This document shows, one piece after another, positions 1 through 64,000 of a DNA stretch of 64,000 nt (position 1 is its first letter; the number at the start of each line of letters is the position of its first letter). Source of the stretch: a virus (lineage: Duplodnaviria > Heunggongvirae > Uroviricota > Caudoviricetes); IMG/VR virus record IMGVR_UViG_2541047857_000009. One strand, 5' to 3'. The notes under the pieces were generated by a model. It had not been told where the DNA came from. It saw only the letters and a program-made list of their open reading frames with translations, and did no database searches. The translations under genes were made by a program, and so were the position numbers.

Positions 1-216
1 TTATTGGTTATCCGCTTTAGAAGCATTGACCTGATCTTCCCATGATGCGATCTCAGATTCCCGCCAGCGCTTAGGGTTGCCGGGAATCGTTGGTTTAGGG
101 AAGGGGCAGGTGAAGCTCGAAGGCATGCGCGCCGGTGTACTCCAAAAGTACAGCGTACTCCGGGAAATTTTGTATCGAGCCAGGATGTCACTGGTAAACA
201 AGATGCCGTCATTCAT
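1..216 (-). CDS. AlpA/excisionase-like small DNA-binding protein
   Basis: 71-aa ORF; FPKP...NPKRWRESEIASW resembles AlpA/Xis family. Confidence 0.5.
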   Translation of the reverse strand: MNDGILFTSDILARYKISRSTLYFWSTPARMPSSFTCPFPKPTIPGNPKRWRESEIASWEDQVNASKADNQ

Positions 217-325
217 TATTCTTTACTCCAGGCAAAAAAATGCCCTCGCAATGGAGGGCAAATGGGGGATAACGTGGCAGTGCATTCGCACCCAATAGCC
301 AGCTCATAACTGGCTATCAGTTACG

Positions 326-550
326 TCATGATGTTGGTGGTTTCGGTAGAGGTATCCAGTGCGTTACATTAATCGGATACCATTCGATGCCGTAGTTTTG
401 CTCATACACCTGAGCGTACCAGCCGTCGCCTTTGGGATGGCATTCGCAGTACTGACCAATATGCAATTCAACGCCAAATTCTGGGCGTGGCCAGATATAG
501 ACAAAGTCATCGTCCTCCGGTAATCGCTCACTACAAGGCACCCATTCCAT
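326..550 (-). CDS. DUF551-like phage protein
   Basis: 74-aa ORF, W..P.SERLPEDDD N-terminus typical of DUF551 prophage proteins. Confidence 0.45.
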   Translation of the reverse strand: MEWVPCSERLPEDDDFVYIWPRPEFGVELHIGQYCECHPKGDGWYAQVYEQNYGIEWYPINVTHWIPLPKPPTS

Positions 551-559
551 AATATCTCC

Positions 560-799
560 TCATGCCGCCCGCATAGCGCGGAGGCGTTTTAAGTGTTCTG
601 CTGTTTCGATTTCTTCGGCGATCCGCTCAGCCTGTGCTTTGGTAAGCGGCTCGAATTCATGCTGAAAGCGGCCCATGCTGGCGATACAGGTGCGACCGTT
701 TCTGATGTAGTGGATGACTTCGTTGGTAGCGCGGAGGATTTTGCAGGGCGCCCCGTGGGGATCTGCGTACCAGGTATTAGGCTGGATTATCCTGAACAT
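560..799 (-). CDS. hypothetical protein
   Basis: ORF; internal Met chosen to limit overlap with upstream gene. Confidence 0.35.
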   Translation of the reverse strand: MFRIIQPNTWYADPHGAPCKILRATNEVIHYIRNGRTCIASMGRFQHEFEPLTKAQAERIAEEIETAEHLKRLRAMRAA

Positions 800-1448
800 T
801 GGGCACCACCTTAAATTCGATAACCCAAACCCATGGGTTAGCTTCCCAGTTGTCGGCACCGTAGATGCTCATCCAAAGGTCACGGAAGTTAATGCGATAT
901 TCCCATCCGGGAAGAACCCCGCCGGAAGGCGGCGTAATGCCTTCTGACTTTGCATCGTCCTCACTCAGATCTCTAAGTCGCTCAACACGCACGCCGGTAA
1001 TCTCCAGAGTTAGACGACTGGCCCAGCGCGGCATGTGAATCGAAGGCGTCCAGCGTATTTCATCAGCCGGCGGCACATTCTCGTAATGAGTTGGAAGGTG
1101 CTCAGGATAATCCGCGCGATAAAGTTTCAGGTCCGGCGCGCCAGCACCAGCTTCAGCCCACGTTTCGCGCACCCAGATGCGATCGCCGACGGCACCGAAC
1201 GGGCAGGTGTAGCCTTCATTCTCATCTGCAACGCCAAACACATCTTTCTTTGCAGGCTGCAGGTATCCGTTTTTATCGACCACGCCAGGCGTGTACCAGT
1301 GTGCGTTTAAATCCAGATCGTAACCGTTATGCGTTGGGTGGAAGCCATCAGACGGCTGAATTTTCATGATGCGCCGCGTCTGCGTCTTCCGGCCGTCGAG
1401 GATGGCGCGCACCATCTCGCCGTTAAAAATCATTCCGCGCTCTTTCAC
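777..1448 (-). CDS. ASCH-like domain phage protein
   Basis: N-terminus MIFNGEMVRAILDGRKTQTRR matches the G-[RK]-KT-x-T-x-R hallmark of ASCH/PUA-like domains. Confidence 0.45.
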   Translation of the reverse strand: MKERGMIFNGEMVRAILDGRKTQTRRIMKIQPSDGFHPTHNGYDLDLNAHWYTPGVVDKNGYLQPAKKDVFGVADENEGYTCPFGAVGDRIWVRETWAEAGAGAPDLKLYRADYPEHLPTHYENVPPADEIRWTPSIHMPRWASRLTLEITGVRVERLRDLSEDDAKSEGITPPSGGVLPGWEYRINFRDLWMSIYGADNWEANPWVWVIEFKVVPNVQDNPA

Positions 1449-1672
1449 TGGATTCCCCTCTGCTTATTCTTCAGCTCGATGACGGATTGGCAATCCGCGC
1501 ACGTCTGGCAACCGGGAACGGCAGAGCGCCGCGGCTCGGGAATTGGTTCGTCGCATTCTTCACAACGCTCAGCTGATACGGCGTTACGGTTGAGGCGGTG
1601 AGCGGAAAGGGCAGCGTTACGCTGAAGCTCTTCAATCTCTGCTGCGGTGTCTATGATGTCGGCCATGGTCAA
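1445..1672 (-). CDS. TraR/DksA-family C4 zinc-finger protein
   Basis: 75 aa with CEECDEPIP...CQTCADCQ four-Cys motif. Confidence 0.6.
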   Translation of the reverse strand: MTMADIIDTAAEIEELQRNAALSAHRLNRNAVSAERCEECDEPIPEPRRSAVPGCQTCADCQSVIELKNKQRGIQ

Positions 1673-1757
1673 TGCTCCCGGAACTGTCGGTTAATTCGGT
1701 TGAAGGTGAACGCCAGCAATAAAAAAGGCCGACTAAGCGACCTAGTGATTAGTGCCT

Positions 1758-1949
1758 TCATGCTGCACCGCCTTCATTCTTCTCGGCTTCGACCGCCATC
1801 TGCTCAAGCCGTCGCGATAGCTCGGCGGCCAGTTTCTGGAATTCTTCTTCGGTCGCCACCGGGATCGGCACAAAGCGAATCCCTATGTGCGCCAGGTGGT
1901 TGGCGATTTCGAGGCTTTTCCTCAAATCAACTGGTGAGGCTCTGTTCAT
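1758..1949 (-). CDS. hypothetical phage protein
   Basis: 63-aa ORF in operon, ATGA-coupled to neighbour. Confidence 0.35.
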   Translation of the reverse strand: MNRASPVDLRKSLEIANHLAHIGIRFVPIPVATEEEFQKLAAELSRRLEQMAVEAEKNEGGAA

Positions 1950-2242
1950 GCGGCGCGATCCTCTTCCTGGAAGATAATTTCCATTTCAAGCTTCTCGGCC
2001 AACGCATTCTCCGCTCGGGCACCAGCGGAGTGCTCCCAGCCTTCAAGCATGTAGATAGCATCAGCACAGCGAAGCATAGACAGGCAGATGTCCATGTACT
2101 CGGCCTGGGTTAATCCATCTGGTAGACGGGCGGGATTCAGAACAATATGGCCTTTCGACCAGAGATGAAAATGCGCATGGTTAAAAGCGGCGCGGTTAAA
2201 ATTAGGTAGGCCGCTCATGGGCCCGGCAATATAAACTTTCAC
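1946..2242 (-). CDS. DUF4406 / nucleoside 2-deoxyribosyltransferase-like protein
   Basis: MKVYIAGPMSG N-terminus and LEGWEHSAGA motif typical of DUF4406. Confidence 0.55.
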   Translation of the reverse strand: MKVYIAGPMSGLPNFNRAAFNHAHFHLWSKGHIVLNPARLPDGLTQAEYMDICLSMLRCADAIYMLEGWEHSAGARAENALAEKLEMEIIFQEEDRAA

Positions 2243-2457
2243 GATTCCACTCCGAAGCGGCGATTAAGCCGCCCTGTGTATACGACGAACTCCAGGAGGC
2301 TAACTCCCATAGCTTCAATTTTCTTATGATGCTTGTTGATGATGGGAGGCACCGTTTCGTTCCAGTTAGGCTTTGGCTTCTTGCGCATGGCCTGCTGGAT
2401 TTCTTCGGTGCAGCGGCGGCAGGCGGAGCGGATGGCGTTGTCAGTTTCTGGCGTCAT
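2239..2457 (-). CDS. hypothetical protein (CxxC-containing)
   Basis: ORF with start overlapping methyltransferase stop (ATGA). Confidence 0.3.
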   Translation of the reverse strand: MTPETDNAIRSACRRCTEEIQQAMRKKPKPNWNETVPPIINKHHKKIEAMGVSLLEFVVYTGRLNRRFGVES

Positions 2458-3005
2458 GCAGCCTCCCGGCGGGCGAGAAGTTTCGCCCCGAAAGCCATCA
2501 GCTCGTCCCGGTCCACAGTTGCGAAGTGGCAATGCGTTCGGGGGTATGGCCGCCAAATAATCAGGATGGATCCTTTGCTATTTCCCGATACCGGCTTACC
2601 GGTGACCGGGTTAATAAATGCCAGCCGCCCGGCGGTGATGAAGCGAACATCGCTGGCGGTCTGGATTGCCTCCTTGAACCAGCCAACCGAAGTGTCAGCT
2701 GGGACAAGCATGACCGTGCCGATCTGATTGGCGCTCTCGGCGGCGGCCTTCTTAACAAACGGTGTAATGTCGCTGTATGGCGGGTTCAGCCAGACGTAGC
2801 CGGGAATGTTCAGGTAATCAGCCCAGGGCGTTTCCAGCGTGTTCTGCTCGGCGGTGATGAACTTGCGGCAAAGGGCGTTATGCGGGGCCGCGGCGGCATC
2901 CAGTTGGAAGCAGAACTCAGCATCAAGGGAGGCGAAGAGGGCGGGTGGAGTGCGCCATAGGTCACGCTGATCCGCTGGGGTGTTGCTGCCGGTGTAATCA
3001 GTCAT
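2454..3005 (-). CDS. phage DNA N6-adenine methyltransferase
   Basis: 183 aa with NPPY catalytic motif (LNPPYS) characteristic of N6-adenine MTases. Confidence 0.7.
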   Translation of the reverse strand: MTDYTGSNTPADQRDLWRTPPALFASLDAEFCFQLDAAAAPHNALCRKFITAEQNTLETPWADYLNIPGYVWLNPPYSDITPFVKKAAAESANQIGTVMLVPADTSVGWFKEAIQTASDVRFITAGRLAFINPVTGKPVSGNSKGSILIIWRPYPRTHCHFATVDRDELMAFGAKLLARREAA

Positions 3006-3154
3006 GCCGCCTCCTGCCTTTCCCGATATTCCTCAGCGAGCCGCTGCGCCTTTAATGGATTGCTTACCACTTCACCCCATGGCATTAGCCAGCCGTTACC
3101 AATGAAGGGAAGGCACACAGTGCCAACCCTGATGTCGTCGTGAGCGTGAGTCAT
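3002..3154 (-). CDS. small hypothetical protein (50 aa)
   Basis: ATGA-coupled at both ends within the operon; not in ORF track (<60 aa). Confidence 0.3.
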   Translation of the reverse strand: MTHAHDDIRVGTVCLPFIGNGWLMPWGEVVSNPLKAQRLAEEYRERQEAA

Positions 3155-3585
3155 AGGATGGACTCCATTTCGTCGATGTAGAGGCCCTGAGCAATCAGGC
3201 GACTACGGCGGGCGGCACGTTCAATGCACTCCTGCCGTCTACCTTCCTGCGATTGTTCAATGGCGCGCCGGGTGAACAGCCGCGATTTACCCTGTGGCGT
3301 AATGACCTTTGGCTTCGTGACCAGGTCGAAAGTCCGGTCGCAGATTCCGTCCTCGTTGATCCATTTCTCAGACTCAACTATCTGCGCTATCTGTCCGGTG
3401 CCGCGGGTGATGCCGTTGGCGACCCGGTTAAACTCAATGAGCGTTACGCCAAACTTCTCAGCGATTTCACTACCGGTTACCGGGCGGCCGCGCGTCTGAA
3501 TCATCCAGATAACGCGCTCACGGAGACCGGAGAATTGCCCGGTTCGCCCGGGCCGACGGTAGAAGGGTGTGCGTTTCATTTCCAC
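3151..3585 (-). CDS. hypothetical protein, possible winged-helix DNA-binding
   Basis: 144-aa ORF in early-left operon. Confidence 0.4.
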
Positions 3586-4256
3586 TGCTCCCCGAACGTG
3601 AAGCCGATCTCCGCCAGCGCCTCGTCCATCTTCTCGATGAACTCCGGCACCATTTCTTTGAAATCGGTCATGTACTGTGGATCCCGCTCAACGACGACGT
3701 GGTGAATACCTTCGCGCTTCATGCGCGGGTCGTAGTTGGCAAAGAACCAGGCGTCTTTTCCGGTAACCCACATGCTGTACTGCACCTGGGCCATGTACGC
3801 AGACTTGATGGCTTCGAAACCGCCAAGGCGGAACTTCATGAAGTCGCGAGAGGTGAAAGGGCATTTAAGCTCAAGGCCGAACCCGTTACTGCACAGGCCG
3901 TCAGGGGAGCACGCGGTGCGCATGCTCTCGTCACGGAACAGGATCGGCGACTCCGTGACTTTCACGTCGGTGGTGAACTCGAAGAGGGTACGAGCGTCTT
4001 CCTCGTACTGCTTACCCCAGGCCAGCGCCTTAGCGTTAACCTCTGGCGCTACGCCTGTGCATACCTCGGCGAGCAGCGTGTGGAAGTAGGACATTTTCAT
4101 ATCTGTCCACTTCTTCCCCGATCTTGGCTTGGATATGACGTTGTGTACTTCTGAGGCAGTAATGACACCGAGGCGCAGCCGGTGCCACGCCTCATCGCCC
4201 TGTTGGATAGTGGTTACGTCAATGCCGGTCCGAGCTAGGATAATTTTCGGTGTCAT
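3576..4256 (-). CDS. exo: lambda exonuclease (Red-alpha) homolog
   Basis: 226 aa, near-colinear with lambda Exo as I recall it (MTP.IIL.RTGIDV...[31 protein letters not shown]). Confidence 0.85.
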
Positions 4257-4459
4257 AGTTTTACCCTGTATACGTTCTGCTTATTTGAACGGGTGCCATC
4301 GTGAAACCATATTGCGCACCTGGTGACTTCTATCCATTTACGCCGCTCAAGCTCGGCGATGAACCATGAAACGCGAGACCTTGAAATGCCTAAAATCTTT
4401 GCCATGTCGCGAATGCTGTGCTTTCCGCTTCGCAACAGTGAAAGCAGGGAGGGTGTCAT
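4253..4459 (-). CDS. small HTH protein
   Basis: 68-aa ORF between bet-like and exo; [24 protein letters not shown]-like. Confidence 0.4.
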
Positions 4460-5316
4460 GCTGCCGCCTTAGCTTTTTTCTGAAGGAAGTTGAACCCTTT
4501 CTGTGCCTCTTCTTCAGTGAGGTCGGACGCCTCAAGAATTGGCCGTTTGAAGATGTCGCTGCACACTGGGAGGAAGTCTTCCTCCCAGTCTTTATTCAGC
4601 GATGTTAAGAGATCGGTGATCGCCTGAAGCGTTTCTTCGCTTGCTGCTGGTGGAAGTGCTTCTGTGGTGCTGCGCGGCGTGACGTCACGGATATCAACGT
4701 CCAGTGATTTGCCTTCCATTTCTTCGGCGGTAGGCTGCTGTCCAATCTCAGGCCATGCCTTACGCAACGCCTGAGCTTCCGCGCATTTCGCCAGCTGTCC
4801 GTATGGGCGCTTTTTCCACATCGCATTCGGCGCCGTTGTTTCGCGGCCGCCGGTGGCATAGTTTTCAATCCAGTATTCTTTGGCGCTGAACTCGACGATC
4901 TCGCCGCTGGGCATGCGCTTGAAAACGGTGTATTTGCACCACTGAGGGAAGGTCACCTCGACACCAGTAAGCGTCTGAGTTACATCGGGCCCGAACTCAG
5001 GCTCCCGTGCCCCGGCATAATCGCCAGAGCGGTCTGCCTGAATGCGGTAAAGCCCGATTCCTGGCATGACCACGTCGCGCCAGTCACCTTTACCTGTTTT
5101 CGAGTCTTTGACGTACATCGGAACGAGGTGGACAGGTTTGAGCAACGGATCCAGCTGGCGGGCGCGGCAGTAGTCAAGCGCCATCATTACCGATTCGTCT
5201 TTGGCGCCAGGGTAGATGCTGTTCTTCAGTGCACTCCAGGTGGAGACGTCGACGCCTATCTCCTGAAGCGACTTCGCTGTGATTGTTAATTCGTTTGCCA
5301 TCGTTAATCCCCTCAA
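4456..5316 (-). CDS. Red-beta/Bet-family single-strand annealing protein
   Basis: C-terminal 60 aa closely resemble lambda Bet C-terminus (ETLQAI..LL..L.K.W..D.LP.CS.IF.R); sits upstream of exo. Confidence 0.7.
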   Translation of the reverse strand: MRGLTMANELTITAKSLQEIGVDVSTWSALKNSIYPGAKDESVMMALDYCRARQLDPLLKPVHLVPMYVKDSKTGKGDWRDVVMPGIGLYRIQADRSGDYAGAREPEFGPDVTQTLTGVEVTFPQWCKYTVFKRMPSGEIVEFSAKEYWIENYATGGRETTAPNAMWKKRPYGQLAKCAEAQALRKAWPEIGQQPTAEEMEGKSLDVDIRDVTPRSTTEALPPAASEETLQAITDLLTSLNKDWEEDFLPVCSDIFKRPILEASDLTEEEAQKGFNFLQKKAKAAA

Positions 5317-5319
5317 AAA

Positions 5320-5604
5320 TTAAAACGGGCAGCCGGTACGGTGTTCCCAGTCGTATTCCGCCTGGGCGTAAGCAACTACCGAAATGAAATCGTTGTAGGC
5401 CTCGCCAGCTTTATCGCTGCGAAGCCCTTCGTATGGGCTGGAGTCTATCGGGATCGTGAAGTGGAAGAGGCCGGACGGCTCTTTAGGCATCATGTCGATG
5501 ATTTTCTGCGCCCGGTCGTCGATCCACTTCTCTTTCTCGTCGGTGATCTGCTGCTCAGCCCAGCGCCGATCTTCGATGCGGTCGTAAGTGAGGTATGCGT
5601 TCAT
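5320..5604 (-). CDS. hypothetical protein
   Basis: 94-aa ORF. Confidence 0.4.
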   Translation of the reverse strand: MNAYLTYDRIEDRRWAEQQITDEKEKWIDDRAQKIIDMMPKEPSGLFHFTIPIDSSPYEGLRSDKAGEAYNDFISVVAYAQAEYDWEHRTGCPF

Positions 5605-5611
5605 GGTTGCC

Positions 5612-6583
5612 TCAGTAATGAATTTTCGCGCAGGGGATCAGGTCATCTTTCAGAGCGGTAAGCACTTCGATAGCCTGCTCGCGGGTTAAGCTGGTTTGGC
5701 TGGTGAGCGCGTTAACGATGTTGGTGCCGACCGTCTTGCGGTGCTTAACGTCAGCTTCACGCTTTGCCTGCTCATCGGCGAGGCGCTTCTCTTCGGCCAG
5801 GCGGGCATCTTCGGCCTGTTTGGCCTTCAGGCGCTCGGCTTCAACCGCCGCGGCTTTTTCGCGTTCCGCCCGGGCTTCCGCTTCCTGCTTCTCGCGAGCT
5901 GCACGCTGTTCCGCTTCGACGCGCTGGCGCTCCGCCAGTTCAGCGCGGGCTTTCTCTTCGGCTTCACGGCGCGCTGCGGCTTCAATCTCCGCTTTGTGCT
6001 TCGCTTCGGCATCGCGGCGGGCTTGTTCTGCTGCTTCCTGTTTCAGCCGCTCATCACGTTCACGCTGAGCCTGTTCCGCCAGACGGCGCTGCTCTTCGCG
6101 GTCACGGTCAAAATCCTTGTTCATCAGTAGAGCCATTTCGTGGTCCGCTTCGAACTTGGCAGCCAGCTCCTGATCGAACCTGATGTTCATCTCCAGCGCT
6201 TCGGCGTGCATCGCGTTCATGGCTTCTTCAGCCTTAATGCGTTCCTGCTCGGCTTCCCATTCGGTGAGTGGGCGGCGGGTCGCATCGCGCAGCTCGTCGC
6301 AGGCATCAACGAATCGCTTAATTTCGGCCTCAGCCGGACGCACAGCCTCTTTCAGGCGCTTCAGGTACTCACGGCCCGGCTTTTCGATTGCCGTCTTGCT
6401 GCGGGACACCTGCGCTGCCAGAGAGGCAACACGGTCACGGCCTTTCTTCGTGGACAGGTCCGGCACTTCGTTTACAGCCTGGCGGATTTGCTCAAGGTAC
6501 GCGTCAAGGCCGCCCGCTACGTAAAGCACTGGGGCCTGTTCCGGCTTGATTTCGATGACAGTTAAGTCCGTTACTTCGCTCAT
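5612..6583 (-). CDS. hypothetical charged coiled-coil protein
   Basis: 323 aa; central about 150 aa of E/R/A/K/Q-rich repeats. Confidence 0.45.
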   Translation of the reverse strand: MSEVTDLTVIEIKPEQAPVLYVAGGLDAYLEQIRQAVNEVPDLSTKKGRDRVASLAAQVSRSKTAIEKPGREYLKRLKEAVRPAEAEIKRFVDACDELRDATRRPLTEWEAEQERIKAEEAMNAMHAEALEMNIRFDQELAAKFEADHEMALLMNKDFDRDREEQRRLAEQAQRERDERLKQEAAEQARRDAEAKHKAEIEAAARREAEEKARAELAERQRVEAEQRAAREKQEAEARAEREKAAAVEAERLKAKQAEDARLAEEKRLADEQAKREADVKHRKTVGTNIVNALTSQTSLTREQAIEVLTALKDDLIPCAKIHY

Positions 6584-6652
6584 GGTTTCTCCTGAAATTT
6601 GGATGTGCAGATCCCGCCCGCAGAAGCCAGGCCGATCGGTTTAATAGGATGG

Positions 6653-6862
6653 TTAGTGCTGGATAGGGTTGCCGTGACCGTCCAGAAGGACGTCAATCAC
6701 GCAGTCACTGAGGCGGATAATTTCTGCATCGGTGTGCAGGTACACCCATTTGCGCTCCTGAATGACTGCTGAGACGCGATAGGTTCGGCCTTCATGCATT
6801 GCCATCATTCCGGGCGTGACGCACTGGCGAATGAGCGGGGTGGTACCGTAGTGGTGCATCAT
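6653..6862 (-). CDS. hypothetical protein
   Basis: 69-aa ORF, ATGA-coupled. Confidence 0.35.
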   Translation of the reverse strand: MMHHYGTTPLIRQCVTPGMMAMHEGRTYRVSAVIQERKWVYLHTDAEIIRLSDCVIDVLLDGHGNPIQH

Positions 6863-7017
6863 ACCTTCACCTCAACCTGTTCCAGGAGGCCAGCCATATG
6901 CATCTGCCAGCGGTTAAGCGTCAGCTTTTCACGCGGTGCCGATACGGACGTCAGCTGCCACTCGTTATCGTTGAGCTTTTTGTCGGTGTACTGCTTGCCG
7001 TTGTGGGTGACTGTCAT
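6859..7017 (-). CDS. small hypothetical protein (52 aa)
   Basis: GGGAGG RBS, ATGA overlaps on both sides. Confidence 0.3.
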   Translation of the reverse strand: MTVTHNGKQYTDKKLNDNEWQLTSVSAPREKLTLNRWQMHMAGLLEQVEVKV

Positions 7018-7523
7018 GATGCCTCCCGAGCTTTGGCGTTTGCCGCATTGATGGCGTCAATGTTCATCAGGCAGTAGATAGCGCATTCAGCGTCGTAATC
7101 ACTCAACCCGCCGCTTGCCAGCTTATTAAGTGCGGTGCCAGTTAAACCGATCTTGAAGCAGATAGAGCCGTGTTTAGGGCCATATCCATAGCGATGGTCT
7201 TCACGCTGATCGCTCCATTGGGCGTAGTTTTTTGTGCCAAAATAACGCTCGCTCAGACGGTTGAACCCCGACGCAATGTCGTTAATCGCGTCTTCAACAC
7301 ACCCGCGCCGTTCCGTGCTTTGTTTCGGGTCTCCGAAGTTAATGATCGTCATGCCATGCCGAACCATCTCAACCGTTAGGCCTTTATTGGCATAGTTGAT
7401 ACCTTCAGCCACGGCAATCAACTCCTTGCCGATGCGTGAGGTGTCATCAACAAACTTCGCCTTCAACTGAGCCAGCTCGGCTTCAATTGCCATTTTCTTC
7501 TTGGTCAATTCGATAAGAGTCAT
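7014..7523 (-). CDS. hypothetical early protein
   Basis: 169-aa ORF, no family recognised. Confidence 0.45.
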   Translation of the reverse strand: MTLIELTKKKMAIEAELAQLKAKFVDDTSRIGKELIAVAEGINYANKGLTVEMVRHGMTIINFGDPKQSTERRGCVEDAINDIASGFNRLSERYFGTKNYAQWSDQREDHRYGYGPKHGSICFKIGLTGTALNKLASGGLSDYDAECAIYCLMNIDAINAANAKAREAS

Positions 7524-7656
7524 AATTGTCTCCGCGCTTAAGGCCGCGCCGCCGAACGGTTAATACAAGACTTCAACGCATTTATTCAGTGTTTCAATGG
7601 GCGGTGGATGGCCGCCGGTTGTCATAACTTGAGCCACTCGTAAATGACCCCAGGTA

Positions 7657-7682
7657 TGAAAAAAGCCGCTGGTTAGGCGGCT
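7657..7682 (-). terminator. rho-independent terminator downstream of first early-left gene (tL1-like)
   Basis: AGCCGC/GCGGCT stem with T-tract on minus strand. Confidence 0.5.
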
Positions 7683-7897
7683 CTGTTAATCCATTCTCGT
7701 GCGTTGCGTCGGCACATCCATGCCAGCTTTACCCAAAGGTCATGAAACCCATCACCACGCACTGATGCTCGACATTTTTTGCGGTACTGCCTGTAATCTT
7801 CACTGCACTCGGCAGCATATTTATCAGTTGTGCTTTGCATGCTCTTACCCTCTGTCGTTACCCGCTGATGCGGGAGAAATTCTTTATCTATCAGCTG

Positions 7898-8110
7898 CTA
7901 CAACTCATCACGAATCTGTGAGAGTGTGCTGATCGCCTGGTAATGACCGCGACGCTGCTCTTCTGTTTTGAACGCGCGCATATCGTCTTTTATCGATGCG
8001 ATTGCCTTATTCAGAACTTCCACTTGCGCTTCTTTAATCGCCTGTTTGCGTGGCTTCTGACGCTTCTTAGGAAGGTCTCTTAAACACGCCGGAATGTATG
8101 TCTGAGTCAT
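7898..8110 (-). CDS. small basic protein at the N-antiterminator position
   Basis: 70 aa, KKRQKPRK basic N-terminus; first gene leftward of OL; no nut sites found. Confidence 0.35.
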   Translation of the reverse strand: MTQTYIPACLRDLPKKRQKPRKQAIKEAQVEVLNKAIASIKDDMRAFKTEEQRRGHYQAISTLSQIRDEL

Positions 8111-8325
8111 AAAAAATCCTCTTGTGATTCAGCACAGCCCACTCAGCTTCGAATGGACTGGAATAAATCTTTTTTTCGCTTTGCCATAATTGCCGCTCTC
8201 CCTGAGCCCGCCTATGGTCCGACGCATGGTTTACTGTCGCGCCGTTCGACTGACCGAATCTCCACTTCGCCGCTGGCTAACTTCGCTCAGCTGTCGATGT
8301 TTCGTTTCGATGGGCTAACAATAGC

Positions 8326-8380
8326 TAAAGCGATTATTTCAGTCAATCGCCAAAACGATATTTATCATCGATAAAGTGAT
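8326..8380. promoter_or_regulatory. OL-like operator region
   Basis: GCGATT-N9-AATCGC and CGAT-N7-ATCG palindromes sharing the ATCGC half-site with OR. Confidence 0.4.
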
Positions 8381-8483
8381 AATTCATTGAATGTTAAAGC
8401 GATATTTTTTTTAAATGAAGTGGAAAAAAGTGATGTTGAAGGCGGTTTGATGGGAGCGAATTGGAGGTAGTAGATGGAGGTAT

Positions 8484-8506
8484 AAAAAAACCGGCTTTCG
8501 CCGGTT
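8484..8506 (-). terminator. rho-independent terminator ending the cI-lipoprotein operon
   Basis: CCGGC-tttc-GCCGG hairpin plus T7 on minus strand, 6 nt after lipoprotein stop. Confidence 0.65.
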
Positions 8507-8512
8507 GGTTAA

Positions 8513-8989
8513 TCAGTTGCAGTTAACTTTCCTGCCTACGAAGATCAAGTCTCCGTACTCGTCATTGGTATTCTTAAACCTAAGAACCTGTCCATTACGG
8601 ATAAAGGCCCAGTAGAGTTGCTTACCTGTGTATCCGCCATAAGAATTTTTTGCGTTCACGAAAACACACGTTGAGTAACCGTAAACAAAGTTCCTGTTCT
8701 CAACCATAACCTCTTTGCGGAGTGGAGAGAAGTCGCTGAATTTCGCGGAATCAGGATCCTTTAAGGCATCCTTGATTGTTTCCTGAACCAGCTCTTTATA
8801 GTTCTTTGGCTTTTCACCGACATCGGCTGTTTCAAGATTGATATTTCTAACCTTCTCGGCAAACTCGGCATCATGTTTTTTAGCCTCAGCCATCTTCTGA
8901 TCGTAATCAGAAGCAATACGGGCATAAGGTGGTTGCGCACACGCGCTGAGCAATGCAGAGGCGATAACTACAGCTGCTAATTTTTTCAT
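8513..8989 (-). CDS. lipoprotein (moron co-transcribed with cI)
   Basis: 158 aa; signal peptide with lipobox LLSAC; lower GC than flanks. Confidence 0.6.
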   Translation of the reverse strand: MKKLAAVVIASALLSACAQPPYARIASDYDQKMAEAKKHDAEFAEKVRNINLETADVGEKPKNYKELVQETIKDALKDPDSAKFSDFSPLRKEVMVENRNFVYGYSTCVFVNAKNSYGGYTGKQLYWAFIRNGQVLRFKNTNDEYGDLIFVGRKVNCN

Positions 8990-9024
8990 CTTCCCATCCC
9001 AGAGTAATTACTGTGTAAATTTTG

Positions 9025-9723
9025 TTATGCGAATCTTTTATAATCGACTGACTGTCTCAGCAGTACTTTAGCCATGACGTAGAACGCGTCCTCATCTTCA
9101 GGCTCGACGTACCATTTTTCGTAAATCGGGTTATCGGATATTACTGCCAGCCTGTCTCGCTGCATCTGCAGGCGCTTAACGTGCAGTGTCTTCCCAAATA
9201 CAAAGACGTATACACCGTCACCATCAAAGTGCGTAACACCGGTATCAACGAAGATCTGATCACCTGGTGAAATAGTGCCGTCCATGCTGTCACCATTAAC
9301 TGTGATCACTTTGACATGCGCAGCTGGACGATTGCCGAACAAGGCTCGCGCCTGCTCAGTCGTGTATTCAATGGCTCGGATAGTTTCAATGAAATCGCTG
9401 GTGACAATGCTGCCCGGCCCAGCGCTGGCTTTAACGTCGAGTACATCCACGCGGTAAATCCCATTCAGTGACGGCTTAACCTGGTATAGCGCAGACGGTT
9501 CTCTTGCGCTACTTGAAGCCATTTCCCCTTCACCAGTAGACAGCCACTCCGGCCGCACACCCAGAACAGAGGCAATCTCAACAGTTTTACGGGAGCCGTT
9601 CGCTTCCTTGAGTAGCTTATTGACGCTGGACTGAGCCATGCCGACATCTTTGGCTAACCGGCCCTGTGTATATCCAGCATATTTCATTGCCTGCGCCAGG
9701 CGCTCCGAGAATCCCATATTCAC
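9025..9723 (-). CDS. cI-like repressor (HTH + S24 LexA-like peptidase)
   Basis: N-terminal HTH; C-terminal VNGDSM serine and HVKRLQ lysine of Ser-Lys dyad. Confidence 0.8.
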   Translation of the reverse strand: MNMGFSERLAQAMKYAGYTQGRLAKDVGMAQSSVNKLLKEANGSRKTVEIASVLGVRPEWLSTGEGEMASSSAREPSALYQVKPSLNGIYRVDVLDVKASAGPGSIVTSDFIETIRAIEYTTEQARALFGNRPAAHVKVITVNGDSMDGTISPGDQIFVDTGVTHFDGDGVYVFVFGKTLHVKRLQMQRDRLAVISDNPIYEKWYVEPEDEDAFYVMAKVLLRQSVDYKRFA

Positions 9724-9748
9724 CTCTGTTAATGACTCCTTTAACTCT

Positions 9749-9790
9749 ATCGCTCAAGCGATTATTTAGCAAAAAATCGCCTATGCGATT
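9749..9790. promoter_or_regulatory. OR-like operators between cI and cro
   Basis: Perfect palindromes ATCGCTCAAGCGAT and AATCGC-CTAT-GCGATT. Confidence 0.5.
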
Positions 9791-9844
9791 GACATTCGCT
9801 AAAGTGATAACCATAATCGCTTTAAACTGATAGCTGAGGTGATT

Positions 9845-10096
9845 ATGAAGACCCCAACAGTAGAGAAGAACTCCGCAGTAGAGAAAGCGATTGCCATCGC
9901 TGGCAGCCAGAAAGAACTGGCAAAACGTTGCGGTAAAGCCCAGTCCACTATCTGCGACTGGCTTAACGGAAAGAAACGCATCTCCCCAGTTCACGTTCCT
10001 GAGCTGGTGAAAGCGGTTGGTGGTGAAATCCAGGCTCATGAATTCCGCCCGGACCTGCCTTCCATCTTTCCACACCCTGACAACCATGCCGCTTAA
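9845..10096 (+). CDS. Cro-like HTH regulator
   Basis: Divergent from cI; GSQKELAKRCGKAQSTICDWLNG HTH; GAGG RBS. Confidence 0.65.
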   Translation: MKTPTVEKNSAVEKAIAIAGSQKELAKRCGKAQSTICDWLNGKKRISPVHVPELVKAVGGEIQAHEFRPDLPSIFPHPDNHAA

Positions 10097-10125
10097 CGGC
10101 GGCCCTAACCACGAAAGGGAAAGCA

Positions 10126-10692
10126 ATGCATTCACTTGCGTATCAACAGAGTACCGGACTTGAACAACGTCCGTTGATTTCGATTTATCAAAGTGTTCCG
10201 CGTAATAACCGTAAGCTAACTCGAATACGGGAGGCAGTTAAGGCCTGGCAAAAAGCTACGCCGGGCCAGTCTCAGGTTCACATTTCTCAGCTGGTTGCGA
10301 AAGAGTGGCTGGCGCGCGGCGGGAAGGGGTTGTTACTGGCAGGTTCTGAACACAACACGAAGCAGAACTTCTTCCGGATGATTAACGATCCGGGCCCGAA
10401 GAACGACAAGGGGTTGATGCTACTGATCCCCGTCATTATCGACGTGATGGCGCGGGATAACGAGAAAGTGGCGAGAGAGTTCGGTCTGGTCGCAAAGACT
10501 GAGGCCGAACTGATAGCCGAGGCCATGAAAGAGTGCACTGAAGCGCATCAGGCGAAGTTACTTGGTCAGCCGATACAACGCCTTGAGAAAGAGGTGAGAG
10601 AAGCTGCTGAAGCACTTCTGCGCTTTCTGCCCACTGAATCAATCGCCGCGGTGGTGACAAGTCTGGCCGCTATGGCGCCGGGAGTTATGTGA
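10126..10692 (+). CDS. hypothetical regulator at the cII position
   Basis: 188-aa ORF immediately after cro. Confidence 0.35.
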   Translation: MHSLAYQQSTGLEQRPLISIYQSVPRNNRKLTRIREAVKAWQKATPGQSQVHISQLVAKEWLARGGKGLLLAGSEHNTKQNFFRMINDPGPKNDKGLMLLIPVIIDVMARDNEKVAREFGLVAKTEAELIAEAMKECTEAHQAKLLGQPIQRLEKEVREAAEALLRFLPTESIAAVVTSLAAMAPGVM

Positions 10693-10928
10693 TGGGAAGT
10701 ATCAAAAACGGCGAAAGCCAGTCTGCTCGAACAGAACTGGCCTTCAGATGCAAATCGTGTGCACTCATTGCAGGAGGAATAATGGCAAAAAATCCACGCT
10801 ATTACCATACCGCTGTACATAAAAACATAACCCGCGACCGCTTCATCCGCTCGGTTAACCCGATTGTGGCAGAGAAGATGCGCGCCATCCTGGAAGAACT
10901 GAAACGTAAGGAGAGTGGCCGTGGGTAA
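10689..10928 (+). CDS. hypothetical protein
   Basis: 79-aa ORF. Confidence 0.3.
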   Translation: MMGSIKNGESQSARTELAFRCKSCALIAGGIMAKNPRYYHTAVHKNITRDRFIRSVNPIVAEKMRAILEELKRKESGRG

Positions 10929-11820
10929 CGTATCCAATTTAGCCGAAGCCAGAGAGGCCAGAAGGCTCCAGAAACCGCGCACGAATGACGGTAAGGGGTT
11001 TGCCTTGCTGCACCGTAAAATTATGGATGTGCCGTTCTACAAGGACGCTGAGGCGGCTCATTTATGGGTTCACCTGCTCCTGCGCGCTAATCATGAACAG
11101 ACACTGGTATCGACTGATGTCGGCGATGTGATCTGCGAGCGCGGAGAGTTCATTACCGGGCGAAACACGCTGGCAATGGAAACGGGTTTGACCGCTGATC
11201 GCGTTAAATCACTGCTCCGTAAATTCCAGAACCTGGGCATGATCACCACCAAATCGAACAACCGTTTTACTGTTCTAAAAGTGGTCAAATATGACGAATA
11301 TCAGTCAAATTTTTGTCCAGCCGATGTCCAGCCAGTGTCCAGCGCAAACGCAGCTATATCAATGCCTGCGGAGGCGGAGTGTCCAGCCGATGTCCAGCCA
11401 GTGTCCACAGATAACAATATATTAAATAACTTACTACCTAACGGTAGTAAGTATGTCGCAAATGACCAGAAACCCGCTGAAGAGAAAAAGTCCCGTTTGT
11501 CATGCGATGAAGTATGGCAATGCCTGAAAGACGAACTGCCTGAAGCCCGGGGATGGAGATGCCTCACTGATGAGCGACGCAATCTGATCCGCACCTTCTG
11601 GGGTAAGGCTAACAAAATTGCCCGCAACCTGGACGGCAAGCCGATGGATATGGACGGTTTCAGAAGCTATCTGCGCTACATCGCTCAGAACTGCCGCTGG
11701 ATGCTTGAAGACCGACCAGACCAGAAATCCGGGAAGACCTGGCGCCGCATGAAATTCGATAAGTTCCTGACCGAAAAGCTCTACATCGAAGTGCGCGAAG
11801 GGGATCGTGATGACCGCTGA
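10915..11820 (+). CDS. replication initiator (lambda O-like) containing the origin
   Basis: AAGGAG RBS then GTG; iterons plus AT-rich inverted repeat inside the gene, as in lambda O. Confidence 0.6.
   Translation: MAVGNVSNLAEAREARRLQKPRTNDGKGFALLHRKIMDVPFYKDAEAAHLWVHLLLRANHEQTLVSTDVGDVICERGEFITGRNTLAMETGLTADRVKSLLRKFQNLGMITTKSNNRFTVLKVVKYDEYQSNFCPADVQPVSSANAAISMPAEAECPADVQPVSTDNNILNNLLPNGSKYVANDQKPAEEKKSRLSCDEVWQCLKDELPEARGWRCLTDERRNLIRTFWGKANKIARNLDGKPMDMDGFRSYLRYIAQNCRWMLEDRPDQKSGKTWRRMKFDKFLTEKLYIEVREGDRDDR
11314..11451. repeat. origin-like iterons (six 11-bp TGTCCAGCC repeats in two triplets) plus AT-rich inverted repeat
   Basis: Repeats at 11314, 11325, 11336, 11380, 11391, 11402; ACTTACTACC/GGTAGTAAGT inverted repeat 11428-11451. 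Confidence 0.65.
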
Positions 11821-13243
11821 TTTCATGGCTGTACCACAAAACCTCGAAGCAGAGCAGAGCGTTATCGGTGGCCTGCTGCTGGATGATGACAACAGCGAGC
11901 GAGTCCAGAAGGTTCTGGCGATGCTCAAGCCTGAATCGTTCTACAGCCGACCTCACCAGCTGATCTTTGCCGAGATGCGCCAGATGTTCCGCGACAACAA
12001 GCCAGTCGATGGTCTGACATTGTTCGACGCGCTCGAAGGCAAAGGGCTCGCGGAGCAGGTAGGTGGCTTTGCTTACCTGGCGGAGATCGCCAAGAACACT
12101 CCCAGCGCTGCAAACATCGTGGCATACGCTGCGTCAGTCCGGGAAGCCGCAATGGAGCGCTACGGTATCAGCCGCCTGACCGAAGCTACTGAGCTGCTGT
12201 ATTCCCGCAATGGCATGAGCGCCACGCAGAAGTACGAGGCCATTCAGGGTATTTTCACCCAGCTCGCAGACCATTCAAAAACCGGTAGTCGCCGTGGGTT
12301 GCGGTCGTTCGGCGAGGTTATGGATGACTGGGTAGCAGATCTGGAGAAACGCTTTGACCCTTCAGGCGAACAGCGCGGCATGAGCACCGGCATCCCGTCA
12401 CTCGACCGGCTGCTGGCGCCGAAAGGTCTGGTTAAAGGCTCTCTGTTCGTGATTGGCGCAAGGCCAAAGATGGGCAAGACAACCCTGTACGGTCAGATGG
12501 CGATCAACTGCGCGGTTCGTGAGAAAAAGCCAGCGCTGATGTTCAGCCTCGAAATGCCGGGCGACCAGATCCTCGAAAAACTGGTTGGTCAGAGGTCTGG
12601 AGTTAACCCGAGCATTTTTTACATGCCAGCCACGGATGACGCCGATGACCAGTACCAGGGCGATTACGACGGCGACTTTAAGAAGGCGATCGCCACCGCC
12701 GGGCGATTGAGTGAAATCGACATGCTGTACATCGACGATACTCCTGGCCTGTCACTGGCGCACATCGTTAGCGAAAGCCGCCGAATCAAGCGCGAGAAGG
12801 GCTGCGTAGGAATGATTCTGGTTGACTACCTGACTCTAATGACCGCCGAAAAAGCCGACCGTAATGACCTGGCCTACGGGATGATCACCAAAGGTCTGAA
12901 GAATCTCGCCAAAGAGCTTGGCTGCGTCGTCGTGCTGCTGACCCAGCTCAACCGCGAACTGGAGAAGCGAGTGAATAAACGCCCGTTGCCGAGCGATTCC
13001 CGCGACACAGGGCAGATTGAGCAGGACTGCGACTACTGGGTTGGTATCCACCGGGAAGGTGCTTTCGATGACAGCGTGCCGCCGGGAGAAACCGAGTTAA
13101 TCCTGAGACTCAACCGCCACGGCAGCACCGGAACGGTTTATTGCAATCAGATCAACGGGGCAATTTACGACACAGACCAGCAGGCCGCCGCCGCAGAACG
13201 CCGCGGGCGCGAGCAGCAGCCGAAAAAGAAAGGGGGCTTCTGA
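11807..13243 (+). CDS. DnaB-like replicative helicase
   Basis: 478 aa; Walker A GARPKMGKTT and DnaB-family C-terminal domain. Confidence 0.8.
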   Translation: MMTADFMAVPQNLEAEQSVIGGLLLDDDNSERVQKVLAMLKPESFYSRPHQLIFAEMRQMFRDNKPVDGLTLFDALEGKGLAEQVGGFAYLAEIAKNTPSAANIVAYAASVREAAMERYGISRLTEATELLYSRNGMSATQKYEAIQGIFTQLADHSKTGSRRGLRSFGEVMDDWVADLEKRFDPSGEQRGMSTGIPSLDRLLAPKGLVKGSLFVIGARPKMGKTTLYGQMAINCAVREKKPALMFSLEMPGDQILEKLVGQRSGVNPSIFYMPATDDADDQYQGDYDGDFKKAIATAGRLSEIDMLYIDDTPGLSLAHIVSESRRIKREKGCVGMILVDYLTLMTAEKADRNDLAYGMITKGLKNLAKELGCVVVLLTQLNRELEKRVNKRPLPSDSRDTGQIEQDCDYWVGIHREGAFDDSVPPGETELILRLNRHGSTGTVYCNQINGAIYDTDQQAAAAERRGREQQPKKKGGF

Positions 13244-13542
13244 TGAAAGGCAAACAGGCAATTCTTCGTTATCTCGAAACGCACCGGACCTTCACTGCGA
13301 AGGATGTGGCCACAGAGTGTGGCATGACCATCAACTGCATCACGAAGAACGCTATCGATCTGGAGCGGGCCCGGAAGATTGTGCGCGTGAGCAAGGTCTG
13401 GCGAACGGTGACTTATCGCCAGGCGACGCCGGAAGAGCAGGACGGCACCGCGCGCAGCTGCACCAACGGAATATTTCAGGGGTGCCGGAACAGTCCTGCG
13501 ATGAAGCGAGTATTGATGGTTTGGGGGAGGGAAGGGGTATGA
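13243..13542 (+). CDS. hypothetical protein
   Basis: ORF, internal ATG start abutting helicase stop. Confidence 0.4.
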   Translation: MKGKQAILRYLETHRTFTAKDVATECGMTINCITKNAIDLERARKIVRVSKVWRTVTYRQATPEEQDGTARSCTNGIFQGCRNSPAMKRVLMVWGREGV

Positions 13543-13736
13543 AAATCGAAGATATCAAAAACGTTGCGGTGTTCTTCAATTTTAACGGTAAAACGGTGGC
13601 TTTGCGCATGGATCCTGAGCAGAAGCGAATCGTCGCATTAATGGCGCTTAACACGGCTGATGCCCGGGCAGAACTGATTGAGGTGCCGCACATGACTTTA
13701 CCAGCAGACCCAGCCATGCAGGAGGCCGCCCAATGA
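13539..13736 (+). CDS. hypothetical protein
   Basis: 65-aa ORF with GGGG-containing RBS. Confidence 0.35.
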   Translation: MKIEDIKNVAVFFNFNGKTVALRMDPEQKRIVALMALNTADARAELIEVPHMTLPADPAMQEAAQ

Positions 13737-14338
13737 GCAACATCAACAAACAGGAGCTGCGTGAAGCGGCGGAGAGAGCAGAATCCGATAGTTGGGGTTA
13801 TGATCGCGATGAATTCAATGAGGCTCTAACCCCGTCCACCGTGCTGGCACTGCTAGATGAGTTGGAAGCCAAAGATTCCATGATAGCAGCACAACAACAT
13901 GAGATCCGTACGTTACTGAATGCGCTTGAGGGCAGACCATGCCCTAAATGCAACGACACAGGCATGGCTGATAGTGGCGGTACGCAACCCTGGGGCGAGC
14001 CAATAAGCGTTCCATGTGATTGCGCCGCCCCGCCATCGCCGGTAGCTGTGCCTGAAGGATACAGGTTGCAGCCAATTTCTGAATATGACGCAATGTGCGC
14101 CGCCATGCTTCAGGGTGCCGAAAACGCCGAGTCGCGCTGCACCATCAAGACCGCGCCAGCACTGGATTCTTTGACAAAAAATGCCGAGTCGCGCTGCGGC
14201 AACTCTCCGGTGATTCAGGATGGTTGGGTGCTGGTGCCAGAAGAACCCACCCATGAAATGCTTGAGGCTGGTGATGAACAATTCGGAACTTACGATGTGT
14301 ATCGCCGGATGATAGCAGCATCACCGCAGCAGAAGTGA
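13733..14338 (+). CDS. Ead/Ea22-like protein
   Basis: 201 aa; N-terminal coiled coil; internal NAESRC repeat. Confidence 0.4.
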   Translation: MSNINKQELREAAERAESDSWGYDRDEFNEALTPSTVLALLDELEAKDSMIAAQQHEIRTLLNALEGRPCPKCNDTGMADSGGTQPWGEPISVPCDCAAPPSPVAVPEGYRLQPISEYDAMCAAMLQGAENAESRCTIKTAPALDSLTKNAESRCGNSPVIQDGWVLVPEEPTHEMLEAGDEQFGTYDVYRRMIAASPQQK

Positions 14339-14371
14339 TCTATAATCCCCTCAAATAACCGAGGGGGTTTT

Positions 14372-14554
14372 ATGTCTAACGAAGAAATGACTCCAGCAGA
14401 AAAATATAAAGCTTCAATGAAAAGACATAAAAAGTTCTGGAGTAAATCACAAATTGCAAATGCGAAACGGTTTGATGCTGGAGAGGTTGAATCTGTTGAT
14501 GGTTTTAGATCTCCTTATGAGACCAGAAAGAAGAGAGGGAGGACTGCTGACTAA
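14372..14554 (+). CDS. hypothetical protein
   Basis: 60-aa ORF in AT-richer nin-region segment. Confidence 0.3.
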
Positions 14555-14808
14555 TGTCTGACTGGAACATTGCAGCAAAGCCGCAGGAAGAACGCGACAA
14601 GGTTAATGTTGACCTGGCAGCCTCCGGCGTGGCCTACAAAGAGCGCCTGAATATGCCGGTTATCGCCGAGCAGGTAGCTCGTGAGCAACCAGAGCATCTA
14701 CGAGAGTATTTCATGGATCGCGTGCGGCACTATCGCGAGCAGAGCGTTGCATTGCCTAAGGCATCTGATCCTCGCTACATTGAAATGACTGAGCAAAATG
14801 CAAAATAA
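14554..14808 (+). CDS. hypothetical protein
   Basis: 84-aa ORF. Confidence 0.35.
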
Positions 14809-14824
14809 ATTTTAGGAGATTCAA

Positions 14825-15085
14825 ATGGAAAATAGCATGAGCATCACAACGATTCTTGAAAGAGAAAGGGAGCTTGATGATCTTGTTAAGGTGTGCCTCG
14901 ATGAGCTTGAGGTGATTGACATCCATGGACAGGTTTACTCAATTCCTCTTTCCCACCTAACGAACGCAGAGCAGGTGGTACATTGGGTCTGGAAGATTGC
15001 TGAGAGAGGTGATTTCGCCATGGATGTTGTTCGTAAATTTACTGAAGTTGCGTCCCATCATGTGGGGTTTGACGCTAAAAAATAA
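14825..15085 (+). CDS. hypothetical protein
   Basis: 86-aa ORF with AGGAG RBS. Confidence 0.35.
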   Translation: MENSMSITTILERERELDDLVKVCLDELEVIDIHGQVYSIPLSHLTNAEQVVHWVWKIAERGDFAMDVVRKFTEVASHHVGFDAKK

Positions 15086-15155
15086 ATCGCCAAGGACCGA
15101 TTTAATAGCTATACACATGTTTTACATTCCGCTCGCATCTTAACCAAATCTTTCT

Positions 15156-15164
15156 TGGTATAAT
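15156..15164 (+). promoter_or_regulatory. extended -10 promoter (TGgTATAAT) for the zinc-ribbon moron
   Basis: Perfect TATAAT with TG at -15/-14, 40 nt upstream of ATG 15204. Confidence 0.45.
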
Positions 15165-15203
15165 GATTTTTTACAGGCGAATGACGTGTGAGGTCCGGGA
15201 TTT

Positions 15204-15401
15204 ATGACTTGTGAAGTATGTAACAAACAACCCCTTGGACGAAGGGACCCGCCTCTTCCATGCATGGTCTTGCAAGGCGATAAATCCGTTAACTTCAGCC
15301 ATCACGGACGCGAAGCAAACGAGCGTTATTACAAATGCTCGGAATGCGGTCATGAGTGGATGAGAGAGACAGGAAATTGCGGCGAAGGCTGGATTCCTTA
15401 A
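15204..15401 (+). CDS. small zinc-ribbon protein
   Basis: 65 aa with CEVC...CSEC Cys pairs; own promoter. Confidence 0.4.
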   Translation: MTCEVCNKQPLGRRDPPLPCMVLQGDKSVNFSHHGREANERYYKCSECGHEWMRETGNCGEGWIP

Positions 15402-15604
15402 CTATATATTGTCGCTATTCGCAAATTGATTTTCTCAAATCATCCCGCCATAATTAAGTCGCAGTCGGCCTGAACACCCGATTGTGACTTCTGCGCATTT
15501 AAGGGGACTTAAATGCGACCACAATCTGAAATCCTCACCTTGTCACAGATGCAGAAATGCACCTGCGATTTTCTGCATTCTGCGGTTTCCGTTAAGGAGG
15601 CCGT

Positions 15605-16060
15605 ATGACTCTTCCAGTAGACGGCATCAAGCTCCATCGCGGCAACTTCGCAGCCATCGGTCAGCAGATTCAGCCCTTGCTTGATGCCGGGCAATGCTTT
15701 CGCCTTCAGGTTAAGCCGTGGCGCGAGAAGCGCAGCCTGTCGCAGAACGCTCTCAGCCACATGTGGTACACGGAAATCAGCGAATGCCTCATCACCCGCG
15801 GCAAGACCTTCGCTACGCCTGAATGGGTCAAAGACGCGATGAAGCACACCTATCTCGGCTACGAAAGCAAGGACAGGGTAGACGTCGTGTCCGGAGAGGT
15901 AACCACGGTCCAATCCCTCCGCCATACGTCAGAGCTGGAAACCGGCGAGATGTACATCTTCCTGTGCAAAGTCGAAGCCTGGGCGATGAATATTGGATGC
16001 CACCTGACCATTCCGCAGAGCTGCGAGTACCAGCAGCTGCGCGATAAGCAGGAGGCCTGA
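15605..16060 (+). CDS. ybcN: YbcN-like (NinB-position) protein
   Basis: RSLSQNALSHMWYTEIS and C-terminal CEYQQLRDKQEA match DLP12 YbcN as recalled. Confidence 0.55.
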   Translation: MTLPVDGIKLHRGNFAAIGQQIQPLLDAGQCFRLQVKPWREKRSLSQNALSHMWYTEISECLITRGKTFATPEWVKDAMKHTYLGYESKDRVDVVSGEVTTVQSLRHTSELETGEMYIFLCKVEAWAMNIGCHLTIPQSCEYQQLRDKQEA

Positions 16061-16230
16061 TGTCTACTCCACTTTCCCGCGTCATCACCAACGAAATCTT
16101 CCGCGTTCCGGCGCGCCGCAAGCGTAAGCCAGCGGTTAAGCCGTCCGACATCCCGACTTTCAAGGACTACACCGCCCGCCTGGTCGATCAGAAATGGCTG
16201 CGTCTCGCGGCGAGGAGAGCGCATGGCTAA
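16060..16230 (+). CDS. ninE: NinE-like protein
   Basis: 56 aa; RRKRKP...SD..TF.DY.A.L.D.KWLR pattern as in lambda NinE; ATGA overlap. Confidence 0.45.
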   Translation: MSTPLSRVITNEIFRVPARRKRKPAVKPSDIPTFKDYTARLVDQKWLRLAARRAHG

Positions 16231-16513
16231 TTTATGCAAAGCCGCACGCGGCCGCGAATGTCAGGTGCGGATCCCCGGCGTCTGTAATGGAAATCCTGAA
16301 ACAACTGTACTGGCGCATATTCGGCTTGCTGGTCTGTGTGGTACGGGAATCAAGCCGCCTGACCTGATCGCCACAATCGCATGCAGCAGCTGCCACGACG
16401 AGATTGATCGACGCACCCGTCTGGTCGATGCGGAATATGCAAAGGAGTGCGCGCTGGAGGGCATGGCCCGCACGCAGGTTATCTGGCTGAAAGAGGGGCT
16501 CGTGAAATCATGA
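16223..16513 (+). CDS. ybcO: DUF1364 / YbcO-like protein
   Basis: [24 protein letters not shown]...CSSCHD close to DLP12 YbcO as recalled. Confidence 0.55.
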
Positions 16514-16872
16514 ACCAATACCGTATCTCATTGCCATGGCCGCCGAGCAACAACCGCTACTACCGGCATAACCGCGGGCGCACGCATATCAGCGTAGAAG
16601 GGCAGGCGTACCGCGACAGTGTCGCCAGAATCATCAAAGACTCAATGCTGGATATCGGCCTGTCCACGCCGGTGAAAATTCGCATCGAGTGCCACATGCC
16701 GGATCGCCGCCGCCGTGACCTGGACAACCTGCAAAAGGCAGCGTTCGACGCGCTGACTAAATCAGGGTTCTGGCTCGATGACCAGCAGGTTGATTACTAC
16801 AGCGTGAAGAGAATGCCTGTCGTCAAAGGCGGAAAGCTTGAACTGACAATCACTGAACTGGAGGCAGCATGA
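16510..16872 (+). CDS. rusA: RusA Holliday-junction resolvase
   Basis: 120 aa with RRRDLDN catalytic motif. Confidence 0.75.
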
Positions 16873-17009
16873 AGCCAGAAGCGCTCGAGATAATCCGCAC
16901 TCGTTGGCAGCGACTCCGTATTTACCGCCGCCCTGGATCCGTGCTGGTTGACTACCGAATCCTTCGAAACTTCGTCCGCATTTATCATCAAGCAGGAGCC
17001 ACACAATGA
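16869..17009 (+). CDS. YlcG-like small protein
   Basis: 46-aa ORF, ATGA-coupled to rusA. Confidence 0.3.
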
Positions 17010-17695
17010 ACAGTCAGCAACTGGAATACGTACGTCAGCAGCTCATTGTGGCGACCGCCGATCTGAGCGGGGCGACGAAAGGCCAACTGGTAGCTTTCGC
17101 CGAGAACGCGCAATTCACCGCTACAGCGCGTAGCCGGGGCCGGAAGAAAGTTTATGATGTGCAGAAAAAGCGCATGGTTAACCCTGATAGTCCGCCGATG
17201 AGCGGCAGCCAGTCCCGCGCCAAGGGATCGTCAATCGCTCTGGTGTGCCCGGTAGAGTTCATGACAGCATCATGGCGCCGCGCTGTCTTGTCTCTTGACG
17301 ACCATCAGAAAGCGTGGCTGCTGTGGAACTACAGTGAGAACATCCGCTTCGAGTACCAGGTGGCGATCACCCATTGGGCGTGGTCAGAATTCCGGGAGCA
17401 ACTTGGCGCGAAGAAGGTGGCTGGCAAGACGATGGAGCGCCTGAAGAAGCTTATATGGCTGGCGGCGCAGGACGTTAAAGCGGAGCTGGCGGGGCGCGAG
17501 ACGTACGAATATCAGGCGCTGGCGGAACTAGCGGGTGTTGCAAAATCAACCTGGACAGAGACGTATCTGCCTCACTGGCTGGCAATGCGTAACAGCTTTA
17601 AGCGACTCGATAGCGGTGCGCTTATCTCAGTAACGCGATCACGTTCACAACAAAAGGCGACAAATTTGGATGTAAGTCTTGCAAAACCGAACTGA
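17006..17695 (+). CDS. putative late antiterminator (Q position)
   Basis: 229-aa ORF between nin genes and lysis cassette, followed by terminator-like hairpin; family not verified. Confidence 0.4.
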   Translation: MNSQQLEYVRQQLIVATADLSGATKGQLVAFAENAQFTATARSRGRKKVYDVQKKRMVNPDSPPMSGSQSRAKGSSIALVCPVEFMTASWRRAVLSLDDHQKAWLLWNYSENIRFEYQVAITHWAWSEFREQLGAKKVAGKTMERLKKLIWLAAQDVKAELAGRETYEYQALAELAGVAKSTWTETYLPHWLAMRNSFKRLDSGALISVTRSRSQQKATNLDVSLAKPN

Positions 17696-17761
17696 AACGC
17701 ATATATTTCATGTAAATATGATATCGTCGCCATAGCTTTGATTGTCGACTGAATATAAAAA

Positions 17762-17790
17762 CCTCGCCACCGTGCGGGGTTTTGTCGTTT
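17762..17790 (+). terminator. tR'-like terminator downstream of Q-like gene
   Basis: CCTCGC/GCGGGG stem (one G.U) plus T-rich tract. Confidence 0.4.
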
Positions 17791-17801
17791 CTGGAGCCAA
17801 C

Positions 17802-18128
17802 ATGTCCGAGAAAATCACAGAGCAATTGGTCTTTCGCCCTGCCAGTGAAAAACTGACAAAGGATCTGGATGGTGAGTGGGTGATTCTGCTCAATCCATGC
17901 GATGGCTGGCATATTGCCCATGTGGTGGCGCTGGAAGAGGATGGCGAGGTCTACCATGTCGGAGCATATCAATTTGCAGGCGGCGAGTTCGAGCCGCACG
18001 AATTTTATGTTGCCTGGGCTTTGCTTCCAGACTCAATAAAACTGTCTGATCGCTTTGAAGATCAGAGGATGAGTCAAGAAATTAGAGACGCTCGCTGGCG
18101 TGAATGGACAGCCAGCATCAATAAGTGA
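17802..18128 (+). CDS. hypothetical late moron protein
   Basis: 108 aa with GGAG RBS; sits between Q and lysis genes. Confidence 0.4.
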   Translation: MSEKITEQLVFRPASEKLTKDLDGEWVILLNPCDGWHIAHVVALEEDGEVYHVGAYQFAGGEFEPHEFYVAWALLPDSIKLSDRFEDQRMSQEIRDARWREWTASINK

Positions 18129-18143
18129 TTTCAAACCAAATTC

Positions 18144-18218
18144 GCCGGTCTAGTTCAGTGGCAGAACGGCAGCCTTGTAAGCTGCGCGTCAGAGGTTCGA
18201 TTCCTTTGCCCGGCACCA
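18144..18218 (+). tRNA. tRNA-Thr (anticodon UGU)
   Basis: Cloverleaf read by hand: acceptor 6/7 pairs, D-arm GTTC/GAAC, anticodon stem GCAGC/GCTGC with loop CTTGTAA, T-loop TTCGATT, CCA encoded. Confidence 0.7.
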
Positions 18219-18275
18219 GAACCCACTGCCTGGGACCCTTCGGCCATAGAGCCGGCATTGCCTTACCCTCACATT

Positions 18276-18298
18276 GCCAGCCTGTCGCTGGCTTTTTT
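18276..18298 (+). terminator. rho-independent terminator after tRNA
   Basis: GCCAGC-ctgtc-GCTGGC plus T6. Confidence 0.7.
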
Positions 18299-18382
18299 AT
18301 TTTCAGGCTCCGGGAACCATCATCGACACGCCTACTTGTTAAATCGTCCCGAGGGCCTGAACCAACTACACACGGAATAAAT

Positions 18383-18784
18383 ATGTCTGAGACCTTCACT
18401 ATCGTAGGCGTTGGTCTTACATCGTCATCAGTCGGTGTAACCTTTGCCACGCTGTTTCCGGAGGCGACTCCAGCAGTGATGCTCGGATCACTCGCCGGAA
18501 CTGCGCTATACGTTCTGACCTCAGATCCCCATCAACTCTGGAAGCAGGCTATCTTTGCGCTGATATCGTTTATCAGTGGCGTGTTCTTCTCCGTACCCAT
18601 GGCGAAAATCATGGCCGGAATCATCAACACGCCGTTAAGCCTGATGAAGCCACCAGCCAGCATTGAGGTATCGCCAGCTGTCGGTGCAATTGTCACTGCT
18701 TCCATTTCCGTGGCAGTCCTGCTGCGTATTCTCCGCAAATCCAAAAGCGGGAAGATGCCGGGGCTGGGGGAGGAAGATAAATGA
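18383..18784 (+). CDS. holin-like membrane protein
   Basis: 133 aa with hydrophobic segments, first gene of lysis cassette. Confidence 0.5.
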   Translation: MSETFTIVGVGLTSSSVGVTFATLFPEATPAVMLGSLAGTALYVLTSDPHQLWKQAIFALISFISGVFFSVPMAKIMAGIINTPLSLMKPPASIEVSPAVGAIVTASISVAVLLRILRKSKSGKMPGLGEEDK

Positions 18785-19056
18785 CATGGCAGCTTCTTCT
18801 GATGGATGCAAACGCCATAGTTTGCCTGTTAATCATGGTCAGGCTGATGTTTTTCCGGAAAGAGGGAAAGCGTCATCGCCTGAGTGTCGCGGTGCTGGCC
18901 TACCTGGTCATACTTGCCGCCGGATTCAACGCCTTCAACATTCTGCTCGGCCACTACGTTCAGGTTAACCTTGGCGACCTGCTGCTGAACTCCGTCATAT
19001 GCATGGCGGTGTGGCTGGCGCGTGGGAACCTGGCGAAGGTCGTTATAACGGAGTAG
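18781..19056 (+). CDS. holin/antiholin-like membrane protein
   Basis: 91 aa, two to three TM segments, overlaps neighbours. Confidence 0.45.
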   Translation: MTWQLLLMDANAIVCLLIMVRLMFFRKEGKRHRLSVAVLAYLVILAAGFNAFNILLGHYVQVNLGDLLLNSVICMAVWLARGNLAKVVITE

Positions 19057-19059
19057 TCC

Positions 19060-19500
19060 ATGCAAACCAGCGAAAAGGGCATTGCCCTAATCAAAGAATT
19101 CGAAGGCTGTAGACTCACTGCTTACCAGGACAGCGTGGGCGTATGGACGATCGGCTATGGCTGGACTCAACCTGTGGATGGAAAACCAATCCGCGCCGGG
19201 ATGACTATCAAGCAGGAAACAGCAGAACGTCTGCTGAAGACCGGGCTGGTCAGCTATGAAAACGACGTGTCCCGCCTGGTTAAAGTCGGCTTGACTCAGG
19301 GGCAATTCGACGCCCTGGTGTCGTTCACGTATAACCTCGGCGCTCGGTCATTGTCGACATCGACACTCCTGCGAAAACTCAATGCCGGTGATTACGCTGG
19401 TGCTGCTGATGAGTTCCCGCGCTGGAACAAAGCAGGTGGCAAAGTCCTGAACGGGCTAACCCGTCGGCGTGAGGCGGAGCGCGCTCTGTTTCTGTCGTGA
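19060..19500 (+). CDS. endolysin (GH24 lysozyme)
   Basis: IKEFEGCRLTAYQD...WTIGYG catalytic region of T4/P22-type lysozymes. Confidence 0.8.
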   Translation: MQTSEKGIALIKEFEGCRLTAYQDSVGVWTIGYGWTQPVDGKPIRAGMTIKQETAERLLKTGLVSYENDVSRLVKVGLTQGQFDALVSFTYNLGARSLSTSTLLRKLNAGDYAGAADEFPRWNKAGGKVLNGLTRRREAERALFLS

Positions 19501-19883
19501 TTAGCGCACTGGTTAAGCGTTACTGGCTGCAACTGATTGTGGTGGCGGTAATCGGCGTGCTGGCGTTCTTCGTGAACCACTACCGCGACAACGCCATTAC
19601 CTACAAAGACCAGCGCGACAAGGCGACGGTCAGGGCAGATACATCGGAGGCGATCACCAGCAACGTGATCACCACGATGAACCTCATCCGTGACATTTCA
19701 CAGGCTACCCAGAATGCAAAGAACGAACTGGCCCATAAAGGCGAAACGCGCATTGTCTACATCAGGCAGGCGCTTGAAGGCGATCCGTGCGCTAACCAGC
19801 TTGTTCCTTCTGCCGCTGCTGACAGCCTGCGGGAATACGCAGACAGTTTACGTTCCGGCCCCGGTGGTTCCGATAAGCGCTGA
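19497..19883 (+). CDS. Rz-like i-spanin
   Basis: N-terminal TM helix then coiled-coil periplasmic domain. Confidence 0.55.
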   Translation: MISALVKRYWLQLIVVAVIGVLAFFVNHYRDNAITYKDQRDKATVRADTSEAITSNVITTMNLIRDISQATQNAKNELAHKGETRIVYIRQALEGDPCANQLVPSAAADSLREYADSLRSGPGGSDKR

Positions 19884-20034
19884 CCTGACAGCTGACACGC
19901 CGATCCCCGGAATTACGGTTCCGTTCACGTGGCAGGCAAGTCTGGAGTTAAACGCTCAGCTCTACACGGCGCTGGGGCAGTGCAATCTGGATAAGGCTGC
20001 GATCAGGAAAATTGAAGAAGCGAGAAAAAAATAA
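19714..20034 (+). CDS. Rz1-like o-spanin lipoprotein (start uncertain)
   Basis: +1 frame overlapping Rz; lipobox LLTAC then Pro-rich segment; TTG start at 19774 also possible. Confidence 0.45.
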   Translation: MQRTNWPIKAKRALSTSGRRLKAIRALTSLFLLPLLTACGNTQTVYVPAPVVPISADLTADTPIPGITVPFTWQASLELNAQLYTALGQCNLDKAAIRKIEEARKK

Positions 20035-20127
20035 ATTGAATTCGAGAAATGAAAGTAGTAAAAGTCAGTCATGCTGTGAGCAGACCAGCTGAAGAGAAAT
20101 CACCAAGTATCAAAAACAAAATTCTGA

Positions 20128-20153
20128 GCCTCGGCAATCGCCGGGGCTTTTTT
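20128..20153 (+). terminator. rho-independent terminator after lysis cassette
   Basis: GCCTCGGC-aatc-GCCGGGGC plus T6. Confidence 0.6.
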
Positions 20154-20306
20154 GTATCCGCATTTCACCGCGCACCGCAGCGCATTCAACCCACGTCGAA
20201 CCATACCCTTTGAAATGAGCCTTTGAGGAAGTCAGTTAGTGCTGGCGAGCCTCGACGGGCTGATTTCCTATGCGGCAAAGGTTCATCTCAAAGAAAGGTA
20301 CACGCT

Positions 20307-20852
20307 ATGACATATCCAACTGTGATCGTGAATGGTGTCTCTGTCCGAGTGGACGAGAAGGGGCGCTATAGCCTGAATGATCTTCATGCCGCCGCTGTCC
20401 TGAAAGGTGAGGCTACTGAGTCACAAAAGCCGGGCAAGTTTATTCGTAGTGCATCAGTAAAGCGTTTCGTTCAGGCGCTGGCAGGCAAAGGACAAAAATG
20501 TCCTTTGGAAGATAACCAGGCACTTAGAGTAATTCGCGGTGGTGACGAGCCCGGCGTATGGGCTGCAGAGCTACTCGCTATTAGATATGCCGCCTGGATT
20601 AAGCCGGAGTTTGAAATCCGCGTTTATGAAACCTTCCGCGAGGCTGTGCTCAACGGTCTTAGCAATATGAACCGACTCAACCGACTTGACCTGCTGATCG
20701 CCAATGAGACCAAAGAGGTCAGCGCATGTGCCCGGGCAATGAATAAGTGGGGCGTCGGTGGTCGCAAGAAGCTTCTCAATTGCGCTCGTGAGCGGATCGT
20801 CAGCCAGATGGACCCTGACATGGTCACGCTTATGGAAGCGAAAGCAGGGTAG
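20307..20852 (+). CDS. KilA-N domain protein
   Basis: N-terminal VRVDEKGRYSLNDLHAAA...KPGKFIRS pattern typical of KilA-N. Confidence 0.5.
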   Translation: MTYPTVIVNGVSVRVDEKGRYSLNDLHAAAVLKGEATESQKPGKFIRSASVKRFVQALAGKGQKCPLEDNQALRVIRGGDEPGVWAAELLAIRYAAWIKPEFEIRVYETFREAVLNGLSNMNRLNRLDLLIANETKEVSACARAMNKWGVGGRKKLLNCARERIVSQMDPDMVTLMEAKAG

Positions 20853-21081
20853 CCAACGCAGAATTGCGTCGGCAAATAGCGGCATTACAGAAGCTCTTCA
20901 CTGAGGGGCTTCGATAATGACAAGCAGAGGTAAATTATGATTGGCACCCTAACCTATAAAATGACACTTCGCCCATACATGAAGCCCTTGCTGTTTGTCG
21001 CGGCAATGACTAACTGGCACTGGTTAACCGATATCTGCTTCAAGAAAGAGATTGTCGCAGAAGGCGCGAAGGTGGAGCTAA

Positions 21082-21300
21082 ATGGCTGACATCTACCAAA
21101 TCACGCTAACCACCCAAACAGGCGAAACCTTCACGGGCAAGATGTCACGACGTCAGCCTGAGCTGGTTAACGGCTTTGTGCCGCTGGCGACCGAAACGGG
21201 GCAGTGGCTGTACTTCGCTCCTGCTGATGTAAAGCGTGTGGAGTTCACGCCAGTACCTGAAGAGCAGACCGAACAGCCAGAAGAACAAACAACGGAGTAA
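21082..21300 (+). CDS. hypothetical protein
   Basis: 72-aa ORF. Confidence 0.35.
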   Translation: MADIYQITLTTQTGETFTGKMSRRQPELVNGFVPLATETGQWLYFAPADVKRVEFTPVPEEQTEQPEEQTTE

Positions 21301-21303
21301 CTC

Positions 21304-21936
21304 ATGGCAAGCGACGAAGAGAAAAGGCCACTGCCGAGTTCAGCATTCGTCGAAGAGTTCGCGCCATACACAAGACTGATTCCAGCTGATGGCGTGTGGC
21401 AGTGGGTACAAGCGAACATCATTGCCGAATCAGGCCACCTGCATAACCCCGACCATATTCATCTGGCAGATGCTGATATCGGCTTCCTTTGGGCTGCTAA
21501 TGCTTTCTCAAAGAAAGGGCGCACTGTTCTCGGGCAGGCCGAAGAAGTTATGTTTCGCGCTGGCGGGTGGCAAAAAGCCCGCATGGAGCAGCAGATGTAT
21601 GAATGGTTCGGGCATAAGCCGGATTACATCATTACCCTTGCTGGCGACTTCTGCCTTAAGTGCTCTGATCTGGAATTCTGCGCCCTGATTGAACATGAGC
21701 TTTACCACATCGCCCAAGAGGTTGATGAGTTCAGCGCTCCCAAGTTCTACAGAGACAGTGGTTTGCCAAAACTTTGCATGCGTGGTCATGACGTCGAAGA
21801 GTTTATCGGCGTGGTTCGCAGATACGGCGCAAGCTCTGATGTGCAGGAATTGGTAGACGCTGCAAACAACCCCGCCGAAGTGGCGAAAATTAACATAGCC
21901 AGAGCATGCGGAACGTGCATGCTGAAGCTGGCTTAA
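21304..21936 (+). CDS. HExxH-motif protein (putative zinc metallopeptidase-like)
   Basis: 210 aa containing IEHELYHI. Confidence 0.4.
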   Translation: MASDEEKRPLPSSAFVEEFAPYTRLIPADGVWQWVQANIIAESGHLHNPDHIHLADADIGFLWAANAFSKKGRTVLGQAEEVMFRAGGWQKARMEQQMYEWFGHKPDYIITLAGDFCLKCSDLEFCALIEHELYHIAQEVDEFSAPKFYRDSGLPKLCMRGHDVEEFIGVVRRYGASSDVQELVDAANNPAEVAKINIARACGTCMLKLA

Positions 21937-21966
21937 ATTTGTAATGCTTTGGAAGGATGGTGATTC

Positions 21967-22422
21967 ATGGCTGCACTAAAACCAGAGGTGAAAGCCGCCA
22001 TCGTTCAAATGCTTGCGTGCTATGACACCCTGTCGATTGTGGTCGACTCCGTCCAAAAAGATTACGGGATAAAAGTCACCCCGCAGCAAGTCGAATCGCA
22101 CGACCCGACTAAGGCCAGCGGGAAAGGGCTGGCGCAGAAATGGGTAGAACTATTCAACGAAACCCGCAAGCGCTTCCAGACAGAAATCAGCGACATCCCG
22201 ATCGCTAACAAAGCCTATCGTCTGCGCGCGCTCGACCGGATGATGACCAACGCCGAGAAGATGCGAAACATGGCTCTTGCCGCATCGCTAATGGAGCAGG
22301 CGGCGAAAGAGGTTGGCGATGCGTACAGCAACAAACAGAAGGTCGAGCACACCAGTCCGGACGGAAGCATGACGCCGAAGCCGACCATTATCCAGTTACT
22401 ACCCGTTGAGCCTAAAGCATGA
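21967..22422 (+). CDS. putative terminase small subunit
   Basis: 151-aa ORF immediately upstream of and overlapping large terminase. Confidence 0.45.
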   Translation: MAALKPEVKAAIVQMLACYDTLSIVVDSVQKDYGIKVTPQQVESHDPTKASGKGLAQKWVELFNETRKRFQTEISDIPIANKAYRLRALDRMMTNAEKMRNMALAASLMEQAAKEVGDAYSNKQKVEHTSPDGSMTPKPTIIQLLPVEPKA

Positions 22423-23666
22423 GTGAAGCCGTTCAACTGCCGATCCCAGCGAAGCTTGCACCGCTGTTCACTGCTGTGAATAAGCGCTACCGGTGCTCGC
22501 ACGGAGGACGTGGTAGCGCCAAGACGAGAACATTCGCCTTGATGACTGCCGTAAAGGCGTATCAGGCGATGATGAACGGTGAAAGCGGTGTGGTGCTCTG
22601 CGCTCGCGAATTTATGAACTCGCTGGAAGAGTCGAGTATGCAGGAGGTGAAACAGGCGATCCTGTCTGTTCCGTGGCTGGCTTCCAACTTTGATATCGGC
22701 GAGAAGTACATCCGCACCATCGACAAGAGCGTTAACTACGTGTTCTGCGGTCTGCGGCATAACCTCGACAGCATCAAGTCGAAAGCGCGCATCCTGCTGT
22801 GCTGGGTTGATGAAGCGGAATCAGTCAGCGAAATTGCCTGGCAGAAGCTGAGCCCGACCGTTCGTGAAGAGGGGTCAGAGATTTGGGTGACGTGGAACCC
22901 GGAGCGAGACGGTAGCGCCACGGATAAGCGTTTCCGCAAAGAGGCAGGCGACGACTGCATCACCGTTGAAATGAACTATACGGATAACCCGTGGTTCCCT
23001 GATGTGCTGGAAGGCGAGCGACAGAACGATCAGCGCCGCCTCGACCCGGCAACATACGCATGGGTGTGGGAAGGGGCTTATCTCGAAAACTCCGATAAGC
23101 AGGTACTGGCCGGGAAATACCGGATTGCTGAGTTCTCGGACCAACTATGGAAAGAGGCCGAACGTCTGTTCTTCGGTGCTGACTTCGGTTTCGCCAAAGA
23201 CCCTAACACGTTGGTGCGTTCGTTCATCCTGCATAACCGGCTGTACATCGAATACGAGGCATACGGTCAGCAAACTGAGCTCGACCACATGCCAAAGCTG
23301 TACGACACGATTCCAGGTGCGCGTGACTGGCCCATTAAAGCCGACTCCGCTCGACCCGAGACGATCAGCTATCTAAAGCGGCAGGGCTTCAACATCTCAG
23401 CCGCTGAGAAATGGCAAGGAAGCGTTGAGGACGGGATCGCACACCTTCGCGGATTCGACGAAATCATTATCCATCCGCGCTGCAAGAATGTGGCGCGAGA
23501 GGCCCGCATGTGGTCGTACAAAACAGACCGCATTACTGGCGAGGTGCTGCCGAAACTGGCCGACGGCTATGAACACTGCTGGGACGGTATCCGCTACAGC
23601 CTAGACGGGCACATTAAGCGTAAAGGCCAGATGGCCGGGATGATGATCCCAAAACGGCTGCGATAA
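22419..23666 (+). CDS. terminase large subunit
   Basis: 415 aa; ATPase Walker A-like GGRGSAKT, conserved LCAREFMNSLEES and C-terminal nuclease region. Confidence 0.8.
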   Translation: MSEAVQLPIPAKLAPLFTAVNKRYRCSHGGRGSAKTRTFALMTAVKAYQAMMNGESGVVLCAREFMNSLEESSMQEVKQAILSVPWLASNFDIGEKYIRTIDKSVNYVFCGLRHNLDSIKSKARILLCWVDEAESVSEIAWQKLSPTVREEGSEIWVTWNPERDGSATDKRFRKEAGDDCITVEMNYTDNPWFPDVLEGERQNDQRRLDPATYAWVWEGAYLENSDKQVLAGKYRIAEFSDQLWKEAERLFFGADFGFAKDPNTLVRSFILHNRLYIEYEAYGQQTELDHMPKLYDTIPGARDWPIKADSARPETISYLKRQGFNISAAEKWQGSVEDGIAHLRGFDEIIIHPRCKNVAREARMWSYKTDRITGEVLPKLADGYEHCWDGIRYSLDGHIKRKGQMAGMMIPKRLR

Positions 23667-23725
23667 TTTGTACGAATACCAAGCGAAGTCATAATTAAAC
23701 TCCCGCCATATGATTCGGAGGTTTT

Positions 23726-23959
23726 ATGCATAGCTTTGAGCACTTGGTTGCAGAAATAAGAGAAGAGTTAAGGCTTAGAGGGCTTGAGCATTCATCGCTA
23801 ATTTTTACTAAGCTTGCTCAGCAATACGCCCCTTACTATCAATCATTCGAACCTGAAAGAAAAGAGGCGTTACTGCTAAAGCTTAAGGCGCTTGAGAGAA
23901 GCGTGGGGCTACAGAAACCATTTGATTGGGAATCAGCCCTCTCAACGAAAAAAGAATAG
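23726..23959 (+). CDS. hypothetical protein (AT-rich insert)
   Basis: 77-aa low-GC ORF between terminase and portal. Confidence 0.35.
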   Translation: MHSFEHLVAEIREELRLRGLEHSSLIFTKLAQQYAPYYQSFEPERKEALLLKLKALERSVGLQKPFDWESALSTKKE

Positions 23960-24009
23960 GTCGCTCAGGCGGCCTTTTTTATTGCCATAAATCCACCACC
24001 GGACAATCC

Positions 24010-25359
24010 ATGAATGACAAATTAACTCTCGCCGTCAACCATGCGTTGAACGATGCGCGGATGGCTCGCGCCCGTATGGGGCTGATGGCGCCTACAATGG
24101 GGCTGGACAACAAGCGCCACTCTGCATGGTGCGAGTATGGATTCCCTGAGCAGGTAACCTACGAAAACCTTTATGCCCTGTACCGACGCGGTGGTATTGC
24201 CCACGGCGCAGTAGAGAAACTGGTGGGCAAGTGCTGGCAGACTAACCCGGAAATCATCGAGGGTGATCAGGCAGACAAAAAGCGCAAAGAAACCGCCTGG
24301 GAGAAAAAGGCCAAACAGGTATTCACCAACCGATTCTGGCGCTCATTCTCTGAGGCCGATCGCCGTCGTCTGGTGGGCCGTTATGCTGGCATCCTTCTGC
24401 ACGTCCGCGATGAAAAAGACTGGAACCTTCCGGTAACCAAAGGGCGAGGTCTTCAGAAAATATCGGTGGCGTGGGCAGGATCGCTTACGGTGAGCGAGTG
24501 GGACACTGGCCTGAACTCGAAGACGTACGGCCAGCCTCAGATGTGGCAGTACGCCGAACGCTTGCCGAATGGTTCAAGTCGCCGCGTCAATATCCACCCC
24601 GATCGCGTTTTCATCCTTGGTGATTACTCAGACGATGCTATTGGCTTCCTTGAGCCAGCTTATAACGCCTTTGTAAGCCTGGAGAAGGTAGAGGGTGGAT
24701 CCGGCGAGTCATTCCTGAAGAACGCCGCGCGCCAGCTTAATGTCAACTTTGAGAAGGAAATCGACTTCAACAATCTTGCGTCACTTTATGGCGTGAGCAT
24801 TGACGAGTTGCAGGATAAGTTTAACGAAGTTGCCGGGGAAATGAACCGTGGCAACGATGTTTTGATGACAACCCAAGGGGCCACGGTCACACCGCTGGTG
24901 ACTGCTGTAGCTGATCCTTCAGCGACCTATAACGTCAACCTGCAAACGGCTGCCGCCGGTGTTGATATCCCGACGCGCATTCTGGTTGGTAATCAGCAGG
25001 CCGAGCGCTCCAGCACCGAAGACCAGAAATACTTTAATGCTCGTTGTCAGTCGCGACGCGTAGACCTCTCTTTCGAAATAGAGGACTTCTGCGACAAGCT
25101 TATCGATCTACAAATCGTAGACTCAGTCAGTCAGAAGGCTGTTATCTGGGATGACCTTAACGAACAGACCGGTACTGAGAAGCTCACTAACGCCAAGACC
25201 ATGGGCGAAATTAACCAGACCATGCAGGGCAGCGGCGAAGAGCCAGCGTTCAGCCGTGAAGAGATTCGTACAGCTGCGGGTTATGACAATGACGACGAAG
25301 AGCCGTTAGGAGAAGAGGATGGCGACGAACAAGACGAAGCCACCAATTCTACCGCGTAA
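24010..25359 (+). CDS. portal protein
   Basis: 449-aa ORF after terminase; acidic C-terminus. Confidence 0.65.
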   Translation: MNDKLTLAVNHALNDARMARARMGLMAPTMGLDNKRHSAWCEYGFPEQVTYENLYALYRRGGIAHGAVEKLVGKCWQTNPEIIEGDQADKKRKETAWEKKAKQVFTNRFWRSFSEADRRRLVGRYAGILLHVRDEKDWNLPVTKGRGLQKISVAWAGSLTVSEWDTGLNSKTYGQPQMWQYAERLPNGSSRRVNIHPDRVFILGDYSDDAIGFLEPAYNAFVSLEKVEGGSGESFLKNAARQLNVNFEKEIDFNNLASLYGVSIDELQDKFNEVAGEMNRGNDVLMTTQGATVTPLVTAVADPSATYNVNLQTAAAGVDIPTRILVGNQQAERSSTEDQKYFNARCQSRRVDLSFEIEDFCDKLIDLQIVDSVSQKAVIWDDLNEQTGTEKLTNAKTMGEINQTMQGSGEEPAFSREEIRTAAGYDNDDEEPLGEEDGDEQDEATNSTA

Positions 25360-26245
25360 CTATCAGGATCCTACCGGAGCCGATGCGCTGGAACGACGGA
25401 CAATGAAAGACTTCGCCAGGCGGATGAAAAAGATTGGCAAGGCGTACAAATCAGCACTCGACAAAATACCTTCCTCCCTCGCAGTAAACGCCAGATACGA
25501 ATACCAGTTAAACCCAACGCTACTCTCCATCATCCTGAACGATGCCAGTTACCTGGTGGATCAGGTGCTGCTTGAAGGTGGCGATTATGACCTGTGGTTT
25601 TACGAGTACATCGATCTGGCTTCGGAGAAGGGGACCGGGCAGTCATTCTACAACCTCAGCCAGCAGTCGCCGGTGTACGCCGCCGGTCGTGAGTCGCTGG
25701 CCTCCATCCTCGCAAGCGACCCTTACCAGCAACGCATGGCGCTGGTGCATGCCCGTGTGTTTGAGGAAATGAAGGGGCTGACGGCTGACGTTAAGCGCGA
25801 CATGGCGCGCGTGCTGACTGATGGTGTGGGGCGCGGTCTCAATCCGCTGGACATTGCCCGCAACCTCACAGAACAGACCGGCATCGAGAAGCGCCGGGCG
25901 AACCGGATAGCGCGCACTGAAGTGACTACCGCGCTGCGCCGGGCCAAGTGGGATGAAGACCAGGAGGCGAATGACCTCTTCGGCCTGAAAACTCTGCTGG
26001 TTCACATCTCGGCTCTGTCGCCGACAACGCGACATACCCACGCAGTGCGCCATGCCCACCTCTACACCAACGAAGAGGTGCGTGACTGGTACAGCAAAGA
26101 TGGCAACTCCATCAACTGCAAATGCAGCCAGCAGTCGGTGCTGGTGGATGCGGACGGCAAGCCGGAATACCCGGACACCATCACGAAACTCAAACAGGAA
26201 TATAAATCGATGCAGGCGAGCGGTTACGCCTGGGCGGAGAAATAA
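25319..26245 (+). CDS. head morphogenesis / minor head protein
   Basis: 308-aa ORF overlapping portal end. Confidence 0.5.
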   Translation: MATNKTKPPILPRNYQDPTGADALERRTMKDFARRMKKIGKAYKSALDKIPSSLAVNARYEYQLNPTLLSIILNDASYLVDQVLLEGGDYDLWFYEYIDLASEKGTGQSFYNLSQQSPVYAAGRESLASILASDPYQQRMALVHARVFEEMKGLTADVKRDMARVLTDGVGRGLNPLDIARNLTEQTGIEKRRANRIARTEVTTALRRAKWDEDQEANDLFGLKTLLVHISALSPTTRHTHAVRHAHLYTNEEVRDWYSKDGNSINCKCSQQSVLVDADGKPEYPDTITKLKQEYKSMQASGYAWAEK

Positions 26246-26248
26246 CTC

Positions 26249-27571
26249 ATGAAATTCCAGGTAAACCACGAAGCACAGCGTCCAATCCAGGCACCGAAAC
26301 ATGGTGAGCATATTCAGGTCAACATCACCACAAAGGTGAACAGCCAGTCTATCCGGCGCGAAACATACAACGGGCGTGAGCACCTGGTGCTGCCGAGCTA
26401 CACACTTCCAGCTAACGTCGTCATGAATGGCGGCTTGTACACGCAAGAGCAAATCGACGCCCACTATAAGGGGCTGGAAGGTACCCTGGCGCCGCTGGGT
26501 CACCCTCAGGTTAACGGTCAGTTCGTGTCTGCTTTCTCTCCTGAGGGGATTAACGCAGGCCATATCGGCGCGTGGAACCGCAACGTTAAGAAGTCCGGTA
26601 ATCGTATCTACCTCGAAAAGTGGGTTGATGTGGCCCGTGCCAGCGAGTCGGAAGGTGGCAGGGAACTGCTTGAGCGTGTCGCTGCCATTGAGCGCGGTGA
26701 AAACGTTCCGCCGATTCACACCAGCGTCGCTGCTTTCCTCGACCAGCTTGAACCAAACGAACAGCAACGGGCCACTGGCGCTGAGTGGGTTGCGAAGATT
26801 TACAGCATGGATCACGACGCGATCCTGCTGCACGAAGTCGGAGCCGCCACCCCTGAGCAGGGCGTTGGCCTGATGGTAAACGCCGATCTGGCGCAGCCGC
26901 TTAAAGCGAACTCCGGCGCGCTGGTGGGTGAATCCTACCGGGAGCGCGAACAGCGTCTTGATCGCGCAGCCAAAGCGAAGTTTGCGGCGGGCGCGGATGA
27001 ATATGCCTGGGTTGCTGACTTCACTGATTCGCAGGTAGTTATCGTGCGAAATGGCGGCGATGCGCAGGTTTACGGCTATTCCGCTGATGGCGGGAAGATC
27101 GCTATCGACGATACCGGCACCGCAGTAGCGCGCCAGGAGTCGTGGGTGGCAGTCGTCGCTAACAAATTCAAAGCTCTATTCACACCGCAGGAACAGCCTG
27201 CACCAAACCACAAAACGGAGGGCGACATGCCTTTAACCAAAGAAGAACTGGAACAAATCGGCAGCATGATCGGCCAGGCTGTTGCGACCAATACTGAAGC
27301 GGCTATTAAGCCTCTCGCGGAAAAGGTTGATGCGCTGCAGGCCAATCAGAAGCAACTCGCGGAAACCCTGACCGCGAACTCCCGTGCCGAAGAGAAAGCA
27401 AAGCGCGAAGCGGTTGCGAAGGCCCATGGCGATATCGTCGCGAACGCTCTGTCAGGCGAAGCTCTGGACGCGATGTTCAAGTCGCTGGGCGAAGCTGCGC
27501 CGCTGGGCACCAACAATGCTCAGCAGCACAAAGAAACCGGCGCACCAGCCGCAGACGAACACTTCAAGTAA
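26249..27571 (+). CDS. capsid scaffolding-like protein
   Basis: 440 aa, coiled-coil C-terminal half, precedes capsid gene. Confidence 0.45.
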   Translation: MKFQVNHEAQRPIQAPKHGEHIQVNITTKVNSQSIRRETYNGREHLVLPSYTLPANVVMNGGLYTQEQIDAHYKGLEGTLAPLGHPQVNGQFVSAFSPEGINAGHIGAWNRNVKKSGNRIYLEKWVDVARASESEGGRELLERVAAIERGENVPPIHTSVAAFLDQLEPNEQQRATGAEWVAKIYSMDHDAILLHEVGAATPEQGVGLMVNADLAQPLKANSGALVGESYREREQRLDRAAKAKFAAGADEYAWVADFTDSQVVIVRNGGDAQVYGYSADGGKIAIDDTGTAVARQESWVAVVANKFKALFTPQEQPAPNHKTEGDMPLTKEELEQIGSMIGQAVATNTEAAIKPLAEKVDALQANQKQLAETLTANSRAEEKAKREAVAKAHGDIVANALSGEALDAMFKSLGEAAPLGTNNAQQHKETGAPAADEHFK

Positions 27572-27583
27572 GGAGCCGGAATA

Positions 27584-28033
27584 ATGCCACGTTATCGTCG
27601 CGTTAATATCGACGGTCAGTCTCTGTACAAGACCGAAACCCGCACTACGGCCGCCGCGCTGCTTCCCGGTACTGCGGCAACTATCAACTCATCCGATAAA
27701 TTCGCTCAGGCCACCGCGCTAACCGGTCGCCTGTACATCATCGATGTTGGTTACCACCAGGGCCTGACCATCACTGAATCAATCCCTGCCGGTGATTCTG
27801 CTGTCGGCAACTACGTCGAAGAAGGTCGTGAGCTGGCGCTGCGCTGCCTGCCTGGTGCGTATAAGAAAGACAGTCCGATCAAGCTGGGTACTGCCGGTCA
27901 GTTTACCCTGGCAACCGATGATACTGATTCAGTGATCGGCTACAGCCAGGATGAATACACCATCGCGGCCAGCACCACTGACTTCATTCGCGTGCGTATG
28001 CGCGTTGGCACTGTCGCCGCAGCTGGCGCGTAA
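27584..28033 (+). CDS. head decoration-like protein
   Basis: 149-aa ORF between scaffold and major capsid. Confidence 0.35.
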   Translation: MPRYRRVNIDGQSLYKTETRTTAAALLPGTAATINSSDKFAQATALTGRLYIIDVGYHQGLTITESIPAGDSAVGNYVEEGRELALRCLPGAYKKDSPIKLGTAGQFTLATDDTDSVIGYSQDEYTIAASTTDFIRVRMRVGTVAAAGA

Positions 28034-28050
28034 CAAAAGGACAAACACAT

Positions 28051-29127
28051 ATGTACTTCTCTAAAGAGACGCTGGCGACTAACTCCCGCCTCGGCGGGCA
28101 CTGGAGCGAACTGTGGGCAAACCGCAACATGTGGAACCTTCAGAACGATTCCATCATCGCGGCTAACCGCGCAATCATGACGCCTGACATGCTGGCATGT
28201 AACGCCGTTGGCGGTTTCTCCCGTGACTTCTGGGCTGAGATTGACAATCAGGTGCTGCAACTGCGCGATCAGGAAGTTGGCATGGAAATCGTGAACGACC
28301 TGATCGGCGTTCAGACCGTGCTGCCGGTCGGTAAAACCGCCAAGCTGTATAACGTCGTTGGCGACATCGCTGACGACGTGTCAGTAAGCATCGATGGTCA
28401 GGCGCCGTTCTCCTTCGATCACACCGACTACGCGAGCGACGGTGACCCGATTCCGGTGTTCACTGCTGGTTACGGTGTTAACTGGCGTCATGCTGCTGGT
28501 CTGAACTCTGTTGGCATTGACTTGGTGCTGGACTCGCAGATGGCGAAGATGCGCAAGTTCAACCAGAAGCGCGTTAACTACTACCTGAACGGCGATTCAA
28601 AAATTCAGGTTCAGTCCTACCCGGCGCAGGGCATCAAGAACCACCGCAACACCAAGAAGATTAACCTCGGTTCTGGTGCTGGTGGTGCGAACATCGACCT
28701 GACAACCGCTGACATGACCGCGATCTTTGCATTCTTCGGTAAAGGCGCATTCGGCACCACCGCACGCACGAACAAAGTCGCCGCCTACGATGTGATGTGG
28801 GTTTCCCCGGAAATCTGGGCAAACCTGGCGCAGCCGTACGTGGTGAATGGCGTCGTAAGCGGCACTGTGTTGCAGGCTGTTCTGCCTTTCGCGCCGGTGA
28901 AAGAAATCCGCATGAGCTTCGCACTGAGTGGTAACGAGTTTATCGCGTACGTTCGTCGTCGTGACGTGATCTCCCCACTGGTTGGTATGGCTGTCGGCGT
29001 TGTTCCGCTGCCGCGCCCACTGCCTAACGTTAACTACAACTTCCAGATTATGTCTGCTGAAGGTCTGCAAATAACCGCAGACGATCAGGGCCTGTCTGGC
29101 GTTGTCTACGGCGCTAACCTGGCGTAA
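28051..29127 (+). CDS. major capsid protein
   Basis: 358-aa ORF with strong RBS in canonical position. Confidence 0.6.
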   Translation: MYFSKETLATNSRLGGHWSELWANRNMWNLQNDSIIAANRAIMTPDMLACNAVGGFSRDFWAEIDNQVLQLRDQEVGMEIVNDLIGVQTVLPVGKTAKLYNVVGDIADDVSVSIDGQAPFSFDHTDYASDGDPIPVFTAGYGVNWRHAAGLNSVGIDLVLDSQMAKMRKFNQKRVNYYLNGDSKIQVQSYPAQGIKNHRNTKKINLGSGAGGANIDLTTADMTAIFAFFGKGAFGTTARTNKVAAYDVMWVSPEIWANLAQPYVVNGVVSGTVLQAVLPFAPVKEIRMSFALSGNEFIAYVRRRDVISPLVGMAVGVVPLPRPLPNVNYNFQIMSAEGLQITADDQGLSGVVYGANLA

Positions 29128-29136
29128 GGAAACAGC

Positions 29137-29430
29137 ATGGCTAAATACGAAGTTGTGCGCCCATGGTTCGGCGTGAAGATTGGCGACGTGGTGGAGTTGA
29201 AAGAGCTTCACCCGGCGCTGAAGTCTAACGTCCGGCTGATGAAAGGCGAGGCTGGTGGCGAGCTGAAACCTGCAACACCTGATGCCGGTACCGGTGAGAA
29301 ATCACGCAAAGAGGCTATCCAGGCTCGTTTGACTGAGCTGGGCATCGAGTTCAAAGGCAATCTGGGCGAAGAAAAGCTCAGTGAGCTGTTGCCTGACGGT
29401 GAGCTCGAAAAGCTTTTCCCTGCTGAATAA
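29137..29430 (+). CDS. hypothetical head-associated protein
   Basis: 97-aa ORF. Confidence 0.35.
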   Translation: MAKYEVVRPWFGVKIGDVVELKELHPALKSNVRLMKGEAGGELKPATPDAGTGEKSRKEAIQARLTELGIEFKGNLGEEKLSELLPDGELEKLFPAE

Positions 29431-29492
29431 CAGCCGCCGCTAAGGCGGTTTTTTTATGCCCCGCTCCGGCGGGGTATTTCACGGAGTCGATA

Positions 29493-29894
29493 ATGGTAAC
29501 TCTCGAACAGGCGAAGGAGTATCTGGAGAGCCAGGGAATTACCATTCCCGATTTTGTTCTTCAGGCTCTCGTCGACCAGGCCAACAGCATTCAGGAGTGT
29601 CTCGATGCGCATTATCCGGCATCGACCTCGCTGTTGATTCAGCTCTATCTGCTGGCGCTTATGGGGCTCGGGCAGGGGGACAAATACATCTCCAGCCAGA
29701 CGGCTCCAAGCGGGGCGTCCCGCTCTTTCCGGTACCAGTCGTTCACCGACCGCTGGAAAGCATCAGTGAACCTGTTGCGGGGGCTGGATAAGTACGGTTG
29801 TGCAACCTCCCTTATTCCTGCCGACCCTACCGCCACCCCGGCATTCGCTGGTATCTGGATCGGTAAGGGCGGCTGCATGTGCGGGGATAAGTGA
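29493..29894 (+). CDS. head-tail connector-like protein
   Basis: 133-aa ORF. Confidence 0.4.
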   Translation: MVTLEQAKEYLESQGITIPDFVLQALVDQANSIQECLDAHYPASTSLLIQLYLLALMGLGQGDKYISSQTAPSGASRSFRYQSFTDRWKASVNLLRGLDKYGCATSLIPADPTATPAFAGIWIGKGGCMCGDK

Positions 29895-30067
29895 TGACGT
29901 ATAAATCAGTGACGGAAGGCAAGCCGAAGCCGCTCACTCGCGTATGGGTTGAAACCGACACCCGGCGGGAGACTACCGCCTACGTGAAATCGGACGGCGA
30001 GTGGCATATAAACTGCCCGCGCATACGGGCTACTGGCGCGAAGGTGTTGAGGTGGAAAGATGGCTGA
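29894..30067 (+). CDS. small hypothetical protein (57 aa)
   Basis: ATGA-coupled to neighbours. Confidence 0.25.
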   Translation: MTYKSVTEGKPKPLTRVWVETDTRRETTAYVKSDGEWHINCPRIRATGAKVLRWKDG

Positions 30068-30293
30068 ACGATACGATGCGCATGCCTTTAAGTGCGAAGA
30101 CAACTGGTCGCTGTTCATCTGGATGAACGACTCCGGAGTTAAGTTTATTGGCCGCCATGCTGAAACTTACGAGAAAGCCAAAGCTGACTTTCTGGAGCAG
30201 GCTGATGCTAAGCGCCTCGCCAGTCAATCAGGCTCGATGCGGCCTCTTGATGATTTCAGAATCGTTGAGAAGGTGGAGGTATTCACTCTATGA
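30060..30293 (+). CDS. hypothetical protein
   Basis: 77-aa ORF. Confidence 0.35.
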   Translation: MAERYDAHAFKCEDNWSLFIWMNDSGVKFIGRHAETYEKAKADFLEQADAKRLASQSGSMRPLDDFRIVEKVEVFTL

Positions 30294-30640
30294 GCAGCGT
30301 GGCCAACTGGTCTTACACCGCCACGGCGACAATCTGGCGAAAGCTGGAAGGCAATGACGAATACGGCGATCCGCTGGGTTATGCCGAACCTGAGCAAATC
30401 CTCTGTGATTACGAGGGCGGGCTCAGCAAGAAGTTAGCCAGCCTGGGCGCTGAAATCGTCGTGAAAAATACCGTCTGGACGGAGTTCGCGCTGGCGGCCG
30501 CGGGGGATTACCTGCTGATTGGTGTATCGACTGAAGAAGACCCGGTTGTGGCCGGTGCCGACGAGGTGAGGCAAGTTATTCGCTATGCCGACACGTTCGA
30601 GCGCCTGGCGGATGATTACGCCATCCTGACGGGAGTGTAG
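30290..30640 (+). CDS. head-tail adaptor-like protein
   Basis: 116-aa ORF overlapping neighbours. Confidence 0.4.
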   Translation: MSSVANWSYTATATIWRKLEGNDEYGDPLGYAEPEQILCDYEGGLSKKLASLGAEIVVKNTVWTEFALAAAGDYLLIGVSTEEDPVVAGADEVRQVIRYADTFERLADDYAILTGV

Positions 30641-30642
30641 CC

Positions 30643-31107
30643 ATGGGCATAAAAGTGAAGGGCATCAGCCAGGCGAAGAAGCACCTGAACGATGTCATCA
30701 ACGACGTTAAGGGCCGTAAGGTAATTCGCGCGTTGCAGTCAGCGATGATGCTTATCGGTACCCGGGCGGCATATTACACCCCGATCGACACCTCTACCTT
30801 GGTTAACAGCCAGTTCCGTGAAATCGACGCTGGCGGGGTGCTCATCACCGGGCGCATCGGTTACTCAGCCAACTATGCCGCGTACGTGCACGAGGCGTCA
30901 GGCAAGCTGAAAGGCCAGCCGCGCGCGCATTTTGGTGTGACCAGTAACCGGTCTGAGTTCGGCCCGCAGAAACCGAAAGAATTCGGTGGCGGGACAGGAA
31001 AGGGCAACTACTGGGATCCGCATGGTGAGCCGCAATTCCTGACCAAAGGCGCAAATGACGAGCGCGATAACGTTGACGCGGTGATGCGCAAGGAGCTTTC
31101 GCTATGA
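30643..31107 (+). CDS. tail completion/neck protein
   Basis: 154-aa ORF. Confidence 0.4.
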   Translation: MGIKVKGISQAKKHLNDVINDVKGRKVIRALQSAMMLIGTRAAYYTPIDTSTLVNSQFREIDAGGVLITGRIGYSANYAAYVHEASGKLKGQPRAHFGVTSNRSEFGPQKPKEFGGGTGKGNYWDPHGEPQFLTKGANDERDNVDAVMRKELSL

Positions 31108-31487
31108 CACCCATGATGCACGAGCGGGTGCGCAACATGTTCGGCGACGCCGGGCTAACGACCGGCTTCACGGTGCAGCAGTTGATGTACGACGACCCGG
31201 GCGACCAGTCGAAGGCGATCATGGTGTTCAGGCCAAACGGTGGTTCGAATATCCGCACTGATCTTGGCTCTGAGTACCACGTCTTGGTCGACGTTGTCGG
31301 CGCGAAAGATAAGCGCAGAGACGCGCTCAATGCAGTGCAGCGTATCGTCGATTATGTCCAGGCTAACCCAATGGCTGACGAATGCGTCGGCTACATCCAG
31401 AACATGGGCGCAATTCCCGCGCCGGTGCTCACAGAAGAAGGGCGAATAGTCTTCCGACTCCAGTTCGCCTGCACTTACGGCGAATAG
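31104..31487 (+). CDS. tail component protein
   Basis: 127-aa ORF followed by hairpin. Confidence 0.4.
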   Translation: MTPMMHERVRNMFGDAGLTTGFTVQQLMYDDPGDQSKAIMVFRPNGGSNIRTDLGSEYHVLVDVVGAKDKRRDALNAVQRIVDYVQANPMADECVGYIQNMGAIPAPVLTEEGRIVFRLQFACTYGE

Positions 31488-31549
31488 CCATCCCAACCAA
31501 ATAACCCGCTCCGGCGGGTTTTCTTTTATACGTCAAAGAGGAGTTTCAC

Positions 31550-32293
31550 ATGGCTAATTGCCAGAACTCGAACGAGCGCCTGTTCGGCGGTGCGGTCGTG
31601 CTGGAAGTCGCCGATGGCTGCCCTGACGTCAAGCCACTTGAATCTGAGTGGATGGCGCTGGCGGCTGGTACGTCGAAGGGCTTCGACTTCAACCCGAACT
31701 CGGTTACCTCTGATGCAGATGACGGCGGCGGCTATGTCGAGACCATCATCACCAACAGTGACTTCACCCTGAGCTTTGAAGGCGAAGTGCGCAAGAAGGA
31801 CAAGCTGGATCAGTACGGTGTCGGTAAGTTCATCAAGTATTTTGCTGATGAACTGAAGGCCAAGCGCCAGCCCGGTATCTGGGTGCGCATGGACTACGGC
31901 CCGGTCGAATTCATCGGCTACATGAATATCACGGCGCTGAGCTCTGACGGTGGCACGAACGATATCGTCACGTTCTCCACTGAGTTCAAAGTCGGCGACG
32001 CTAGCACCATCGAAGTGAACGAAATCACTGCGGTAGCGGTGACTGGCGTGACGGTAACACCGGCAACCAGCACTGGCGCGGCGGGTGGTACCAGCACCTT
32101 CACGGTGAATATCGCACCAACCGGCGCAACAAACACAGGCTTCACCGTTGCATCAACTGATCCAGCCAAAGCCACTGCCACAGCATCCGGTACCACCGTC
32201 ACGGTGAACCGCGTCGCCACCGGCAGCGCGCAGATCATCATCAATACCGAAGACGGCAACTTTGTGGCCGTGCATACGGTTACCGTTACCTAA
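31550..32293 (+). CDS. major tail protein with C-terminal Ig-like domain
   Basis: 247 aa; C-terminal T/V/A-rich Big_2-like segment. Confidence 0.55.
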   Translation: MANCQNSNERLFGGAVVLEVADGCPDVKPLESEWMALAAGTSKGFDFNPNSVTSDADDGGGYVETIITNSDFTLSFEGEVRKKDKLDQYGVGKFIKYFADELKAKRQPGIWVRMDYGPVEFIGYMNITALSSDGGTNDIVTFSTEFKVGDASTIEVNEITAVAVTGVTVTPATSTGAAGGTSTFTVNIAPTGATNTGFTVASTDPAKATATASGTTVTVNRVATGSAQIIINTEDGNFVAVHTVTVT

Positions 32294-32350
32294 CGGACAT
32301 TCCAAAGGGCGGCGTGCTGCCCTTGATAATGACCGTTTACTGGAAGGCAT

Positions 32351-33019
32351 ATGACCGCTTTAACCGATATTGGCGAACTCTCTATCAGCGACAGCCGCGC
32401 AGGCGGTAAAGACTACCTGCTCAGGCCCTCATTCGAGGCTATGACGAGGATCGGCGCTCCAGAGGAGATTGTGCAGGCGTATGCCACCATCCACGGCAAA
32501 GACGTCGCACAGCTGGTTGAGGTGTGCGCTGGCATGCTGGGGCGCTTTCCTGAATGGCTATCACCTTCATTCAACCGTGCAGCCGAGAAGCTGTTATCGA
32601 CGTGCATGCTTGTGCTACAGGCGTGCTGTGAGGACGACCTGACGCCAATGATCGGCGAATGGAAAGGATGGCGGCATTGTGTCGTCTACCGCCCGGGCCA
32701 GATGCCTAAGAACGACATTATCGTACTGGCGCAGCACCTCATGCAGCACGGCATCGTCGGAAAGGCAAAGGTTCGCCAGTTGCAGCGCCACGAGACTGGC
32801 GAGCGCACTACGGAGTTCAAAGCCTTCGACTACATCAGCGCAGCACGTAGTCACTTTGGAATGAACCGCGCCGAAGCCTCTCAGTTAACGATGACCGAAT
32901 TTCAGATGCTGCTGGCGGCGAAATACCCCGATCAGAAAGGTTTCACTCGCGATGAGTATGACAGCATCGCCGACGAATACCTGGCTAAACAGGCTGCACG
33001 TAGAAAGAAAGCCCAATAA
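32351..33019 (+). CDS. tail assembly chaperone-like protein
   Basis: 222-aa ORF between major tail and tape measure. Confidence 0.4.
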   Translation: MTALTDIGELSISDSRAGGKDYLLRPSFEAMTRIGAPEEIVQAYATIHGKDVAQLVEVCAGMLGRFPEWLSPSFNRAAEKLLSTCMLVLQACCEDDLTPMIGEWKGWRHCVVYRPGQMPKNDIIVLAQHLMQHGIVGKAKVRQLQRHETGERTTEFKAFDYISAARSHFGMNRAEASQLTMTEFQMLLAAKYPDQKGFTRDEYDSIADEYLAKQAARRKKAQ

Positions 33020-33032
33020 ATTGGGCTCTATT

Positions 33033-33245
33033 TTAGAAAACCAACGTCAAATGCTCTCTACCAATCCGGGCTAAATCACTGACGTTCATTGGTACTCGGC
33101 CCCTAACGTCGATTTTAATGTGACCACCGGCATTAGCTACGGTTCTTATTAAGTCAGAAATATTCATTGGAATTGCACAATCGGCAGTAATTTCTATATG
33201 AACTCCAGTTCTGGCTATATCACTAATATTCATTGGTAACGGCAT
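33033..33245 (-). CDS. antisense small protein with three PMN[IV]SD repeats
   Basis: 70-aa minus-strand ORF; repeat codons differ synonymously (AGTGAT vs TCTGAC for Ser-Asp); GGAGG RBS. Confidence 0.35.
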   Translation of the reverse strand: MPLPMNISDIARTGVHIEITADCAIPMNISDLIRTVANAGGHIKIDVRGRVPMNVSDLARIGREHLTLVF

Positions 33246-33359
33246 AAATCCTCCATTGTTTTAAAAACAGCAATCATTTCAGCACGTTCATTACTTTTCT
33301 ATTGTGATGAGCCTTAAGATTCAGCGAAATACCATCGTCAGTACTATTTGGAGAATGAC

Positions 33360-36290
33360 ATGGCTGGTGAGAAGAACGCCGGTAGCATCGTTTATGAAAT
33401 CAGCGCTGACGTTGAGCCGCTGCTGCAGGGCGGGAAGCAGGCCATTGATGCTCTGGATAAATTGGATGCGGCAGCTCAGCAGTCCGGCAAGGGAATGGAT
33501 AACCTCGATCAAAGCACGTCTCAAACCGGATCCGCGTTTACTGAACTGGCTGGTTATGCCAACTCGATGGATAACCAACTGCGCAAGCTTAACACCAATG
33601 TGAGCGGGATCGCCCGCGCAATGGAAGAGGCCCGCAGCGGGACCGGTGGCGCCAACAGTGAGTTCAATCGCGCTGAATCCATCATCGAGGCGCTGGGTAA
33701 CCAACTCGCTGTGCTGGACGAAGCACAGGAGAATGGCGCTCGCAGTGCTGCCGTTCTGGCTGCCCAGTTGCGCGCCGGGTCAAAAGCGACCGATGAAGAG
33801 AAGCAGAAGATCGGCGAATTGACCGGCCGACTGTATGACATGAAAACAGGCGTGGAAACCGGAGCGAAAGGAACTGGAGCCTGGAAAAACAGCATGCAAC
33901 AGGCTGGGTACCAGGTTCAGGACTTTATCATTCAGGTTCAGGGCGGCCAGTCCGCGCTGGTAGCGTTTGCACAGCAGGGCTCTCAACTTGCCGGTGCATT
34001 CGGGCCGGGTGGTGCGGTAATTGGTTCTGTTATCGCACTGAGTTCTGTCCTGGCCGGTGTGCTCATCACTTCTCTGAATGGCGGCAAGAACGCCATGGAT
34101 GCGCTGAAAGACGCAGCCGAGGCGATGGACAAGGTCATTACCATTTCCCAAAATGGCGTGGCCGCTCTGTCTGATAAATACGCATTGCTCGCGAAAACGA
34201 ATACCGAAGTAGCAACGCTGATGCGTAACCAGGCACTGCTGGAATACAACGAGGCTATCAACAAGATACCGAAGGCGATTAGCGATGCTTCGAGCTCGTT
34301 ACTTTCCTTCGGCGATAAGGCACTTTCTGCATTTTCCGGTGGTTATGCGTCAGTCGATGGCTTTAACGATCGTCTGGCTACTCTTGAAATCACCACGGAT
34401 AACTATTCCGAGGCGATGAAGCAGGCATACGGTGCCGGGCAGGCATTCCAGGCGACCGCAAACAGCATTGGCAACACCGTCGGAGCCGTTGCCGACAAGT
34501 TCGGGATATCAGAGCAGAAAGCCTTCGAGTTCAGCAAGCAACTTTCCGATATTGCCAAAAACCCAACACCGGAAGCCCTGCAGCGACTTGCTACTGAACT
34601 GCAGAACACTCAGAGCTCAACCGAGAAAGGGCAGACTGCGCTCACGGCATTTGTTGGGAAACTGGTTGAGTTATCACGTGAAGCCGTCATTGCTAAAGGT
34701 AATGTTGCTGCTCTGAAGCAGGAAACGGATAACCTTACCGCCGGGCAGAAGAACCTTATCAAGCAGTCAGAGCGTAACCTTGCGCTGTCAAAACTGCAGG
34801 GTGAGGCTCGCGCCCGACTTCAGGCGCAATATGCCGCTGAAGATGCGGGGTTTGCAAAAGATGATCCGCACGCCAAACAAATGGAAAATGACGCTGCCGC
34901 TACGTACAAAAATACGCAGGCGCAGAAGACACTTCAGTCCGAGCAGAAGAAAGGTGCTTCCCAGGCTGATTCTATTGCTCAGAAACTGGCGAACCTGAAA
35001 CAGCAATCAGAGCTCGCTGCCGACTCAACAAGCAAGCTGAGCCGGGAACAAGCGATCCTGAATGCTCAGCAGTCACTTGGTAAAGGCGCAACGAAGGAGC
35101 AGATCGCGCTGGCTGGGCAGTACGCCGCAACAAAATGGGACACTGCTAACGCCATTAAAGCGCAAGCGGCAGCTGAGAAGCTTCTCCCTGAGGCGCGTGA
35201 GAATGCCAGTTACAAGCAGGATGTAGAGGATCTGAACACCGCTCTGGCTGCGAAGAAAATCAGTCAGGAGCAGTTCAATCAGACTTCCGAGCGACTGGAG
35301 GCAACTCACCAGGCAAACCTCGCCAAAATCCGCGCCCAGCAGGCTGTGACGCCACAGCAGGATGCAGTCGGTGGAGTTGACCCTGTTCAGCAACTTGCTA
35401 ACGAGAACGCTCGCAAGCTAGCGCTCATTCAGGCATTCGAACAGCAGGGGCTTATCACTCACCAGAATGCGCTCATGCTGCGCGCTACAGCTGACAAGGA
35501 GTATGAGCAGGCTCGCATCGCTGCCCAATGGGAGATCTTCCGCAATCAGAGCGCAGGTAATGAAGCACTGGCGGCGTCCTTCGATGCACTGGCCGGTAAT
35601 GCGTCCAACGCCTTAACCGGCATCATTACCGGGAGCATGTCAGCGTCTGATGCCCTGCGCTCGATCGGGAATACCGTACTGAACAGCCTCATCAACACCT
35701 TCGTTCAGATGGGCGTTGAGTGGGTGAAGTCAGCCATCATGGGGCAGACGGCCACCACTGCTGCAGTTGCAGCATCGACCACTGCTCAGGCGGCAGGCAT
35801 TGCCACTACCACGGCGACGTCTACCGCGGCGGCGGCGGCTACGACAGCGGCCTGGACTCCGGCAGCCATTATGTCATCCATCGCCTCATTCGGTGGTGCG
35901 GTGGCGATCGGCATCGGAGCTATGGCTGGCATCCTGGCGCTGTCTGGCAAGCGAAAGAACGGCGGGCCCGTTTCGGCTGGCGGAATGTACCAGGTCGGCG
36001 AAGGCGGGATGCCTGAGATTTACCAGGCCAGCACCGGAAAGCAGTACATGATACCGGGCGACAACGGTCGAGTGATCAGCAATAAGGACATGGCTTCAGG
36101 AGGTGGTGGCGGGGTGGTAATCAACATCCAGAACTACACGTCATCCTCGGTCGATGCGCAAGCTGGCACGGATGCCAATGGGGGCGTGACCGTCGATGTC
36201 ATCGTCGCTGACCTGAATAATGGCGGGCCGATTAGCAGCGGTATAACCAGCAACTTCAATGTCAAACGCAAGCCAAGGGGGCAGGGCTGA
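33360..36290 (+). CDS. tail tape measure protein
   Basis: 976 aa, alpha-helical/coiled-coil rich with Ala/Gly C-terminal segment. Confidence 0.8.
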   Translation: MAGEKNAGSIVYEISADVEPLLQGGKQAIDALDKLDAAAQQSGKGMDNLDQSTSQTGSAFTELAGYANSMDNQLRKLNTNVSGIARAMEEARSGTGGANSEFNRAESIIEALGNQLAVLDEAQENGARSAAVLAAQLRAGSKATDEEKQKIGELTGRLYDMKTGVETGAKGTGAWKNSMQQAGYQVQDFIIQVQGGQSALVAFAQQGSQLAGAFGPGGAVIGSVIALSSVLAGVLITSLNGGKNAMDALKDAAEAMDKVITISQNGVAALSDKYALLAKTNTEVATLMRNQALLEYNEAINKIPKAISDASSSLLSFGDKALSAFSGGYASVDGFNDRLATLEITTDNYSEAMKQAYGAGQAFQATANSIGNTVGAVADKFGISEQKAFEFSKQLSDIAKNPTPEALQRLATELQNTQSSTEKGQTALTAFVGKLVELSREAVIAKGNVAALKQETDNLTAGQKNLIKQSERNLALSKLQGEARARLQAQYAAEDAGFAKDDPHAKQMENDAAATYKNTQAQKTLQSEQKKGASQADSIAQKLANLKQQSELAADSTSKLSREQAILNAQQSLGKGATKEQIALAGQYAATKWDTANAIKAQAAAEKLLPEARENASYKQDVEDLNTALAAKKISQEQFNQTSERLEATHQANLAKIRAQQAVTPQQDAVGGVDPVQQLANENARKLALIQAFEQQGLITHQNALMLRATADKEYEQARIAAQWEIFRNQSAGNEALAASFDALAGNASNALTGIITGSMSASDALRSIGNTVLNSLINTFVQMGVEWVKSAIMGQTATTAAVAASTTAQAAGIATTTATSTAAAAATTAAWTPAAIMSSIASFGGAVAIGIGAMAGILALSGKRKNGGPVSAGGMYQVGEGGMPEIYQASTGKQYMIPGDNGRVISNKDMASGGGGGVVINIQNYTSSSVDAQAGTDANGGVTVDVIVADLNNGGPISSGITSNFNVKRKPRGQG

Positions 36291-36787
36291 TGCCAATTAT
36301 AGACTATCCCGACTGGCTGCCGCTGGCGCAGAAGGCCAGCAAAAACATGACTCTCGATACCGGGTTCCAGGCCGATCAGCCAGCGGTCGGCCCGGCCATC
36401 TTCGAGAATCAAACCGACGACCTGAAAGTGACCTGGTCGCTGACGTGGATATTCACCCTGGCGCAGGAGCGCGCTTTCCAGCAGTGGCTGCGCAGCCCGA
36501 ACTATCTCAACCGGGGCCTGAACTGGTTCCGGATGAATATCAACCTGGGCGGCAGTGGCCTCCAGCTGCAGGAGCTTCATTTCACGCAGATGCCGGTGCA
36601 AACCAGTATCGACGGCGGGGTGGTGACCTGGACGGGAACCGTTATTGCGAACCACCTCTACAATGCCGACGACGAATTTGACGACATCATTGTTGAACTG
36701 CCGCCGCCGTGGGATTCCTGGCTGGATATCGTTGTCACTGGCTATCCGGACGGACGCGATCCTGAATCACTACCGAGGGTGCCGTAA
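36290..36787 (+). CDS. minor tail protein (M-like)
   Basis: 165-aa ORF after tape measure. Confidence 0.5.
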   Translation: MPIIDYPDWLPLAQKASKNMTLDTGFQADQPAVGPAIFENQTDDLKVTWSLTWIFTLAQERAFQQWLRSPNYLNRGLNWFRMNINLGGSGLQLQELHFTQMPVQTSIDGGVVTWTGTVIANHLYNADDEFDDIIVELPPPWDSWLDIVVTGYPDGRDPESLPRVP

Positions 36788-37257
36788 TGCCGAGCTTCAG
36801 GGAGTATAAGCAGCAGCGGCCGACGCGCGGGCTGTACGACACCATCACGTTCTACCATCCATCCTTTGGCTACGTCCGCCTGGTCGACAAGCAGTTCTTT
36901 CCGAAGACGCTCGGCGGCCAGACGTATATGCCAGCGCGCTTTGAAATCGAAGAGAGCCAGCAGAGCGGCACGCCGGTGATCGACGCGACGGTGAAGTTAG
37001 GGCGGCTTTCGTCGGACATCAAAGCGCTGATGAAGCAGTGGAAGGGCGCGGCCCGGCTGACGGCCATCACGGCCACAAGGCAGATCTTCGATAGCGGGGA
37101 CGTGTCTGTGCCGATTAAGTCCTGGCAGTTATACGTCAAGACAGTGGACATCGATGCTGACTCCGCGTCGGTCACTCTGTCCGTCACCAACCCGCTGAAC
37201 AACAACATCGGAAGGCTCTATGACCCAACGGAATATACCGGCCTGCAGTACCTCTGA
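36787..37257 (+). CDS. minor tail protein (L-like)
   Basis: 156-aa ORF. Confidence 0.5.
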   Translation: MPSFREYKQQRPTRGLYDTITFYHPSFGYVRLVDKQFFPKTLGGQTYMPARFEIEESQQSGTPVIDATVKLGRLSSDIKALMKQWKGAARLTAITATRQIFDSGDVSVPIKSWQLYVKTVDIDADSASVTLSVTNPLNNNIGRLYDPTEYTGLQYL

Positions 37258-37636
37258 TTTTGCTCGGAAGGTGATCGGCGTGCCGTGGGCTAACCGGGCC
37301 TGCTCGTTCGATAGGGTCGACTGCTGGGGCTTGTGCGTGCTGTATTACCGGCACGTTCTCGGCATTGAACTGCACCAGACGCCGGACTACGAAGCCGGTG
37401 AGGACTTCTTCACCTGCTATCAAAGTGATGTCGTTTTCTGGCACCCGGTGGATAAGCCGGTCGAGGGCGGGATATTCGTCGGGTACCGCGGCGCGCAACC
37501 GGCGCATGTTGGCCTGGTACTGAACCGGCAGGCGCTGCACTCGCGCGGCGAGAACGGAAGCGTACGCATGGACTCGTTGCTGGTCATTCAGCGGGCATTC
37601 ACCAAAGTGGAGTTTTTCGAATATGGCGCTGGTTGA
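37220..37636 (+). CDS. tail protein with NlpC/P60-like peptidase motif (K-like)
   Basis: 138 aa with DCWG cysteine motif. Confidence 0.5.
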   Translation: MTQRNIPACSTSDFARKVIGVPWANRACSFDRVDCWGLCVLYYRHVLGIELHQTPDYEAGEDFFTCYQSDVVFWHPVDKPVEGGIFVGYRGAQPAHVGLVLNRQALHSRGENGSVRMDSLLVIQRAFTKVEFFEYGAG

Positions 37637-40100
37637 GATATCGAATTTTCCAGGAACGCCTAAGCTGCGTTGCAGGGTGCCAAACGGCACCCTTTTTTAT
37701 GACTGGCTGGCGGCCAATGATGGTAACTTTCACCGCGATCTGCTGATCGTCCGCAACGGCGTAAAGTTGGGCGAAGATGATGAGCTGGCGTTTGAGCTAT
37801 GCGAACTGGACACCGTCCAGATATTCGACCAGCCGAAGGGCATCATTGGCGACATTCTCAGCCCGATCTTCAAAGTTGTCGGCGCGGTATTCTCTTTCCT
37901 TGCGCCAAAGCCGGCGATCGCCAATACAGGCGGCAACACGATTGACTCGCCAAACAATAGCCTGACCGGCCAGACGAATACGGCGCGCGTCTACAAAGCA
38001 AAACCGGACATCTACGGACAAATCCGTTCGTTCCCGGACCTGATTCAGGAGTCGCTTTTCGAATACGTGCGCCAGAGCGACACGGATGGCGGCCTGAAGT
38101 ACGTTACTGAGTGGATGTGCATCGGGATCGGCAAATATGATTACGAGTCTGTGCGTTATTCAGAGTCCAGCCTAGGAAGTATGGCCGGTGCAGAGTTCCA
38201 GTTTTACCAGCCGGGTGAAGTGATCCCTACCATCAACGAAGGCTACGGGTTCGACGACGTGGATGGCCAGGAAGTGCCCGGGCAAAACGAATCGGATAAT
38301 TTCCCGATCGAGACTGCTACGGCTACTACGGTTGTGAGCGGAACTTACTCCGGCGGGCAGATTGCGGTAAAAATTATCAAGCAGGCTGAGTTTGATTACT
38401 TCATGGGCCTGGTCCTGCCGCACGCCGTTACTTTTACGATTAACGTCACCTACAGCACGCCAACCGGCAACGTAACGCAGGATGTCGATTTCTCCGGCAC
38501 GCTGATATCGGCTGTCGAAACAAACGACGGCGCGGTGGTTAACCCGGTCCGGTGGTACACATTCACGATGAGGGATCTAATTGGCCCTCCTGACGTGCCG
38601 GCAACGGCGACTATTAACACGACGAAGTTCATCCTTAACGATAACGAAGCGCTAGTGGTAGGCCCGTTCTTCTCGCCGGTCGAATCTGCCCAGTTATGGC
38701 TGCACACTCAGGTGCAGCTGGGCGGCAAAAAGTCCGCTGACTGGAAGGTCACGATCTGGAAAATTGACGATTACTACAACCAGGTGCCGGGTACTCAGCA
38801 GACGTTCACGTATCATCAGGGGACGCCGCACAAATCATCGAGCGAAGTATTTTACCGTACCGATAAGCTGACGCCGACCGGCGGTTTCGGCAAGTACGCT
38901 ATTAACTTCCAGCGCACAGATAACTCGAGTGATGCCTCTATCCTGAAGGTTGAGGAGATCCACTCGGTCAACGTCAGAACCAACGTCGTGCATCCAACCG
39001 ATACGCTGGTGCGCGTGAAGGTAAGGGCGACGGAGAACGCCCTGGGCAGCCGTGACCGCAAGTACAACGCACTGGTGACGCGTCAGACCATCAGTTACAA
39101 CCTGACGACGCAATCGGTGGATTACACCCTGCGGGCCTCGCGCTCGTTCGCTGATGCAGTGGCGCATACCTGGCTGATTATGGGCGAGCAGCCGGTAAGT
39201 AGCATTGACCTGTACGGGCTGTACTCGATTGCCGAAAGTCTGCCGGATGAGCGCCTGGGTTACTTCGACTACACGTTTGACGACGAGAACGATTCGTTGG
39301 GCGACAGGGTGCAGGCTATCTGCAATGCGGCCTCTGTCATTGCGTACTGGGACGATGGCGTGCTGACGTTTACTCGCGATCAGAAGGTTGAGTACCCGGC
39401 GGCCGTATTCAACCGGGCCAACATGAAGACGGACGAGTACAAAATGACGTACGAGGCCACTCTTCCTGGCGGTTACGACGGCGTGCAGGTGTCCTATGTT
39501 CACCCGACCACGAACAACAAGACGTACATCAACTATCGCGTGCTGAACGGCGCCATTGTCGAACAGGAAGCGCAGAACCCGAACAAGCTCGAGATTGTCG
39601 GCTTCCGTAACGAGTATCAGGCGCGTGAGCGCGCGCTGCGAGAAACCAAACGCCTGATTTACTCACGCGTGAATATGAACGCAAAAGTGTTCGAGGACGG
39701 CATTATCCAGGTCGGTAGCGTCATTCAGATGCCCGACATCTACGACAGCAACCAGCAACAGGGTTACATCACCGGGCGCGCCGGTAATAACTTTGATACC
39801 AGCGAGCCGATCACGTTTACCGGTTCGATGTATGTGCTGGTGACAGACAGCCTGGGTAACCCGACGCTGCGCTATCCAGCGGCGGCGCGTGGCGACACGA
39901 AGTACGGATTCACCGCGGCTATCCCAAACATTCAGCTCAATATCTGGAACGGAGACACTGTGCAGCTCCCGTCGCGCTATCTCATTGCGACAGAGGAGGA
40001 ACTGGACAGCCAGCTATGGACGGTCAACAGCATCAAACCGAACACAGATAACACGGTATCTCTGACAGTCGCGGAATACAGCGACGCCATCTACGAATAA
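37623..40100 (+). CDS. tail tip / host-specificity protein (J-like)
   Basis: 825-aa ORF in distal-tail position. Confidence 0.6.
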   Translation: MALVEISNFPGTPKLRCRVPNGTLFYDWLAANDGNFHRDLLIVRNGVKLGEDDELAFELCELDTVQIFDQPKGIIGDILSPIFKVVGAVFSFLAPKPAIANTGGNTIDSPNNSLTGQTNTARVYKAKPDIYGQIRSFPDLIQESLFEYVRQSDTDGGLKYVTEWMCIGIGKYDYESVRYSESSLGSMAGAEFQFYQPGEVIPTINEGYGFDDVDGQEVPGQNESDNFPIETATATTVVSGTYSGGQIAVKIIKQAEFDYFMGLVLPHAVTFTINVTYSTPTGNVTQDVDFSGTLISAVETNDGAVVNPVRWYTFTMRDLIGPPDVPATATINTTKFILNDNEALVVGPFFSPVESAQLWLHTQVQLGGKKSADWKVTIWKIDDYYNQVPGTQQTFTYHQGTPHKSSSEVFYRTDKLTPTGGFGKYAINFQRTDNSSDASILKVEEIHSVNVRTNVVHPTDTLVRVKVRATENALGSRDRKYNALVTRQTISYNLTTQSVDYTLRASRSFADAVAHTWLIMGEQPVSSIDLYGLYSIAESLPDERLGYFDYTFDDENDSLGDRVQAICNAASVIAYWDDGVLTFTRDQKVEYPAAVFNRANMKTDEYKMTYEATLPGGYDGVQVSYVHPTTNNKTYINYRVLNGAIVEQEAQNPNKLEIVGFRNEYQARERALRETKRLIYSRVNMNAKVFEDGIIQVGSVIQMPDIYDSNQQQGYITGRAGNNFDTSEPITFTGSMYVLVTDSLGNPTLRYPAAARGDTKYGFTAAIPNIQLNIWNGDTVQLPSRYLIATEEELDSQLWTVNSIKPNTDNTVSLTVAEYSDAIYE

Positions 40101-40122
40101 GAACCGTCCCCGACAAACCTAA

Positions 40123-40147
40123 CCCGGCCATCGCGCCGGGTTTTTTT
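40123..40147 (+). terminator. rho-independent terminator between tail-tip gene and tail fibre gene
   Basis: CCCGGC-catcgc-GCCGGG plus T7. Confidence 0.65.
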
Positions 40148-40158
40148 ATGGAATAAAT

Positions 40159-42741
40159 ATGGCCACTACACCTACTAATCTGCCAGTACCTAGCGAATCC
40201 CCGCGCGACCTGAAATTTAACGCAGGGAAAATTGATGAGTTCGTGACTTCATTCGCTCTTAGTTATATTGACCGCTTTGGAGATGAACACTACACGATTG
40301 AAGGATTAAGATGGCTTGCACAGCGGGCTATAGCTGAATTTGGATGGATACCTATCGGGACATTTCAGAGCGGCGCTGTTATAACTCTACCAAATCAAAT
40401 ATTAAAAGATGAAAATGATGGAGAATACTATAGATGGGATGGGCCGCTTCCTAAAATCGTTTCTCCTAATTCAACACCTGATAGTGCCGGGGGAATAGGT
40501 AAAGGCAAATGGATAGGTGTAGGCGATGCCAGCTTACGTAGTGCTATTACTGAGACAACGAAAAAATACACTACATTTACAGACGCCATCAATTCTACTA
40601 TTGATCTAGTTATCGGGTGCGTTATTACTGGTGGAAGAGTTTCCATCAATGACGGAGGTGGCGGCATATACGTCAGGAACGGAACTGGCACGGCAGGAGA
40701 TACAGATGGAGGAAGTTACTTTGTTACCCCTGATGGGTCAAGGTTTGACTTAGTATCACCTGCAAATATTTCAACTTTTGGCGGCGTTCCTGGGCATGAC
40801 TACCGTGCTGCTCTTGACGGTATAAAATCGTATGTTTCAACAAGAGATAAGGTAATTAGAATTAATTCTAAAACTATTGTTAGTATGGTATTTACACCAG
40901 AGATTCCTGCTGGATACTGGAATGGATTCATACTTGACGTAGATGATAGCGTGACAATTAATACCGCAAGCGATGAAGCTGTCAAATCACCATTGGTAAA
41001 ACTTGTCAGACCTGTAAAATTCTTTTTTACTGGTAATAGCACCAGTTATTTATTACGTTCAAGTGTTGGAATTACAAAAGGTGAATATACACCACTTGTT
41101 CCAGGTACATTACCAACTCCGCCGATCATAAAAAATGCAAACTACACAGATAATAAAACGTTATTTTGTGATATTCAGGATAAAGAAACTCCGGTCTTGA
41201 CGGTTTTTACCTCTGGATGGTCTTTTCTGTCAGGTGTATGGCCTATGGGTGTTGTTGCGGATACACCTGCAGCGTCACTGGCTGGGGATGCAGTATCAAT
41301 TCCAGCCCCTACAGGGAATCTTGTTTTTGCTGCATACAGCAGAGTGAAGCCGTGCTCTGAATATTTCTTGTCGATGTATGAGGGTGACAACACCGGTGGT
41401 CTGCCATGCGTTGTGGTTGAAGCTGAAAGTATGCGTTGGATCTATTACGAGGATCATTTTGGACATGGTAATTTAATTGAGGGAACAATTGGCGGAGCAT
41501 ACTCTACAAAAAGCATTGCATATGCTGGATCTGATACTCATGCTTCACAATGGCTAAAAAACAGTATTGCATCCGTTCGTGTTGATACGCTTAAGTCATT
41601 CACTATCCTGGTTAACGGGATAGAGCGAGTTACAATTCGTCAAACCGGGAGAATCATTGGTCGTGTAGGATTTGGATCACTTGGCGATGGCGGTAAGTAT
41701 ATGTCTGTCTTCTATCCATACATTATCGAAAATCGACAATACCGCTCTGCAAAACCGATAAATATCGCTGTTGTAGGCGATTCAATCACTGATGCCTCTA
41801 TGGGAAATGGATGGGTACAGTTCGCGCAACAAGCACTAGAAGGAACTCACGGCATTCGCGTTGGACGTATGCAGACAATTGCAATAAATGGGTATGCATC
41901 AGGAGATATCGCTAATATATTTAATGTCACATCGTTGGATGATATCGATGTAGTGCTTTTCCAAATCGGAGTGAATGATATTCAAAGGCAATCCGGACGA
42001 GAGGCATTACGAAATAACGTTAAGCAGATGATGCTGACTGCAAATAACCTTGGGATTCCCTGCATTGTATCTTTGCCTACACAGTTCTATACCAGAGATC
42101 AGAGTGTTACGTTAACCGGGGTTGCTGGTTATGGACAGCCTTCGGCAAATTACGAGCTTGGGGCGCTTTACAGGGCGATACTTGCCAGCACAGTAGCTGT
42201 TCGTAATACAGAGGTTAATCAGCCGCTTAATGCCCTGAATACTGGTTCTCTTGACGATCTCGGACCAATCGTAGCCGAATATCTCCTGACAAATCAGGAC
42301 CCTGTTGTTATGGACAACATTCACCCGACCACATACGGAAGAATTCTTCTCGGCTTGTCAAATGCCAGAGCTATTGCATCACATATGTTCGGTAGACGTA
42401 ATGATCCTATAATTAACCACTGGATGCCAGGTGCGTGGGGGGCAAATAACTGGTCAGTAACTTCACTGGTTCGTGCTGCTGTAACATCATATCCCGATGG
42501 TAAAATTGCATTAACTGGCACTATCGCTAACATCGGAACAGGTATAACCGCCGACGGTACGACAGTATGCAACCTTCCGTTGAGCATCTCGCCAGTTAGG
42601 AAAATGGCATTTTCTGTTACAAAACTTGATGCAAGTGGCCTCCCTATTGGACAGGGTAATATTGTTATTGATACAAATGGAACTGTTAAAATATACGGAT
42701 TTCAAACGGGGAATGTGTCACTAGACGGGGTGTTATATTGA
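40159..42741 (+). CDS. tail fibre/tailspike with C-terminal SGNH (GDSL) esterase domain
   Basis: 860 aa; SGNH blocks IAVVGDSITD, QIGVNDI and DNIHPT; low GC. Confidence 0.65.
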   Translation: MATTPTNLPVPSESPRDLKFNAGKIDEFVTSFALSYIDRFGDEHYTIEGLRWLAQRAIAEFGWIPIGTFQSGAVITLPNQILKDENDGEYYRWDGPLPKIVSPNSTPDSAGGIGKGKWIGVGDASLRSAITETTKKYTTFTDAINSTIDLVIGCVITGGRVSINDGGGGIYVRNGTGTAGDTDGGSYFVTPDGSRFDLVSPANISTFGGVPGHDYRAALDGIKSYVSTRDKVIRINSKTIVSMVFTPEIPAGYWNGFILDVDDSVTINTASDEAVKSPLVKLVRPVKFFFTGNSTSYLLRSSVGITKGEYTPLVPGTLPTPPIIKNANYTDNKTLFCDIQDKETPVLTVFTSGWSFLSGVWPMGVVADTPAASLAGDAVSIPAPTGNLVFAAYSRVKPCSEYFLSMYEGDNTGGLPCVVVEAESMRWIYYEDHFGHGNLIEGTIGGAYSTKSIAYAGSDTHASQWLKNSIASVRVDTLKSFTILVNGIERVTIRQTGRIIGRVGFGSLGDGGKYMSVFYPYIIENRQYRSAKPINIAVVGDSITDASMGNGWVQFAQQALEGTHGIRVGRMQTIAINGYASGDIANIFNVTSLDDIDVVLFQIGVNDIQRQSGREALRNNVKQMMLTANNLGIPCIVSLPTQFYTRDQSVTLTGVAGYGQPSANYELGALYRAILASTVAVRNTEVNQPLNALNTGSLDDLGPIVAEYLLTNQDPVVMDNIHPTTYGRILLGLSNARAIASHMFGRRNDPIINHWMPGAWGANNWSVTSLVRAAVTSYPDGKIALTGTIANIGTGITADGTTVCNLPLSISPVRKMAFSVTKLDASGLPIGQGNIVIDTNGTVKIYGFQTGNVSLDGVLY

Positions 42742-42777
42742 AGGTAAGGGGTGATAAAACACCCCTATTTTATTGCA

Positions 42778-43863
42778 CTAAATAAAACGCCTTGTAAATT
42801 TTGCTATTTTTTTCTCAATCAACGAGTGAACTAAGCACCCTGTAATAATGCTAAATAACACATAAAAAGCAAGGTACATAAATACACTGGTATGCAGATG
42901 TAGTTCCAGTCGCTCCCACCAGTGCGCAAGCAATGATGTAAATAAGCCATGTATGAGGTATATGCAGTACGAAGCATTACCTAAGTAAACTAATATATTC
43001 GGAGTCTTTACTTTACCCTCAAGGCTAATTGTTGCCCATACGATGTAAAAAGAAAACGCTCCCCATATAAGAGGTCTGTGCCATAAGTTCCCTACATACG
43101 TAGTTATTAAATATTTTTCAAGGATATAAAATAAAGGCAACGAACAAATCAATATAGCAGTAGCAAGTTTGGCGTTAAGAAATATTTTTGATATGTACAG
43201 TCTGTACATAAACATACCCAAAGCAAACTCAATCATTACTGGCTGAGAGATTACCTCAATTGGAGGGAAATACGCTTTAATAAAATTTGCGGCATGCTCG
43301 TTTTTAACTAAAATGTTACAAACGATAACTATTGTCACAAATGAAATTTCTATTTTCTCTATTTTTGAAACGCCAATTGCAATAAAAATAGCGAAGATAG
43401 CATAAAAGAAAAATTCAAACTGAAGAGTCCACCCAACACCTAGTATTGGTCCCTTATCCCAATGGGTGAACGTTATGCTCCTAAAAAAATACACTAAATC
43501 TATTTTATCAGATGGAAACCAAAAAAGTAACGGTCTTGCTGGGGAGGTGATTTGGTATGAAACCAAATAAGAGACATAAACAGCACATGCCGTAAGGATA
43601 ATATATAAAGGAAGTATCCTAACCAATCTTCTTAAAAAGAACTTTGCCGCTGAAATATTAAATGGCCCATCAGCTTTTTTACCTCCATAAGCAATAAAAG
43701 GCATTATAAACCCACTAATTATAAAAAATATATCAACACCTATACCACCAAGGCCTGACATCCTTATTCCATACATTACAATCTCAGAATGTGCAATGAC
43801 GACAATCAATGCGGCAAAGAAGCGCAATACCTGTATGTTATAAATTGTTTGTTTGTTATCCAT
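42778..43863 (-). CDS. acyltransferase family 3 (OafA/OatA-like) integral membrane protein
   Basis: 361 aa, about 10 TM helices, N-terminal LRFFAALIVVIAHS motif; AT-rich; convergent with tail fibre. Confidence 0.7.
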   Translation of the reverse strand: MDNKQTIYNIQVLRFFAALIVVIAHSEIVMYGIRMSGLGGIGVDIFFIISGFIMPFIAYGGKKADGPFNISAAKFFLRRLVRILPLYIILTACAVYVSYLVSYQITSPARPLLFWFPSDKIDLVYFFRSITFTHWDKGPILGVGWTLQFEFFFYAIFAIFIAIGVSKIEKIEISFVTIVIVCNILVKNEHAANFIKAYFPPIEVISQPVMIEFALGMFMYRLYISKIFLNAKLATAILICSLPLFYILEKYLITTYVGNLWHRPLIWGAFSFYIVWATISLEGKVKTPNILVYLGNASYCIYLIHGLFTSLLAHWWERLELHLHTSVFMYLAFYVLFSIITGCLVHSLIEKKIAKFTRRFI

Positions 43864-44177
43864 TTTTTAATAATTGGTAATTACGTGCTTAAGGTTCCAA
43901 AAGATTCCAGTTATTCACTGGGGCTGTAAGATTTTAACATCAATGCTTGATGGTTGACACACTGAATGCAGTTTAATATTTAATAACAACAAAATAATAA
44001 CCAACTGTAATTAGCATGCTATAAATAACGTTGAAGATTACATCTCATGCTTCTATATCGCAGTAAAGTCAACATAGATTAACTTCTGCTTTTCCATCCA
44101 CAACTTTATCTCAAGCTACAACAACAAGTTGCATGCTAACTATTTCACGGTACTTGATGTGCGCTCTGTAAGAGTAG

Positions 44178-44197
44178 TACTGTATGTATAAACAGTA
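44178..44197. promoter_or_regulatory. LexA (SOS) box upstream of umuD'
   Basis: TACTGTATGTATAAACAGTA fits CTGT-N8-ACAG. Confidence 0.8.
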
Positions 44198-44215
44198 TTT
44201 ATGGGAGTGCAAATC

Positions 44216-44587
44216 ATGGAGTCCCAATTCCCCGCAGCAGATTATGCAGTAGAGCGTATCTCACTGGACGGCAGGATCATTACAAGCCCAGCGTCGACAT
44301 ATTTGATGCTGGCAGCAGAGACTATCTGGCGCGCAGGCATTATGAAAGATGCAATGCTTGTCGTGGACAGCGCTGTACATCCCATTGATGGTTCTATTAT
44401 CGTATGCCAGTTCAACGGTGAACTTCGTCTTAAGCGCTTGAGGTTAGCTCCTGCTCGATGCCTTGAAGATCTTAACTATCCAGACCGGCATCAGATGCTG
44501 ACGTCTGAAACTCTCATTATGGGAGTTGTGACATATATCATCAACGATGCCCGTAGTGGTGAGTTTGACGACAGCCCGGTGATCTGA
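44216..44587 (+). CDS. umuD: UmuD'-like protein lacking N-terminal cleavage segment and catalytic Ser
   Basis: Aligns with UmuD from about residue 26; GDSM replaced by ETIW; Lys retained (LKRLRL); GGGAG RBS. Confidence 0.65.
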
Positions 44588-45855
44588 TGTTTGCCCTGGT
44601 TGATGTAAATTCATTTTATGCGAGTTGTGAGACGGTATTCAGGCCTGACCTGAAAGGAAAACCGGTTGTTGTGCTGTCGAATAACGATGGCTGCGTGATT
44701 GCGCGCTCTGCTGAAGCGAAACTGCTCGGCGTCAAAATGGGTGACCCGTACTTCAAACAGAAAGACCTGTTCACGCGGTGCGGAGTTGTCTGCTTCAGCA
44801 GCAATTACGAGCTCTATGCGGACATGTCCAACCGGGTGATGACAACGCTCGAAGAGATGTCGCCGCGCTGCGAAATATACTCAATAGACGAGGCTTTCTG
44901 TGACCTTACCGGGGTTCGTAATTGCAGAGTTCTGGAAGACTTTGGACAGGAACTAAAGGACGCTGTATACCGTAACACGCGGCTTGCTGTCGGCGTTGGG
45001 ATAGGGCAGACAAAGACACTGGCGAAACTGGCAAATCATGCTGCAAAACGATGGCAGCACAAGACAGGTGGAGTTGTTGACCTGTCTAACGTCGAGCGTC
45101 AGCGCAAACTGATGGCAGCACTTCCTGTTGATGAGACATGGGGAGTGGGCCGGCGCATTACCAAAAAGCTCGAGGCTATGGGGATCAAGACGGTTCTCGA
45201 CCTGGCTGATACTGACATACGATTTATTCGTAAACATTTTAATGTGGTTTTGGAAAGGACTGTGCGTGAGCTGCGAGGAGAGCAGTGTCTAGAACTGGAA
45301 GAGTTTGCACCCGTAAAACAAGAGATTGTATGTAGCCGCTCATTCGGCGAACGAGTCACTGAATACGATGCAATGCGGCAGGCTATCTGTAGCTACGCGT
45401 CGCGAGCAGCGGAGAAGTTGCGTGGAGAGCATCAGTATTGCCGGTTTATCTCTGCGTTCGTCAAAACGTCACCATTCGCGCTTAATGAGCCATATTACGG
45501 TAACAGCGCATCGGTGAAGTTGCTGACACCGACGCAAGATAGCCGGGACATCATTGCGGCGGCCACTAAGTGCCTTGATGCTATATGGAAAGATGGTCAC
45601 CGATACCAGAAAGCGGGCGTGATGCTCGGAGACTTCTTCAGTCAGGGCGTCGCACAACTTAACCTGTTTGATGACAATGCACCTCGCGTCGGAAGTGAGA
45701 AGCTGATGGAAGTTCTGGATCAACTCAACACTAAAGGCGGGAGAGGTACGCTGTATTTTGCAGGGCAGGGCATCCAGCAGCAGTGGGCGATGAAACGAGA
45801 AATGCTTTCGCCGCGGTACACAACAAGATTTTCCGATCTGCTGCGCGTTAAGTAA
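44587..45855 (+). CDS. umuC: UmuC, Y-family translesion DNA polymerase subunit
   Basis: 422 aa; [15 protein letters not shown]...SIDEAF Y-family signature; ATGA-coupled to umuD'. Confidence 0.85.
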
Positions 45856-46519
45856 CGAGTTCAATCAACTCCGGCCCCTGATTTTTCACATTACCAACGG
45901 AGCGCGTCACGGCGTGCCAGATAAACTTGTCGGCGGAAACCGCTCCGTCGGCTGCTATCTCTTCCGCTTCTTTCCCGCCTATATCCTGGCGCATCCACTC
46001 ACGGGCCGCTTCAGGTGACAGAACAAGCGGCCGTCTGTCGTGAATGTCGACCAGTCCTTTATCAGCTGCAGATGTCACTATCAGAAAGCCCTCAGCGTCA
46101 TCACCGCGCTCAAATGGCGTGCTGCCTATAGCTGCCATAAAGATTGGCTGACCGTCGGCACGGTGAATGAAGTAGGGCTGTTTCTTGTCGCCTTCCTTTT
46201 TCCATTCGAACCAGCCATCAGCAAAGCAGATCGCCCGGCCATGTTGCCAGAGAGGTTTGAACATTCGGCTGGTGGCTGCGGTTTCGACGCGTGAGTTAAT
46301 CAGCGGCGGTTTATCCCACCACCCGGGAGCGTATCCCCAGAACACTGGATCGAGATGCAGCTGCTCGTCGCGTTCGCTCAGCAGCAGAACTTTGGTGCCT
46401 GGCGCAACGTTGTAGCGTCCAATCGGCTCCGGGTCGTACGCGATGTCGCGATCGGCTTCATCCGCCAGGTAAGCCAGGTATTCTTCACGCGTTTGAGCTT
46501 GTGCAAAACGTCCACACAT
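45848..46519 (-). CDS. SOS response-associated peptidase (SRAP/YedK family)
   Basis: 223 aa starting MCGR with catalytic Cys2; 3' end overlaps umuC by 8 bp. Confidence 0.75.
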
Positions 46520-46681
46520 AGGAACCTCCAGCCAGATGTCAGACTGAAAGTATAGGGTAGGGAGAAAAAACTGGTGCGCACCGAAACTCTATGATTTTGA
46601 AACAGGGGCATGATGATGGAAGTCATCGAGGCGGTAAAGCGGGGTTTTGCGAAACTGGAAGGAGCTACGCAAAACGCAGCT

Positions 46682-46726
46682 GAAAAAAAAGCACGCTTCG
46701 TACAAAGTGTACATTAAAGCGTGCTT
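46682..46726 (-). terminator. terminator downstream of yciB
   Basis: 10-bp stem AAGCACGCTT/AAGCGTGCTT with nested GTACA..TGTAC loop, T-tract on minus strand. Confidence 0.6.
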
Positions 46727-46793
46727 TTAATCATAATTTCATGTCAATATCATAACTAACTAATTGAAATTGATGTGTTTTAAGTGTTATTTA

Positions 46794-47330
46794 TTACTTC
46801 TCTTCCTGCGGCATGTGGCGGTAGATATAGATACCGCTTAACAATGTGAAGATTAAGGTAAGGGCGGTCAGGCCAAAGACTTTAAAGTTGACCCAAATAT
46901 TTTGCGGCAGCCAGAATGCGATGTAGATGTTTGCCAGACCGCAAAGGATAAAGAAAACAGCCCAGGCCAGATTCAGCTTCGACCATACCGATTGCGGCAG
47001 GGTGAGTTCTTTACCCAGCATCCGCTGAATTAGCGGCTTTTTCATCACCCATTGGCTGACTAACAGGGCACCCGCAAACAGGGCATAAATGACAGTAACC
47101 TTCCATTTAATAAACTCATCATTGTGGAAGAACAGCGTCAAGCCACCGAAGACGACCACCAGAACAAAAGTGATCAGGGCCATCTTCTCAACCTTACGAA
47201 AGCGAACCCAGCTATATATAAGCACAATCGCCGTGGCGACGATGAGCGCCGCAGTAGCCGCATAGATGTCATAAATCTTGTAAAACGCGAAAAAGACAAC
47301 CAGCGGTAAAAAATCAAGAAACTGCTTCAT
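46794..47330 (-). CDS. yciB: YciB intracellular septation protein
   Basis: 178 aa, near-identical to E. coli YciB as recalled. Confidence 0.85.
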
Positions 47331-47359
47331 TTTACGATTCCGTAATCAAATGCTTAAGG

Positions 47360-48103
47360 TTATTGGCGAATCAACATATACAGGCGGAACAGATAGATGA
47401 GCAATACGGCTGAAATCAGGTTGCTCAAGGTGTTCGCCAGTACGGCACCAATTTCCGGGGTTAATGCGGCAAAAGAAGAGGCAAAAAGCAGCAACAGTGT
47501 TTTTGCCAGCAACCAGCTCAGTACTGCGGGTGCCACCAGACGCATATTCGCCCATGTCAGCCGCATACTGCTACGCATCGAGGCAAAAACGCCCATTTTG
47601 TCCTGTACCAGCATCACCGGTGCCAGAGCCAGTAAAATGGCCATGATAATTCCCGGAACGACCACCAGCATGATGCCAATCTGTACTAAAAGGGTAGTCA
47701 GAAAAATCAGAATAAATAACTTTGGTAATATCGGCGCACTGGCACCAATAGCTCGCAGCGCACTGACTCTCTGACCCGCAGACACCAGCTGGATAATTAA
47801 TATTACGCCCCCGGCGAGAATGGCGTTACCGATTAATCCTGAAAAAGTGGACGCCGCTGAAGCCTGCAGCAAAATTTGTTGCTGTTCCGGTGACATATTC
47901 TGAACCAGGTCGAACAACCCACTACTGCCGCTAACGGGTACGCCGTCATTGAGCTGCGCAAGCTGTGCATCACTGGGTGAGAAAACATGCCCTAACACCA
48001 CTGTGATAAACGCACATAGCAACGATACCAACAGAATGGTCATAAATTGATTACGGAAAAAATTTCCGGTGTCACGGTATACGGACTGCGCCGTGATAGA
48101 CAT
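47360..48103 (-). CDS. yciC: YciC (UPF0259) inner membrane protein
   Basis: 247-aa polytopic membrane protein in conserved position. Confidence 0.8.
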
Positions 48104-48458
48104 GCACTCTCCTTGAGTTTTATGCAGGTGTTAATTAGCGGGCAATTGTACCCTGGTTAAGCCCCGGGTGGCAGCATCAGGTCTTGTATGGAAAAGCATA
48201 TCTTTGTAAAGCGGAGGTAATTGCTGGCCTTCAGGCGTGGGCAAACCGCTGAAAGTGGCGAGCGAGTTAATATTTGCGTAGCGAAATATATAAAAATTGA
48301 TTTAAATCACATTAACCAGGATTTTCAATGCAACTTCTAAATTAATCCAGATCAATAAAGGGTGAATTACCATATGTAATGTGATCTGTGTAGGATCATT
48401 TGTTACCCCAATGTGGGTATATTCGTCACGTTTTTATAACCATAACGACGGAGCGGAT

Positions 48459-49097
48459 ATGAAAAAGTTAACAGTGGCGGCTTTGGCAGTAGCAACTCTT
48501 CTCTCTGGCAGTGCCTTTGCACATGAAGCCGGCGAATTTTTTATGCGTGCAGGTTCTGCAACCGTACGTCCAACAGAAGGTGCTGGTGGTACGTTAGGAA
48601 GTTTGGGTGGATTCAGCGTGACCAATAACACTCAACTGGGCCTGACGTTTACTTATATGGCGACCGACAACATTGGTGTGGAATTACTGGCAGCAACGCC
48701 GTTCCGCCATAAAATCGGCACCCGGGCGACCGGCGATATTGCAACCGTTCATCATCTGCCGCCAACACTGATGGCGCAGTGGTATTTTGGTGATGCCAGC
48801 AGCAAATTCCGTCCTTACGTTGGTGCAGGTATTAACTACACCACCTTCTTTGATAATGGATTTAACGATCATGGCAAAGAGGCGGGGCTTTCCGATCTCA
48901 GTCTGAAAGACTCTTGGGGAGCTGCCGGGCAGGTGGGGGTTGATTATCTGATTAACCGTGACTGGTTGGTTAACATGTCAGTGTGGTACATGGATATCGA
49001 TACCACGGCTAAGTACAAATCTGGTGTTACTACCGTAAAAGACTCGGTACGACTGGATCCGTGGGTGTTTATGTTCTCCGCAGGATATCGTTTTTAA
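48459..49097 (+). CDS. ompW: outer membrane protein W
   Basis: Signal peptide MKKLTVAALAVATLLSGSAFA, beta-barrel body, C-terminal GYRF. Confidence 0.85.
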   Translation: MKKLTVAALAVATLLSGSAFAHEAGEFFMRAGSATVRPTEGAGGTLGSLGGFSVTNNTQLGLTFTYMATDNIGVELLAATPFRHKIGTRATGDIATVHHLPPTLMAQWYFGDASSKFRPYVGAGINYTTFFDNGFNDHGKEAGLSDLSLKDSWGAAGQVGVDYLINRDWLVNMSVWYMDIDTTAKYKSGVTTVKDSVRLDPWVFMFSAGYRF

Positions 49098-49101
49098 TTT
49101 T

Positions 49102-49136
49102 CTCTGCAAAACCTCTGCAAAACCCCTCTGCAAAAC
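49102..49136. repeat. three direct 11-bp repeats CTCTGCAAAAC
   Basis: Copies at 49102, 49113, 49126 between ompW stop and int stop. Confidence 0.6.
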
Positions 49137-49162
49137 TGGTCATCAAATGACCAGTTTTTTCC
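49133..49162 (+). terminator. ompW terminator hairpin overlapping int stop codon (candidate attL core)
   Basis: Palindrome AAACTGGTCAT-CAA-ATGACCAGTTT plus T-tract; int stop codon lies inside it. Confidence 0.6.
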
Positions 49163-50273
49163 ATTCCTTACCGCGTGCGTCGTTGTAAATATCGGTCATT
49201 TTTTGATTCGAATGGCCCAGCAAAATTTTGGTATCAACCCCCTGCTCTCTGAACAATCGCTCTGATAAAGATCTCTGCTCATGGAAAGAGGGTGGGGTGC
49301 CATTAGCACGCCAGTTGTAATCCACAGAATCCCGGGCTTTTTTAAATGCAACGGTTAATGTTGCTGGCTTAACCATCCCGCCGCGCTTAGCTGTCCCTTT
49401 CGCGTGATGGTGGTGCAATAGCCACGGACTAAGAACGCAATCGCGGCAGGATGACACCACATCATCTAGGGTGAGATTTAATTTATCGCAACGCAGAGCC
49501 AGAGGGATGGCAATCCGGGTTCCTGTTTTTTGCTGTTCGACATGAAGATAACCATCCCGGATATCCGAAAATTGCATTTTGCAAATATCTGAAAGGCGCT
49601 GGCCTGTCATCAGTGCCAGCAGCATACCGCGCTGTAAAAAGTAACCATCCTTTTCCGCTGCGTTATAAATCATCATCCACTCATCAAAAGTCAGTCGCTG
49701 TCTTGATATCCGCACCTGCGGTTTTTTTGCCGATTCTGCAGGGTTAAAGCCTGGCGGGACATCGCCCGTTTGCTGAGCTTCCCGGAAAACATCGATCAGT
49801 ACTTTCCTGAAAATTTGTCCCATTCTGTTATGTCCTCTGGCCTTGTACTCTTCCAGTACTGATACCACATCTTTTACGGTTATGGCATCTAACGGTCTGG
49901 TGCCAAAACGTTCATCAAATACCCTGAGAGGGGCCGCTTTCTGTTTCAGCGTGTTGAGTTTGATCTCGCCGTTTTCATATCTTTCCTGTTGAATTTTTCT
50001 GTAATTATTCAGAAAAATGGTAACGGTTGATGAACCGCCGGTGTCACTAATAATTTTCTCCTGCAGACTGAGCATTTGTTCCATTTGCTGCCGGGCAAGA
50101 CGGCTGTTCGCTTCTGCTGCAATAGTTTCTGCCAGTTTCTGGTCAATACTGCCGAGACCGTGATTTTTGCCTGTTATGGGATGCCTGTAACGCCAGTAAA
50201 CTTTGTTATTTCTTTTGTCAAAATACGGAGATAATCCCGGAACATCGGTTTTATATTTTCGCGGGCGCGCCAT
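49143..50273 (-). CDS. int: tyrosine integrase
   Basis: 376 aa; C-terminal catalytic region with LLGHSNQKMTDIY tyrosine motif. Confidence 0.8.
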   Translation of the reverse strand: MARPRKYKTDVPGLSPYFDKRNNKVYWRYRHPITGKNHGLGSIDQKLAETIAAEANSRLARQQMEQMLSLQEKIISDTGGSSTVTIFLNNYRKIQQERYENGEIKLNTLKQKAAPLRVFDERFGTRPLDAITVKDVVSVLEEYKARGHNRMGQIFRKVLIDVFREAQQTGDVPPGFNPAESAKKPQVRISRQRLTFDEWMMIYNAAEKDGYFLQRGMLLALMTGQRLSDICKMQFSDIRDGYLHVEQQKTGTRIAIPLALRCDKLNLTLDDVVSSCRDCVLSPWLLHHHHAKGTAKRGGMVKPATLTVAFKKARDSVDYNWRANGTPPSFHEQRSLSERLFREQGVDTKILLGHSNQKMTDIYNDARGKEWKKLVI

Positions 50274-50499
50274 CTTCCAGTATCCTCTTCAAAGCAGGGT
50301 GATCTGTGGCGATCACCTCCGGCTTGTTTACCATTCCGACAAAGCGAGCTTGCGGATCCACTCGCCAGCGTCTTCCAACTTTTTTGGGGAGAGGAAATAT
50401 CATTCCGGCTTTAGCGTATTTACTTAACGTACTCGGGGTAGGGACCGGTTCACTGAATTCCTCCTTTGCCCACTCAGTGAGCAGAATAAGTCTTGCCAT
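50251..50499 (-). CDS. xis: excisionase-like protein
   Basis: 82-aa ORF overlapping int start, upstream in same operon. Confidence 0.5.
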   Translation of the reverse strand: MARLILLTEWAKEEFSEPVPTPSTLSKYAKAGMIFPLPKKVGRRWRVDPQARFVGMVNKPEVIATDHPALKRILEDGAPAKI

Positions 50500-50563
50500 G
50501 AGCGTCGTTCGCTAATCATGGTCGCCGCCACTATAGCTGGTGGGCAACGACCGGGGTTGAACA

Positions 50564-53035
50564 TTAAAAATCAGCCTGATTTGGGATCAGTTTTTGCCAG
50601 ATAGCTGAAACGTATTTTGCCTGGTAACGGGCGTCATCAAGTGCATTATGGCGCTCACCTTCGAATGGAATAGCCGTTCTGGCATCGAAGTCTATGGCTT
50701 TCCCCAGCTCAACGATTGTGCGTACATCGCGATCGTTGTAGTAACGCCACGGGCAGGGGATCCCCTGCCGTTCGTATGAACGGCGCAAAATCGTGTTGTC
50801 GAAGTTGGCTCCATTTCCCCAAACCTGAACAAAAAATTCACCGGAGTTTTCGTCGATAAATTCCCGCAATTGTAACAGTGCATCATCTAACGGGATTTCA
50901 TCGGTCATAATGGCAGATTGCGCTTCGCGTGATTGCTTAAGCCACCATTTAATGGTGTCCCGATCAATGACTCCGCCAGCAGTTTCCAGATCGATAGTCT
51001 TACTAAATTCCGGTCCCATATCTCCGGTTTGCGGATCGAAAAATATTGCACCTATTGAGATGATCGGGGCATCAGGATTTTTTCCCATGGTTTCAAGGTC
51101 GATCATTAGATGGTCACACGTCCTGCTGGTGGATGTGATTTCGTGATGACCGTTCACCTTAATTGGGTGATCTGCCGTCTCGCCAGTTTCATTATCGCTA
51201 TTGTGATGCTGATTGCCGCCAGTGTTCTCCTTGTGTGGATGTTCAGCGCCTTCCATTTCCTCCGGATCATCTTCCTGAACTTCAACCTGATACTCTTCAT
51301 CGAATGTTTCTTGGTATGTTGCGTCGCCCATCACCGCGCCACAATCAGGACAGTTGCCGCCGCCGGTCTGACCGCAGGCGGTGCAGGCTTTTTCCACTTC
51401 CTGGTGCGCCACTGGTTCAGGCTGTTTCGTTTCTGGCTCGTTTTGTAACGCATTTGGACTGTTTTGTTCCGCTTTTTGGTAGTTCCGTTCCGATTCATGC
51501 TGGTTCTGGCTCACAGAATCGCGGGTCTGGATCCCCTTAATCCATTTCGGATCATTCGGGTCACTAATCCCTTCAACAAATTCACCACGTGATGCAGCAA
51601 GCAACTTATCGGCGTCAGGCTGGCTGATATTGGCTGCCTGCATAATTTTGTTTACTTCGTCAGCGGTAACTTTTATCGGCTCTGGTTGTTCTGAATCTTC
51701 AGCGGTATCTACATTTTGCGGTAAGCCCGTGTATGTGCCATTTTTTCGGGCAAAATATTCTTCTTTTGTGATTTCAGTGGCGCCAGCAGCCAGTGCCTTA
51801 TCCAGACCAGAAAGTTTGTTTGCGCGACCGTATTTTTCTCCGTCCTTATCTGCGAAGAGGAAATAGAACGGCCCCTCACGCTCTACAGATGGTTCAGCTT
51901 CCGGCGCGGTTTCATTTTTTGGGATATCAGATACCTCAGTTTCCACTGCATCAGTTTGTGTTTCTGATGACTGGAGAACATCAACAGTGCCCAGGTCTGT
52001 TTCTTCATTCTCAAACACGCCCTTTGTCGTCAGGTATTCGCAGATATATTTGTTCAGTGCTACGGGATCTTTGTGAATGTCGATCGGACGCTCACGGACA
52101 AGGCCAAAAATAGTTTGGCGGTCGTAGCGAAGGGCATCAGGCTGTTTGCGCATTGATGCCGAGATACGCTTCCAGTCTTCGCGGTCGTTGTCGATAACTT
52201 CTTTTTTTGCCCAGCGATGGATGCTGCCGTCAATGTTTCCGGCATCCACATCACCAGGCCAGAGAGCGTAGGCCAGTTCGTCATCCAGTGTTTTCCATGT
52301 CTGCTTGTATTCGCGATGAATGGCAGCAATGACCGGGCTGATTTTTCCTGTTGAATTTTCAGTGTACTGTTGATTGGCTCTGGCGCGGGCGAGATCAACA
52401 ACAGACGTGTATTTTCCGGTTTCCTTGCGTTCACCTTCGCGACGTTTTTTCCAGATGCGCATCTCTGCCTGAATTTCGGGCCATTTAGCACCAGGAATAC
52501 ATTTATGCTTAACCCACCCAATGGCGTGCAACTTAAGCTCCGGATACATGGCGTTAACTTCTGGCATTTTCATCAACGCTTCAACGATATGTCCGTCGAA
52601 TGTTGCCATGTCTTCCTGCAACAATTCCTGTGCGCTAATAACCATATCAACGGTGATGTTTTCACATGTGTCGAACTTAACCATGACAGCGTTCTGTACT
52701 TCAGGGGCCAGCTTGTCAAAAGTGACGTTCATCGGATCGGATTCAGTCTCGACCGGAACAAAGGAAGCAGACGCCTCATCCCAGCGGTTTTCCTGCATAT
52801 ATTCAGCATCCCAGGAATCGAGGGCAGGGCGGGGTATACCGGGTTTATCCTCGCAAACAAGAAATTTATAAGCGCAGTCCTGAGCAGCCGGATAATGTTC
52901 CAGGAATTGCCAGTGAAATTTTGCGCGGGCGCGACGTTCATCACCGGCTTCAATGGCAGTGGCTACAGCGACGGCACCTTCTTCCTTTATTGCCTGTTCG
53001 TCCGGAATGGCGGCGCAAATAAAGACTTTACTCAT
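50564..53035 (-). CDS. large exonuclease with C-terminal DEDDh (DnaQ-like) 3'-5' domain
   Basis: 823 aa; MIDLETMG, VWGNGANFD and HNALDDARYQ motifs; internal CTACG..CPDCG zinc-ribbon-like pair. Confidence 0.6.
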   Translation of the reverse strand: MSKVFICAAIPDEQAIKEEGAVAVATAIEAGDERRARAKFHWQFLEHYPAAQDCAYKFLVCEDKPGIPRPALDSWDAEYMQENRWDEASASFVPVETESDPMNVTFDKLAPEVQNAVMVKFDTCENITVDMVISAQELLQEDMATFDGHIVEALMKMPEVNAMYPELKLHAIGWVKHKCIPGAKWPEIQAEMRIWKKRREGERKETGKYTSVVDLARARANQQYTENSTGKISPVIAAIHREYKQTWKTLDDELAYALWPGDVDAGNIDGSIHRWAKKEVIDNDREDWKRISASMRKQPDALRYDRQTIFGLVRERPIDIHKDPVALNKYICEYLTTKGVFENEETDLGTVDVLQSSETQTDAVETEVSDIPKNETAPEAEPSVEREGPFYFLFADKDGEKYGRANKLSGLDKALAAGATEITKEEYFARKNGTYTGLPQNVDTAEDSEQPEPIKVTADEVNKIMQAANISQPDADKLLAASRGEFVEGISDPNDPKWIKGIQTRDSVSQNQHESERNYQKAEQNSPNALQNEPETKQPEPVAHQEVEKACTACGQTGGGNCPDCGAVMGDATYQETFDEEYQVEVQEDDPEEMEGAEHPHKENTGGNQHHNSDNETGETADHPIKVNGHHEITSTSRTCDHLMIDLETMGKNPDAPIISIGAIFFDPQTGDMGPEFSKTIDLETAGGVIDRDTIKWWLKQSREAQSAIMTDEIPLDDALLQLREFIDENSGEFFVQVWGNGANFDNTILRRSYERQGIPCPWRYYNDRDVRTIVELGKAIDFDARTAIPFEGERHNALDDARYQAKYVSAIWQKLIPNQADF

Positions 53036-53127
53036 TTTGTTTTACCTCATTACAGATTTAAGGGTGAACAAATCCCTGCCATTGCTGGCATATAAGAATG
53101 AAATCGGATGTTTATTACGGAACTGTT

Positions 53128-53319
53128 TTAAAGACCTGCCGGGATTTCGTTATTATCCTGGTGAATAACTTTATCGACCGGGTAACAGTTACCGGGAATT
53201 TTCTGTTCGGTTGCTGCAGTCACACACTCCTGCATTGTCCTGTGAACACTGACTGCAGTATCAACTGGCTCTCCGGAAACAAGAAAAACTGTCAGAACAA
53301 GTGCAAATGCTGTATTCAT
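53128..53319 (-). CDS. ydfD: YdfD-like small secreted/membrane protein
   Basis: 63 aa from internal Met; signal-like N-terminus; ATGA-coupled to dicB. Confidence 0.45.
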   Translation of the reverse strand: MNTAFALVLTVFLVSGEPVDTAVSVHRTMQECVTAATEQKIPGNCYPVDKVIHQDNNEIPAGL

Positions 53320-53504
53320 TGCCAGCATCCTTTTTGTATCGGACGTAAACGGGCCAACATTGAAAGAATGCATATTTTATTTAATAGCTCCCGTTCGTGT
53401 TTTCTCTTGTTAATGGCATCTTCAGTAAATACAGGGTTACTGATAGTGACACCAATTTCAAAACAACCTTCAGACGTATTAACGTTTGGTAATAACGTTT
53501 CCAT
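53316..53504 (-). CDS. dicB: DicB cell-division inhibitor
   Basis: 62 aa; METLLPNVNTSEGCFEIGVTISNPVFTEDAINKRK near-identical to K-12 DicB as recalled; GAGGA RBS. Confidence 0.7.
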   Translation of the reverse strand: METLLPNVNTSEGCFEIGVTISNPVFTEDAINKRKHERELLNKICILSMLARLRPIQKGCWQ

Positions 53505-53673
53505 TATCGCGTCCTCAACAATGAATTTTGTGATGCGGTGCCTGGTGCTTCCAGGTGACGTTAACCAGTTAACAATTAACGCCGGATACAGAGAATCCAC
53601 CCATAACACTGTTTTTGGTTTTAACTGTTCCGCGTGCGCTTAGCCGCATTCACCGCATCACAAAATTCACTTT

Positions 53674-53731
53674 AAAAAGGGCGGCAGAGCAGTCACGGAG
53701 TAAAACTGATACCGCCAAACGTCACCAGAAA
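53674..53731 (-). ncRNA. dicF: DicF small RNA
   Basis: Minus strand reads UUUCUGGUGACGUUUGGCGGUAUCAG...CUGCCGCCCUUUUU, matching DicF as recalled. Confidence 0.55.
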
Positions 53732-54069
53732 ATTGATAACAGAGGGCGTTGCAGCGGGGTTGTCACTTAAGCGTATGGTCAACCTGACAACCCGGTGTCC
53801 TCAACGGTGGAAGGAATAACCCCGCCATACTTACCGCCGCGCCATTTCGCGGATTGCCACAACCGGAAGCGCACGGTCGACGAAAATTTAACGACAGGCT
53901 ATCTATGAACCAGCTACCTCGCCGTGCGCTTTCGCGTTATGGTCTGACTTTTCAGGGAAATATCCTTTCAGTAAACTGTCAGTGCCGGATGCTCACCCGT
54001 GTCCGGCGCACGCACTCCACCTCACCCGTGGAGAACTCCTTAATTACCAACCTTAGCTTCGTTGGTTAG

Positions 54070-54291
54070 CTATTCACGCGGGTATGTAATCATTCTGGCA
54101 ATGCTTAATGCCGCTGCTTTTTCCAGATTGGTGATATCCTGCTCCAGAGCGGACAGATTTTCAGCCTGCTTAGCCCTGGCTTCATTGGCCCATTTCAAAT
54201 CCTGCGCTGCATTAATTTTCTGGCGCATCCACTCATAAAGTTCATCATTGGTATAGTCTGGCGCGATGATGACGGGTTCTCGTTTCTGCAT
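54070..54291 (-). CDS. ydfC: YdfC-like protein
   Basis: 73-aa ORF in ydfC position. Confidence 0.45.
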   Translation of the reverse strand: MQKREPVIIAPDYTNDELYEWMRQKINAAQDLKWANEARAKQAENLSALEQDITNLEKAAALSIARMITYPRE

Positions 54292-54320
54292 ACTGATTCC
54301 TCGCGGTGCTGCTTCGCTTA

Positions 54321-54449
54321 TCAGCCGTTAGATTTTGCCGAGCTGGAAAGCGCCTGTTTAAACTCACTGAAGCTGAGAGCTTCTTCGCCTTCGGCAAGGC
54401 CTTCGAAGTATTCTTCGTAAGCCTTTTCCATGATTGTGTCGAAATCCAT
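54321..54449 (-). CDS. ydfB: YdfB-like small protein
   Basis: 42-aa ORF (MDFDTIMEKAYEEYFEGLAEGEE...) found by manual translation. Confidence 0.4.
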   Translation of the reverse strand: MDFDTIMEKAYEEYFEGLAEGEEALSFSEFKQALSSSAKSNG

Positions 54450-54450
54450 A

Positions 54451-54609
54451 TCACTCACCTGAGTTTCTTTCCAGCCAGCGACGGGCACCATTTTCGGTTT
54501 TAAACGTTTTGCTTTTGGTATACGTCATCGCGGTGAACGTACCGTCCTGGTTGGGGAACACGCCACATACCAGAGATTCGCTGTTGCCAAGATCGATAGT
54601 ATCCATGCT
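54451..54609 (-). CDS. ydfA: YdfA-like small protein
   Basis: 51 aa from internal Met (MDTIDLGNSESLVCGVFPNQDG...). Confidence 0.45.
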   Translation of the reverse strand, partial: SMDTIDLGNSESLVCGVFPNQDGTFTAMTYTKSKTFKTENGARRWLERNSGE

Positions 54610-54898
54610 GACCTCATTTCCCCTTAACGCCGGGGTAGCGGAACAAAAACCTGCTGCATAGTTATTAAAGTTGAACCCTGCCGTCATGTTCTTACGCCTC
54701 GGGCTGGCTACTTAACCCCTGACCACTGCCTGGTAACTAGAAGTATTGCCCTGCATTCTGTGGGGTGGGGAGAGGGAATGAATTAAGTTTAGAAAAATGA
54801 ACTTTTCAGGTCAATGTTTTTTTATCAAAACATTTTAAGCAGGCAGCTGTTAAGCCATCACCACGATGGCATACAGTTAATCAAATAGATGAGGTCGG

Positions 54899-55537
54899 TT
54901 AAATATTTTGTTGAATTTTAAAGCATACGCCCAATATGCAAGATAGATCATCCAGCATAATTGAAGGGTAGCGAGGATTCGTGGGGACTAAAAGAATATC
55001 CGGCCCTTCTATCTCCAGTTTACGAATGACAGGTGTTGTGGTCCCTTTGGGTAAGGCAAGGACAATATTTCCTGGTTGTACGGTTCGATCGGGATCAACA
55101 AAAACTGTTGAACCATTTGGGATGGAAACTCCCCCACCAGATGTTGACATACTGTCACTCTCTAGAACAACTGCAAAGGTATTGGCCGGGATTTCTCCGA
55201 CAAGCTGCACACAAGAGGTTATTGAGGAATTTTTCATATAATCACTCCAGCTTGCTGCCTGCTGAAGTGATAGTAGCGGAACCGTTTTTATCGGCGGTAA
55301 AGATAGATCAAGCGAATCACCTGTATTTAACTCTCCTCCATTAAGAAGCCAATTTTCGTTTACTTTCAATATTTTTGCCAGTGAACTTATGTAACGCGAG
55401 GACGGCGCTCCTCCACCGTTCATCCATTGACTTACGGAGCCTTTTGATGCGCCAGTGGCATTGACAAGGTCTTTGCCTTTCAGGTTTAGCGCATGCATAC
55501 GTTGGGTTATGCGTTCAGATATTGTTTGCTTGTTCAT
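54899..55537 (-). CDS. cI-like repressor (HTH + S24 peptidase)
   Basis: 212 aa; N-terminal HTH; C-terminal peptidase domain with ESDSM serine motif. Confidence 0.75.
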   Translation of the reverse strand: MNKQTISERITQRMHALNLKGKDLVNATGASKGSVSQWMNGGGAPSSRYISSLAKILKVNENWLLNGGELNTGDSLDLSLPPIKTVPLLSLQQAASWSDYMKNSSITSCVQLVGEIPANTFAVVLESDSMSTSGGGVSIPNGSTVFVDPDRTVQPGNIVLALPKGTTTPVIRKLEIEGPDILLVPTNPRYPSIMLDDLSCILGVCFKIQQNI

Positions 55538-55628
55538 GTTTTGATTTTAAAACACAGATGGTTTTGTTTCTTGACTTTCTTTGGTTTTGATTATTAAACT
55601 TTTGGCGTTCAGTTTTATGGAGCGACTC

Positions 55629-55871
55629 ATGAAAAAATCAGAAGTATTAGGCTATTTTGGCGGAGTTGTTAAAACAGCCGCAGCTCTAGGAACGTCAAAA
55701 ACCACAGTCAGCATGTGGGGGGAAGAGGTTCCGTGGAAATGGGCGTTGCTAATTCAGGCAGTCACTGCCGGGGCGCTCAAATATGAGTTACACATACCGA
55801 CGGTTGTCATTCCCGGTTCTGATCATAATCCGCCTTCTAACCAAGGGGGGATTCATGAAAATCAAGCATGA
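55629..55871 (+). CDS. Cro/YdaS-like HTH regulator
   Basis: 80 aa divergent from cI; GGAG RBS; HTH GTSKTTVSMW. Confidence 0.55.
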   Translation: MKKSEVLGYFGGVVKTAAALGTSKTTVSMWGEEVPWKWALLIQAVTAGALKYELHIPTVVIPGSDHNPPSNQGGIHENQA

Positions 55872-56280
55872 ACACATCCGCATGGCGATGAATGCCTGGG
55901 CGCGTCCTGATGGCGAAAAAGTTCCGGCAGCTGGAATAACCCAGGCTTATTTTGAGTTGGGTATGACGTTTCCTGAACTGTACGACGACAGCCATCCGGA
56001 AGCCCTGGCTCGCAATACCCAGAAAATTTTCCGCTGGATAGAGAAAGACACCCCTGATGCAGTTGAAAAAATTCAGGCGTTGTTACCAGCGATCGAAAAG
56101 GCAATGCCACCTTTGCTGGTGGCCAGAATGCGCAGCCACAGTTCAGCTTATTTTCGGGAGCTGGTGGAGACGCGGGAGCGACTGGTGAGAGACGCTGATG
56201 ATTTTGTCGCAGTGGCAATCGCCGGTTTCAATCAGATGAACCGTGGTGGCCCGGCAGGAAATGCTGTGGCAGTACATTGA
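55855..56280 (+). CDS. ydaT: YdaT-like protein
   Basis: 141 aa starting MKIKHEHI as in Rac YdaT as recalled. Confidence 0.5.
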   Translation: MKIKHEHIRMAMNAWARPDGEKVPAAGITQAYFELGMTFPELYDDSHPEALARNTQKIFRWIEKDTPDAVEKIQALLPAIEKAMPPLLVARMRSHSSAYFRELVETRERLVRDADDFVAVAIAGFNQMNRGGPAGNAVAVH

Positions 56281-56351
56281 CTGACAATAGCCATATCGAA
56301 TCGCTTCCGGCAACTCGTGAGTAAAAAGATTCGGTATCAGAAGAGGTGAGT

Positions 56352-57422
56352 ATGGCTAACGCCTGGCTCAGATTATGGCATGACATGCCAAATGACCCTA
56401 AGTGGCGAACAATTGCCAGGGTGTCAGGGCAGCCAATTGCAACAGTGATGGCAGTGTATATCCACCTCCTGGTGAGCGCGTCACGAAATGTCACGCGAGG
56501 TCACATTGATGTCACGACAGAAGATTTGGCAAGTGCGCTCGACGTGACAGAAGAGGTAATTGATTCAATTTTGCAGACGATGCAGGGGCGGGTACTTGAT
56601 GGTGATTTAATCACTGGATGGGAAAAACGCCAGGTGCTTAAAGAGGACAACGGCAATATTTCGCAAACCGCAAAATCTCCTGCAGAGCGCAAGAGGGCGC
56701 AGCGAGAGAGGGAAAGAAAGCGGGAACAAAATGGCGATTGTCACGGCGCGTCACGAAATGTCACGCACATGTCACGACGAGTCACGACAGATAAAGATAC
56801 AGATAAAGATACAGATCAAGAAGATCAAAACACTATGGTCCATGGCGTAAAAAACGCCACGAACCAGGCAGGGGATGTTCAGACCGTCAATCTTGGTCAG
56901 CCAGCAGGCACGACACCGGAAGCCGATTCAGCGTATGCGCTGAAAGCCGATTCGGGCGCTGTGCAGCAGGTGATGACCGCAAGGCCGGAGCAATCACACC
57001 AACTGCAGCAGCCCGAAGCCGATTCCGCCATTCAGCGGGAAGCCGATCGGGTAGTCCCGGAAAACACCGGGCAGTCTGTGGGACGAGTGGATTATCCGGA
57101 TGTGTTCGAACAGGTCTGGCGGGAGTACCCGTTGCGTGCTGGGGCAAACCCGAAGAAATCCGCTTTCAGTGCCTGGAAGGCCAGATTACGCGAGGGGGTG
57201 CCACCAGAGGCCATGCTGGATGGCGTGAGGCGTTACGCAAGATACTTGGCGGCTACCGGGAAAACGGGAACGGAATTTGTTCAGCGAGCGACGACGTTTT
57301 TTGGACCGGACCGGAATTTTGAGAACCCCTGGTTGCTCCCGGTAAGCGGCACGAACAACCAGCGTTGTGTGAATCATATTTCTGAACCGGATAACGAAAT
57401 TCCGCCGGGCTTCAGGGGGTAA
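56352..57422 (+). CDS. YdaU-like replication protein (DUF1376) containing iterons
   Basis: N-terminus MANAWLRLWHDMPNDPKWRTIARVSG; GTCACG iterons inside gene. Confidence 0.55.
   Translation: MANAWLRLWHDMPNDPKWRTIARVSGQPIATVMAVYIHLLVSASRNVTRGHIDVTTEDLASALDVTEEVIDSILQTMQGRVLDGDLITGWEKRQVLKEDNGNISQTAKSPAERKRAQRERERKREQNGDCHGASRNVTHMSRRVTTDKDTDKDTDQEDQNTMVHGVKNATNQAGDVQTVNLGQPAGTTPEADSAYALKADSGAVQQVMTARPEQSHQLQQPEADSAIQREADRVVPENTGQSVGRVDYPDVFEQVWREYPLRAGANPKKSAFSAWKARLREGVPPEAMLDGVRRYARYLAATGKTGTEFVQRATTFFGPDRNFENPWLLPVSGTNNQRCVNHISEPDNEIPPGFRG
56480..56793. repeat. origin-like iterons: two clusters of GTCACG repeats at 10-11 bp spacing
   Basis: GTCAC at 56480, 56490, 56500, 56511 and 56748, 56758, 56768, 56779, 56789; followed by GATAAAGATACA x2. 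Confidence 0.55.
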
Positions 57423-57462
57423 GTGTTAATTTCTGGTCATGAGGTAATTTTCAGGAGGGCTT

Positions 57463-57885
57463 GTGGCAAAAGTTTTTACACAAGAAGAGCGGGAAAAAAT
57501 TAAAGGACAGGTTGTTGAACTCGTACGCCAGAGTGGGCGTGAGACGTTACGGCAACTGGAAGTCAAGACAGGTGCGACAAGATATCTGATGAGCGTTCTC
57601 GCAAGAGAGCTGGTTGCCAGCGGCGATGTATGCAACTCTGGTTACGGGTTATTCCCGTCTGAACAGGCGCGTAAGGACTGGCAAAATGCCAGTAAAAAGC
57701 TCTCAAGGGCAAAGCTGAAGAAACCATCTGCGGTTGATCCGGACCTTATCTGGTCATTACCTGACGGAGAAATACGTCGCTACGACAGGCGTCAGAACAT
57801 AATCTGTCGCGAGTGCCGGAAGAGTGAAGTTATGCAGCGCATATTGTCGTTTTATCAGGGTGATGTTCGGTATTTATTGAAGTGA
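57463..57885 (+). CDS. hypothetical protein
   Basis: 140-aa ORF, GTG start, CRECRK motif. Confidence 0.4.
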   Translation: MAKVFTQEEREKIKGQVVELVRQSGRETLRQLEVKTGATRYLMSVLARELVASGDVCNSGYGLFPSEQARKDWQNASKKLSRAKLKKPSAVDPDLIWSLPDGEIRRYDRRQNIICRECRKSEVMQRILSFYQGDVRYLLK

Positions 57886-58034
57886 CGAGATTAAAGTGCA
57901 TTAGTTCAGATGCAAATTGACATTTTGTGGCACAGGGTAGAGCTAGCGTGGTTGTCCGCTTTGTGCCAATAGCGGACATTGCTGGCTCATGGTATGTTAG
58001 TTTAAGGAGGCAGGTTATGCCCTGTATTTCGCTG

Positions 58035-58043
58035 TGGTATAAT
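58035..58043 (+). promoter_or_regulatory. extended -10 promoter (TGgTATAAT) for the AT-rich cassette
   Basis: Perfect TATAAT with upstream TG, then AGGGAG RBS and GTG 58077. Confidence 0.45.
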
Positions 58044-58076
58044 AGTTGCGCAATTGATACAAGGGAGCGTTACATC

Positions 58077-59039
58077 GTGAAAATTGTTTTCGAGGTTAAT
58101 GGAAAGAAAGTTCCACTAAAATCTTTAAAATACATAAGCAAAAAAGATCAACTCGAAGTAATGAAAAACTGGTTCTTTGAAAACTTTGAAGATCCGGCAA
58201 ATGCTTGTCCGTATGAAAGTAGAGAAGGTGGCTATGCTTACATATATGGCGGGCCGTATGATGCGAGCGAAGAACTACAATCCATCTTCGGTCAATATGT
58301 TAAATCTGAGTATATTGAGGAATTAGTAGATGAATTACAAACACAATGTTTTGACTGGTCTGGAAACTCAAATAATATAGATGATTGGTACGATGATGAT
58401 ATCTACGACGCTGTAACGTCTTCCGGTAATCCGTATTTAAAATTCATTGATAATATCGATAAAATAAAAAAACTTGCAAAAGATAAAACTGAACAACAGC
58501 AAAAAAACCACTTGCTTAGTTTGCTCTACACGAATGTTATTACAGCTTTGGAAACGCTTTATGTTGAGCTATTCATTAATTCTATAGAGAAAGATGATGT
58601 CTACATAGCCAATTGTATAGAAAAAGGTAAGACTGAATTTAAAGTAAGCAAAGATATTGCTGCGTTGCCTTTCAAGGGTGAACCCATCGAGAAAATTAGG
58701 GGAGAGCTAATCAGGTCAATCAAGGAACACTTGATCAGTGCAAGCTGGCATAGCACTAAAAAGGTAATCGACCGCTATGAAGCTACATTCGATATAAAAG
58801 TACAAAAAGACTGTCCGATAGAAGCTATTGAATTGGCAACCCTCAATCGAAATCACTTAGTGCATCGTGGTGGAAAGGATAAAGAAGGGAACCTCGTAGT
58901 GATTACAGACCAGGATCTTGAAACGCTGATTGAAAATGCATCGAACCTGGCAATTATGCTCTACAACAGTTTAAATGTAGCAACGAATAAAACCACCATT
59001 TTGCAACCAGATGACAAACCGTTCATTCATGAATTTTAA
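58077..59039 (+). CDS. cassette gene A: protein with C-terminal HEPN-like Rx4H motif
   Basis: 320 aa from GTG 58077 (alt ATG 58017); GC drops here; C-terminal LNRNHLVHRGG fits HEPN R-N-x3-H. Confidence 0.5.
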   Translation: MKIVFEVNGKKVPLKSLKYISKKDQLEVMKNWFFENFEDPANACPYESREGGYAYIYGGPYDASEELQSIFGQYVKSEYIEELVDELQTQCFDWSGNSNNIDDWYDDDIYDAVTSSGNPYLKFIDNIDKIKKLAKDKTEQQQKNHLLSLLYTNVITALETLYVELFINSIEKDDVYIANCIEKGKTEFKVSKDIAALPFKGEPIEKIRGELIRSIKEHLISASWHSTKKVIDRYEATFDIKVQKDCPIEAIELATLNRNHLVHRGGKDKEGNLVVITDQDLETLIENASNLAIMLYNSLNVATNKTTILQPDDKPFIHEF

Positions 59040-59054
59040 TAGCGCAGGTCATAC

Positions 59055-60056
59055 ATGGATATTCGCACACGAAAGACAAAATTTTTAGAGTCGTTAGATT
59101 CAACTGAAGTGATACGCAAAGCAGTAAGTCTCGCTATAGATTGCATTATTGATAATCATAATAGTAATGAAGATACCCCCTTAGTTATTACCAGCTATGA
59201 TGATCTCTGTAGAATCCAGGTGCTAAATTATGTACAGGAGTTTTGCGAAGCTGCATTCCCTGATATGGATGAATATTACTTTAGTCCTAACATACTTCGC
59301 ATCAACGGCAAGACTAGTGAAGAAGCTTGTATTAACTTAATTAAACTCTTAAGAAGTACAAAAGGCATGCTATTCTGGTCCGATGCCCCATCGTGGTTCG
59401 CTAGCCTCCCCGACGGATTATTCCATGTTGTTAACATTGATCAAAAAATCGTTACTCGCGGCCTTAATAAGAAAAACTCTAAGCCGACAATAATCAATAA
59501 AGATTACAGTGTAGATACACTACTATCAGAGCTATTTTTGAATGGCGCACACATGGAGCAACCCAACGTACACAACGTTTCTGAGGGAAACATGAAGTTC
59601 TATGATGAATGCCATGCTGGATTAATCAGACCAATACCCGCTCCAATAGGCGCGTCATACGATGAAGAGATCACAATTAATTCTCCAGATTGGCAAAAGC
59701 TCGCGTGTGTAGCTTTACGCCGCTATCAGTCGAAGGAATGTCATGACGGAATGCAATGGGATACAACCGATCATGGTTGGACTGATGTAATCGCGTATCC
59801 ATTCGTCGAAGAAATACAATCAATGGATAATAGTGGTTATCGACAATGTTTAGTTGGGCTGGTCACAATAAACAATTCAAATGCAAATTCTCCGTACCTA
59901 TCTACCGTTTGGATACATCCATTTTATCGCAGGAGAGGGTTATTAAGTAAGTTATGGCCAAAATTACAAGAGTTATATGGAAGTAACTTCGAAATTGAGC
60001 GACCTAATGAAAATATGAAAGCATTTCTGAAAAGTGCGAAACACGCAGATTACTAA
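59055..60056 (+). CDS. cassette gene B: protein with C-terminal GNAT-like acyltransferase fold
   Basis: 333 aa, 15 nt after gene A; C-terminus CLVGLVTIN...WIHPFYRRRGLLSKLW resembles GNAT motif A region. Confidence 0.45.
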   Translation: MDIRTRKTKFLESLDSTEVIRKAVSLAIDCIIDNHNSNEDTPLVITSYDDLCRIQVLNYVQEFCEAAFPDMDEYYFSPNILRINGKTSEEACINLIKLLRSTKGMLFWSDAPSWFASLPDGLFHVVNIDQKIVTRGLNKKNSKPTIINKDYSVDTLLSELFLNGAHMEQPNVHNVSEGNMKFYDECHAGLIRPIPAPIGASYDEEITINSPDWQKLACVALRRYQSKECHDGMQWDTTDHGWTDVIAYPFVEEIQSMDNSGYRQCLVGLVTINNSNANSPYLSTVWIHPFYRRRGLLSKLWPKLQELYGSNFEIERPNENMKAFLKSAKHADY

Positions 60057-60372
60057 TTTATGAATCAGTCTGTGGAGTTAGGGTTGGTGTCAACAAGTAG
60101 GGTAAGAGCCTCAACGTGATGCTATGCCGACCTGCTCCCTGAGAATTCACACAGAAGGCTGCTAGCAATGTCTGCAGATCGCTCAAAGCGGACTAGAAGG
60201 TTAGCTTGCGTCGGACTTGGCGTATTTAAAGAAGTGCTGGTGGTGACTGGTTGTTGTGTTCCATTTCTACAGAACAAAATCACAGAAACTATACCCAATA
60301 GTTATATTGAATCAATGATGAGACAGCCTCATATTTATCAGAACTGGTGTACGTCCAATACAGGAGGTTGTC

Positions 60373-60462
60373 GTGCTGGTTCTCAAATGTGCGCTAGCTA
60401 TTGCGGCTGTAATGGCAATTTATTGTCTTGCTGTTGTTCTTATGGATCGCCTTTCTGATTGA
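60373..60462 (+). CDS. candidate small hydrophobic peptide (29 aa)
   Basis: AGGAGG RBS 5 nt before GTG; MLVLKCALAIAAVMAIYCLAVVLMDRLSD; not in ORF track. Confidence 0.25.
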   Translation: MLVLKCALAIAAVMAIYCLAVVLMDRLSD

Positions 60463-60673
60463 TTTTATATTGGCGAGGTGACGGGAGTTAAGTAGAATTG
60501 CTGCGGGTGCTTGAGGCTATCTGCCTCAGGCATGAACACCAAAGGCAGATAGAGAAAAGCCCCAGTTAATATTACGCGTCCTGCAAGACGCTTAACATTA
60601 ATCTGAGGCTCAATCTATGAACGGCAAATCTAGGTTAGCCTCTTACGTGCCGAAAGGCAAGGAGAAGCAGGCT

Positions 60674-60829
60674 ATGAAGCAGCAAAAGGCGATGTTAATC
60701 GCCCTGATCGTCATCTGTTTAACCGTCATAGTGACGGCACTGGTAACGAGGAAAGACCTCTGCGAGGTACGAATCCGAACCGGCCAGACGGAGGTCGCTG
60801 TCTTCACAGTTTACGAACCTGAGGAGTAA
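60674..60829 (+). CDS. hok: Hok/Gef-family type I toxin (in-frame Mok extension from 60617)
   Basis: MKQQKAMLIALIVICLTVIVTALVTRKDLCEVRIRTGQTEVAVF close to HokC/Gef as recalled; 70-aa in-frame upstream ORF as for mokC. Confidence 0.75.
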   Translation: MKQQKAMLIALIVICLTVIVTALVTRKDLCEVRIRTGQTEVAVFTVYEPEE

Positions 60830-60898
60830 GAGACCCGGCGAGGGAGAAATCCCTCGCCACCTCTGATGTGTCAGGCATCCTCAACGCACCCGCACGTA

Positions 60899-60925
60899 AC
60901 CCGCTTCGGCGGGTTTTGTTTTTTC
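60899..60925 (+). terminator. rho-independent terminator after hok
   Basis: CCCGC-ttcg-GCGGG plus T-rich tract. Confidence 0.65.
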
Positions 60926-60996
60926 CTGGCATTCTGGTTTACAATTCGCACGCCAGCCTGAACAACTGGCACCTGCTGCGCCAGCAGAGACAACCG

Positions 60997-61275
60997 ATGG
61001 CGCACGATACCAAATTACACAATTCTGATGATTCTGCCGTCTTTGCCAGCAGGCACGGGCGGCGTTCCCGCACTTTCAAATCTGACTGGTTCCAGCATCC
61101 CCCATGCACTGAAGAACAGGCCGAGTGGCTAATTCAGTGCTACCGCAGACACGGATACGAGATTAAGAAAGCCCTCAGCCTCGATTATCGTCACTGGATA
61201 ATCTCCGTCAGGCTTCCTTACTCCGAACGATCACCGCGTCCGTCCCGCACATTCCAGCAACGCATCTGGAGGTAA
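60997..61275 (+). CDS. hypothetical protein (Rem-position)
   Basis: 92 aa from internal Met downstream of hok terminator. Confidence 0.35.
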   Translation: MAHDTKLHNSDDSAVFASRHGRRSRTFKSDWFQHPPCTEEQAEWLIQCYRRHGYEIKKALSLDYRHWIISVRLPYSERSPRPSRTFQQRIWR

Positions 61276-61276
61276 C

Positions 61277-62323
61277 GTGCGAGTATTACTTCGACCTGTT
61301 CTGGTACCGGAACTCGGGCTGGTGATCGTTAAGCCGGGCCGTGAATCCATGCCGGTATTCCACAATACCCGGGTACTGGTGGAGCCGGAACCGAAAAGCA
61401 TGCGTAATCTGCCGTCCGGGGTTGTTCCTGCCGTTCGCCAGCCGCTAGTGGAAGACAAAACATTGCTGCCGTTTTTCAGTAACGCACGGGTGATTCGTGC
61501 TGCTGGTGGTGCTGGTGCATTGTCTGACTGGCTGTTGCGCCATATTAAATCCTGCCAGTGGCCACACGGCGATTATCATCACAGCGAAACCGTCATTCAC
61601 CGTTATGGTACCGGCGCAATGGTGTTGTGCTGGCACTGCGACAACCAGCTGCGTGACCAGACATCCGAATCACTCGAGCAACTTGCTCATCAAAACCTGT
61701 CAGCATGGATGATTGACGTCATACTCCATGCAATGAATGGCTCGCAGGAACGGGAATTATCGCTGGCTGAATTATCCTGGTGGGCGGTCCGCAATCAGGT
61801 GGCGGACGCGCTACCGGAAGCGGTATTACGTCGTTCGCTGGGGTTGCGTGCGGAAAAAATCCGCTCAATGTACCGTGAAAGCGACATCGTACCGGGAGAG
61901 CAGACCGCCACCAGCATACTGAAGCAGCGCACAAAAAATCTTGCGCCGCTGCCTCACGCCCACCAGCAAAACCCGCCACAGGAAGAGACGGTGGTCAGCA
62001 TTGCCGTTGATCCTGAGTCTCCGGAATCTTTCATGAAACGACCTAAACGTCGCCGCTGGGTTAACGAGAAATACACACGCTGGGTGAAGACACAGCCGTG
62101 TGCGTGTTGTGGTAAGCCAGCCGACGATCCCCATCACCTGATTGGTCATGGTCAGGGCGGAATGGGGACAAAATCTCACGATATTTTCACGCTACCGCTG
62201 TGTCGGGAGCATCACAACGAGCTTCATGCGGATCCTCTGGCGTTCGAAGAAAAGCATGGTTCTCAGGTTGATTTAATTTTTCGTTTTCTTGATCACGCCT
62301 TTGCAACTGGCGTGCTTGGGTAA
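61277..62323 (+). CDS. YdfU-like protein (DUF968) with C-terminal HNH/zinc-finger-like motif
   Basis: 348 aa; C-terminal CACCGK...HHLIGHG...CREHHNELH; GGAGG RBS. Confidence 0.55.
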   Translation: MRVLLRPVLVPELGLVIVKPGRESMPVFHNTRVLVEPEPKSMRNLPSGVVPAVRQPLVEDKTLLPFFSNARVIRAAGGAGALSDWLLRHIKSCQWPHGDYHHSETVIHRYGTGAMVLCWHCDNQLRDQTSESLEQLAHQNLSAWMIDVILHAMNGSQERELSLAELSWWAVRNQVADALPEAVLRRSLGLRAEKIRSMYRESDIVPGEQTATSILKQRTKNLAPLPHAHQQNPPQEETVVSIAVDPESPESFMKRPKRRRWVNEKYTRWVKTQPCACCGKPADDPHHLIGHGQGGMGTKSHDIFTLPLCREHHNELHADPLAFEEKHGSQVDLIFRFLDHAFATGVLG

Positions 62324-62335
62324 AAGAGGTGACTG

Positions 62336-62710
62336 ATGCTCATAGATTTGGTTTTACCTTACCCGCCGACGGTGAACACTTACTGGCGACGCCGTGGCAG
62401 CACATATTTTATCTCGGAGGAGGGAAAGCGTTATCGCCGGGCTGTGGCGCTTATTGTTCGCCAGCAGCGGCTGAAATTAAGCCTGTCCGGAAGGCTGGCG
62501 ATAAAGGTGATTGCAGAGCCACCGGATAAGCGTCGTCGCGACCTGGACAATATCCTGAAAGCACCGCTGGATGCGCTGACGCATGCGGGAGTGTTAATGG
62601 ACGATGAGCAGTTTGATGAAATCAATATCGTTCGTGGTCAGCCAGTATCTGGTGGACGTATGGGGGTGAAGATTTACCCCATAATGCATGAAGAGCAGGT
62701 CAAAAAATGA
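62336..62710 (+). CDS. rusA: RusA Holliday-junction resolvase
   Basis: 124 aa with RRRDLDN motif. Confidence 0.75.
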   Translation: MLIDLVLPYPPTVNTYWRRRGSTYFISEEGKRYRRAVALIVRQQRLKLSLSGRLAIKVIAEPPDKRRRDLDNILKAPLDALTHAGVLMDDEQFDEINIVRGQPVSGGRMGVKIYPIMHEEQVKK

Positions 62711-63528
62711 AACTGGAAGATTTACCGAAATACTACTCCCCAAAATCCCCTGGCCTGACCGATGCATCGGCCTCAACGTCAAAAGATGCGCTGAGTATCA
62801 CTGATGTGATGGCCGCGCAGGGCATGACACAGAATCGGGCTGAGATGGGGTTTTCTGCGTTCCTGGGGAAAATGGGCATCAGTATGAATGACAGGGCGCG
62901 GGCAACAGAATTACTGGCAGATTATGCACTCAGTCGGTGCGATCGTGTGGCGGCGTTGAGAAAACTTCCGGCAGAAATAAAACCGGTAGTGATGCGCATT
63001 ATGGCTTCGTATGCGTTTGAAGATTATGCCCGTAGCGCGGCGAGCAAAAAACAGTGCCCTTGCTGTCACGGAAAAAAATTTATTGAAAGCGAGGTTTTTA
63101 CAAACAAGATCCAGTATCCGGATGGTAAGCCACCAGTGTGGGCAAAGTGCACAAAAGGCGTGTATCCGTCTTACTGGGAAGAATGGAAAAAAGTCAGGGA
63201 GGTGGTAAAAGTTGCCTGTCCGGAGTGTGGCGGAAAGGGTGAGGTTTCCACCGCCTGTAAGGATTGCCGTGGGCGTGGTGTCGCCATTCATCGTGAAGAG
63301 TCGGTAAAACGTGGTATGCCTGTTATCAGAGATTGCCAGCGTTGTGGTGGTCGTGGCTGTGAAAGGCTGCCATCAACGGAGGCATTTAATGCCATATGCA
63401 AAGTGACGAGTGCTATCACGCTTGATACGTGGAAAAAATCAGTGAAACGCTTTTACGATACGTTGGTGGTTCGGTTTGACATTGAAGAGGCATGGGCGGA
63501 GCGGCAGTTAAAGAGGGTAACGCGATAG
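62707..63528 (+). CDS. Q-like late antiterminator
   Basis: 273 aa with multiple CxxC zinc-binding pairs; followed by short terminated leader. Confidence 0.55.
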   Translation: MKLEDLPKYYSPKSPGLTDASASTSKDALSITDVMAAQGMTQNRAEMGFSAFLGKMGISMNDRARATELLADYALSRCDRVAALRKLPAEIKPVVMRIMASYAFEDYARSAASKKQCPCCHGKKFIESEVFTNKIQYPDGKPPVWAKCTKGVYPSYWEEWKKVREVVKVACPECGGKGEVSTACKDCRGRGVAIHREESVKRGMPVIRDCQRCGGRGCERLPSTEAFNAICKVTSAITLDTWKKSVKRFYDTLVVRFDIEEAWAERQLKRVTR

Positions 63529-63609
63529 TGTTGTTGATTTTTCCCGAATCTGTGGTAAATTTGCTCTAACGATGGGCGTTTTATGCCTGACGTTAGAAGA
63601 TTTTTTACA

Positions 63610-63632
63610 CCCCGCCGCCTGGCGGGTTTTTT
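63610..63632 (+). terminator. tR'-like terminator downstream of Q
   Basis: CCCGCC-gcct-GGCGGG plus T6, about 100 nt after Q stop. Confidence 0.55.
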
Positions 63633-63752
63633 ATGACTGAAATCGCGTCAGTACAGTAAACGCGCTGGTGGCGGTGAATACCTGTCTTTCAGCTTGCTGG
63701 CTTTTTCGACAAGAGTTATTGGTGTGTCACGTTAACCGGAAAAGGAAAAGAC

Positions 63753-63950
63753 ATGCTAAAACAGCAGGATATGACAGAAACCGCCAGAGTGGTGTTTAAT
63801 GAATTAAGCGTTACCGACCCGGCGACAGTCGGGGAGATAGCGCAGAATACTTACCTTTCACGCGAACGCTGCCAGTTAATACTGACTCAGCTGGTTATGG
63901 CGGGTCTGGCAGACTATCAGTTCGGTTGTTACAGACGCCTTCCGCAGTGA
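63753..63950 (+). CDS. hypothetical protein
   Basis: 65-aa ORF with GGAAAAG RBS-like region. Confidence 0.35.
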   Translation: MLKQQDMTETARVVFNELSVTDPATVGEIAQNTYLSRERCQLILTQLVMAGLADYQFGCYRRLPQ

Positions 63951-64000
63951 AGGCTTTTTTATTTGTGGTAAATGGGCGGCTGGTGGGTGTTAGGGGCACC

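Follow-up and report, generated by a model that had tools for sequence, protein, structure and literature searches.

Is a short, repetitive open reading frame, wedged on the minus strand between two plus-strand tail genes, a gene at all, and if it is one, what might a prophage use it for? The locus that raises this question lies in the 64,000-nucleotide stretch of viral DNA analysed here, which we refer to as the window. A preliminary description of it had proposed that an AT-rich gap in front of the tape-measure gene holds three direct repeats, and that these belong to an antisense gene for a small repeat protein.

The cassette and its setting

A comparison of the 551 bases from position 32900 to 33450 gave 100% identity with a prophage in the chromosome of E. 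coli 20A24 (NZ_CP147044.1), where the integration site lies near yciB/ompW/trp. The early and regulatory genes of this prophage are lambdoid, with NinE, NinG and a Q-family antiterminator among them (RefSeq annotation), while its structural module is akin to that of Enterobacter phage CobraSix. The tail genes run in the order tail tube with Ig domain, DUF6246 protein, tape-measure protein and distal tail genes, and both genes that flank the gap lie on the plus strand. The features of the junction are as follows.

32351..33019, plus strand: left flank, gene for the DUF6246 protein, 222 aa (Pfam DUF6246, E 3e-72; phrog_791; RefSeq)
about 33003..33347, no strand assigned: inserted AT-rich cassette, ~345 bp (alignment with XJ55, 30EVA1 and CobraSix; GC content)
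33008..33029, no strand assigned: GC-rich hairpin, GAGCCCAAT / ATTGGGCTC (inverted repeat; plus-strand terminator scan; minus-strand fold)
33360..36290, plus strand: right flank, gene for the tail tape-measure protein, 976 aa (phrog_1538, E 1e-224; RefSeq)

The AT-rich gap is confirmed: the DUF6246 gene runs to 33019, the tape-measure gene begins with its ATG at 33360, and the GC content of the gap is 0.35-0.41 as against 0.53-0.63 in the flanks. The naming of the right-hand neighbour as a tape-measure gene also stands (phrog_1538), whereas the label of tail chaperone given to the left-hand one reflects its position alone, its matches being to DUF6246 and phrog_791. In an alignment of the junction with those of E. 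coli XJ55, E. coli 30EVA1 and phage CobraSix, similarity is lost near 33003 and picks up again at 33348. All three relatives lack the cassette and have the DUF6246 and tape-measure genes 12 bp apart, an arrangement that displays the ancestral state of the junction. The cassette takes the place of the last few DUF6246 codons, the stop included, and its right end falls directly 5' of the GGAGAA ribosome-binding site of the tape-measure gene.

The hairpin at the left end of the cassette supplies the new DUF6246 stop codon and is predicted to be a bidirectional intrinsic terminator. On the plus strand a terminator is predicted at 33010-33027, with a T-run (5 T in 8) after the hairpin, and on the minus strand the same hairpin folds into a 9-bp stem, after which comes a tail less rich in T, TTTCTTTCT. 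The stem is kept in a variant of the locus whose small protein is 90% identical (L003), where the sole change falls in the loop. A search against Rfam gave only a sub-threshold match, on the terminator hairpin, and no overlapping antisense RNA family.

A moron, in the published sense (PMC3594210, after Juhala et al. 2000), is extra DNA relative to collinear relatives that has a deviant base composition and both a promoter and a terminator of its own, and whose gene is active in the repressed prophage. The segment described here amounts to ~345 bp of extra DNA relative to CobraSix, XJ55 and 30EVA1, its GC content is 0.35-0.41 against 0.53-0.63, and the predicted hairpin at 33008-33029 would serve as its terminator. 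With its foreign base composition, its lack of a counterpart in relatives and its predicted terminator, the cassette fits this definition, its promoter being a weak candidate that a consensus scan did not return, and we regard it as very probable that it is a real coding moron, horizontally acquired, at the DUF6246/tape-measure junction of a lambdoid-regulated siphovirus prophage.

A minus-strand gene with three repeats

The coding content of the cassette lies on the minus strand, and comprises the following elements.

33033..33245, minus strand: gene for a 70-aa three-repeat protein, WP_001514209.1 (ORF, RefSeq CDS, phrog_23044, homologues, dN/dS, AlphaFold)
33220..33236, minus strand: repeat copy 1 in gene order, P4-M-N-I-S-D9, CCA ATG AAT ATT AGT GAT
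33154..33170, minus strand: repeat copy 2, P26-M-N-I-S-D31, CCA ATG AAT ATT TCT GAC
33076..33092, minus strand: repeat copy 3, P52-M-N-V-S-D57, CCA ATG AAC GTC AGT GAT
33249..33254, minus strand: Shine-Dalgarno sequence GGAGGA (33254-33249), 3 nt 5' of the ATG (direct reading; kept in the 90% variant L003)
33273..33301, minus strand: candidate promoter, TAGAAA, 17 nt, extended -10 TGaAATGAT (hexamer scan)

The open reading frame at 33033-33245 has a strong ribosome-binding site and translates as MPLPMNISDIARTGVHIEITADCAIPMNISDLIRTVANAGGHIKIDVRGRVPMNVSDLARIGREHLTLVF. It matches phrog_23044 over its full length (E 6.2e-52; residues 1-70 on profile positions 1-70 of 70), RefSeq annotates it as the coding sequence of WP_001514209.1, and the exact 70-aa protein is recorded in 824 blocks of the assembly collection. 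No plus-strand ORF of at least 30 aa lies wholly inside 33020-33359; one 40-aa plus-strand ORF (32952-33074), which starts inside the DUF6246 gene, enters the left edge of the gap.

The preliminary description was accurate as to the three direct repeats, apart from a shift of one base (they begin at 33076, 33154 and 33220), and as to what they encode, namely PMN[IV]SD within a minus-strand frame of 70 codons preceded by a ribosome-binding site, GGAGGA, 3 nt before the ATG. It had also drawn attention to synonymous codons for Ser-Asp, and indeed these read AGT GAT, TCT GAC and AGT GAT in copies 1, 2 and 3. The 17-nt repeats are spaced 78 and 66 nt apart, and in a repeat search the pairs extend to 34-39 nt at 72-79% identity. 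A degenerate 17-mer built on them has three matches in the 64-kb window, all at the repeats, where 0.03 are expected, although this enrichment is partly circular because the pattern was derived from the copies themselves. Independently of the 17-mer, three of the five exact TTCATTGG sites in the window lie within 150 bp at the repeats.

Upstream of the gene, the -10 hexamer of the candidate promoter ends 27 nt before the ATG. Each hexamer matches at only 4 of 6 positions, plus the TG, and the TG and -10 hexamer are kept in L003. We consider this candidate weak, because a stricter sigma-70 consensus scan of the 114 bp upstream of the antisense gene returned no promoter. By eye, a homologue in another prophage has TGgTATAAC at a comparable upstream position.

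Selection acts on the protein

Comparison with close variants points to a protein that is maintained as such. Against the 97% variant (L028) dN/dS is 0.11 and against the 90% variant (L003) it is 0.21; synonymous differences outnumber non-synonymous ones in the two variants, 9 to 7 and 5 to 2, where non-synonymous sites are about three times as numerous as synonymous sites. In L003 the TTCATTGG core is altered in all three copies and the reading frame is intact. L003 is itself a decayed prophage: unrelated genes, one of them for a UvrD-like helicase, have taken the place of its tail genes beyond the beginning of the tape-measure gene, and the 70-aa ORF is intact in this remnant too. The most decisive support for gene status comes from about 30 homologues that share the three-repeat plan. 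Judged by these sequence comparisons, the ORF is a real protein-coding gene under purifying selection.

The opposing reading holds that the ORF is spurious and that the repeats are sites at the level of DNA, to which a regulator, say, or a nucleoid protein might bind. The DNA is certainly AT-rich and repetitive and has no strong promoter, as such a reading would have it. But distant homologues retain length, frame and repeat pattern despite little DNA identity, silent differences exceed amino acid replacements in the variants, the serine codons of the copies differ between the TCN and AGY families, and the 90% variant has changed the core of every copy. An array of DNA sites is rejected because of the homologues, the dN/dS values, the PHROG and RefSeq matches and the core changes in L003, and a spurious ORF seems to us scarcely credible. 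The preliminary description had argued for selection at the protein level rather than an array of binding sites, and would have given that view up had antisense transcription been absent and the repeats conserved only as DNA in relatives; the variant dN/dS values of 0.11-0.21, the distant homologues, phrog_23044 and the RefSeq annotation all favour it, and L003, losing the core and keeping the frame, displays the opposite of conservation at the DNA level.

A family of three-repeat proteins

Exhaustive phmmer searching, together with a profile search, brought up about 30 homologues that are 66-75 aa long, 23-54% identical and all endowed with three repeats; the long repeat proteins that phmmer also returned (P0002, P0004, P0014 and P0016) were excluded, being regarded as artefacts of repeats or low complexity. 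The homologues come from E. coli, Serratia, Vibrio cholerae, V. alginolyticus, V. splendidus, Burkholderia multivorans, Herbaspirillum and metagenomes, from genomes that are unrelated and of different GC content. The repeat unit is 22-26 residues long with the consensus LPxTLExLARIGGxH[ILV]T[IV], and each of the three repeats has an Arg and a His at the corresponding places (LAR..G.H).

The 70-aa protein has a mass of 7.6 kDa, a pI of 6.8 and no transmembrane segment, its maximal 19-residue Kyte-Doolittle mean being 0.96. The pI of family members ranges from 5 to 10, and on this ground a reading of the protein as a DNA mimic was rejected. Structure prediction, which the preliminary description had named as a check, gave three helix-strand repeats at a pLDDT of 77-80 and a pTM of 0.61-0.64, with AlphaFold run on either 15 or 31 family sequences. 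In the predicted topology (H7-11 E16-19 H29-39 E42-46 H55-65 E66-69) the three helix-strand units may form a parallel sheet, and the product is predicted to be a soluble cytoplasmic alpha/beta repeat protein. The predicted fold found no significant structural match, searches of Pfam, NCBIfam, PADLOC and PHROGs returned nothing except phrog_23044, and profile searches of the PDB, with the whole protein and with a single repeat, gave nothing below E 0.18. Marginal matches to Radical_SAM, KHA, ocr and RnpM (E 0.006-0.1) were dismissed as noise, and a resemblance to the 'GHLEIV' of DARPins was not significant in the PDB search. This three-repeat family of about 70 residues is a new cargo, one that has no entry in Pfam, NCBIfam or PADLOC and no structural relative.

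The heads of the repeats covary within proteins. Each protein tends to use one head three times, PMNIS in the 70-aa protein and PIDL, PFDL, LPETL or LAPTL in others, and over the six repeat-head residues identity is 0.67 within proteins as against 0.30 between them, a value that none of 5000 permutations reached. Recent gene conversion is excluded for the 70-aa protein because its copies differ at synonymous sites. The covariation is consistent with stacking of these residues along a ladder of repeats, or with a target whose symmetry is repeated or three-fold.

The junction as a hot spot, and other homes of the family

The DUF6246/tape-measure junction is a hot spot for accessory genes. In E. 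coli A14 the slot is filled by an NYN-domain gene on the sense strand, in Enterobacter phage ENT1 by an unrelated antisense ORF of 98 aa, and in Serratia prophages by islands of several genes, whose products include lipoproteins and a 301-aa protein that, judged by eye, resembles a caspase. The slot also houses divergent members of the present family. The protein P0011 (locus L035), 33% identical to that of the window, is encoded antisense and tail-to-tail with DUF6246, with a hairpin between the two genes, and the locus continues with a lipoprotein gene and then the tape-measure gene. Two further members, P0031 and P0032 (L016-18 and L023-24; 40% identical), lie antisense in the slot in two kinds of Serratia prophage. 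In a P22-like element (L032) the family member is again antisense, between the ejection-protein genes and the replication genes. Thus, in every tailed-phage structural region examined (the window, L035, L016-18, L023-24 and L032) the member runs antisense to its flanks. Downstream of the stop codon the window, L003, L023 and L035 have a GC-rich hairpin, and L016 has a weaker one.

The DUF6246 proteins of the phages that share the slot are 53-55% identical to that of the window, the small proteins 33-40%. Because divergent members share the slot alongside DUF6246 proteins of this similarity, the small gene is either an old and fast-evolving resident or the product of repeated capture. A single ancestral insertion may lie behind the antisense copies in the DUF6246 slot, and for that reason these copies do not count as independent observations.

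Outside the structural regions of tailed phages, members occupy four settings: the end of filamentous prophages in V. cholerae; a place after an integrase gene and before a HEPN-domain gene in V. alginolyticus; one between a TIR gene and other cargo in Herbaspirillum, adjoining ThsB-TIR/SLATT genes and a prophage terminase; and one beside a resolvase and a DUF6338 gene in Burkholderia. Members often sit at element borders, adjoining integrase or resolvase genes. The 160- to 273-aa genes downstream of five homologues do not align with one another, and the small genes upstream are likewise unrelated; since the neighbours are not mutually homologous, the family has no fixed partner. The neighbourhood of defence genes seen in some of these settings fits an anti-defence or a regulatory role equally well.

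Searches for the family found no member among 50,697 GenBank phage genomes, virulent relatives included, and none among PLSDB plasmids, and a search of genome contigs with P0003 as query returned no related locus. In the collections covered, the family was found only in prophages and genomic islands.

A possible role, and its rivals

We propose that the cassette is a coding moron whose product acts in conflict and is made in the lysogen. Taken whole, and as a compromise between surer and less sure parts, we hold this explanation to be somewhat probable; that the product is specifically a lysogen-expressed defence or exclusion protein is a tentative proposal, and rather doubtful. In outline, a weak extended -10 promoter belonging to the cassette would drive the antisense gene in the lysogen, and would also do so ahead of late transcription; the hairpin would prevent the antisense transcript from entering the tail genes. 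Once the prophage is induced, late transcription antiterminated by Q would pass through the hairpin and collide with antisense transcription, and the collision would lower the output of the small gene during assembly of the phage's own tails. Logic of this kind is on experimental record for two genes of unrelated sequence, those for Tab of JBD26 and TaiEcA of phi80 (PMC10884400, PMC11364771). The 70-aa protein may bind another protein through its repeat ladder or the face of its sheet; if the repeats stack on each other, covariation of their heads within a protein is what one would expect. By analogy with the defence and exclusion morons Tab and HK97 gp15, the role would lie in conflict between phages or between phage and host. 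The TIR, HEPN and ThsB/SLATT genes among the neighbours elsewhere count for a conflict role; the failure of the strict sigma-70 scan, the lack of a conserved partner and of a sense-strand counter-gene, and the absence of the family from sequenced phages all count against the explanation.

A sharper version of the same idea would make the family a new group of small, prophage-expressed blockers of tail assembly or injection, tied to DUF6246 tail modules, whose repeats engage the tape-measure protein or the DUF6246 chaperone of an invader and whose host phage gains self-immunity from convergent Q-driven silencing, with no need of a partner protein such as anti-Tab is to Tab. The four divergent members (33-40% identical) that lie antisense in the DUF6246/tape-measure slot speak for it, but other members reside far from any tail gene, and we think it distinctly unlikely.

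The main rival to a defence or exclusion role is a factor directed against immunity. A constitutive promoter would drive its synthesis soon after infection or induction, and it would work either by inhibiting a defence protein of the host or by sequestering a molecule used in signalling. A protein that is small, soluble, without a partner and fast-evolving, more divergent (33-40% identity) than the adjacent DUF6246 protein (53-55%), is the kind one would look for; members lie beside TIR, ThsB/SLATT and HEPN genes in Herbaspirillum and Vibrio, and the recurrent Arg and His could form a ligand site. Yet a family seen in prophages and islands only, with no member in the GenBank phage genomes even among virulent relatives, is not what this rival leads one to expect, nor does the protein match known anti-defence families, and an orientation against late transcription is better suited to expression in the lysogen; on this balance we rate a counter-defence function unlikely. 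Addiction to the element is a further thought, with the protein as a toxin, an antitoxin or a similar factor that stabilises the prophage or island, and both the retention of a small standalone gene in a decayed prophage remnant (L003/L004) and the frequent position at element borders by integrase or resolvase genes are in keeping with it. The family nonetheless has no conserved partner gene, nothing of the hydrophobic character of type I toxins, no overlapping antisense RNA matched in Rfam and no match to a toxin-antitoxin model of PADLOC or Pfam, which makes such a role highly improbable.

The cassette might instead act mainly in cis, its hairpin or antisense transcript, or both, tuning the ratio of DUF6246 protein to tape-measure protein or insulating the tail genes, with the peptide secondary. 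The predicted bidirectional terminator does sit exactly at the gene junction, overlapping the DUF6246 stop codon, transcription of the cassette converges with that of the late operon, and in phi80 late transcription lowers expression of an antisense gene (PMC11364771). Against this, close relatives function without a cassette and with the two genes 12 bp apart, family members occur where there are no tail genes, the protein is under purifying selection and the Q-family antiterminator of the prophage should override the hairpin; we consider a mainly cis-acting cassette improbable.

Regardless of the specific function, what is new here is the cargo rather than the vehicle. The architecture of the cassette teaches little that is new because it is a textbook moron in a textbook slot, and neither the kind of element nor its antisense orientation would greatly surprise a phage biologist. 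The novelty is a compact three-repeat family that appears repeatedly in accessory-gene hot spots and repeatedly antisense in structural operons, and the covariation of its three repeat heads within each protein provides a neat small case of repeat co-evolution.

Comparison with known systems

At the level of the protein, leucine-rich and other alpha/beta solenoid repeats offer a comparison: the units of the present family are likewise short (22-26 aa) and predicted to consist of a helix and then a strand, the strands may be parallel, and matching positions of the three repeats covary as they would in a ladder. Leucine-rich repeat models gave no match in Pfam or in the PDB profile searches with the whole protein or a single repeat. 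At the level of gene arrangement, bor of phage lambda is a lysogen-expressed accessory gene transcribed against the late operon, as we propose for the 70-aa gene; Bor is an outer-membrane lipoprotein for serum resistance, and differs from the 70-aa protein in location and in type.

Gene 15 of HK97, the first moron to be described (Juhala et al. 2000; Cumby et al. 2012), sits between the tail chaperone and tape-measure genes (reviewed in PMC3594210). The cassette shares with it the siphovirus tail slot (the chaperone role of DUF6246 being read from its position only), the deviant base composition, a terminator of its own (predicted in the cassette) and a small product. Unlike gp15, an inner-membrane, YebO-like protein that blocks DNA injection, the 70-aa protein has no hydrophobic segment and a predicted soluble alpha/beta fold, features that set the two apart, and the gene at 33033-33245 is opposite in strand to the tail genes.

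Closer in orientation is Tab, the tail assembly blocker encoded by gene 31 of Pseudomonas phage JBD26 (83 aa; PMC10884400), which is likewise a small soluble protein without a known domain, encoded on the minus strand inside a late operon. Tab has its own promoter, and its arrangement permits constitutive expression from the prophage (PMC10884400); the protein stops invading phages from assembling tails, by way of their tape-measure protein. In contrast to the gene described here, tab has terminase genes on either side of it and is invariably paired with an anti-Tab gene on the sense strand, and an alignment of our family against Tab gave no sign of homology (hhalign probability 0.06%). TaiEcA (orf63) of phi80 is divergent and interrupts the Q-dependent late operon, an arrangement termed a 'noncontiguous operon'; it is expressed in the lysogen, and its level falls once Q drives late transcription (PMC11364771). 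The orientation of the 70-aa gene, which interrupts the Q-controlled late operon of a lambdoid prophage, is the same, whereas TaiEcA is 204 aa long as against 70 aa, is encoded upstream of the packaging genes and is paired with orf64, a counter-defence gene; here too homology was not detected (hhalign probability 0.3%). Both Tab and TaiEcA are accompanied by a sense-strand counter-gene, and the 33003-33347 cassette is without one.

Antisense small morons inside late operons are therefore already known, in Tab and TaiEcA, both of which have been studied by experiment, and the view of the preliminary description that a gene antisense to a late structural operon is unusual holds in the sense that such genes are uncommon, though not in the sense that they are new (Tab of JBD26, TaiEcA of phi80; PMC10884400, PMC11364771). 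It is because small prophage proteins in similar arrangements, Tab, Tai and HK97 gp15, recently proved to be defence factors of novel mechanism that we regard the three-repeat family as a reasonable candidate for a phage-challenge screen.

Covariation among the repeats

The repeats of the 70-aa protein (WP_001514209.1) vary together. In the alignment of the protein family, the six residues at the head of each repeat (window residues 3-8, 25-30 and 51-56 of the 70-aa protein) co-vary within a protein in all three repeats, with a repeat-head identity of 0.67 within proteins versus 0.30 between them, a value that was reached in 0 of 5000 permutations. The 90% variant, which is the copy of the 70-aa protein at related locus L003, has lost the methionine from all three of its PMN motifs, where it is replaced by V, L and T.

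Cargo at the DUF6246/tape-measure junction and elsewhere

Other genomes carry different genes at the junction between the DUF6246 and tape-measure genes that holds the 70-aa gene in the window:

L009 1636-1932, minus strand (antisense): 98-aa ORF, Enterobacter phage ENT1
L031 4375-4935, plus strand (sense): NYN-domain (nuclease-like) gene, E. coli A14 prophage
L016 4242-8084: island of about 4 kb, Serratia liquefaciens prophage

The ENT1 ORF, which is also present in BHUENT3/6, is unrelated to the 70-aa protein, and Pfam and PADLOC searches with it returned no match. For the E. coli A14 gene, PADLOC gave matches to NYN and HEC-09, both of them weak. The Serratia island is more elaborate: its contents include three genes for predicted secreted proteins or lipoproteins, and the family member at this locus is preceded by a gene for a small membrane protein and followed by one for a product of 160 aa. 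The island also encodes a 301-aa protein with GHGS...QCYAG motifs which, judged by eye, look like the His/Cys dyad of a caspase; a Pfam search with this protein found no match.

Cargo also differs around the family member in V. cholerae, where L013 5713-5934 and L033 5368-7138 represent one chromosomal site beside a filamentous prophage. In one strain it is accompanied only by a 73-aa gene, on its upstream side; in another it lies between an upstream gene of 138 aa and a downstream gene of 254 aa. Because the strains carry different cargo around the same family member, the site indicates a shuffling of cassettes around one constant small gene.

L003 (1934-5876) and L004 represent a prophage remnant that still holds the 70-aa gene, together with a truncated DUF6246 gene. 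Here the tape-measure gene is broken off past its first codons, and the sequence that takes over encodes a 243-aa product with a T1RH-like_C match and a split UvrD-like helicase. In E. coli 30EVA1 (L029), the RefSeq start of the tape-measure CDS lies 771 bp too far downstream (4136 versus 4907). The ORF itself starts 12 bp past DUF6246, and the apparent 784-bp gap is therefore an annotation artefact with no insert.

Other genes of the window's prophage

20759-21442, plus strand: DUF4145-domain gene, directly behind the lysis genes
21757-21930, minus strand: second small antisense gene, late region (57 aa, hypothetical, WP_155404554.1)
24010-25359, plus strand: 449-aa protein, RefSeq 'anti-CBASS protein Acb1 family protein'
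42778-46519: right end of the prophage, up to host yciB

The Acb1 family name looks like an annotation artefact, since in related loci the gene of the same position and length matches Pfam Phage_portal_3 and occupies the expected location of the portal gene.

At the right end lie an acyltransferase gene in antisense orientation, whose product may modify O-antigen, along with a umuD/umuC-like pair (S24 peptidase and Y-family polymerase) and an SOS-response-associated peptidase.

The DUF4145-domain gene is probably another moron, of an accessory or defence type. The 57-aa antisense gene has the lysis/DUF4145 genes on one side and the gene for the small terminase on the other. Its position is the hot spot 'upstream of packaging' that holds taiEcA in phi80.

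Follow-up and report, generated by a model that had tools for sequence, protein, structure and literature searches.

A conserved prophage cassette pairs a putative acetyl-esterase tailspike with an acyltransferase gene and is associated with the S88-variant O45 O-antigen cluster

Analysis of a 64,000-nt stretch of Caudoviricetes DNA (IMG/VR record IMGVR_UViG_2541047857_000009; hereafter, the window) revealed a tailspike gene with an internal SGNH esterase domain and, converging on it, a gene for an acyltransferase-3 (AT3) membrane protein. The two genes appear to form a new cassette, conserved as a pair across siphovirus-like and P22-like prophages of several genera, and in E. coli the receptor part of the tailspike is strictly associated with the S88-variant O45 O-antigen cluster. 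On balance, and with modest confidence, we favour the explanation that the tailspike deacetylates an acetyl mark written by the host and that AT3 adds a different acyl group in lysogens.

Results

The tailspike (receptor-binding protein) gene occupies 40159..42741 on the + strand (860 aa) and the gene for the AT3-only membrane O-acyltransferase occupies 42778..43863 on the - strand (361 aa). Their stop codons are 36 nt apart, and coordinates and strands agree with the convergent 860-aa fibre ORF and acyltransferase gene described in an earlier, sequence-only reading of this DNA. That reading also described both genes as AT-rich, and their GC contents are indeed 43.2 and 34.5%, respectively, vs. 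55.2% for the TipJ tail-tip gene (37623-40100), the upstream neighbour of the tailspike gene. Hairpin terminators flank the tailspike gene on both sides. Upstream, the TipJ gene ends, as had been claimed, in an intrinsic terminator on the + strand (AACCCGGC-CATCGC-GCCGGGTT followed by T7; 40121..40149), the hairpin of which (40121-40142) has an 8-bp stem with 6 GC pairs and a centroid energy of -14.5 kcal/mol; a hairpin and T-run of other sequence occupy the same position in 5 further prophage contexts, one of them P22-like. Downstream, a GC-rich hairpin between the convergent stop codons (42747..42766; z-scores -2.4 and -2.8) is terminator-like on the + strand, with ATTTTATT following it; on the - strand its T tail is weaker. 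An equivalent hairpin lies at the same place in the cassettes of E. coli L73, Morganella, Proteus, and Buttiauxella. An Rfam search of 39500-44600 returned one sub-threshold chance match over the terminator and nothing else.

The tailspike gene had been regarded as transcriptionally separate from the tail operon. However, the T-run of the TipJ terminator and the tailspike ATG are only 16 nt apart, too little for a separate promoter, and no promoter-like site was found upstream of that ATG; the gene is therefore not an independent transcription unit. The prophage encodes the late-gene antiterminator Q (17006..17695, + strand; Pfam PF06323, E = 1e-83), and tailspike expression needs read-through of the upstream terminator, probably by Q antitermination. 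On the - strand, a promoter-like site for AT3 (GTGTCA-18-TAAAAT with an extended -10 TG; 43931..43960), recognised by consensus match only, lies about 70 nt upstream of the AT3 ATG, and an TGTTAAAAT element is kept upstream of the Buttiauxella AT3, which is 85% identical to that of the window. A hairpin in the AT3 5' leader (43907-43921) was considered as a regulatory element and dropped, since it did not outperform shuffled sequence (z = -0.27).

The tailspike is a full-length match to phrog_13362 (E = 0), and Pfam identified Tail_spike_N (PF18668; residues 68-123, E = 8e-17) and Lipase_GDSL_2 (PF13472; residues 538-689, 36.9 bits vs. a cut-off of 32.9) within it; NCBIfam returned no match for either the tailspike or AT3. 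Its N-terminal virion-anchor module (aa 1-133; 40159..40557, + strand), which extends up to a GDASLRSAI linker, matches gp13 of PDB 9occ_G (E = 6.6e-45), and its matches to CBA120 TSP1/3/4 and G7C gp63.1 are restricted to aa ~60-133. The module is exchangeable, homologues joining the same receptor part (aa 134-860) to P22 head-binding, T7 tail-fibre, or other N-termini. The receptor part comprises a β-sandwich, an SGNH esterase, and a C-terminal β domain. The full-length protein gave a poor AF2 model (pLDDT 63.6), and aa 345-860 were modelled in its stead (pLDDT 74); both models are of moderate confidence. The β-sandwich domain (aa ~345-525; 41191..41733, + strand), N-terminal to the esterase in the AF2 prediction, has a pLDDT of mostly 75-94 in model ma66999120dc3 and is a putative carbohydrate-binding module; Foldseek gave two-domain matches to the CE2 esterase 2waa, YxiM 2o14, and SsfX3 3skv. 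The C-terminal β-rich domain (aa ~750-860; 42406..42738, + strand) was delimited by secondary structure and a pLDDT of ~73-88 and is kept in distant tailspike relatives. No β-helix glycanase domain was found by Pfam or in the AF2 models.

All three SGNH motifs reported in the sequence-only reading are present, with catalytic residues conserved throughout the homologues compared. The domain (aa ~533-745; 41755..42393, + strand) had been placed at the C-terminus; its presence is borne out, its position is not, since the β-rich domain comes after it. Block I (GDSIT, aa 540-544, nt 41776-41790) contains the nucleophilic Ser, S542; block II, G578; block III (GVND, aa 604-607, nt 41968-41979), the oxyanion-hole N606; and block V (DNIH, aa 719-722, nt 42313-42324), the catalytic D719 and H722. 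Among 15 homologues, down to 25% identity, D541, S542, G578, N606, D607, D719, and H722 are invariant, as are G540 and G604. The fold is three-layer α/β/α and flavodoxin-like, and its best matches are carbohydrate acetyl-esterases. These features suggest that the domain is a polysaccharide acetyl-esterase with intact sites. It is very improbable that it has only a binding or structural role, or that it is a lipase or transferase with some other substrate, given the invariance of all catalytic and oxyanion residues and the nature of the best fold matches; moreover, a transferase would have no extracellular acetyl donor, and the protein has no β-helix glycanase domain from which another activity could come. 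Cultured phages gave no DNA match and, at the protein level, only weak tailspike matches (25-30%) in Aeromonas and Enterobacter phages, while GTDB representative genomes yielded no relatives of the receptor part and plasmids no matches.

The acyltransferase belongs, as claimed, to the kind of membrane protein used in lysogenic conversion: it matches Acyl_transf_3 (PF01757; aa 7-342, E = 1e-25, 91 bits vs. a cut-off of 31) and phrog_3333, "O-acetyltransferase" (E = 7e-63), has hydrophobic segments over its whole length in a hydropathy scan, and lies where such a gene usually lies. It had also been called OafA-like, a label that we replace with Oac-type, since the periplasmic SGNH domain that OafA carries fused C-terminal to its AT3 domain (PMC9558356) is missing from this 361-aa, single-domain protein, which differs in the same way from GtrC/OafB-type proteins. 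The only SGNH domain near AT3 is that of the tailspike, on the opposite strand. The motifs R14-X10-H25, FFIISG (46-51), R79-L-V-R82, W145...E150, and H305 are 98-100% conserved among 82 homologues, with R14-X10-H25 and R79-L-V-R82 at 100%; Oac and OafA require both an R/K-X10-H motif within TM1 and an RXXR motif within the first cytoplasmic loop (PMC9558356). A PDB sequence search gave no matches, and the best match among cultured-phage proteins was in Yersinia phage YeP1-3 (28%), beyond which neither Sf6 Oac nor other cultured-phage AT3s showed BLAST-level similarity.

The adjacency of tailspike and AT3 is not attributable to chance, as the two genes converge in the same way in no fewer than 7 further genomic contexts, spread over 4 genera. 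The pair was found in E. coli L73 at argW and at further E. coli loci, in one P22-like and one siphovirus-like Morganella prophage, in Proteus mirabilis, in Buttiauxella, and in IMG/VR contigs, the siphovirus-like prophages with the pair being those of E. coli, Morganella, Proteus, and Buttiauxella. The spacing and orientation of the two genes are conserved, as is the hairpin between them. Within one AT3 lineage (A), AT3 identity tracks tailspike identity: the L73 and Morganella proteins are 91% (AT3) and 85-86% (tailspike) identical, and those of L73 and Proteus 74 and 71%. Retention of the pair as a cassette, together with this co-divergence, supports a functional link between the two genes. 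The AT3 of the window belongs to a second lineage (B), common to Buttiauxella at 85%, and is only 52-55% identical to lineage-A AT3s although the tailspikes that accompany those are 90% identical to that of the window; one AT3 has therefore been substituted for another, and lineages A and B may differ in function. A lytic T7-like contig and the YZLc4-1 prophage both carry the same receptor part with no AT3 next to it, and at the DNA level the whole YZLc4-1 genome contains neither AT3 lineage.

Of 5426 complete E. coli genomes, exactly 7 contain the receptor part, a number that sensitive blastn did not raise, and 37 contain the rare S88-variant O45 O-antigen cluster; all seven carriers of the receptor part have this cluster (hypergeometric P = 3.8e-16). 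Some clonality among these E. coli hosts is possible, and with only 4 independent acquisitions assumed the association has P = 1.8e-9; the tailspikes of the carriers fall into 5 alleles (100 to 83.5% identity), integrated at no fewer than 3 sites. Among 5.8 billion proteins, the Wzy of this cluster has only four relatives outside E. coli, including one in P. mirabilis (78%), one in Buttiauxella sp. A111 (69%), on a contig that also bears a cassette remnant, and a further one at 57%. The O-antigen clusters of E. coli, P. mirabilis, and Buttiauxella are syntenic, with 61-92% identity gene by gene. The host-cluster tie thus covers E. coli and Buttiauxella, plus Proteus at the level of species rather than strain, and leaves out the Morganella hosts; a Proteus serotyping paper did not cover a cluster of the S88-variant O45 type. 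The cluster is of a three-sugar type with a 6-deoxytalose-type reductase, and encodes a hexapeptide-repeat acetyltransferase along with this Tll-like reductase. Since the canonical O45 unit includes 2-O-acetyl-6-deoxytalose (PMC12093740), the S88-variant O-antigen would, by analogy and from its gene content, be expected to be acetylated. The target named in the sequence-only reading, "LPS or capsule," can accordingly be narrowed: the predicted tailspike target is the O-antigen of the S88-variant O45 type.

Receptor parts from different genera share 69-86% identity, an observation that raised the idea of a WecH-like AT3 acting on enterobacterial common antigen (ECA). This candidate was rejected, as BLASTP against E. 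coli WecH gave E = 0.027 over the shared N-terminal AT3 motif alone, and the cross-genus spread is explained by the shared O-antigen cluster instead of ECA.

Another explanation is that the two genes are unrelated neighbours, with AT3 a generic moron acylating some other glycan (capsule, ECA, colanic acid, or core) at a spot, the late-operon end near the attachment site, where prophages collect cargo. In its favour, the glycans modified by AT3 proteins are numerous (PMC9558356), AT3 has been replaced while the tailspike stayed, and the two genes differ in GC content (34.5 vs. 43.2%). Furthermore, in E. coli with other O types, AT3 relatives (48-63% identity) adjoin unrelated tail fibres of the Mu type, so that a position beside a fibre gene is partly generic. 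However, both AT3 lineages that accompany this tailspike are confined to hosts with an O45-S88-type cluster, namely 6 genomes of E. coli and Buttiauxella, and spacing, orientation, hairpin, and co-divergence, as well as the dissimilarity to WecH, also count against mere neighbourhood. In Buttiauxella, the prophage has decayed to a cassette remnant, yet AT3 is intact and the host carries the matching O-antigen cluster. We therefore regard independent cargo as quite unlikely; the context of AT3 (where it lies, how the cassette is conserved, and its occurrence with a single O-antigen type) suggests, rather, that AT3 may acylate the O-antigen of the lysogen.

Discussion

Since the pair is restricted to S88-variant O45 hosts, the phage probably recognises an acetyl mark made by the host and, when resident, marks the same sugar coat anew. 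Under this favoured explanation, the cassette would be a horizontally mobile, two-gene unit of host range and seroconversion, situated at the right end of an E. coli prophage that is lambdoid and of siphovirus type. The tailspike would be made late, transcribed only via a Q-modified late transcript that crosses the preceding terminator, and its anchor (aa 1-133) would fix it to the tail tip. Its receptor part (aa 134-860) would recognise the S88-variant O45-type O-antigen and remove host-made O-acetyl groups, allowing the virion to progress down to the outer membrane in the manner shown for G7C gp63.1 and PP99 gp55. AT3, an Oac-type protein encoded on the opposite strand, would be produced in the lysogen from its own promoter and would add a further acyl group in the periplasm, at another position of the same O-antigen. 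The resident phage would in this way alter its own receptor and block adsorption, with superinfection exclusion, fewer progeny lost on debris, and a shift in serotype as the expected effects; Sf6 Oac, BTP1 GtrC, and PhiV10 are precedents for such receptor alteration.

The sequence-only reading had the phage both recognise or remove and write an acetyl mark. The functional link stands, but a version in which AT3 adds exactly the acetyl removed by the tailspike, making the receptor crossable only with a matching esterase, or in which the esterase evolved against AT3-based exclusion by relatives, is unlikely in our judgement. Joint inheritance and co-divergence in lineage A and retention of the pair over four genera and two virion types are in its favour. 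SGNH tailspikes can, in addition, be loose as to position, as with PP99 gp55, whose 6dTal substrate carries acetyl groups randomly at several positions. However, the phage has to be able to enter hosts without its AT3, the lytic T7-like genome and the YZLc4-1 prophage manage without an adjacent AT3, the O-antigen cluster already provides an acetyltransferase, and AT3 has been exchanged for one of 55% identity beside an almost unchanged tailspike. We assign a low probability to a further version, in which the AT3 acyl group excludes other O45-specific phages and only the cassette's esterase strips it. Were this so, only kin phages would cross the modified O-antigen, progeny would not be trapped on debris, the esterase tailspike would amount to a counter-measure to AT3-based superinfection exclusion, and the AT3 swap beside a near-constant tailspike would represent a round of an arms race.

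Among the closest known systems is G7C gp63.1 (PDB 4QNL), the O-antigen deacetylase tailspike of an N4-like coliphage, to which Pectobacterium phage PP99 gp55 and the petal domain of epsilon15 gp20 are related cases. G7C gp63.1 is an essential deacetylase, acetylation-deficient hosts being resistant (PMC10743462), and PP99 gp55 deacetylates 6dTal (PMC6989608). Like gp63.1, the present tailspike has an N-terminal attachment module and a tail-gene context, after TipJ. Unlike gp63.1, its receptor part has no detectable sequence similarity to that protein (phmmer aligns only the anchor, aa 63-132), and tblastn of the tailspike against 50,697 phage records found neither G7C nor PP99. Its domain order (β-sandwich, SGNH, C-terminal β) also differs, resembling that of CE2-type two-domain esterases; it is coupled to an acyltransferase gene; and its phage is temperate and siphovirus-type, whereas G7C is lytic and podovirus-type. 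Since the similarity to gp63.1 is at the level of fold only, the tailspike would be expected to work like gp63.1 yet to represent a separate lineage (phrog_13362).

AT3, in turn, resembles Sf6 Oac, BTP1 GtrC, and the PhiV10 and Kapi1 (hyp24) proteins in being a membrane protein with R-X10-H and RXXR motifs, in being encoded at the end of the prophage, directly next to the tailspike gene and following it, as its own transcription unit, and in the expected acylation of the phage's own O-antigen receptor (PMC9558356; Kapi1 preprint). In Sf6 and BTP1, these conversion genes block the phage's own tailspike (PMC9558356). The tailspikes of Sf6, BTP1, PhiV10, and Kapi1 are, however, glycanases that the acetyl group blocks sterically, in contrast to the predicted acetyl-esterase here. 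A likeness also exists to the SGNH receptor-binding proteins of Klebsiella prophages, which are serotype-specific host-range determinants of temperate phages and occur in genomes that also hold prophage acetyltransferases (PLoS Biol 2026, PMC13123978). The Klebsiella proteins target capsule K types, in contrast to the O-antigen type, common to several genera, that is predicted here; the text searched describes no adjacent, co-diverging esterase/AT3 cassette.

Esterase tailspikes and prophage AT3 acetyltransferases were each known separately, and the literature searched described no conserved, co-diverging cassette of a virion acetyl-eraser and a lysogen acyl-writer. For a computational receptor assignment, the present one is unusually sharp, resting on seven of seven E. 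coli hosts and on orthologous Buttiauxella and Proteus clusters. It concerns the O-antigen of O45:K1:H7, the neonatal-meningitis clone type of strain S88. The tailspike might thus be used as a specific probe or typing reagent for the S88-variant O45 antigen, with the caution that prophage AT3s may change its serology, and the natural swaps of N-terminal adaptors (sipho, P22-like, and T7-like) could inform receptor-binding protein engineering. The cassette would also provide a clean system in which to study O-acetyl marks as a phage receptor code.

Organization of the tailspike and acyltransferase genes

The 860-aa tailspike ORF (40159-42741, + strand) and the 361-aa membrane acyltransferase ORF, AT3 (42778-43863, - strand), lie exactly where the sequence-only reading had placed them and are convergent, their stop codons being separated by 36 nt. 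At 43.2% for the tailspike gene and 34.5% for AT3, GC content is lower than the 55.2% of the tail-tip gene, TipJ. A strong terminator hairpin followed by T7 lies upstream of the tailspike (40121-40149), and a second GC hairpin separates the two convergent genes (42747-42766). The window is E. coli chromosome in which the region of this pair, hereafter the cassette, is 100% identical to strains XJ5.2 and 20A24. It contains a lambdoid prophage whose tail genes are of siphovirus type (integrase ... Q, lysis, terminase, capsid, tape measure, NlpC/P60, TipJ). AT3 is followed by genes for a UmuD-like S24 peptidase, a Y-family polymerase and an SRAP protein and then by host genes, and the prophage end adjoins yciB/yciC/ompW/trp.

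Three further features of the prophage were observed. A near-consensus LexA box, TACTGTATGTATAAACAGTA (44178-44197), occurs immediately 5' of the S24 peptidase gene (44201-44587, +) and the UmuC-like polymerase gene (44587-45855, +), and with these and the convergent SRAP (YedK-like) gene (45848-46519, -) it forms an SOS-mutagenesis cargo module at the right prophage end beside yciB. The head-module gene in the portal position (about 23926-25359, +; L001:3911-5260) bears the RefSeq annotation 'anti-CBASS protein Acb1 family protein' and may be a misannotated portal or have a fused function. Lastly, Q (17006-17695) encodes 229 aa (PF06323), while its 20A24 equivalent (L034:18619-19119) is annotated as a 167-aa Q; since these genes differ, the two prophages are mosaic in the early/late switch region despite their identical cassette, and the window prophage is probably the XJ5.2 version.

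Transcription of the pair

The tailspike gene had been described as transcriptionally separate from the tail operon. This description failed, since only 16 nt lie between the T-run of the preceding terminator and the tailspike ATG, and the + strand showed no promoter-like site at 39800-40158; hence the gene does not form its own transcription unit. In five other prophage contexts (L002, L004, L005, L006 and L010), one of them P22-like, a hairpin and T-run with unrelated stems occupy this position before the tailspike gene. Conservation of the terminator structure across six contexts suggests a selected insulator ahead of the host-range cassette that would be passable only by antiterminated late transcription. 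The window prophage encodes a Q antiterminator and, in the simplest reading, Q-modified late transcription alone would reach the tailspike. AT3, on the opposite strand, has its own promoter-like site (an extended -10, ~70 nt upstream of its start, with a consensus-like match) and would be expressed in the lysogen; the TGTTAAAAT element of this site is conserved at the Buttiauxella homologue.

Domains and relatives of the two proteins

Pfam searches of the tailspike returned Tail_spike_N (aa 68-123) and, with a score over the gathering threshold, Lipase_GDSL_2 (aa 538-689). The SGNH motifs recognized earlier were confirmed at aa 540-544 (GDSIT), 604-607 (GVND) and 719-722 (DNIH), and residues S542, G578, N606, D719 and H722 were invariant among 15 homologues with identity down to 25%. 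Considering this invariance of catalytic residues, it is highly unlikely that the SGNH domain is non-catalytic. The first 133 aa form a virion-anchor module: they match the N-terminal part of a phage tail protein of known structure, 9occ_G gp13 (E 6.6e-45), and aa about 60-133 show weaker matches to CBA120 TSP1/3/4 and G7C gp63.1. For the remainder, the receptor part (aa 134-860), searches of the PDB and of plasmids returned no sequence relative, and a search of 50,697 phage records gave nothing beyond partial hits at 25-30%. Its close family is very small, a single 50%-identity cluster; the beta-sandwich/SGNH/C-terminal module also occurs in ~280 more remote relatives that are as long as a tailspike (25-35% identity). 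The PHROGs entry for the tailspike family is phrog_13362, function unknown, and structure models of the tailspike were of moderate confidence. The tailspike may resemble G7C gp63.1 in action, but it fell outside the gp63.1 family by sequence and therefore represents a separate SGNH tailspike lineage.

Among cultured phages, only unannotated proteins of Aeromonas phages phiA014S, phiA014L and ST21 and Enterobacter phages vB_Ecl_SABI and SonariX, whose hosts are Aeromonas hydrophila and Enterobacter cloacae, were detectably similar to the receptor part (hits H20-H24; 25-30% identity over aa about 440-850). The 6-deoxytalose of A. hydrophila O:34 is acetylated. This sugar occurs there in the side chain (PMC6989608), so a specificity for acetylated 6-deoxytalose (6dTal) common to the receptor part and these phage proteins is a possibility.

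The Acyl_transf_3 domain (Pfam) spans nearly the whole AT3 protein, which matches phrog_3333, 'O-acetyltransferase' (E 7e-63). Its R14-X10-H25 and R79-x-x-R82 motifs are intact and 100% conserved among 82 homologues; the corresponding R-X10-H and RXXR motifs are needed in Oac and OafA (PMC9558356). Membership tests placed the protein in the AT3/Oac group and outside the OafA fusion type: it is single-domain, of the Oac type, and lacks the AT3-SGNH fusion of OafA, so the earlier label 'OafA-like' was dropped. WecH was also considered and rejected, AT3 not being WecH-like. Among cultured phages, no close AT3 relative was found.

Distribution and decay of the cassette

The same layout, i.e., tailspike, short hairpin-bearing spacer and convergent AT3, was found in E. 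coli L73 (prophage at argW), at further E. coli loci (one a prophage remnant), in a Morganella P22-like prophage with a P22 head-binding N-terminus on the receptor part, in a Morganella siphovirus-like prophage, in Proteus mirabilis and Buttiauxella sp. A111, and on IMG/VR contigs. A lytic T7-like contig, in which a T7 tail-fibre N-terminus is joined to the same receptor part, has no AT3, and E. coli prophage YZLc4-1 has the receptor part without an adjacent AT3. The cassette decays in opposite directions: at one Proteus locus (L007:8584-9846) AT3 is frameshifted and the tailspike intact, while in Buttiauxella (L014:9130-11770) the tailspike gene is broken up into three ORFs and AT3 is intact, with IS and SRAP remnants alongside.

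Pairwise identities divided AT3 into two lineages. In lineage A (L73, Morganella, Proteus and other E. coli), AT3 and tailspike co-diverge; lineage B comprises the window and Buttiauxella proteins, 85% identical to each other and 52-55% to lineage A. Since the receptor parts of the window and L73 are 90% identical despite this low AT3 identity, AT3 has been swapped at least once. DNA homology breaks off where the tailspike gene ends.

Proposed assignment to the O45-S88 O-antigen

Megablast and sensitive blastn agree that, of 5426 complete E. coli genomes, exactly 7 have the receptor part. The O-antigen locus of 20A24 has the gene order galF-rfbB-rfbC-(Tll-like reductase)-GT-wzx ('S88 variant O45')-GT2-wzy-(hexapeptide acetyltransferase)-rfbA-gnd (L019:2440-8653). 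This O45-S88 cluster occurs in 37 of the 5426 genomes, and all seven carriers are among them (hypergeometric P 3.8e-16); the carrier hosts may be partly clonal, and counting four independent acquisitions only gives 1.8e-9. The seven have five tailspike alleles and prophages at three or more sites. Within E. coli, AT3 lineages A and B are likewise both confined to hosts with the O45-S88 cluster, and a 48%-identical AT3 next to a Mu-type fibre occurs solely in other O types. It is unlikely that tailspike and AT3 are unrelated neighbours, since they co-diverge and both AT3 lineages are restricted to this one O type.

Among 5.8 billion proteins, the O45-S88 Wzy had just four relatives outside E. 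coli: in P. mirabilis (78%; L025), in Buttiauxella sp. A111 (69%; L032, on the contig that also bears the cassette remnant) and on two unassigned contigs. The E. coli, P. mirabilis and Buttiauxella clusters are syntenic, with gene-by-gene aa identities of 61-92%, acetyltransferase included, and the latter two sit at O-antigen loci; the tie of cassette to cluster is on the same contig in Buttiauxella and at species level only in Proteus, no tie being found for Morganella. By these comparisons, the O45-S88 type looks like a rare O-antigen exchanged between genera. The core GC of the cluster is 28-34%.

An O45-related polymer in which GlcNAc replaces FucNAc and 2-O-acetyl-6-deoxytalose (6dTal2Ac) is kept was reportedly described by Jann et al. 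1995. The canonical O45 unit contains FucNAc, 2-O-acetyl-6-deoxytalose and Glc (PMC12093740). The O45-S88 cluster holds rml genes, a Tll-like reductase, two glycosyltransferases and an acetyltransferase, and no fnl genes. A GlcNAc-for-FucNAc polymer with 6dTal2Ac fits this gene content, from which we infer the O45-S88 chemistry.

Proposed function

On balance, we lean toward a model in which the tailspike would bind O45-S88-type O-antigen and remove the acetyl written by the host, like G7C gp63.1, and in lysogens AT3 would attach a different acyl group, thereby altering the receptor, like Sf6 Oac and BTP1 GtrC. The deacetylase activity of gp63.1 is essential and hosts deficient in acetylation are resistant (PMC10743462), PP99 gp55 deacetylates 6dTal (PMC6989608), and Sf6 Oac and BTP1 GtrC alter the phage receptor in lysogens (PMC9558356). 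That AT3 writes and the tailspike esterase erases one same mark seems doubtful, however, since the phage must infect AT3-free hosts, receptor-part carriers without AT3 exist, and the O45-S88 cluster has its own acetyltransferase.

A tailspike followed by AT3 is a classical layout, as in Sf6 and Kapi1 hyp24, and SGNH receptor-binding proteins occur commonly among prophages of Klebsiella, with prophage acetyltransferases noted there too (PMC13123978). What is new is the coupling of a putative esterase tailspike to AT3 in a conserved low-GC cassette, bounded by terminators and transferred between phage backbones through N-terminal adaptor swaps; the swap of AT3 lineages; and the sharpness with which the cassette can be assigned to a single O-antigen type common to E. 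coli, Proteus and Buttiauxella.

Follow-up and report, generated by a model that had tools for sequence, protein, structure and literature searches.

A humD-type gene for a UmuD' analogue, overlapping umuC and followed by a converging SRAP gene, in a lambdoid prophage of Escherichia coli

The window, by which we mean the whole stretch of 64,000 nucleotides that was analysed (IMG/VR record IMGVR_UViG_2541047857_000009), carries a short gene of the humD type that runs into umuC, and a gene of the SRAP/YedK type that faces them from the other strand. The features, in coordinates of the window, are these:

44154..44159, plus strand: probable -35 hexamer TTGATG, proposed from its conservation across loci
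44178..44197, plus strand: LexA (SOS) box TACTGTATGTATAAACAGTA, 20 bp, which covers the probable -10 hexamer TACTGT at 44178-44183
44203..44207, plus strand: ribosome-binding site GGGAG, 8 nt 5' of the ATG at 44216, read from the sequence
44216..44587, plus strand: humD-type gene, 123 aa, for a pre-processed UmuD' analogue (NF051876, HumD equivalog)
44587..44588, no strand: junction of two phage modules in a mosaic, marked by a switch in homology
44587..45855, plus strand: umuC, 422 aa, catalytic subunit of a Pol V-type Y-family polymerase (NCBIfam NF002955)
45848..46519, minus strand: SRAP/YedK-type gene, 223 aa (Pfam PF02586 and NCBIfam NF007413)
46520..46797, no strand: element-specific spacer from the SRAP gene to the right insertion end (attR region), delimited by comparison with E. 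coli genomes

The short open reading frame extends in full from 44201 to 44587. The ATG at 44216 is most likely its real start, because the GGGAG motif is placed 8 nt from it and because PGAP chose the same codon in a record of identical sequence, NZ_CP147044.1. The LexA box contains an in-frame TAA (44189-44191), which excludes a longer N-terminus, and no remnant of a UmuD arm was found upstream in any of the three frames, all of which are stop-rich. Judged by its sequence, the protein is a member of the recognised HumD family and not a new truncation. It scores 151.4 bits against the NCBIfam HumD equivalog NF051876 (cutoff 120), covering profile positions 6-129 of 129, and 65.7 bits against the UmuD model (cutoff 110); its identity to P1 HumD, N15 gp26, phiKO2 gp23 and HK639 gp28 is about 50% (49-52%). 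Some relatives bear the label "LexA family transcriptional regulator", which we rejected for a 123-aa protein without a DNA-binding domain.

The position at which the protein begins is telling. HMMER aligned its residues 5-111 to residues 4-113 of UmuD' (1UMU; E 2.6e-12), that is, to UmuD 28-136. Met1 is aligned with UmuD Cys24, and the next residue, aligned with UmuD G25, is Gly in 106 of 115 representatives of the HumD family. The alignment thus bears out a sequence-only reading made earlier of this DNA, according to which the gene begins where RecA-stimulated cleavage of UmuD takes place (Cys24/Gly25). The N-terminus itself is atypical: MESQFP occurs in a single one of the 115 representatives, the family norm being MGFPSP. 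Since position 2 is Glu, the initiator Met is probably retained, and the arm is therefore likely to differ from that of UmuD'. In models of Pol V the N-terminal arm extends to the active site of UmuC (PMC12926913).

The catalytic motif ASGDSMI of UmuD is aligned with AA-ETIW, with a deletion of one residue. The earlier reading had ETIW replacing GDSM, with loss of the serine and retention of the lysine. The Ser60 nucleophile is indeed gone and Lys97 is kept, but the serine has not simply been lost, as Thr stands in its place. In 98 of the 115 representatives of the HumD family the residue at the Ser60 position is Thr, and in 88 of them the residue at K97 is Lys; the positions on either side show free variation. 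Both residues are thus conserved beyond neutral decay, so some residual function of the site is possible. The same figures could be taken to mean that the Thr/Lys pair still acts as a peptidase in trans, on a different protein such as UmuD of the host, LexA or a phage repressor. We regard this as highly improbable: the Gly-Asp-Ser-Met motif is broken by the deletion, some family members have Met, Arg or Leu at K97, distant pre-truncated relatives carry unrelated residues at both sites, and S24 peptidases are not known to use Thr as a nucleophile. Of two hallmarks of self-cleaving S24 proteins such as UmuD, LexA and lambda CI, an arm with an Ala/Cys-Gly cleavage site and a Ser-Lys dyad, the window protein has neither. 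An upstream start together with an intact dyad, which would have spoken for an ordinary cleavable UmuD, was sought, and neither is present. At the level of sequence, then, the proposal of an already-activated UmuD' that can neither be cleaved nor needs to be appears sound.

A missing arm and a missing nucleophile could also mark a decaying, 5'-truncated remnant of umuD, a pseudogene beside which only umuC or the SRAP gene would matter; the Pfam Peptidase_S24 profile is barely passed (25.3 bits, cutoff 23.3). A remnant would hardly be expected to exceed a curated HumD equivalog cutoff, to have its start codon, ribosome-binding site and SOS box at the positions conserved in the family, and to leave no trace of an arm upstream. 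Compared with its ortholog in Citrobacter, the gene has a dN/dS of 0.14 across a dS of 0.93, and the C-terminal tail described below is nearly invariant. On these grounds of selection and conservation the pseudogene reading was rejected, and we give it next to no chance.

The predicted structure agrees with the assignment to the UmuD' side of the S24 proteins. AlphaFold predicts an S24 beta-barrel whose core has a pLDDT of about 90, and the top Foldseek matches in the PDB are UmuD' (1UMU, 1AY9), followed by C-terminal domains of LexA. Beyond the barrel the window protein carries a C-terminal extension, ...GEFDD[CS]PV[MI]-COOH, that shows little or no variation among 64 HumD members aligned and is absent from UmuD; this tail is acidic and predicted to be disordered. 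A related tail, ...FTDDNPVM, is found in gp29 of phage CobraSix, a small UmuC-coupled protein.

The SOS box noticed in the sequence-only reading, CTGT-N8-ACAG immediately upstream of humD, is found at 44180-44195 and nowhere else in the 64-kb window. Its extended form, TACTGT-N8-ACAGTA (12 specified bases), arose in 0 of 100 shuffles, and the full 20-bp box agrees with the consensus palindrome TACTG(TA)5CAGTA at 18 of 20 positions. The gap between the box and the start codon of humD is 18 bp. In almost every HumD locus examined a box is found 34 to 37 nt before the start codon (-34 to -37); P1 is among these loci, and its record marks the box as a site of LexA binding. The distance from box to start is conserved across HumD and umuD loci alike. 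Conserved as well is TTGAT[GC], 17-18 nt 5' of TACTGT, which the window shares with other HumD loci and with umuD loci of three E. coli strains, D9, XJ55 and K-12. A generic promoter scan returned no sigma-70 site for humD, because TACTGT agrees with TATAAT at only three of six positions. As the generic promoter/terminator scan was empty here, the promoter proposed is based on conservation across loci. We infer from these features that humD and umuC are under LexA control.

The stop codon of humD (TGA, 44585-44587) overlaps the ATG of umuC (44587-44589) by one base. The resulting TGATG junction is identical to that of umuDC in K-12 and, as the earlier reading had proposed, makes translational coupling of the two genes probable. 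UmuC itself appears to be intact. It scores 854.7 bits against NF002955 (cutoff 431) over the full length, 1-422, contains the Pfam domains IMS, IMS_C and DUF4113, and its translation shows D6, F10-Y11, SIDEAF (D101/E102) and QLNLF, among which we take the Asp and Glu residues to be catalytic, Y11 to be the steric-gate Tyr and QLNLF to be the clamp-binding motif. Its amino acid identity is 85.8% to the K-12 protein and 96.9% to UmuC of a Citrobacter cassette, against which umuC has a dN/dS of 0.025.

The third gene converges on umuC, and the 3' ends of the two overlap by 8 bp (45848-45855); here the open reading frame coordinates leave the original description unchanged. The product matches Pfam PF02586 at 171 bits and NF007413 at 473.7 bits (cutoff 349), and phmmer finds the E. 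coli YedK structures 6KCQ, 2ICU and 6NUA with an E value of 4e-136. The catalytic residues, the N-terminal nucleophile Cys2 with Asn75, Glu105 and His160, are identical to those of YedK in the alignment with 6KCQ. The gene is constrained, with dN/dS values of 0.025-0.057 (0.025 against Citrobacter). Its promoter must lie within the spacer 46520-46797, where no LexA-like box was found even when two mismatches were allowed; the generic promoter/terminator scan gave nothing for this gene.

The overlap and the HumD tail together invite a speculation. The C-terminal tip of SSB reads MDFDDDIPF-COOH, to be compared with ...GEFDD[CS]PV[MI]-COOH. The tail could mimic the SSB tip, and so join or compete for the SSB hub at stalled forks, while SOS-induced read-through of the umuC/SRAP overlap would silence SRAP. 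If so, the tail would add a layer of control over translesion synthesis that is missing from host UmuD', and the terminator-less overlap could shut off abasic-site shielding just when error-prone bypass starts. We consider this combination quite unlikely.

The cassette of humD, umuC and SRAP comes last among the cargo of a lambdoid prophage that lies between yciA and yciB of E. coli. Ordinary E. coli homology resumes only at about 46798, the stop codon of yciB: of 5,423 E. coli genomes with a match to the query, 5,414 show homology only from 46798-46801 onwards, and the spacer is covered in only nine. The right boundary of the insertion was fixed by this comparison with prophage-free genomes; when the yciA-integrase and SRAP-yciB spacers were searched for a repeated att core, they shared no more than matches of 8-10 bp, as expected by chance. 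The cluster had been called prophage-adjacent. It does adjoin yciB, but the insertion boundaries place it inside the prophage, as the last cargo before attR. Horizontal acquisition, suspected from this location, is borne out, the cassette having come with the prophage.

The cassette is also a mosaic. On its left side, up to the stop codon of humD, the DNA resembles prophages with a solitary humD: positions 38217-44588 are 91% identical to prophages in which a stand-alone humD is followed by an integrase gene (L031). To the right it resembles sister prophages with the order umuD-umuC-SRAP, those of D9 and XJ55, in which umuD is full-length; the match to them starts at 44587, with nucleotide identities of 71-72% over umuC and 84-86% over SRAP. 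The arrangement seen here is rare, being present in 2 of 5,426 complete E. coli genomes, and no deposited phage (50,697 records) or plasmid (72,556 records) contains 80% or more of the cassette. The same arrangement, for which a search in other mobile elements had been suggested, is nevertheless kept elsewhere with the same overlaps, at prophage ends in Citrobacter amalonaticus and in IMG/VR prophages, and all three genes are under purifying selection relative to Citrobacter. Gene context was taken from exact-protein look-ups and a profile scan of IMG/VR.

HumD genes are mostly solitary. Among viral HumD loci, 32 fall outside the 123-aa subclade and have 1.3 kb or more of sequence downstream of the gene; none of them has a umuC there, and an allele nearly identical to that of the window (98% aa) is solitary in other E. 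coli prophages. A protein so often separated from umuC might serve mainly to modulate or inhibit, and not as the activating subunit of the neighbouring UmuC; it might act in the phage's interest by titrating UmuC of the host, RecA filaments or partners of SSB. The atypical N-terminus and the conserved, disordered acidic tail not found in UmuD would fit such a role. Speaking against it are the translational coupling to an intact and strongly constrained UmuC, the conservation of the cassette across genera, and the record of P1, which annotates humD as 'functionally complements E. coli UmuD''. On balance, a role mainly in modulation seems unlikely.

We prefer the view, and consider it probable, that the cassette is damage-inducible prophage cargo that makes HumD, a pre-processed UmuD' analogue, together with UmuC for Pol V-like bypass free of cleavage. 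LexA would repress a promoter whose -10 hexamer lies within the SOS box. Upon cleavage of LexA, a single transcript would yield the HumD-family protein and then, by translational coupling at TGATG, UmuC. HumD would be synthesised already 'processed', without the 24-residue arm and with Thr for the Ser nucleophile, so that its dimer should join UmuC directly to form a Pol V-like polymerase. Such an enzyme would still need activation by RecA-ATP, but would skip the slow RecA*-mediated conversion of UmuD to UmuD', and would escape the UmuD2C checkpoint and the degradation controls that act through the missing arm. As the CI repressor of the prophage, which has a Peptidase_S24 domain, is itself an S24 autoprotease, the SOS signal that induces the phage would also supply lesion bypass at once. 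The YedK-type SRAP protein, expressed from a promoter of its own that lacks a LexA box, would shield abasic sites in single-stranded DNA. The HumD2-UmuC complex, its activity without cleavage and the benefit to phage or lysogen are what we infer from this arrangement. Points that speak against the view are the unusual N-terminus, the conservation of the Thr/Lys pair and the negative promoter scan.

The delay of error-prone synthesis in the SOS response is classically timed by the cleavage of UmuD, a step that has long been circumvented with engineered umuD'C constructs. The humD-umuC locus is a natural operon of the umuD'C type. Together with the cleavable umuD version, found in sister prophages at the same att site, and the solitary humD, it forms a natural allelic series, in which one may ask what a mobile element gains by removing the RecA-cleavage checkpoint. 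If the preferred reading is correct, SOS mutagenesis in lysogens would be faster and possibly higher, which bears on the evolution of antibiotic resistance.

In comparison with known systems, the closest relative in kind is HumD of P1, through which the family has been known since 1999 (McLenigan et al., J Bacteriol 181:7005), and which reportedly replaces UmuD' in SOS mutagenesis, dimerises, and binds UmuC and RecA filaments, the only member known to do so. The two proteins share the size of UmuD', a start at the cleavage-site position and the C-terminal tail, and both genes are preceded by a LexA box at a distance of about 35 nt. P1 HumD has Ser at the Ser60 position, where the window protein has Thr; the latter also begins with MESQFP instead of MGFPSP, and one of its loops is 6 residues shorter. 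The main difference is one of context: P1 humD stands alone and must use the UmuC of the host, whereas the window gene is coupled to a umuC of its own.

In this respect the locus resembles umuDC of E. coli (Pol V, UmuD'2C) and the operons mucAB, rumAB, impAB and samAB of mobile elements, in which an SOS box overlies the -10 hexamer and a small subunit of S24 fold is followed by UmuC. The one-base overlap of stop and start is common to the window and the operons of the E. coli umuDC type, and the window UmuC is 86% identical to that of K-12. All of these operons, however, encode a cleavable precursor of the UmuD type, with an arm, a Cys/Ala-Gly site and a Ser-Lys dyad; the window operon has no precursor stage. 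The prophages of D9 and XJ55 come nearest in layout, sharing the yciA/yciB site, the tail, the acyltransferase, the order of the cargo and the convergent umuC-SRAP pair, with an 8-bp overlap in D9 identical to that of the window. In the slot of humD, however, they have a full-length umuD of 139 aa, annotated as an autoproteolytic subunit, with an additional small, degenerate HumD-like reading frame upstream, and their UmuC is only 83% identical to that of the window.

SRAP genes (HMCES family) beside umuCD and in temperate phages have been described (Aravind, Anand & Iyer 2013, PMC3765255). Compared with those neighbourhoods, the SRAP gene of the window converges on umuC with overlapping stop codons, lacks a LexA box of its own, and is partnered by a gene of the HumD type instead of umuD. 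A search of the open-access literature returned no description of a humD-umuC operon. The parts of the cassette are already correctly named by current annotation models. In sum, a known family is found in an uncommon operon arrangement: the parts are familiar, and it is only their combination in one operon that is unusual.

The cassette comprises one regulatory element, read from the sequence, and three genes, taken from ORF calls:

44178-44197: LexA box, the 20-mer TACTGTATGTATAAACAGTA
44201 or 44216 to 44587, + strand: humD, a short S24 gene
44587-45855, + strand: umuC
45848-46519, - strand: SRAP gene

For humD, GGGAG lies 8 nt 5′ of the ATG at 44216, the start also chosen by PGAP in the record of E. 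coli 20A24. An in-frame TAA (44189-44191), within the LexA box, prevents a longer humD protein, and the three upstream frames, all stop-rich, encode no remnant of the N-terminal arm of UmuD. humD ends and umuC begins within a shared TGATG, the very arrangement of K-12 umuDC, and the 3′ ends of umuC and the SRAP gene overlap by 8 bp. The coupling to umuC and the convergence of the SRAP gene proposed in an earlier, sequence-only reading are thus borne out, as is its placing of the UmuD homolog's start at the cleavage-site position with no arm upstream (HMMER against 1UMU; stops in all frames).

The stretch 43900-46800 is identical to the 20A24 chromosome (NZ_CP147044.1, the best-matching record). 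Outside it, a segment of ~5 kb has been replaced, for a net difference of 977 bp: the two sequences are not colinear at about 16500-22980, where the window has a different Q, lysis and small-terminase region and is longer by a net 977 bp. The source of the window is thus a different, related strain, whose copy of this prophage is a recombinant.

Residues 5-111 of the short protein align with UmuD′ 1UMU (HMMER, E 2.6e-12), corresponding to UmuD 28-136. The core of its AlphaFold model is confident, and the closest structures are UmuD′ (1UMU and 1AY9), with C-terminal domains of LexA ranking next. Against the NCBIfam equivalog 'HumD family translesion DNA polymerase' it reaches 151.4 bits, above the cutoff of 120; with the UmuD model it scores 65.7 bits, below the cutoff of 110. 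It is 49-53% identical to P1 HumD, N15 gp26, phiKO2 gp23 and HK639 gp28. In the P1 record, humD is noted to complement UmuD′ functionally, and a LexA site is annotated ahead of it. The equivalog match, these identities and the P1 annotation indicate that the short protein is not an ad hoc truncation. HumD was reportedly found by McLenigan et al. in 1999 to be UmuD′-sized, to dimerise, to bind UmuC and RecA filaments and to restore mutagenesis; it is said to come without a cognate umuC.

At the catalytic site, AA-ETIW of the window protein aligns with ASGDSMI: Thr stands for Ser60, one residue is deleted, and Lys97 is retained, in agreement with the serine loss and kept lysine read earlier. Of 115 HumD representatives, 111 have the start Met in the UmuD C24 column and 106 have as next residue a Gly opposite G25; at the Ser60 position 98 carry Thr and 9 carry Ser, and at the Lys97 position 88 carry Lys, 15 Met and 7 Arg. 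P1 HumD keeps the Ser, whereas the window protein has Thr. By these counts the family lacks the cleavage substrate and generally the Ser nucleophile, which accords with the idea of an uncleavable, pre-activated UmuD′. Judged from the alignment, the Thr is a conserved feature of the family and not a random change. A residual Thr/Lys peptidase acting in trans would draw on this Thr and the retained Lys, but is unlikely. The possibility that humD is a pseudogene is rejected on grounds of conservation and selection (dN/dS against Citrobacter: humD 0.14, umuC 0.025, SRAP 0.025).

The most conserved part of the family is a C-terminal tail ending in [CS]PV[MI] (HumD residues 112-123, window 44549-44584; alignment A3). 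It is predicted to be disordered (pLDDT below 50) and is not present in UmuD. The tail resembles the SSB C-terminal tip, MDFDDDIPF (PMC10164576), and may be a short linear interaction motif; our literature search found no work on it.

CTGT-N8-ACAG occurs once in the 64-kb window, within TACTGTATGTATAAACAGTA, so the SOS box noted directly ahead of the UmuD homolog stands; the extended TACTGT-N8-ACAGTA (12 specified bases) did not turn up in any of 100 shuffles. Almost every HumD locus examined has a LexA box 34-37 nt 5′ of the start codon (33-38 nt at umuD loci), and the four Citrobacter amalonaticus loci have one-mismatch boxes at the corresponding position. A TTGAT[GC] hexamer precedes TACTGT by 17-18 nt. 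Conservation across loci suggests that the box probably overlaps the -10 hexamer, although a generic promoter scan called no humD promoter. Upstream of SRAP there is no LexA-like box, even with two mismatches allowed.

The window umuC encodes a full-length protein (NF002955, 855 bits), 86% identical to K-12 UmuC, with IMS, IMS_C and DUF4113 domains and the motifs SIDEAF (catalytic), F10-Y11 and QLNLF. In architecture the SRAP protein is almost the same as E. coli YedK (E 4e-136), and Cys2, Asn75, Glu105 and His160 are conserved. SRAP genes beside umuCD and in temperate phages were described before (Aravind et al., 2013; PMC3765255), and the UmuC-SRAP link was noted once more in a 2026 survey.

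On the likeliest reading, SOS induction would derepress a single transcript for HumD and UmuC, and a HumD dimer with UmuC would form a Pol V-type enzyme, skipping cleavage mediated by RecA*. Such an enzyme would escape arm-dependent checkpoint and degradation controls, presumably still needing RecA-ATP activation, and SRAP would shield abasic sites independently. As the prophage CI repressor is also an S24 autoprotease, bypass capacity would be ready on phage induction. Activity, complex and benefit are all three what we infer. Possibly HumD is a modulator or inhibitor and not an activator: the majority of HumD genes stand alone, and the window protein has a rare N-terminus, MESQFP. Family members normally begin MGFPSP, which minus Met would recreate the UmuD′ N-terminus.

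The common HumD types are solitary, lying between tail or O-antigen-modification genes and the integrase or prophage end, and umuC follows humD in none of 32 viral loci outside the 123-aa subclade with enough downstream DNA. The search for the same arrangement elsewhere succeeded: humD-umuC-SRAP with the same overlaps is found at Citrobacter amalonaticus prophage ends and in four IMG/VR prophages, and is hence not a one-off. Window 38217-44588 shares 91% identity with E. coli prophages that have humD alone, with the integrase directly after and the same humD allele (98% aa identity). This module holds a GDSL-esterase tailspike, an acyltransferase and humD; the matching prophages sit elsewhere, beside a formate/nitrite-transporter-family gene and mlaA, so the module moves between phage backbones as a unit. 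Homology to the D9 and XJ55 prophages, at the same yciA/yciB site, starts at 44587; these carry a full-length, cleavable 139-aa umuD, then umuC, then SRAP. The mosaic junction is exactly at the humD stop/umuC start.

A profile search of 1.84 billion representatives gave only 22 clusters at E <= 1e-30. The same search brought up many remoter short proteins (P0144-P0260; 115-126 aa) that start M[GA]FPSPA.DY, right where UmuD is cleaved, with unrelated residues at both catalytic positions: they lack the Ser, often the Lys, and the HumD tail. Pre-truncated UmuD′ analogues thus seem a wider class than the HumD family, and one little studied. There is also a second small protein family, with no Pfam match:

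L120:2196-2501: Enterobacter phage CobraSix gp29
L022:5077-5385: E. coli D9
L021:4979-5380: E. coli XJ55

The gp29 gene, with a LexA box of its own, is coupled through ATGA to a umuC whose product is 83% identical to the window UmuC; in D9 and XJ55 the small gene is directly 5′ of full-length umuD. The family matches the HumD profile over its last 26 residues only, including the ...DDNPVM or ...DENPFM tail, and may be another UmuC accessory subunit. In Salmonella phage vB_SosS_Oslo (L007:3495-3998), the deposited 80-aa 'UmuD-like protein' begins at the internal Met of GDSM; the open frame, with a LexA box upstream, encodes full-length UmuD (MEFFRPTELREI...), so the entry is an annotation error.

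The cassette is the final cargo of a complete lambdoid prophage, which runs from an integrase adjoining yciA through Red functions, a CI repressor with an S24 domain, replication, Q, lysis, and head and tail genes to the GDSL tailspike and acyltransferase. Homology to ordinary E. coli genomes resumes at 46798-46801, the yciB stop. SRAP lies beside yciB in only 9 of 5,426 genomes, and the whole cassette is present in only 2 of the 5,426 E. coli genomes; no deposited phage or plasmid record covers it. Between SRAP and the prophage end is a 35-codon ORF (MMMEVIEAVKRGFAKLEGATQNAAEKKARFVQSVH; 46611-46718, +) with AGGGG just upstream, unannotated in the 20A24 record; an inverted repeat, GCACGCTT...AAGCGTGC, followed by a T run, overlaps its 3′ end. 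Among the head genes, 24010-25359 (+) encodes an anti-CBASS Acb1 family protein, according to the identical 20A24 record.

The prophage also has a gene for a DNA polymerase III theta-subunit homologue at 14554-14808 (+; Pfam DNA_pol3_theta, 119 bits); phage P1 too has one, hot, about 750 bp upstream of humD with only lxr between. The idea of a pre-truncated UmuD′ dates back 25 years, and all three genes get their correct names from current NCBI models. Uncommon, by contrast, are the natural occurrence of humD and umuC as one operon facing a convergent SRAP gene, and likewise the allelic relation of the cassette both to sister prophages that bear umuD and to prophages with humD alone.
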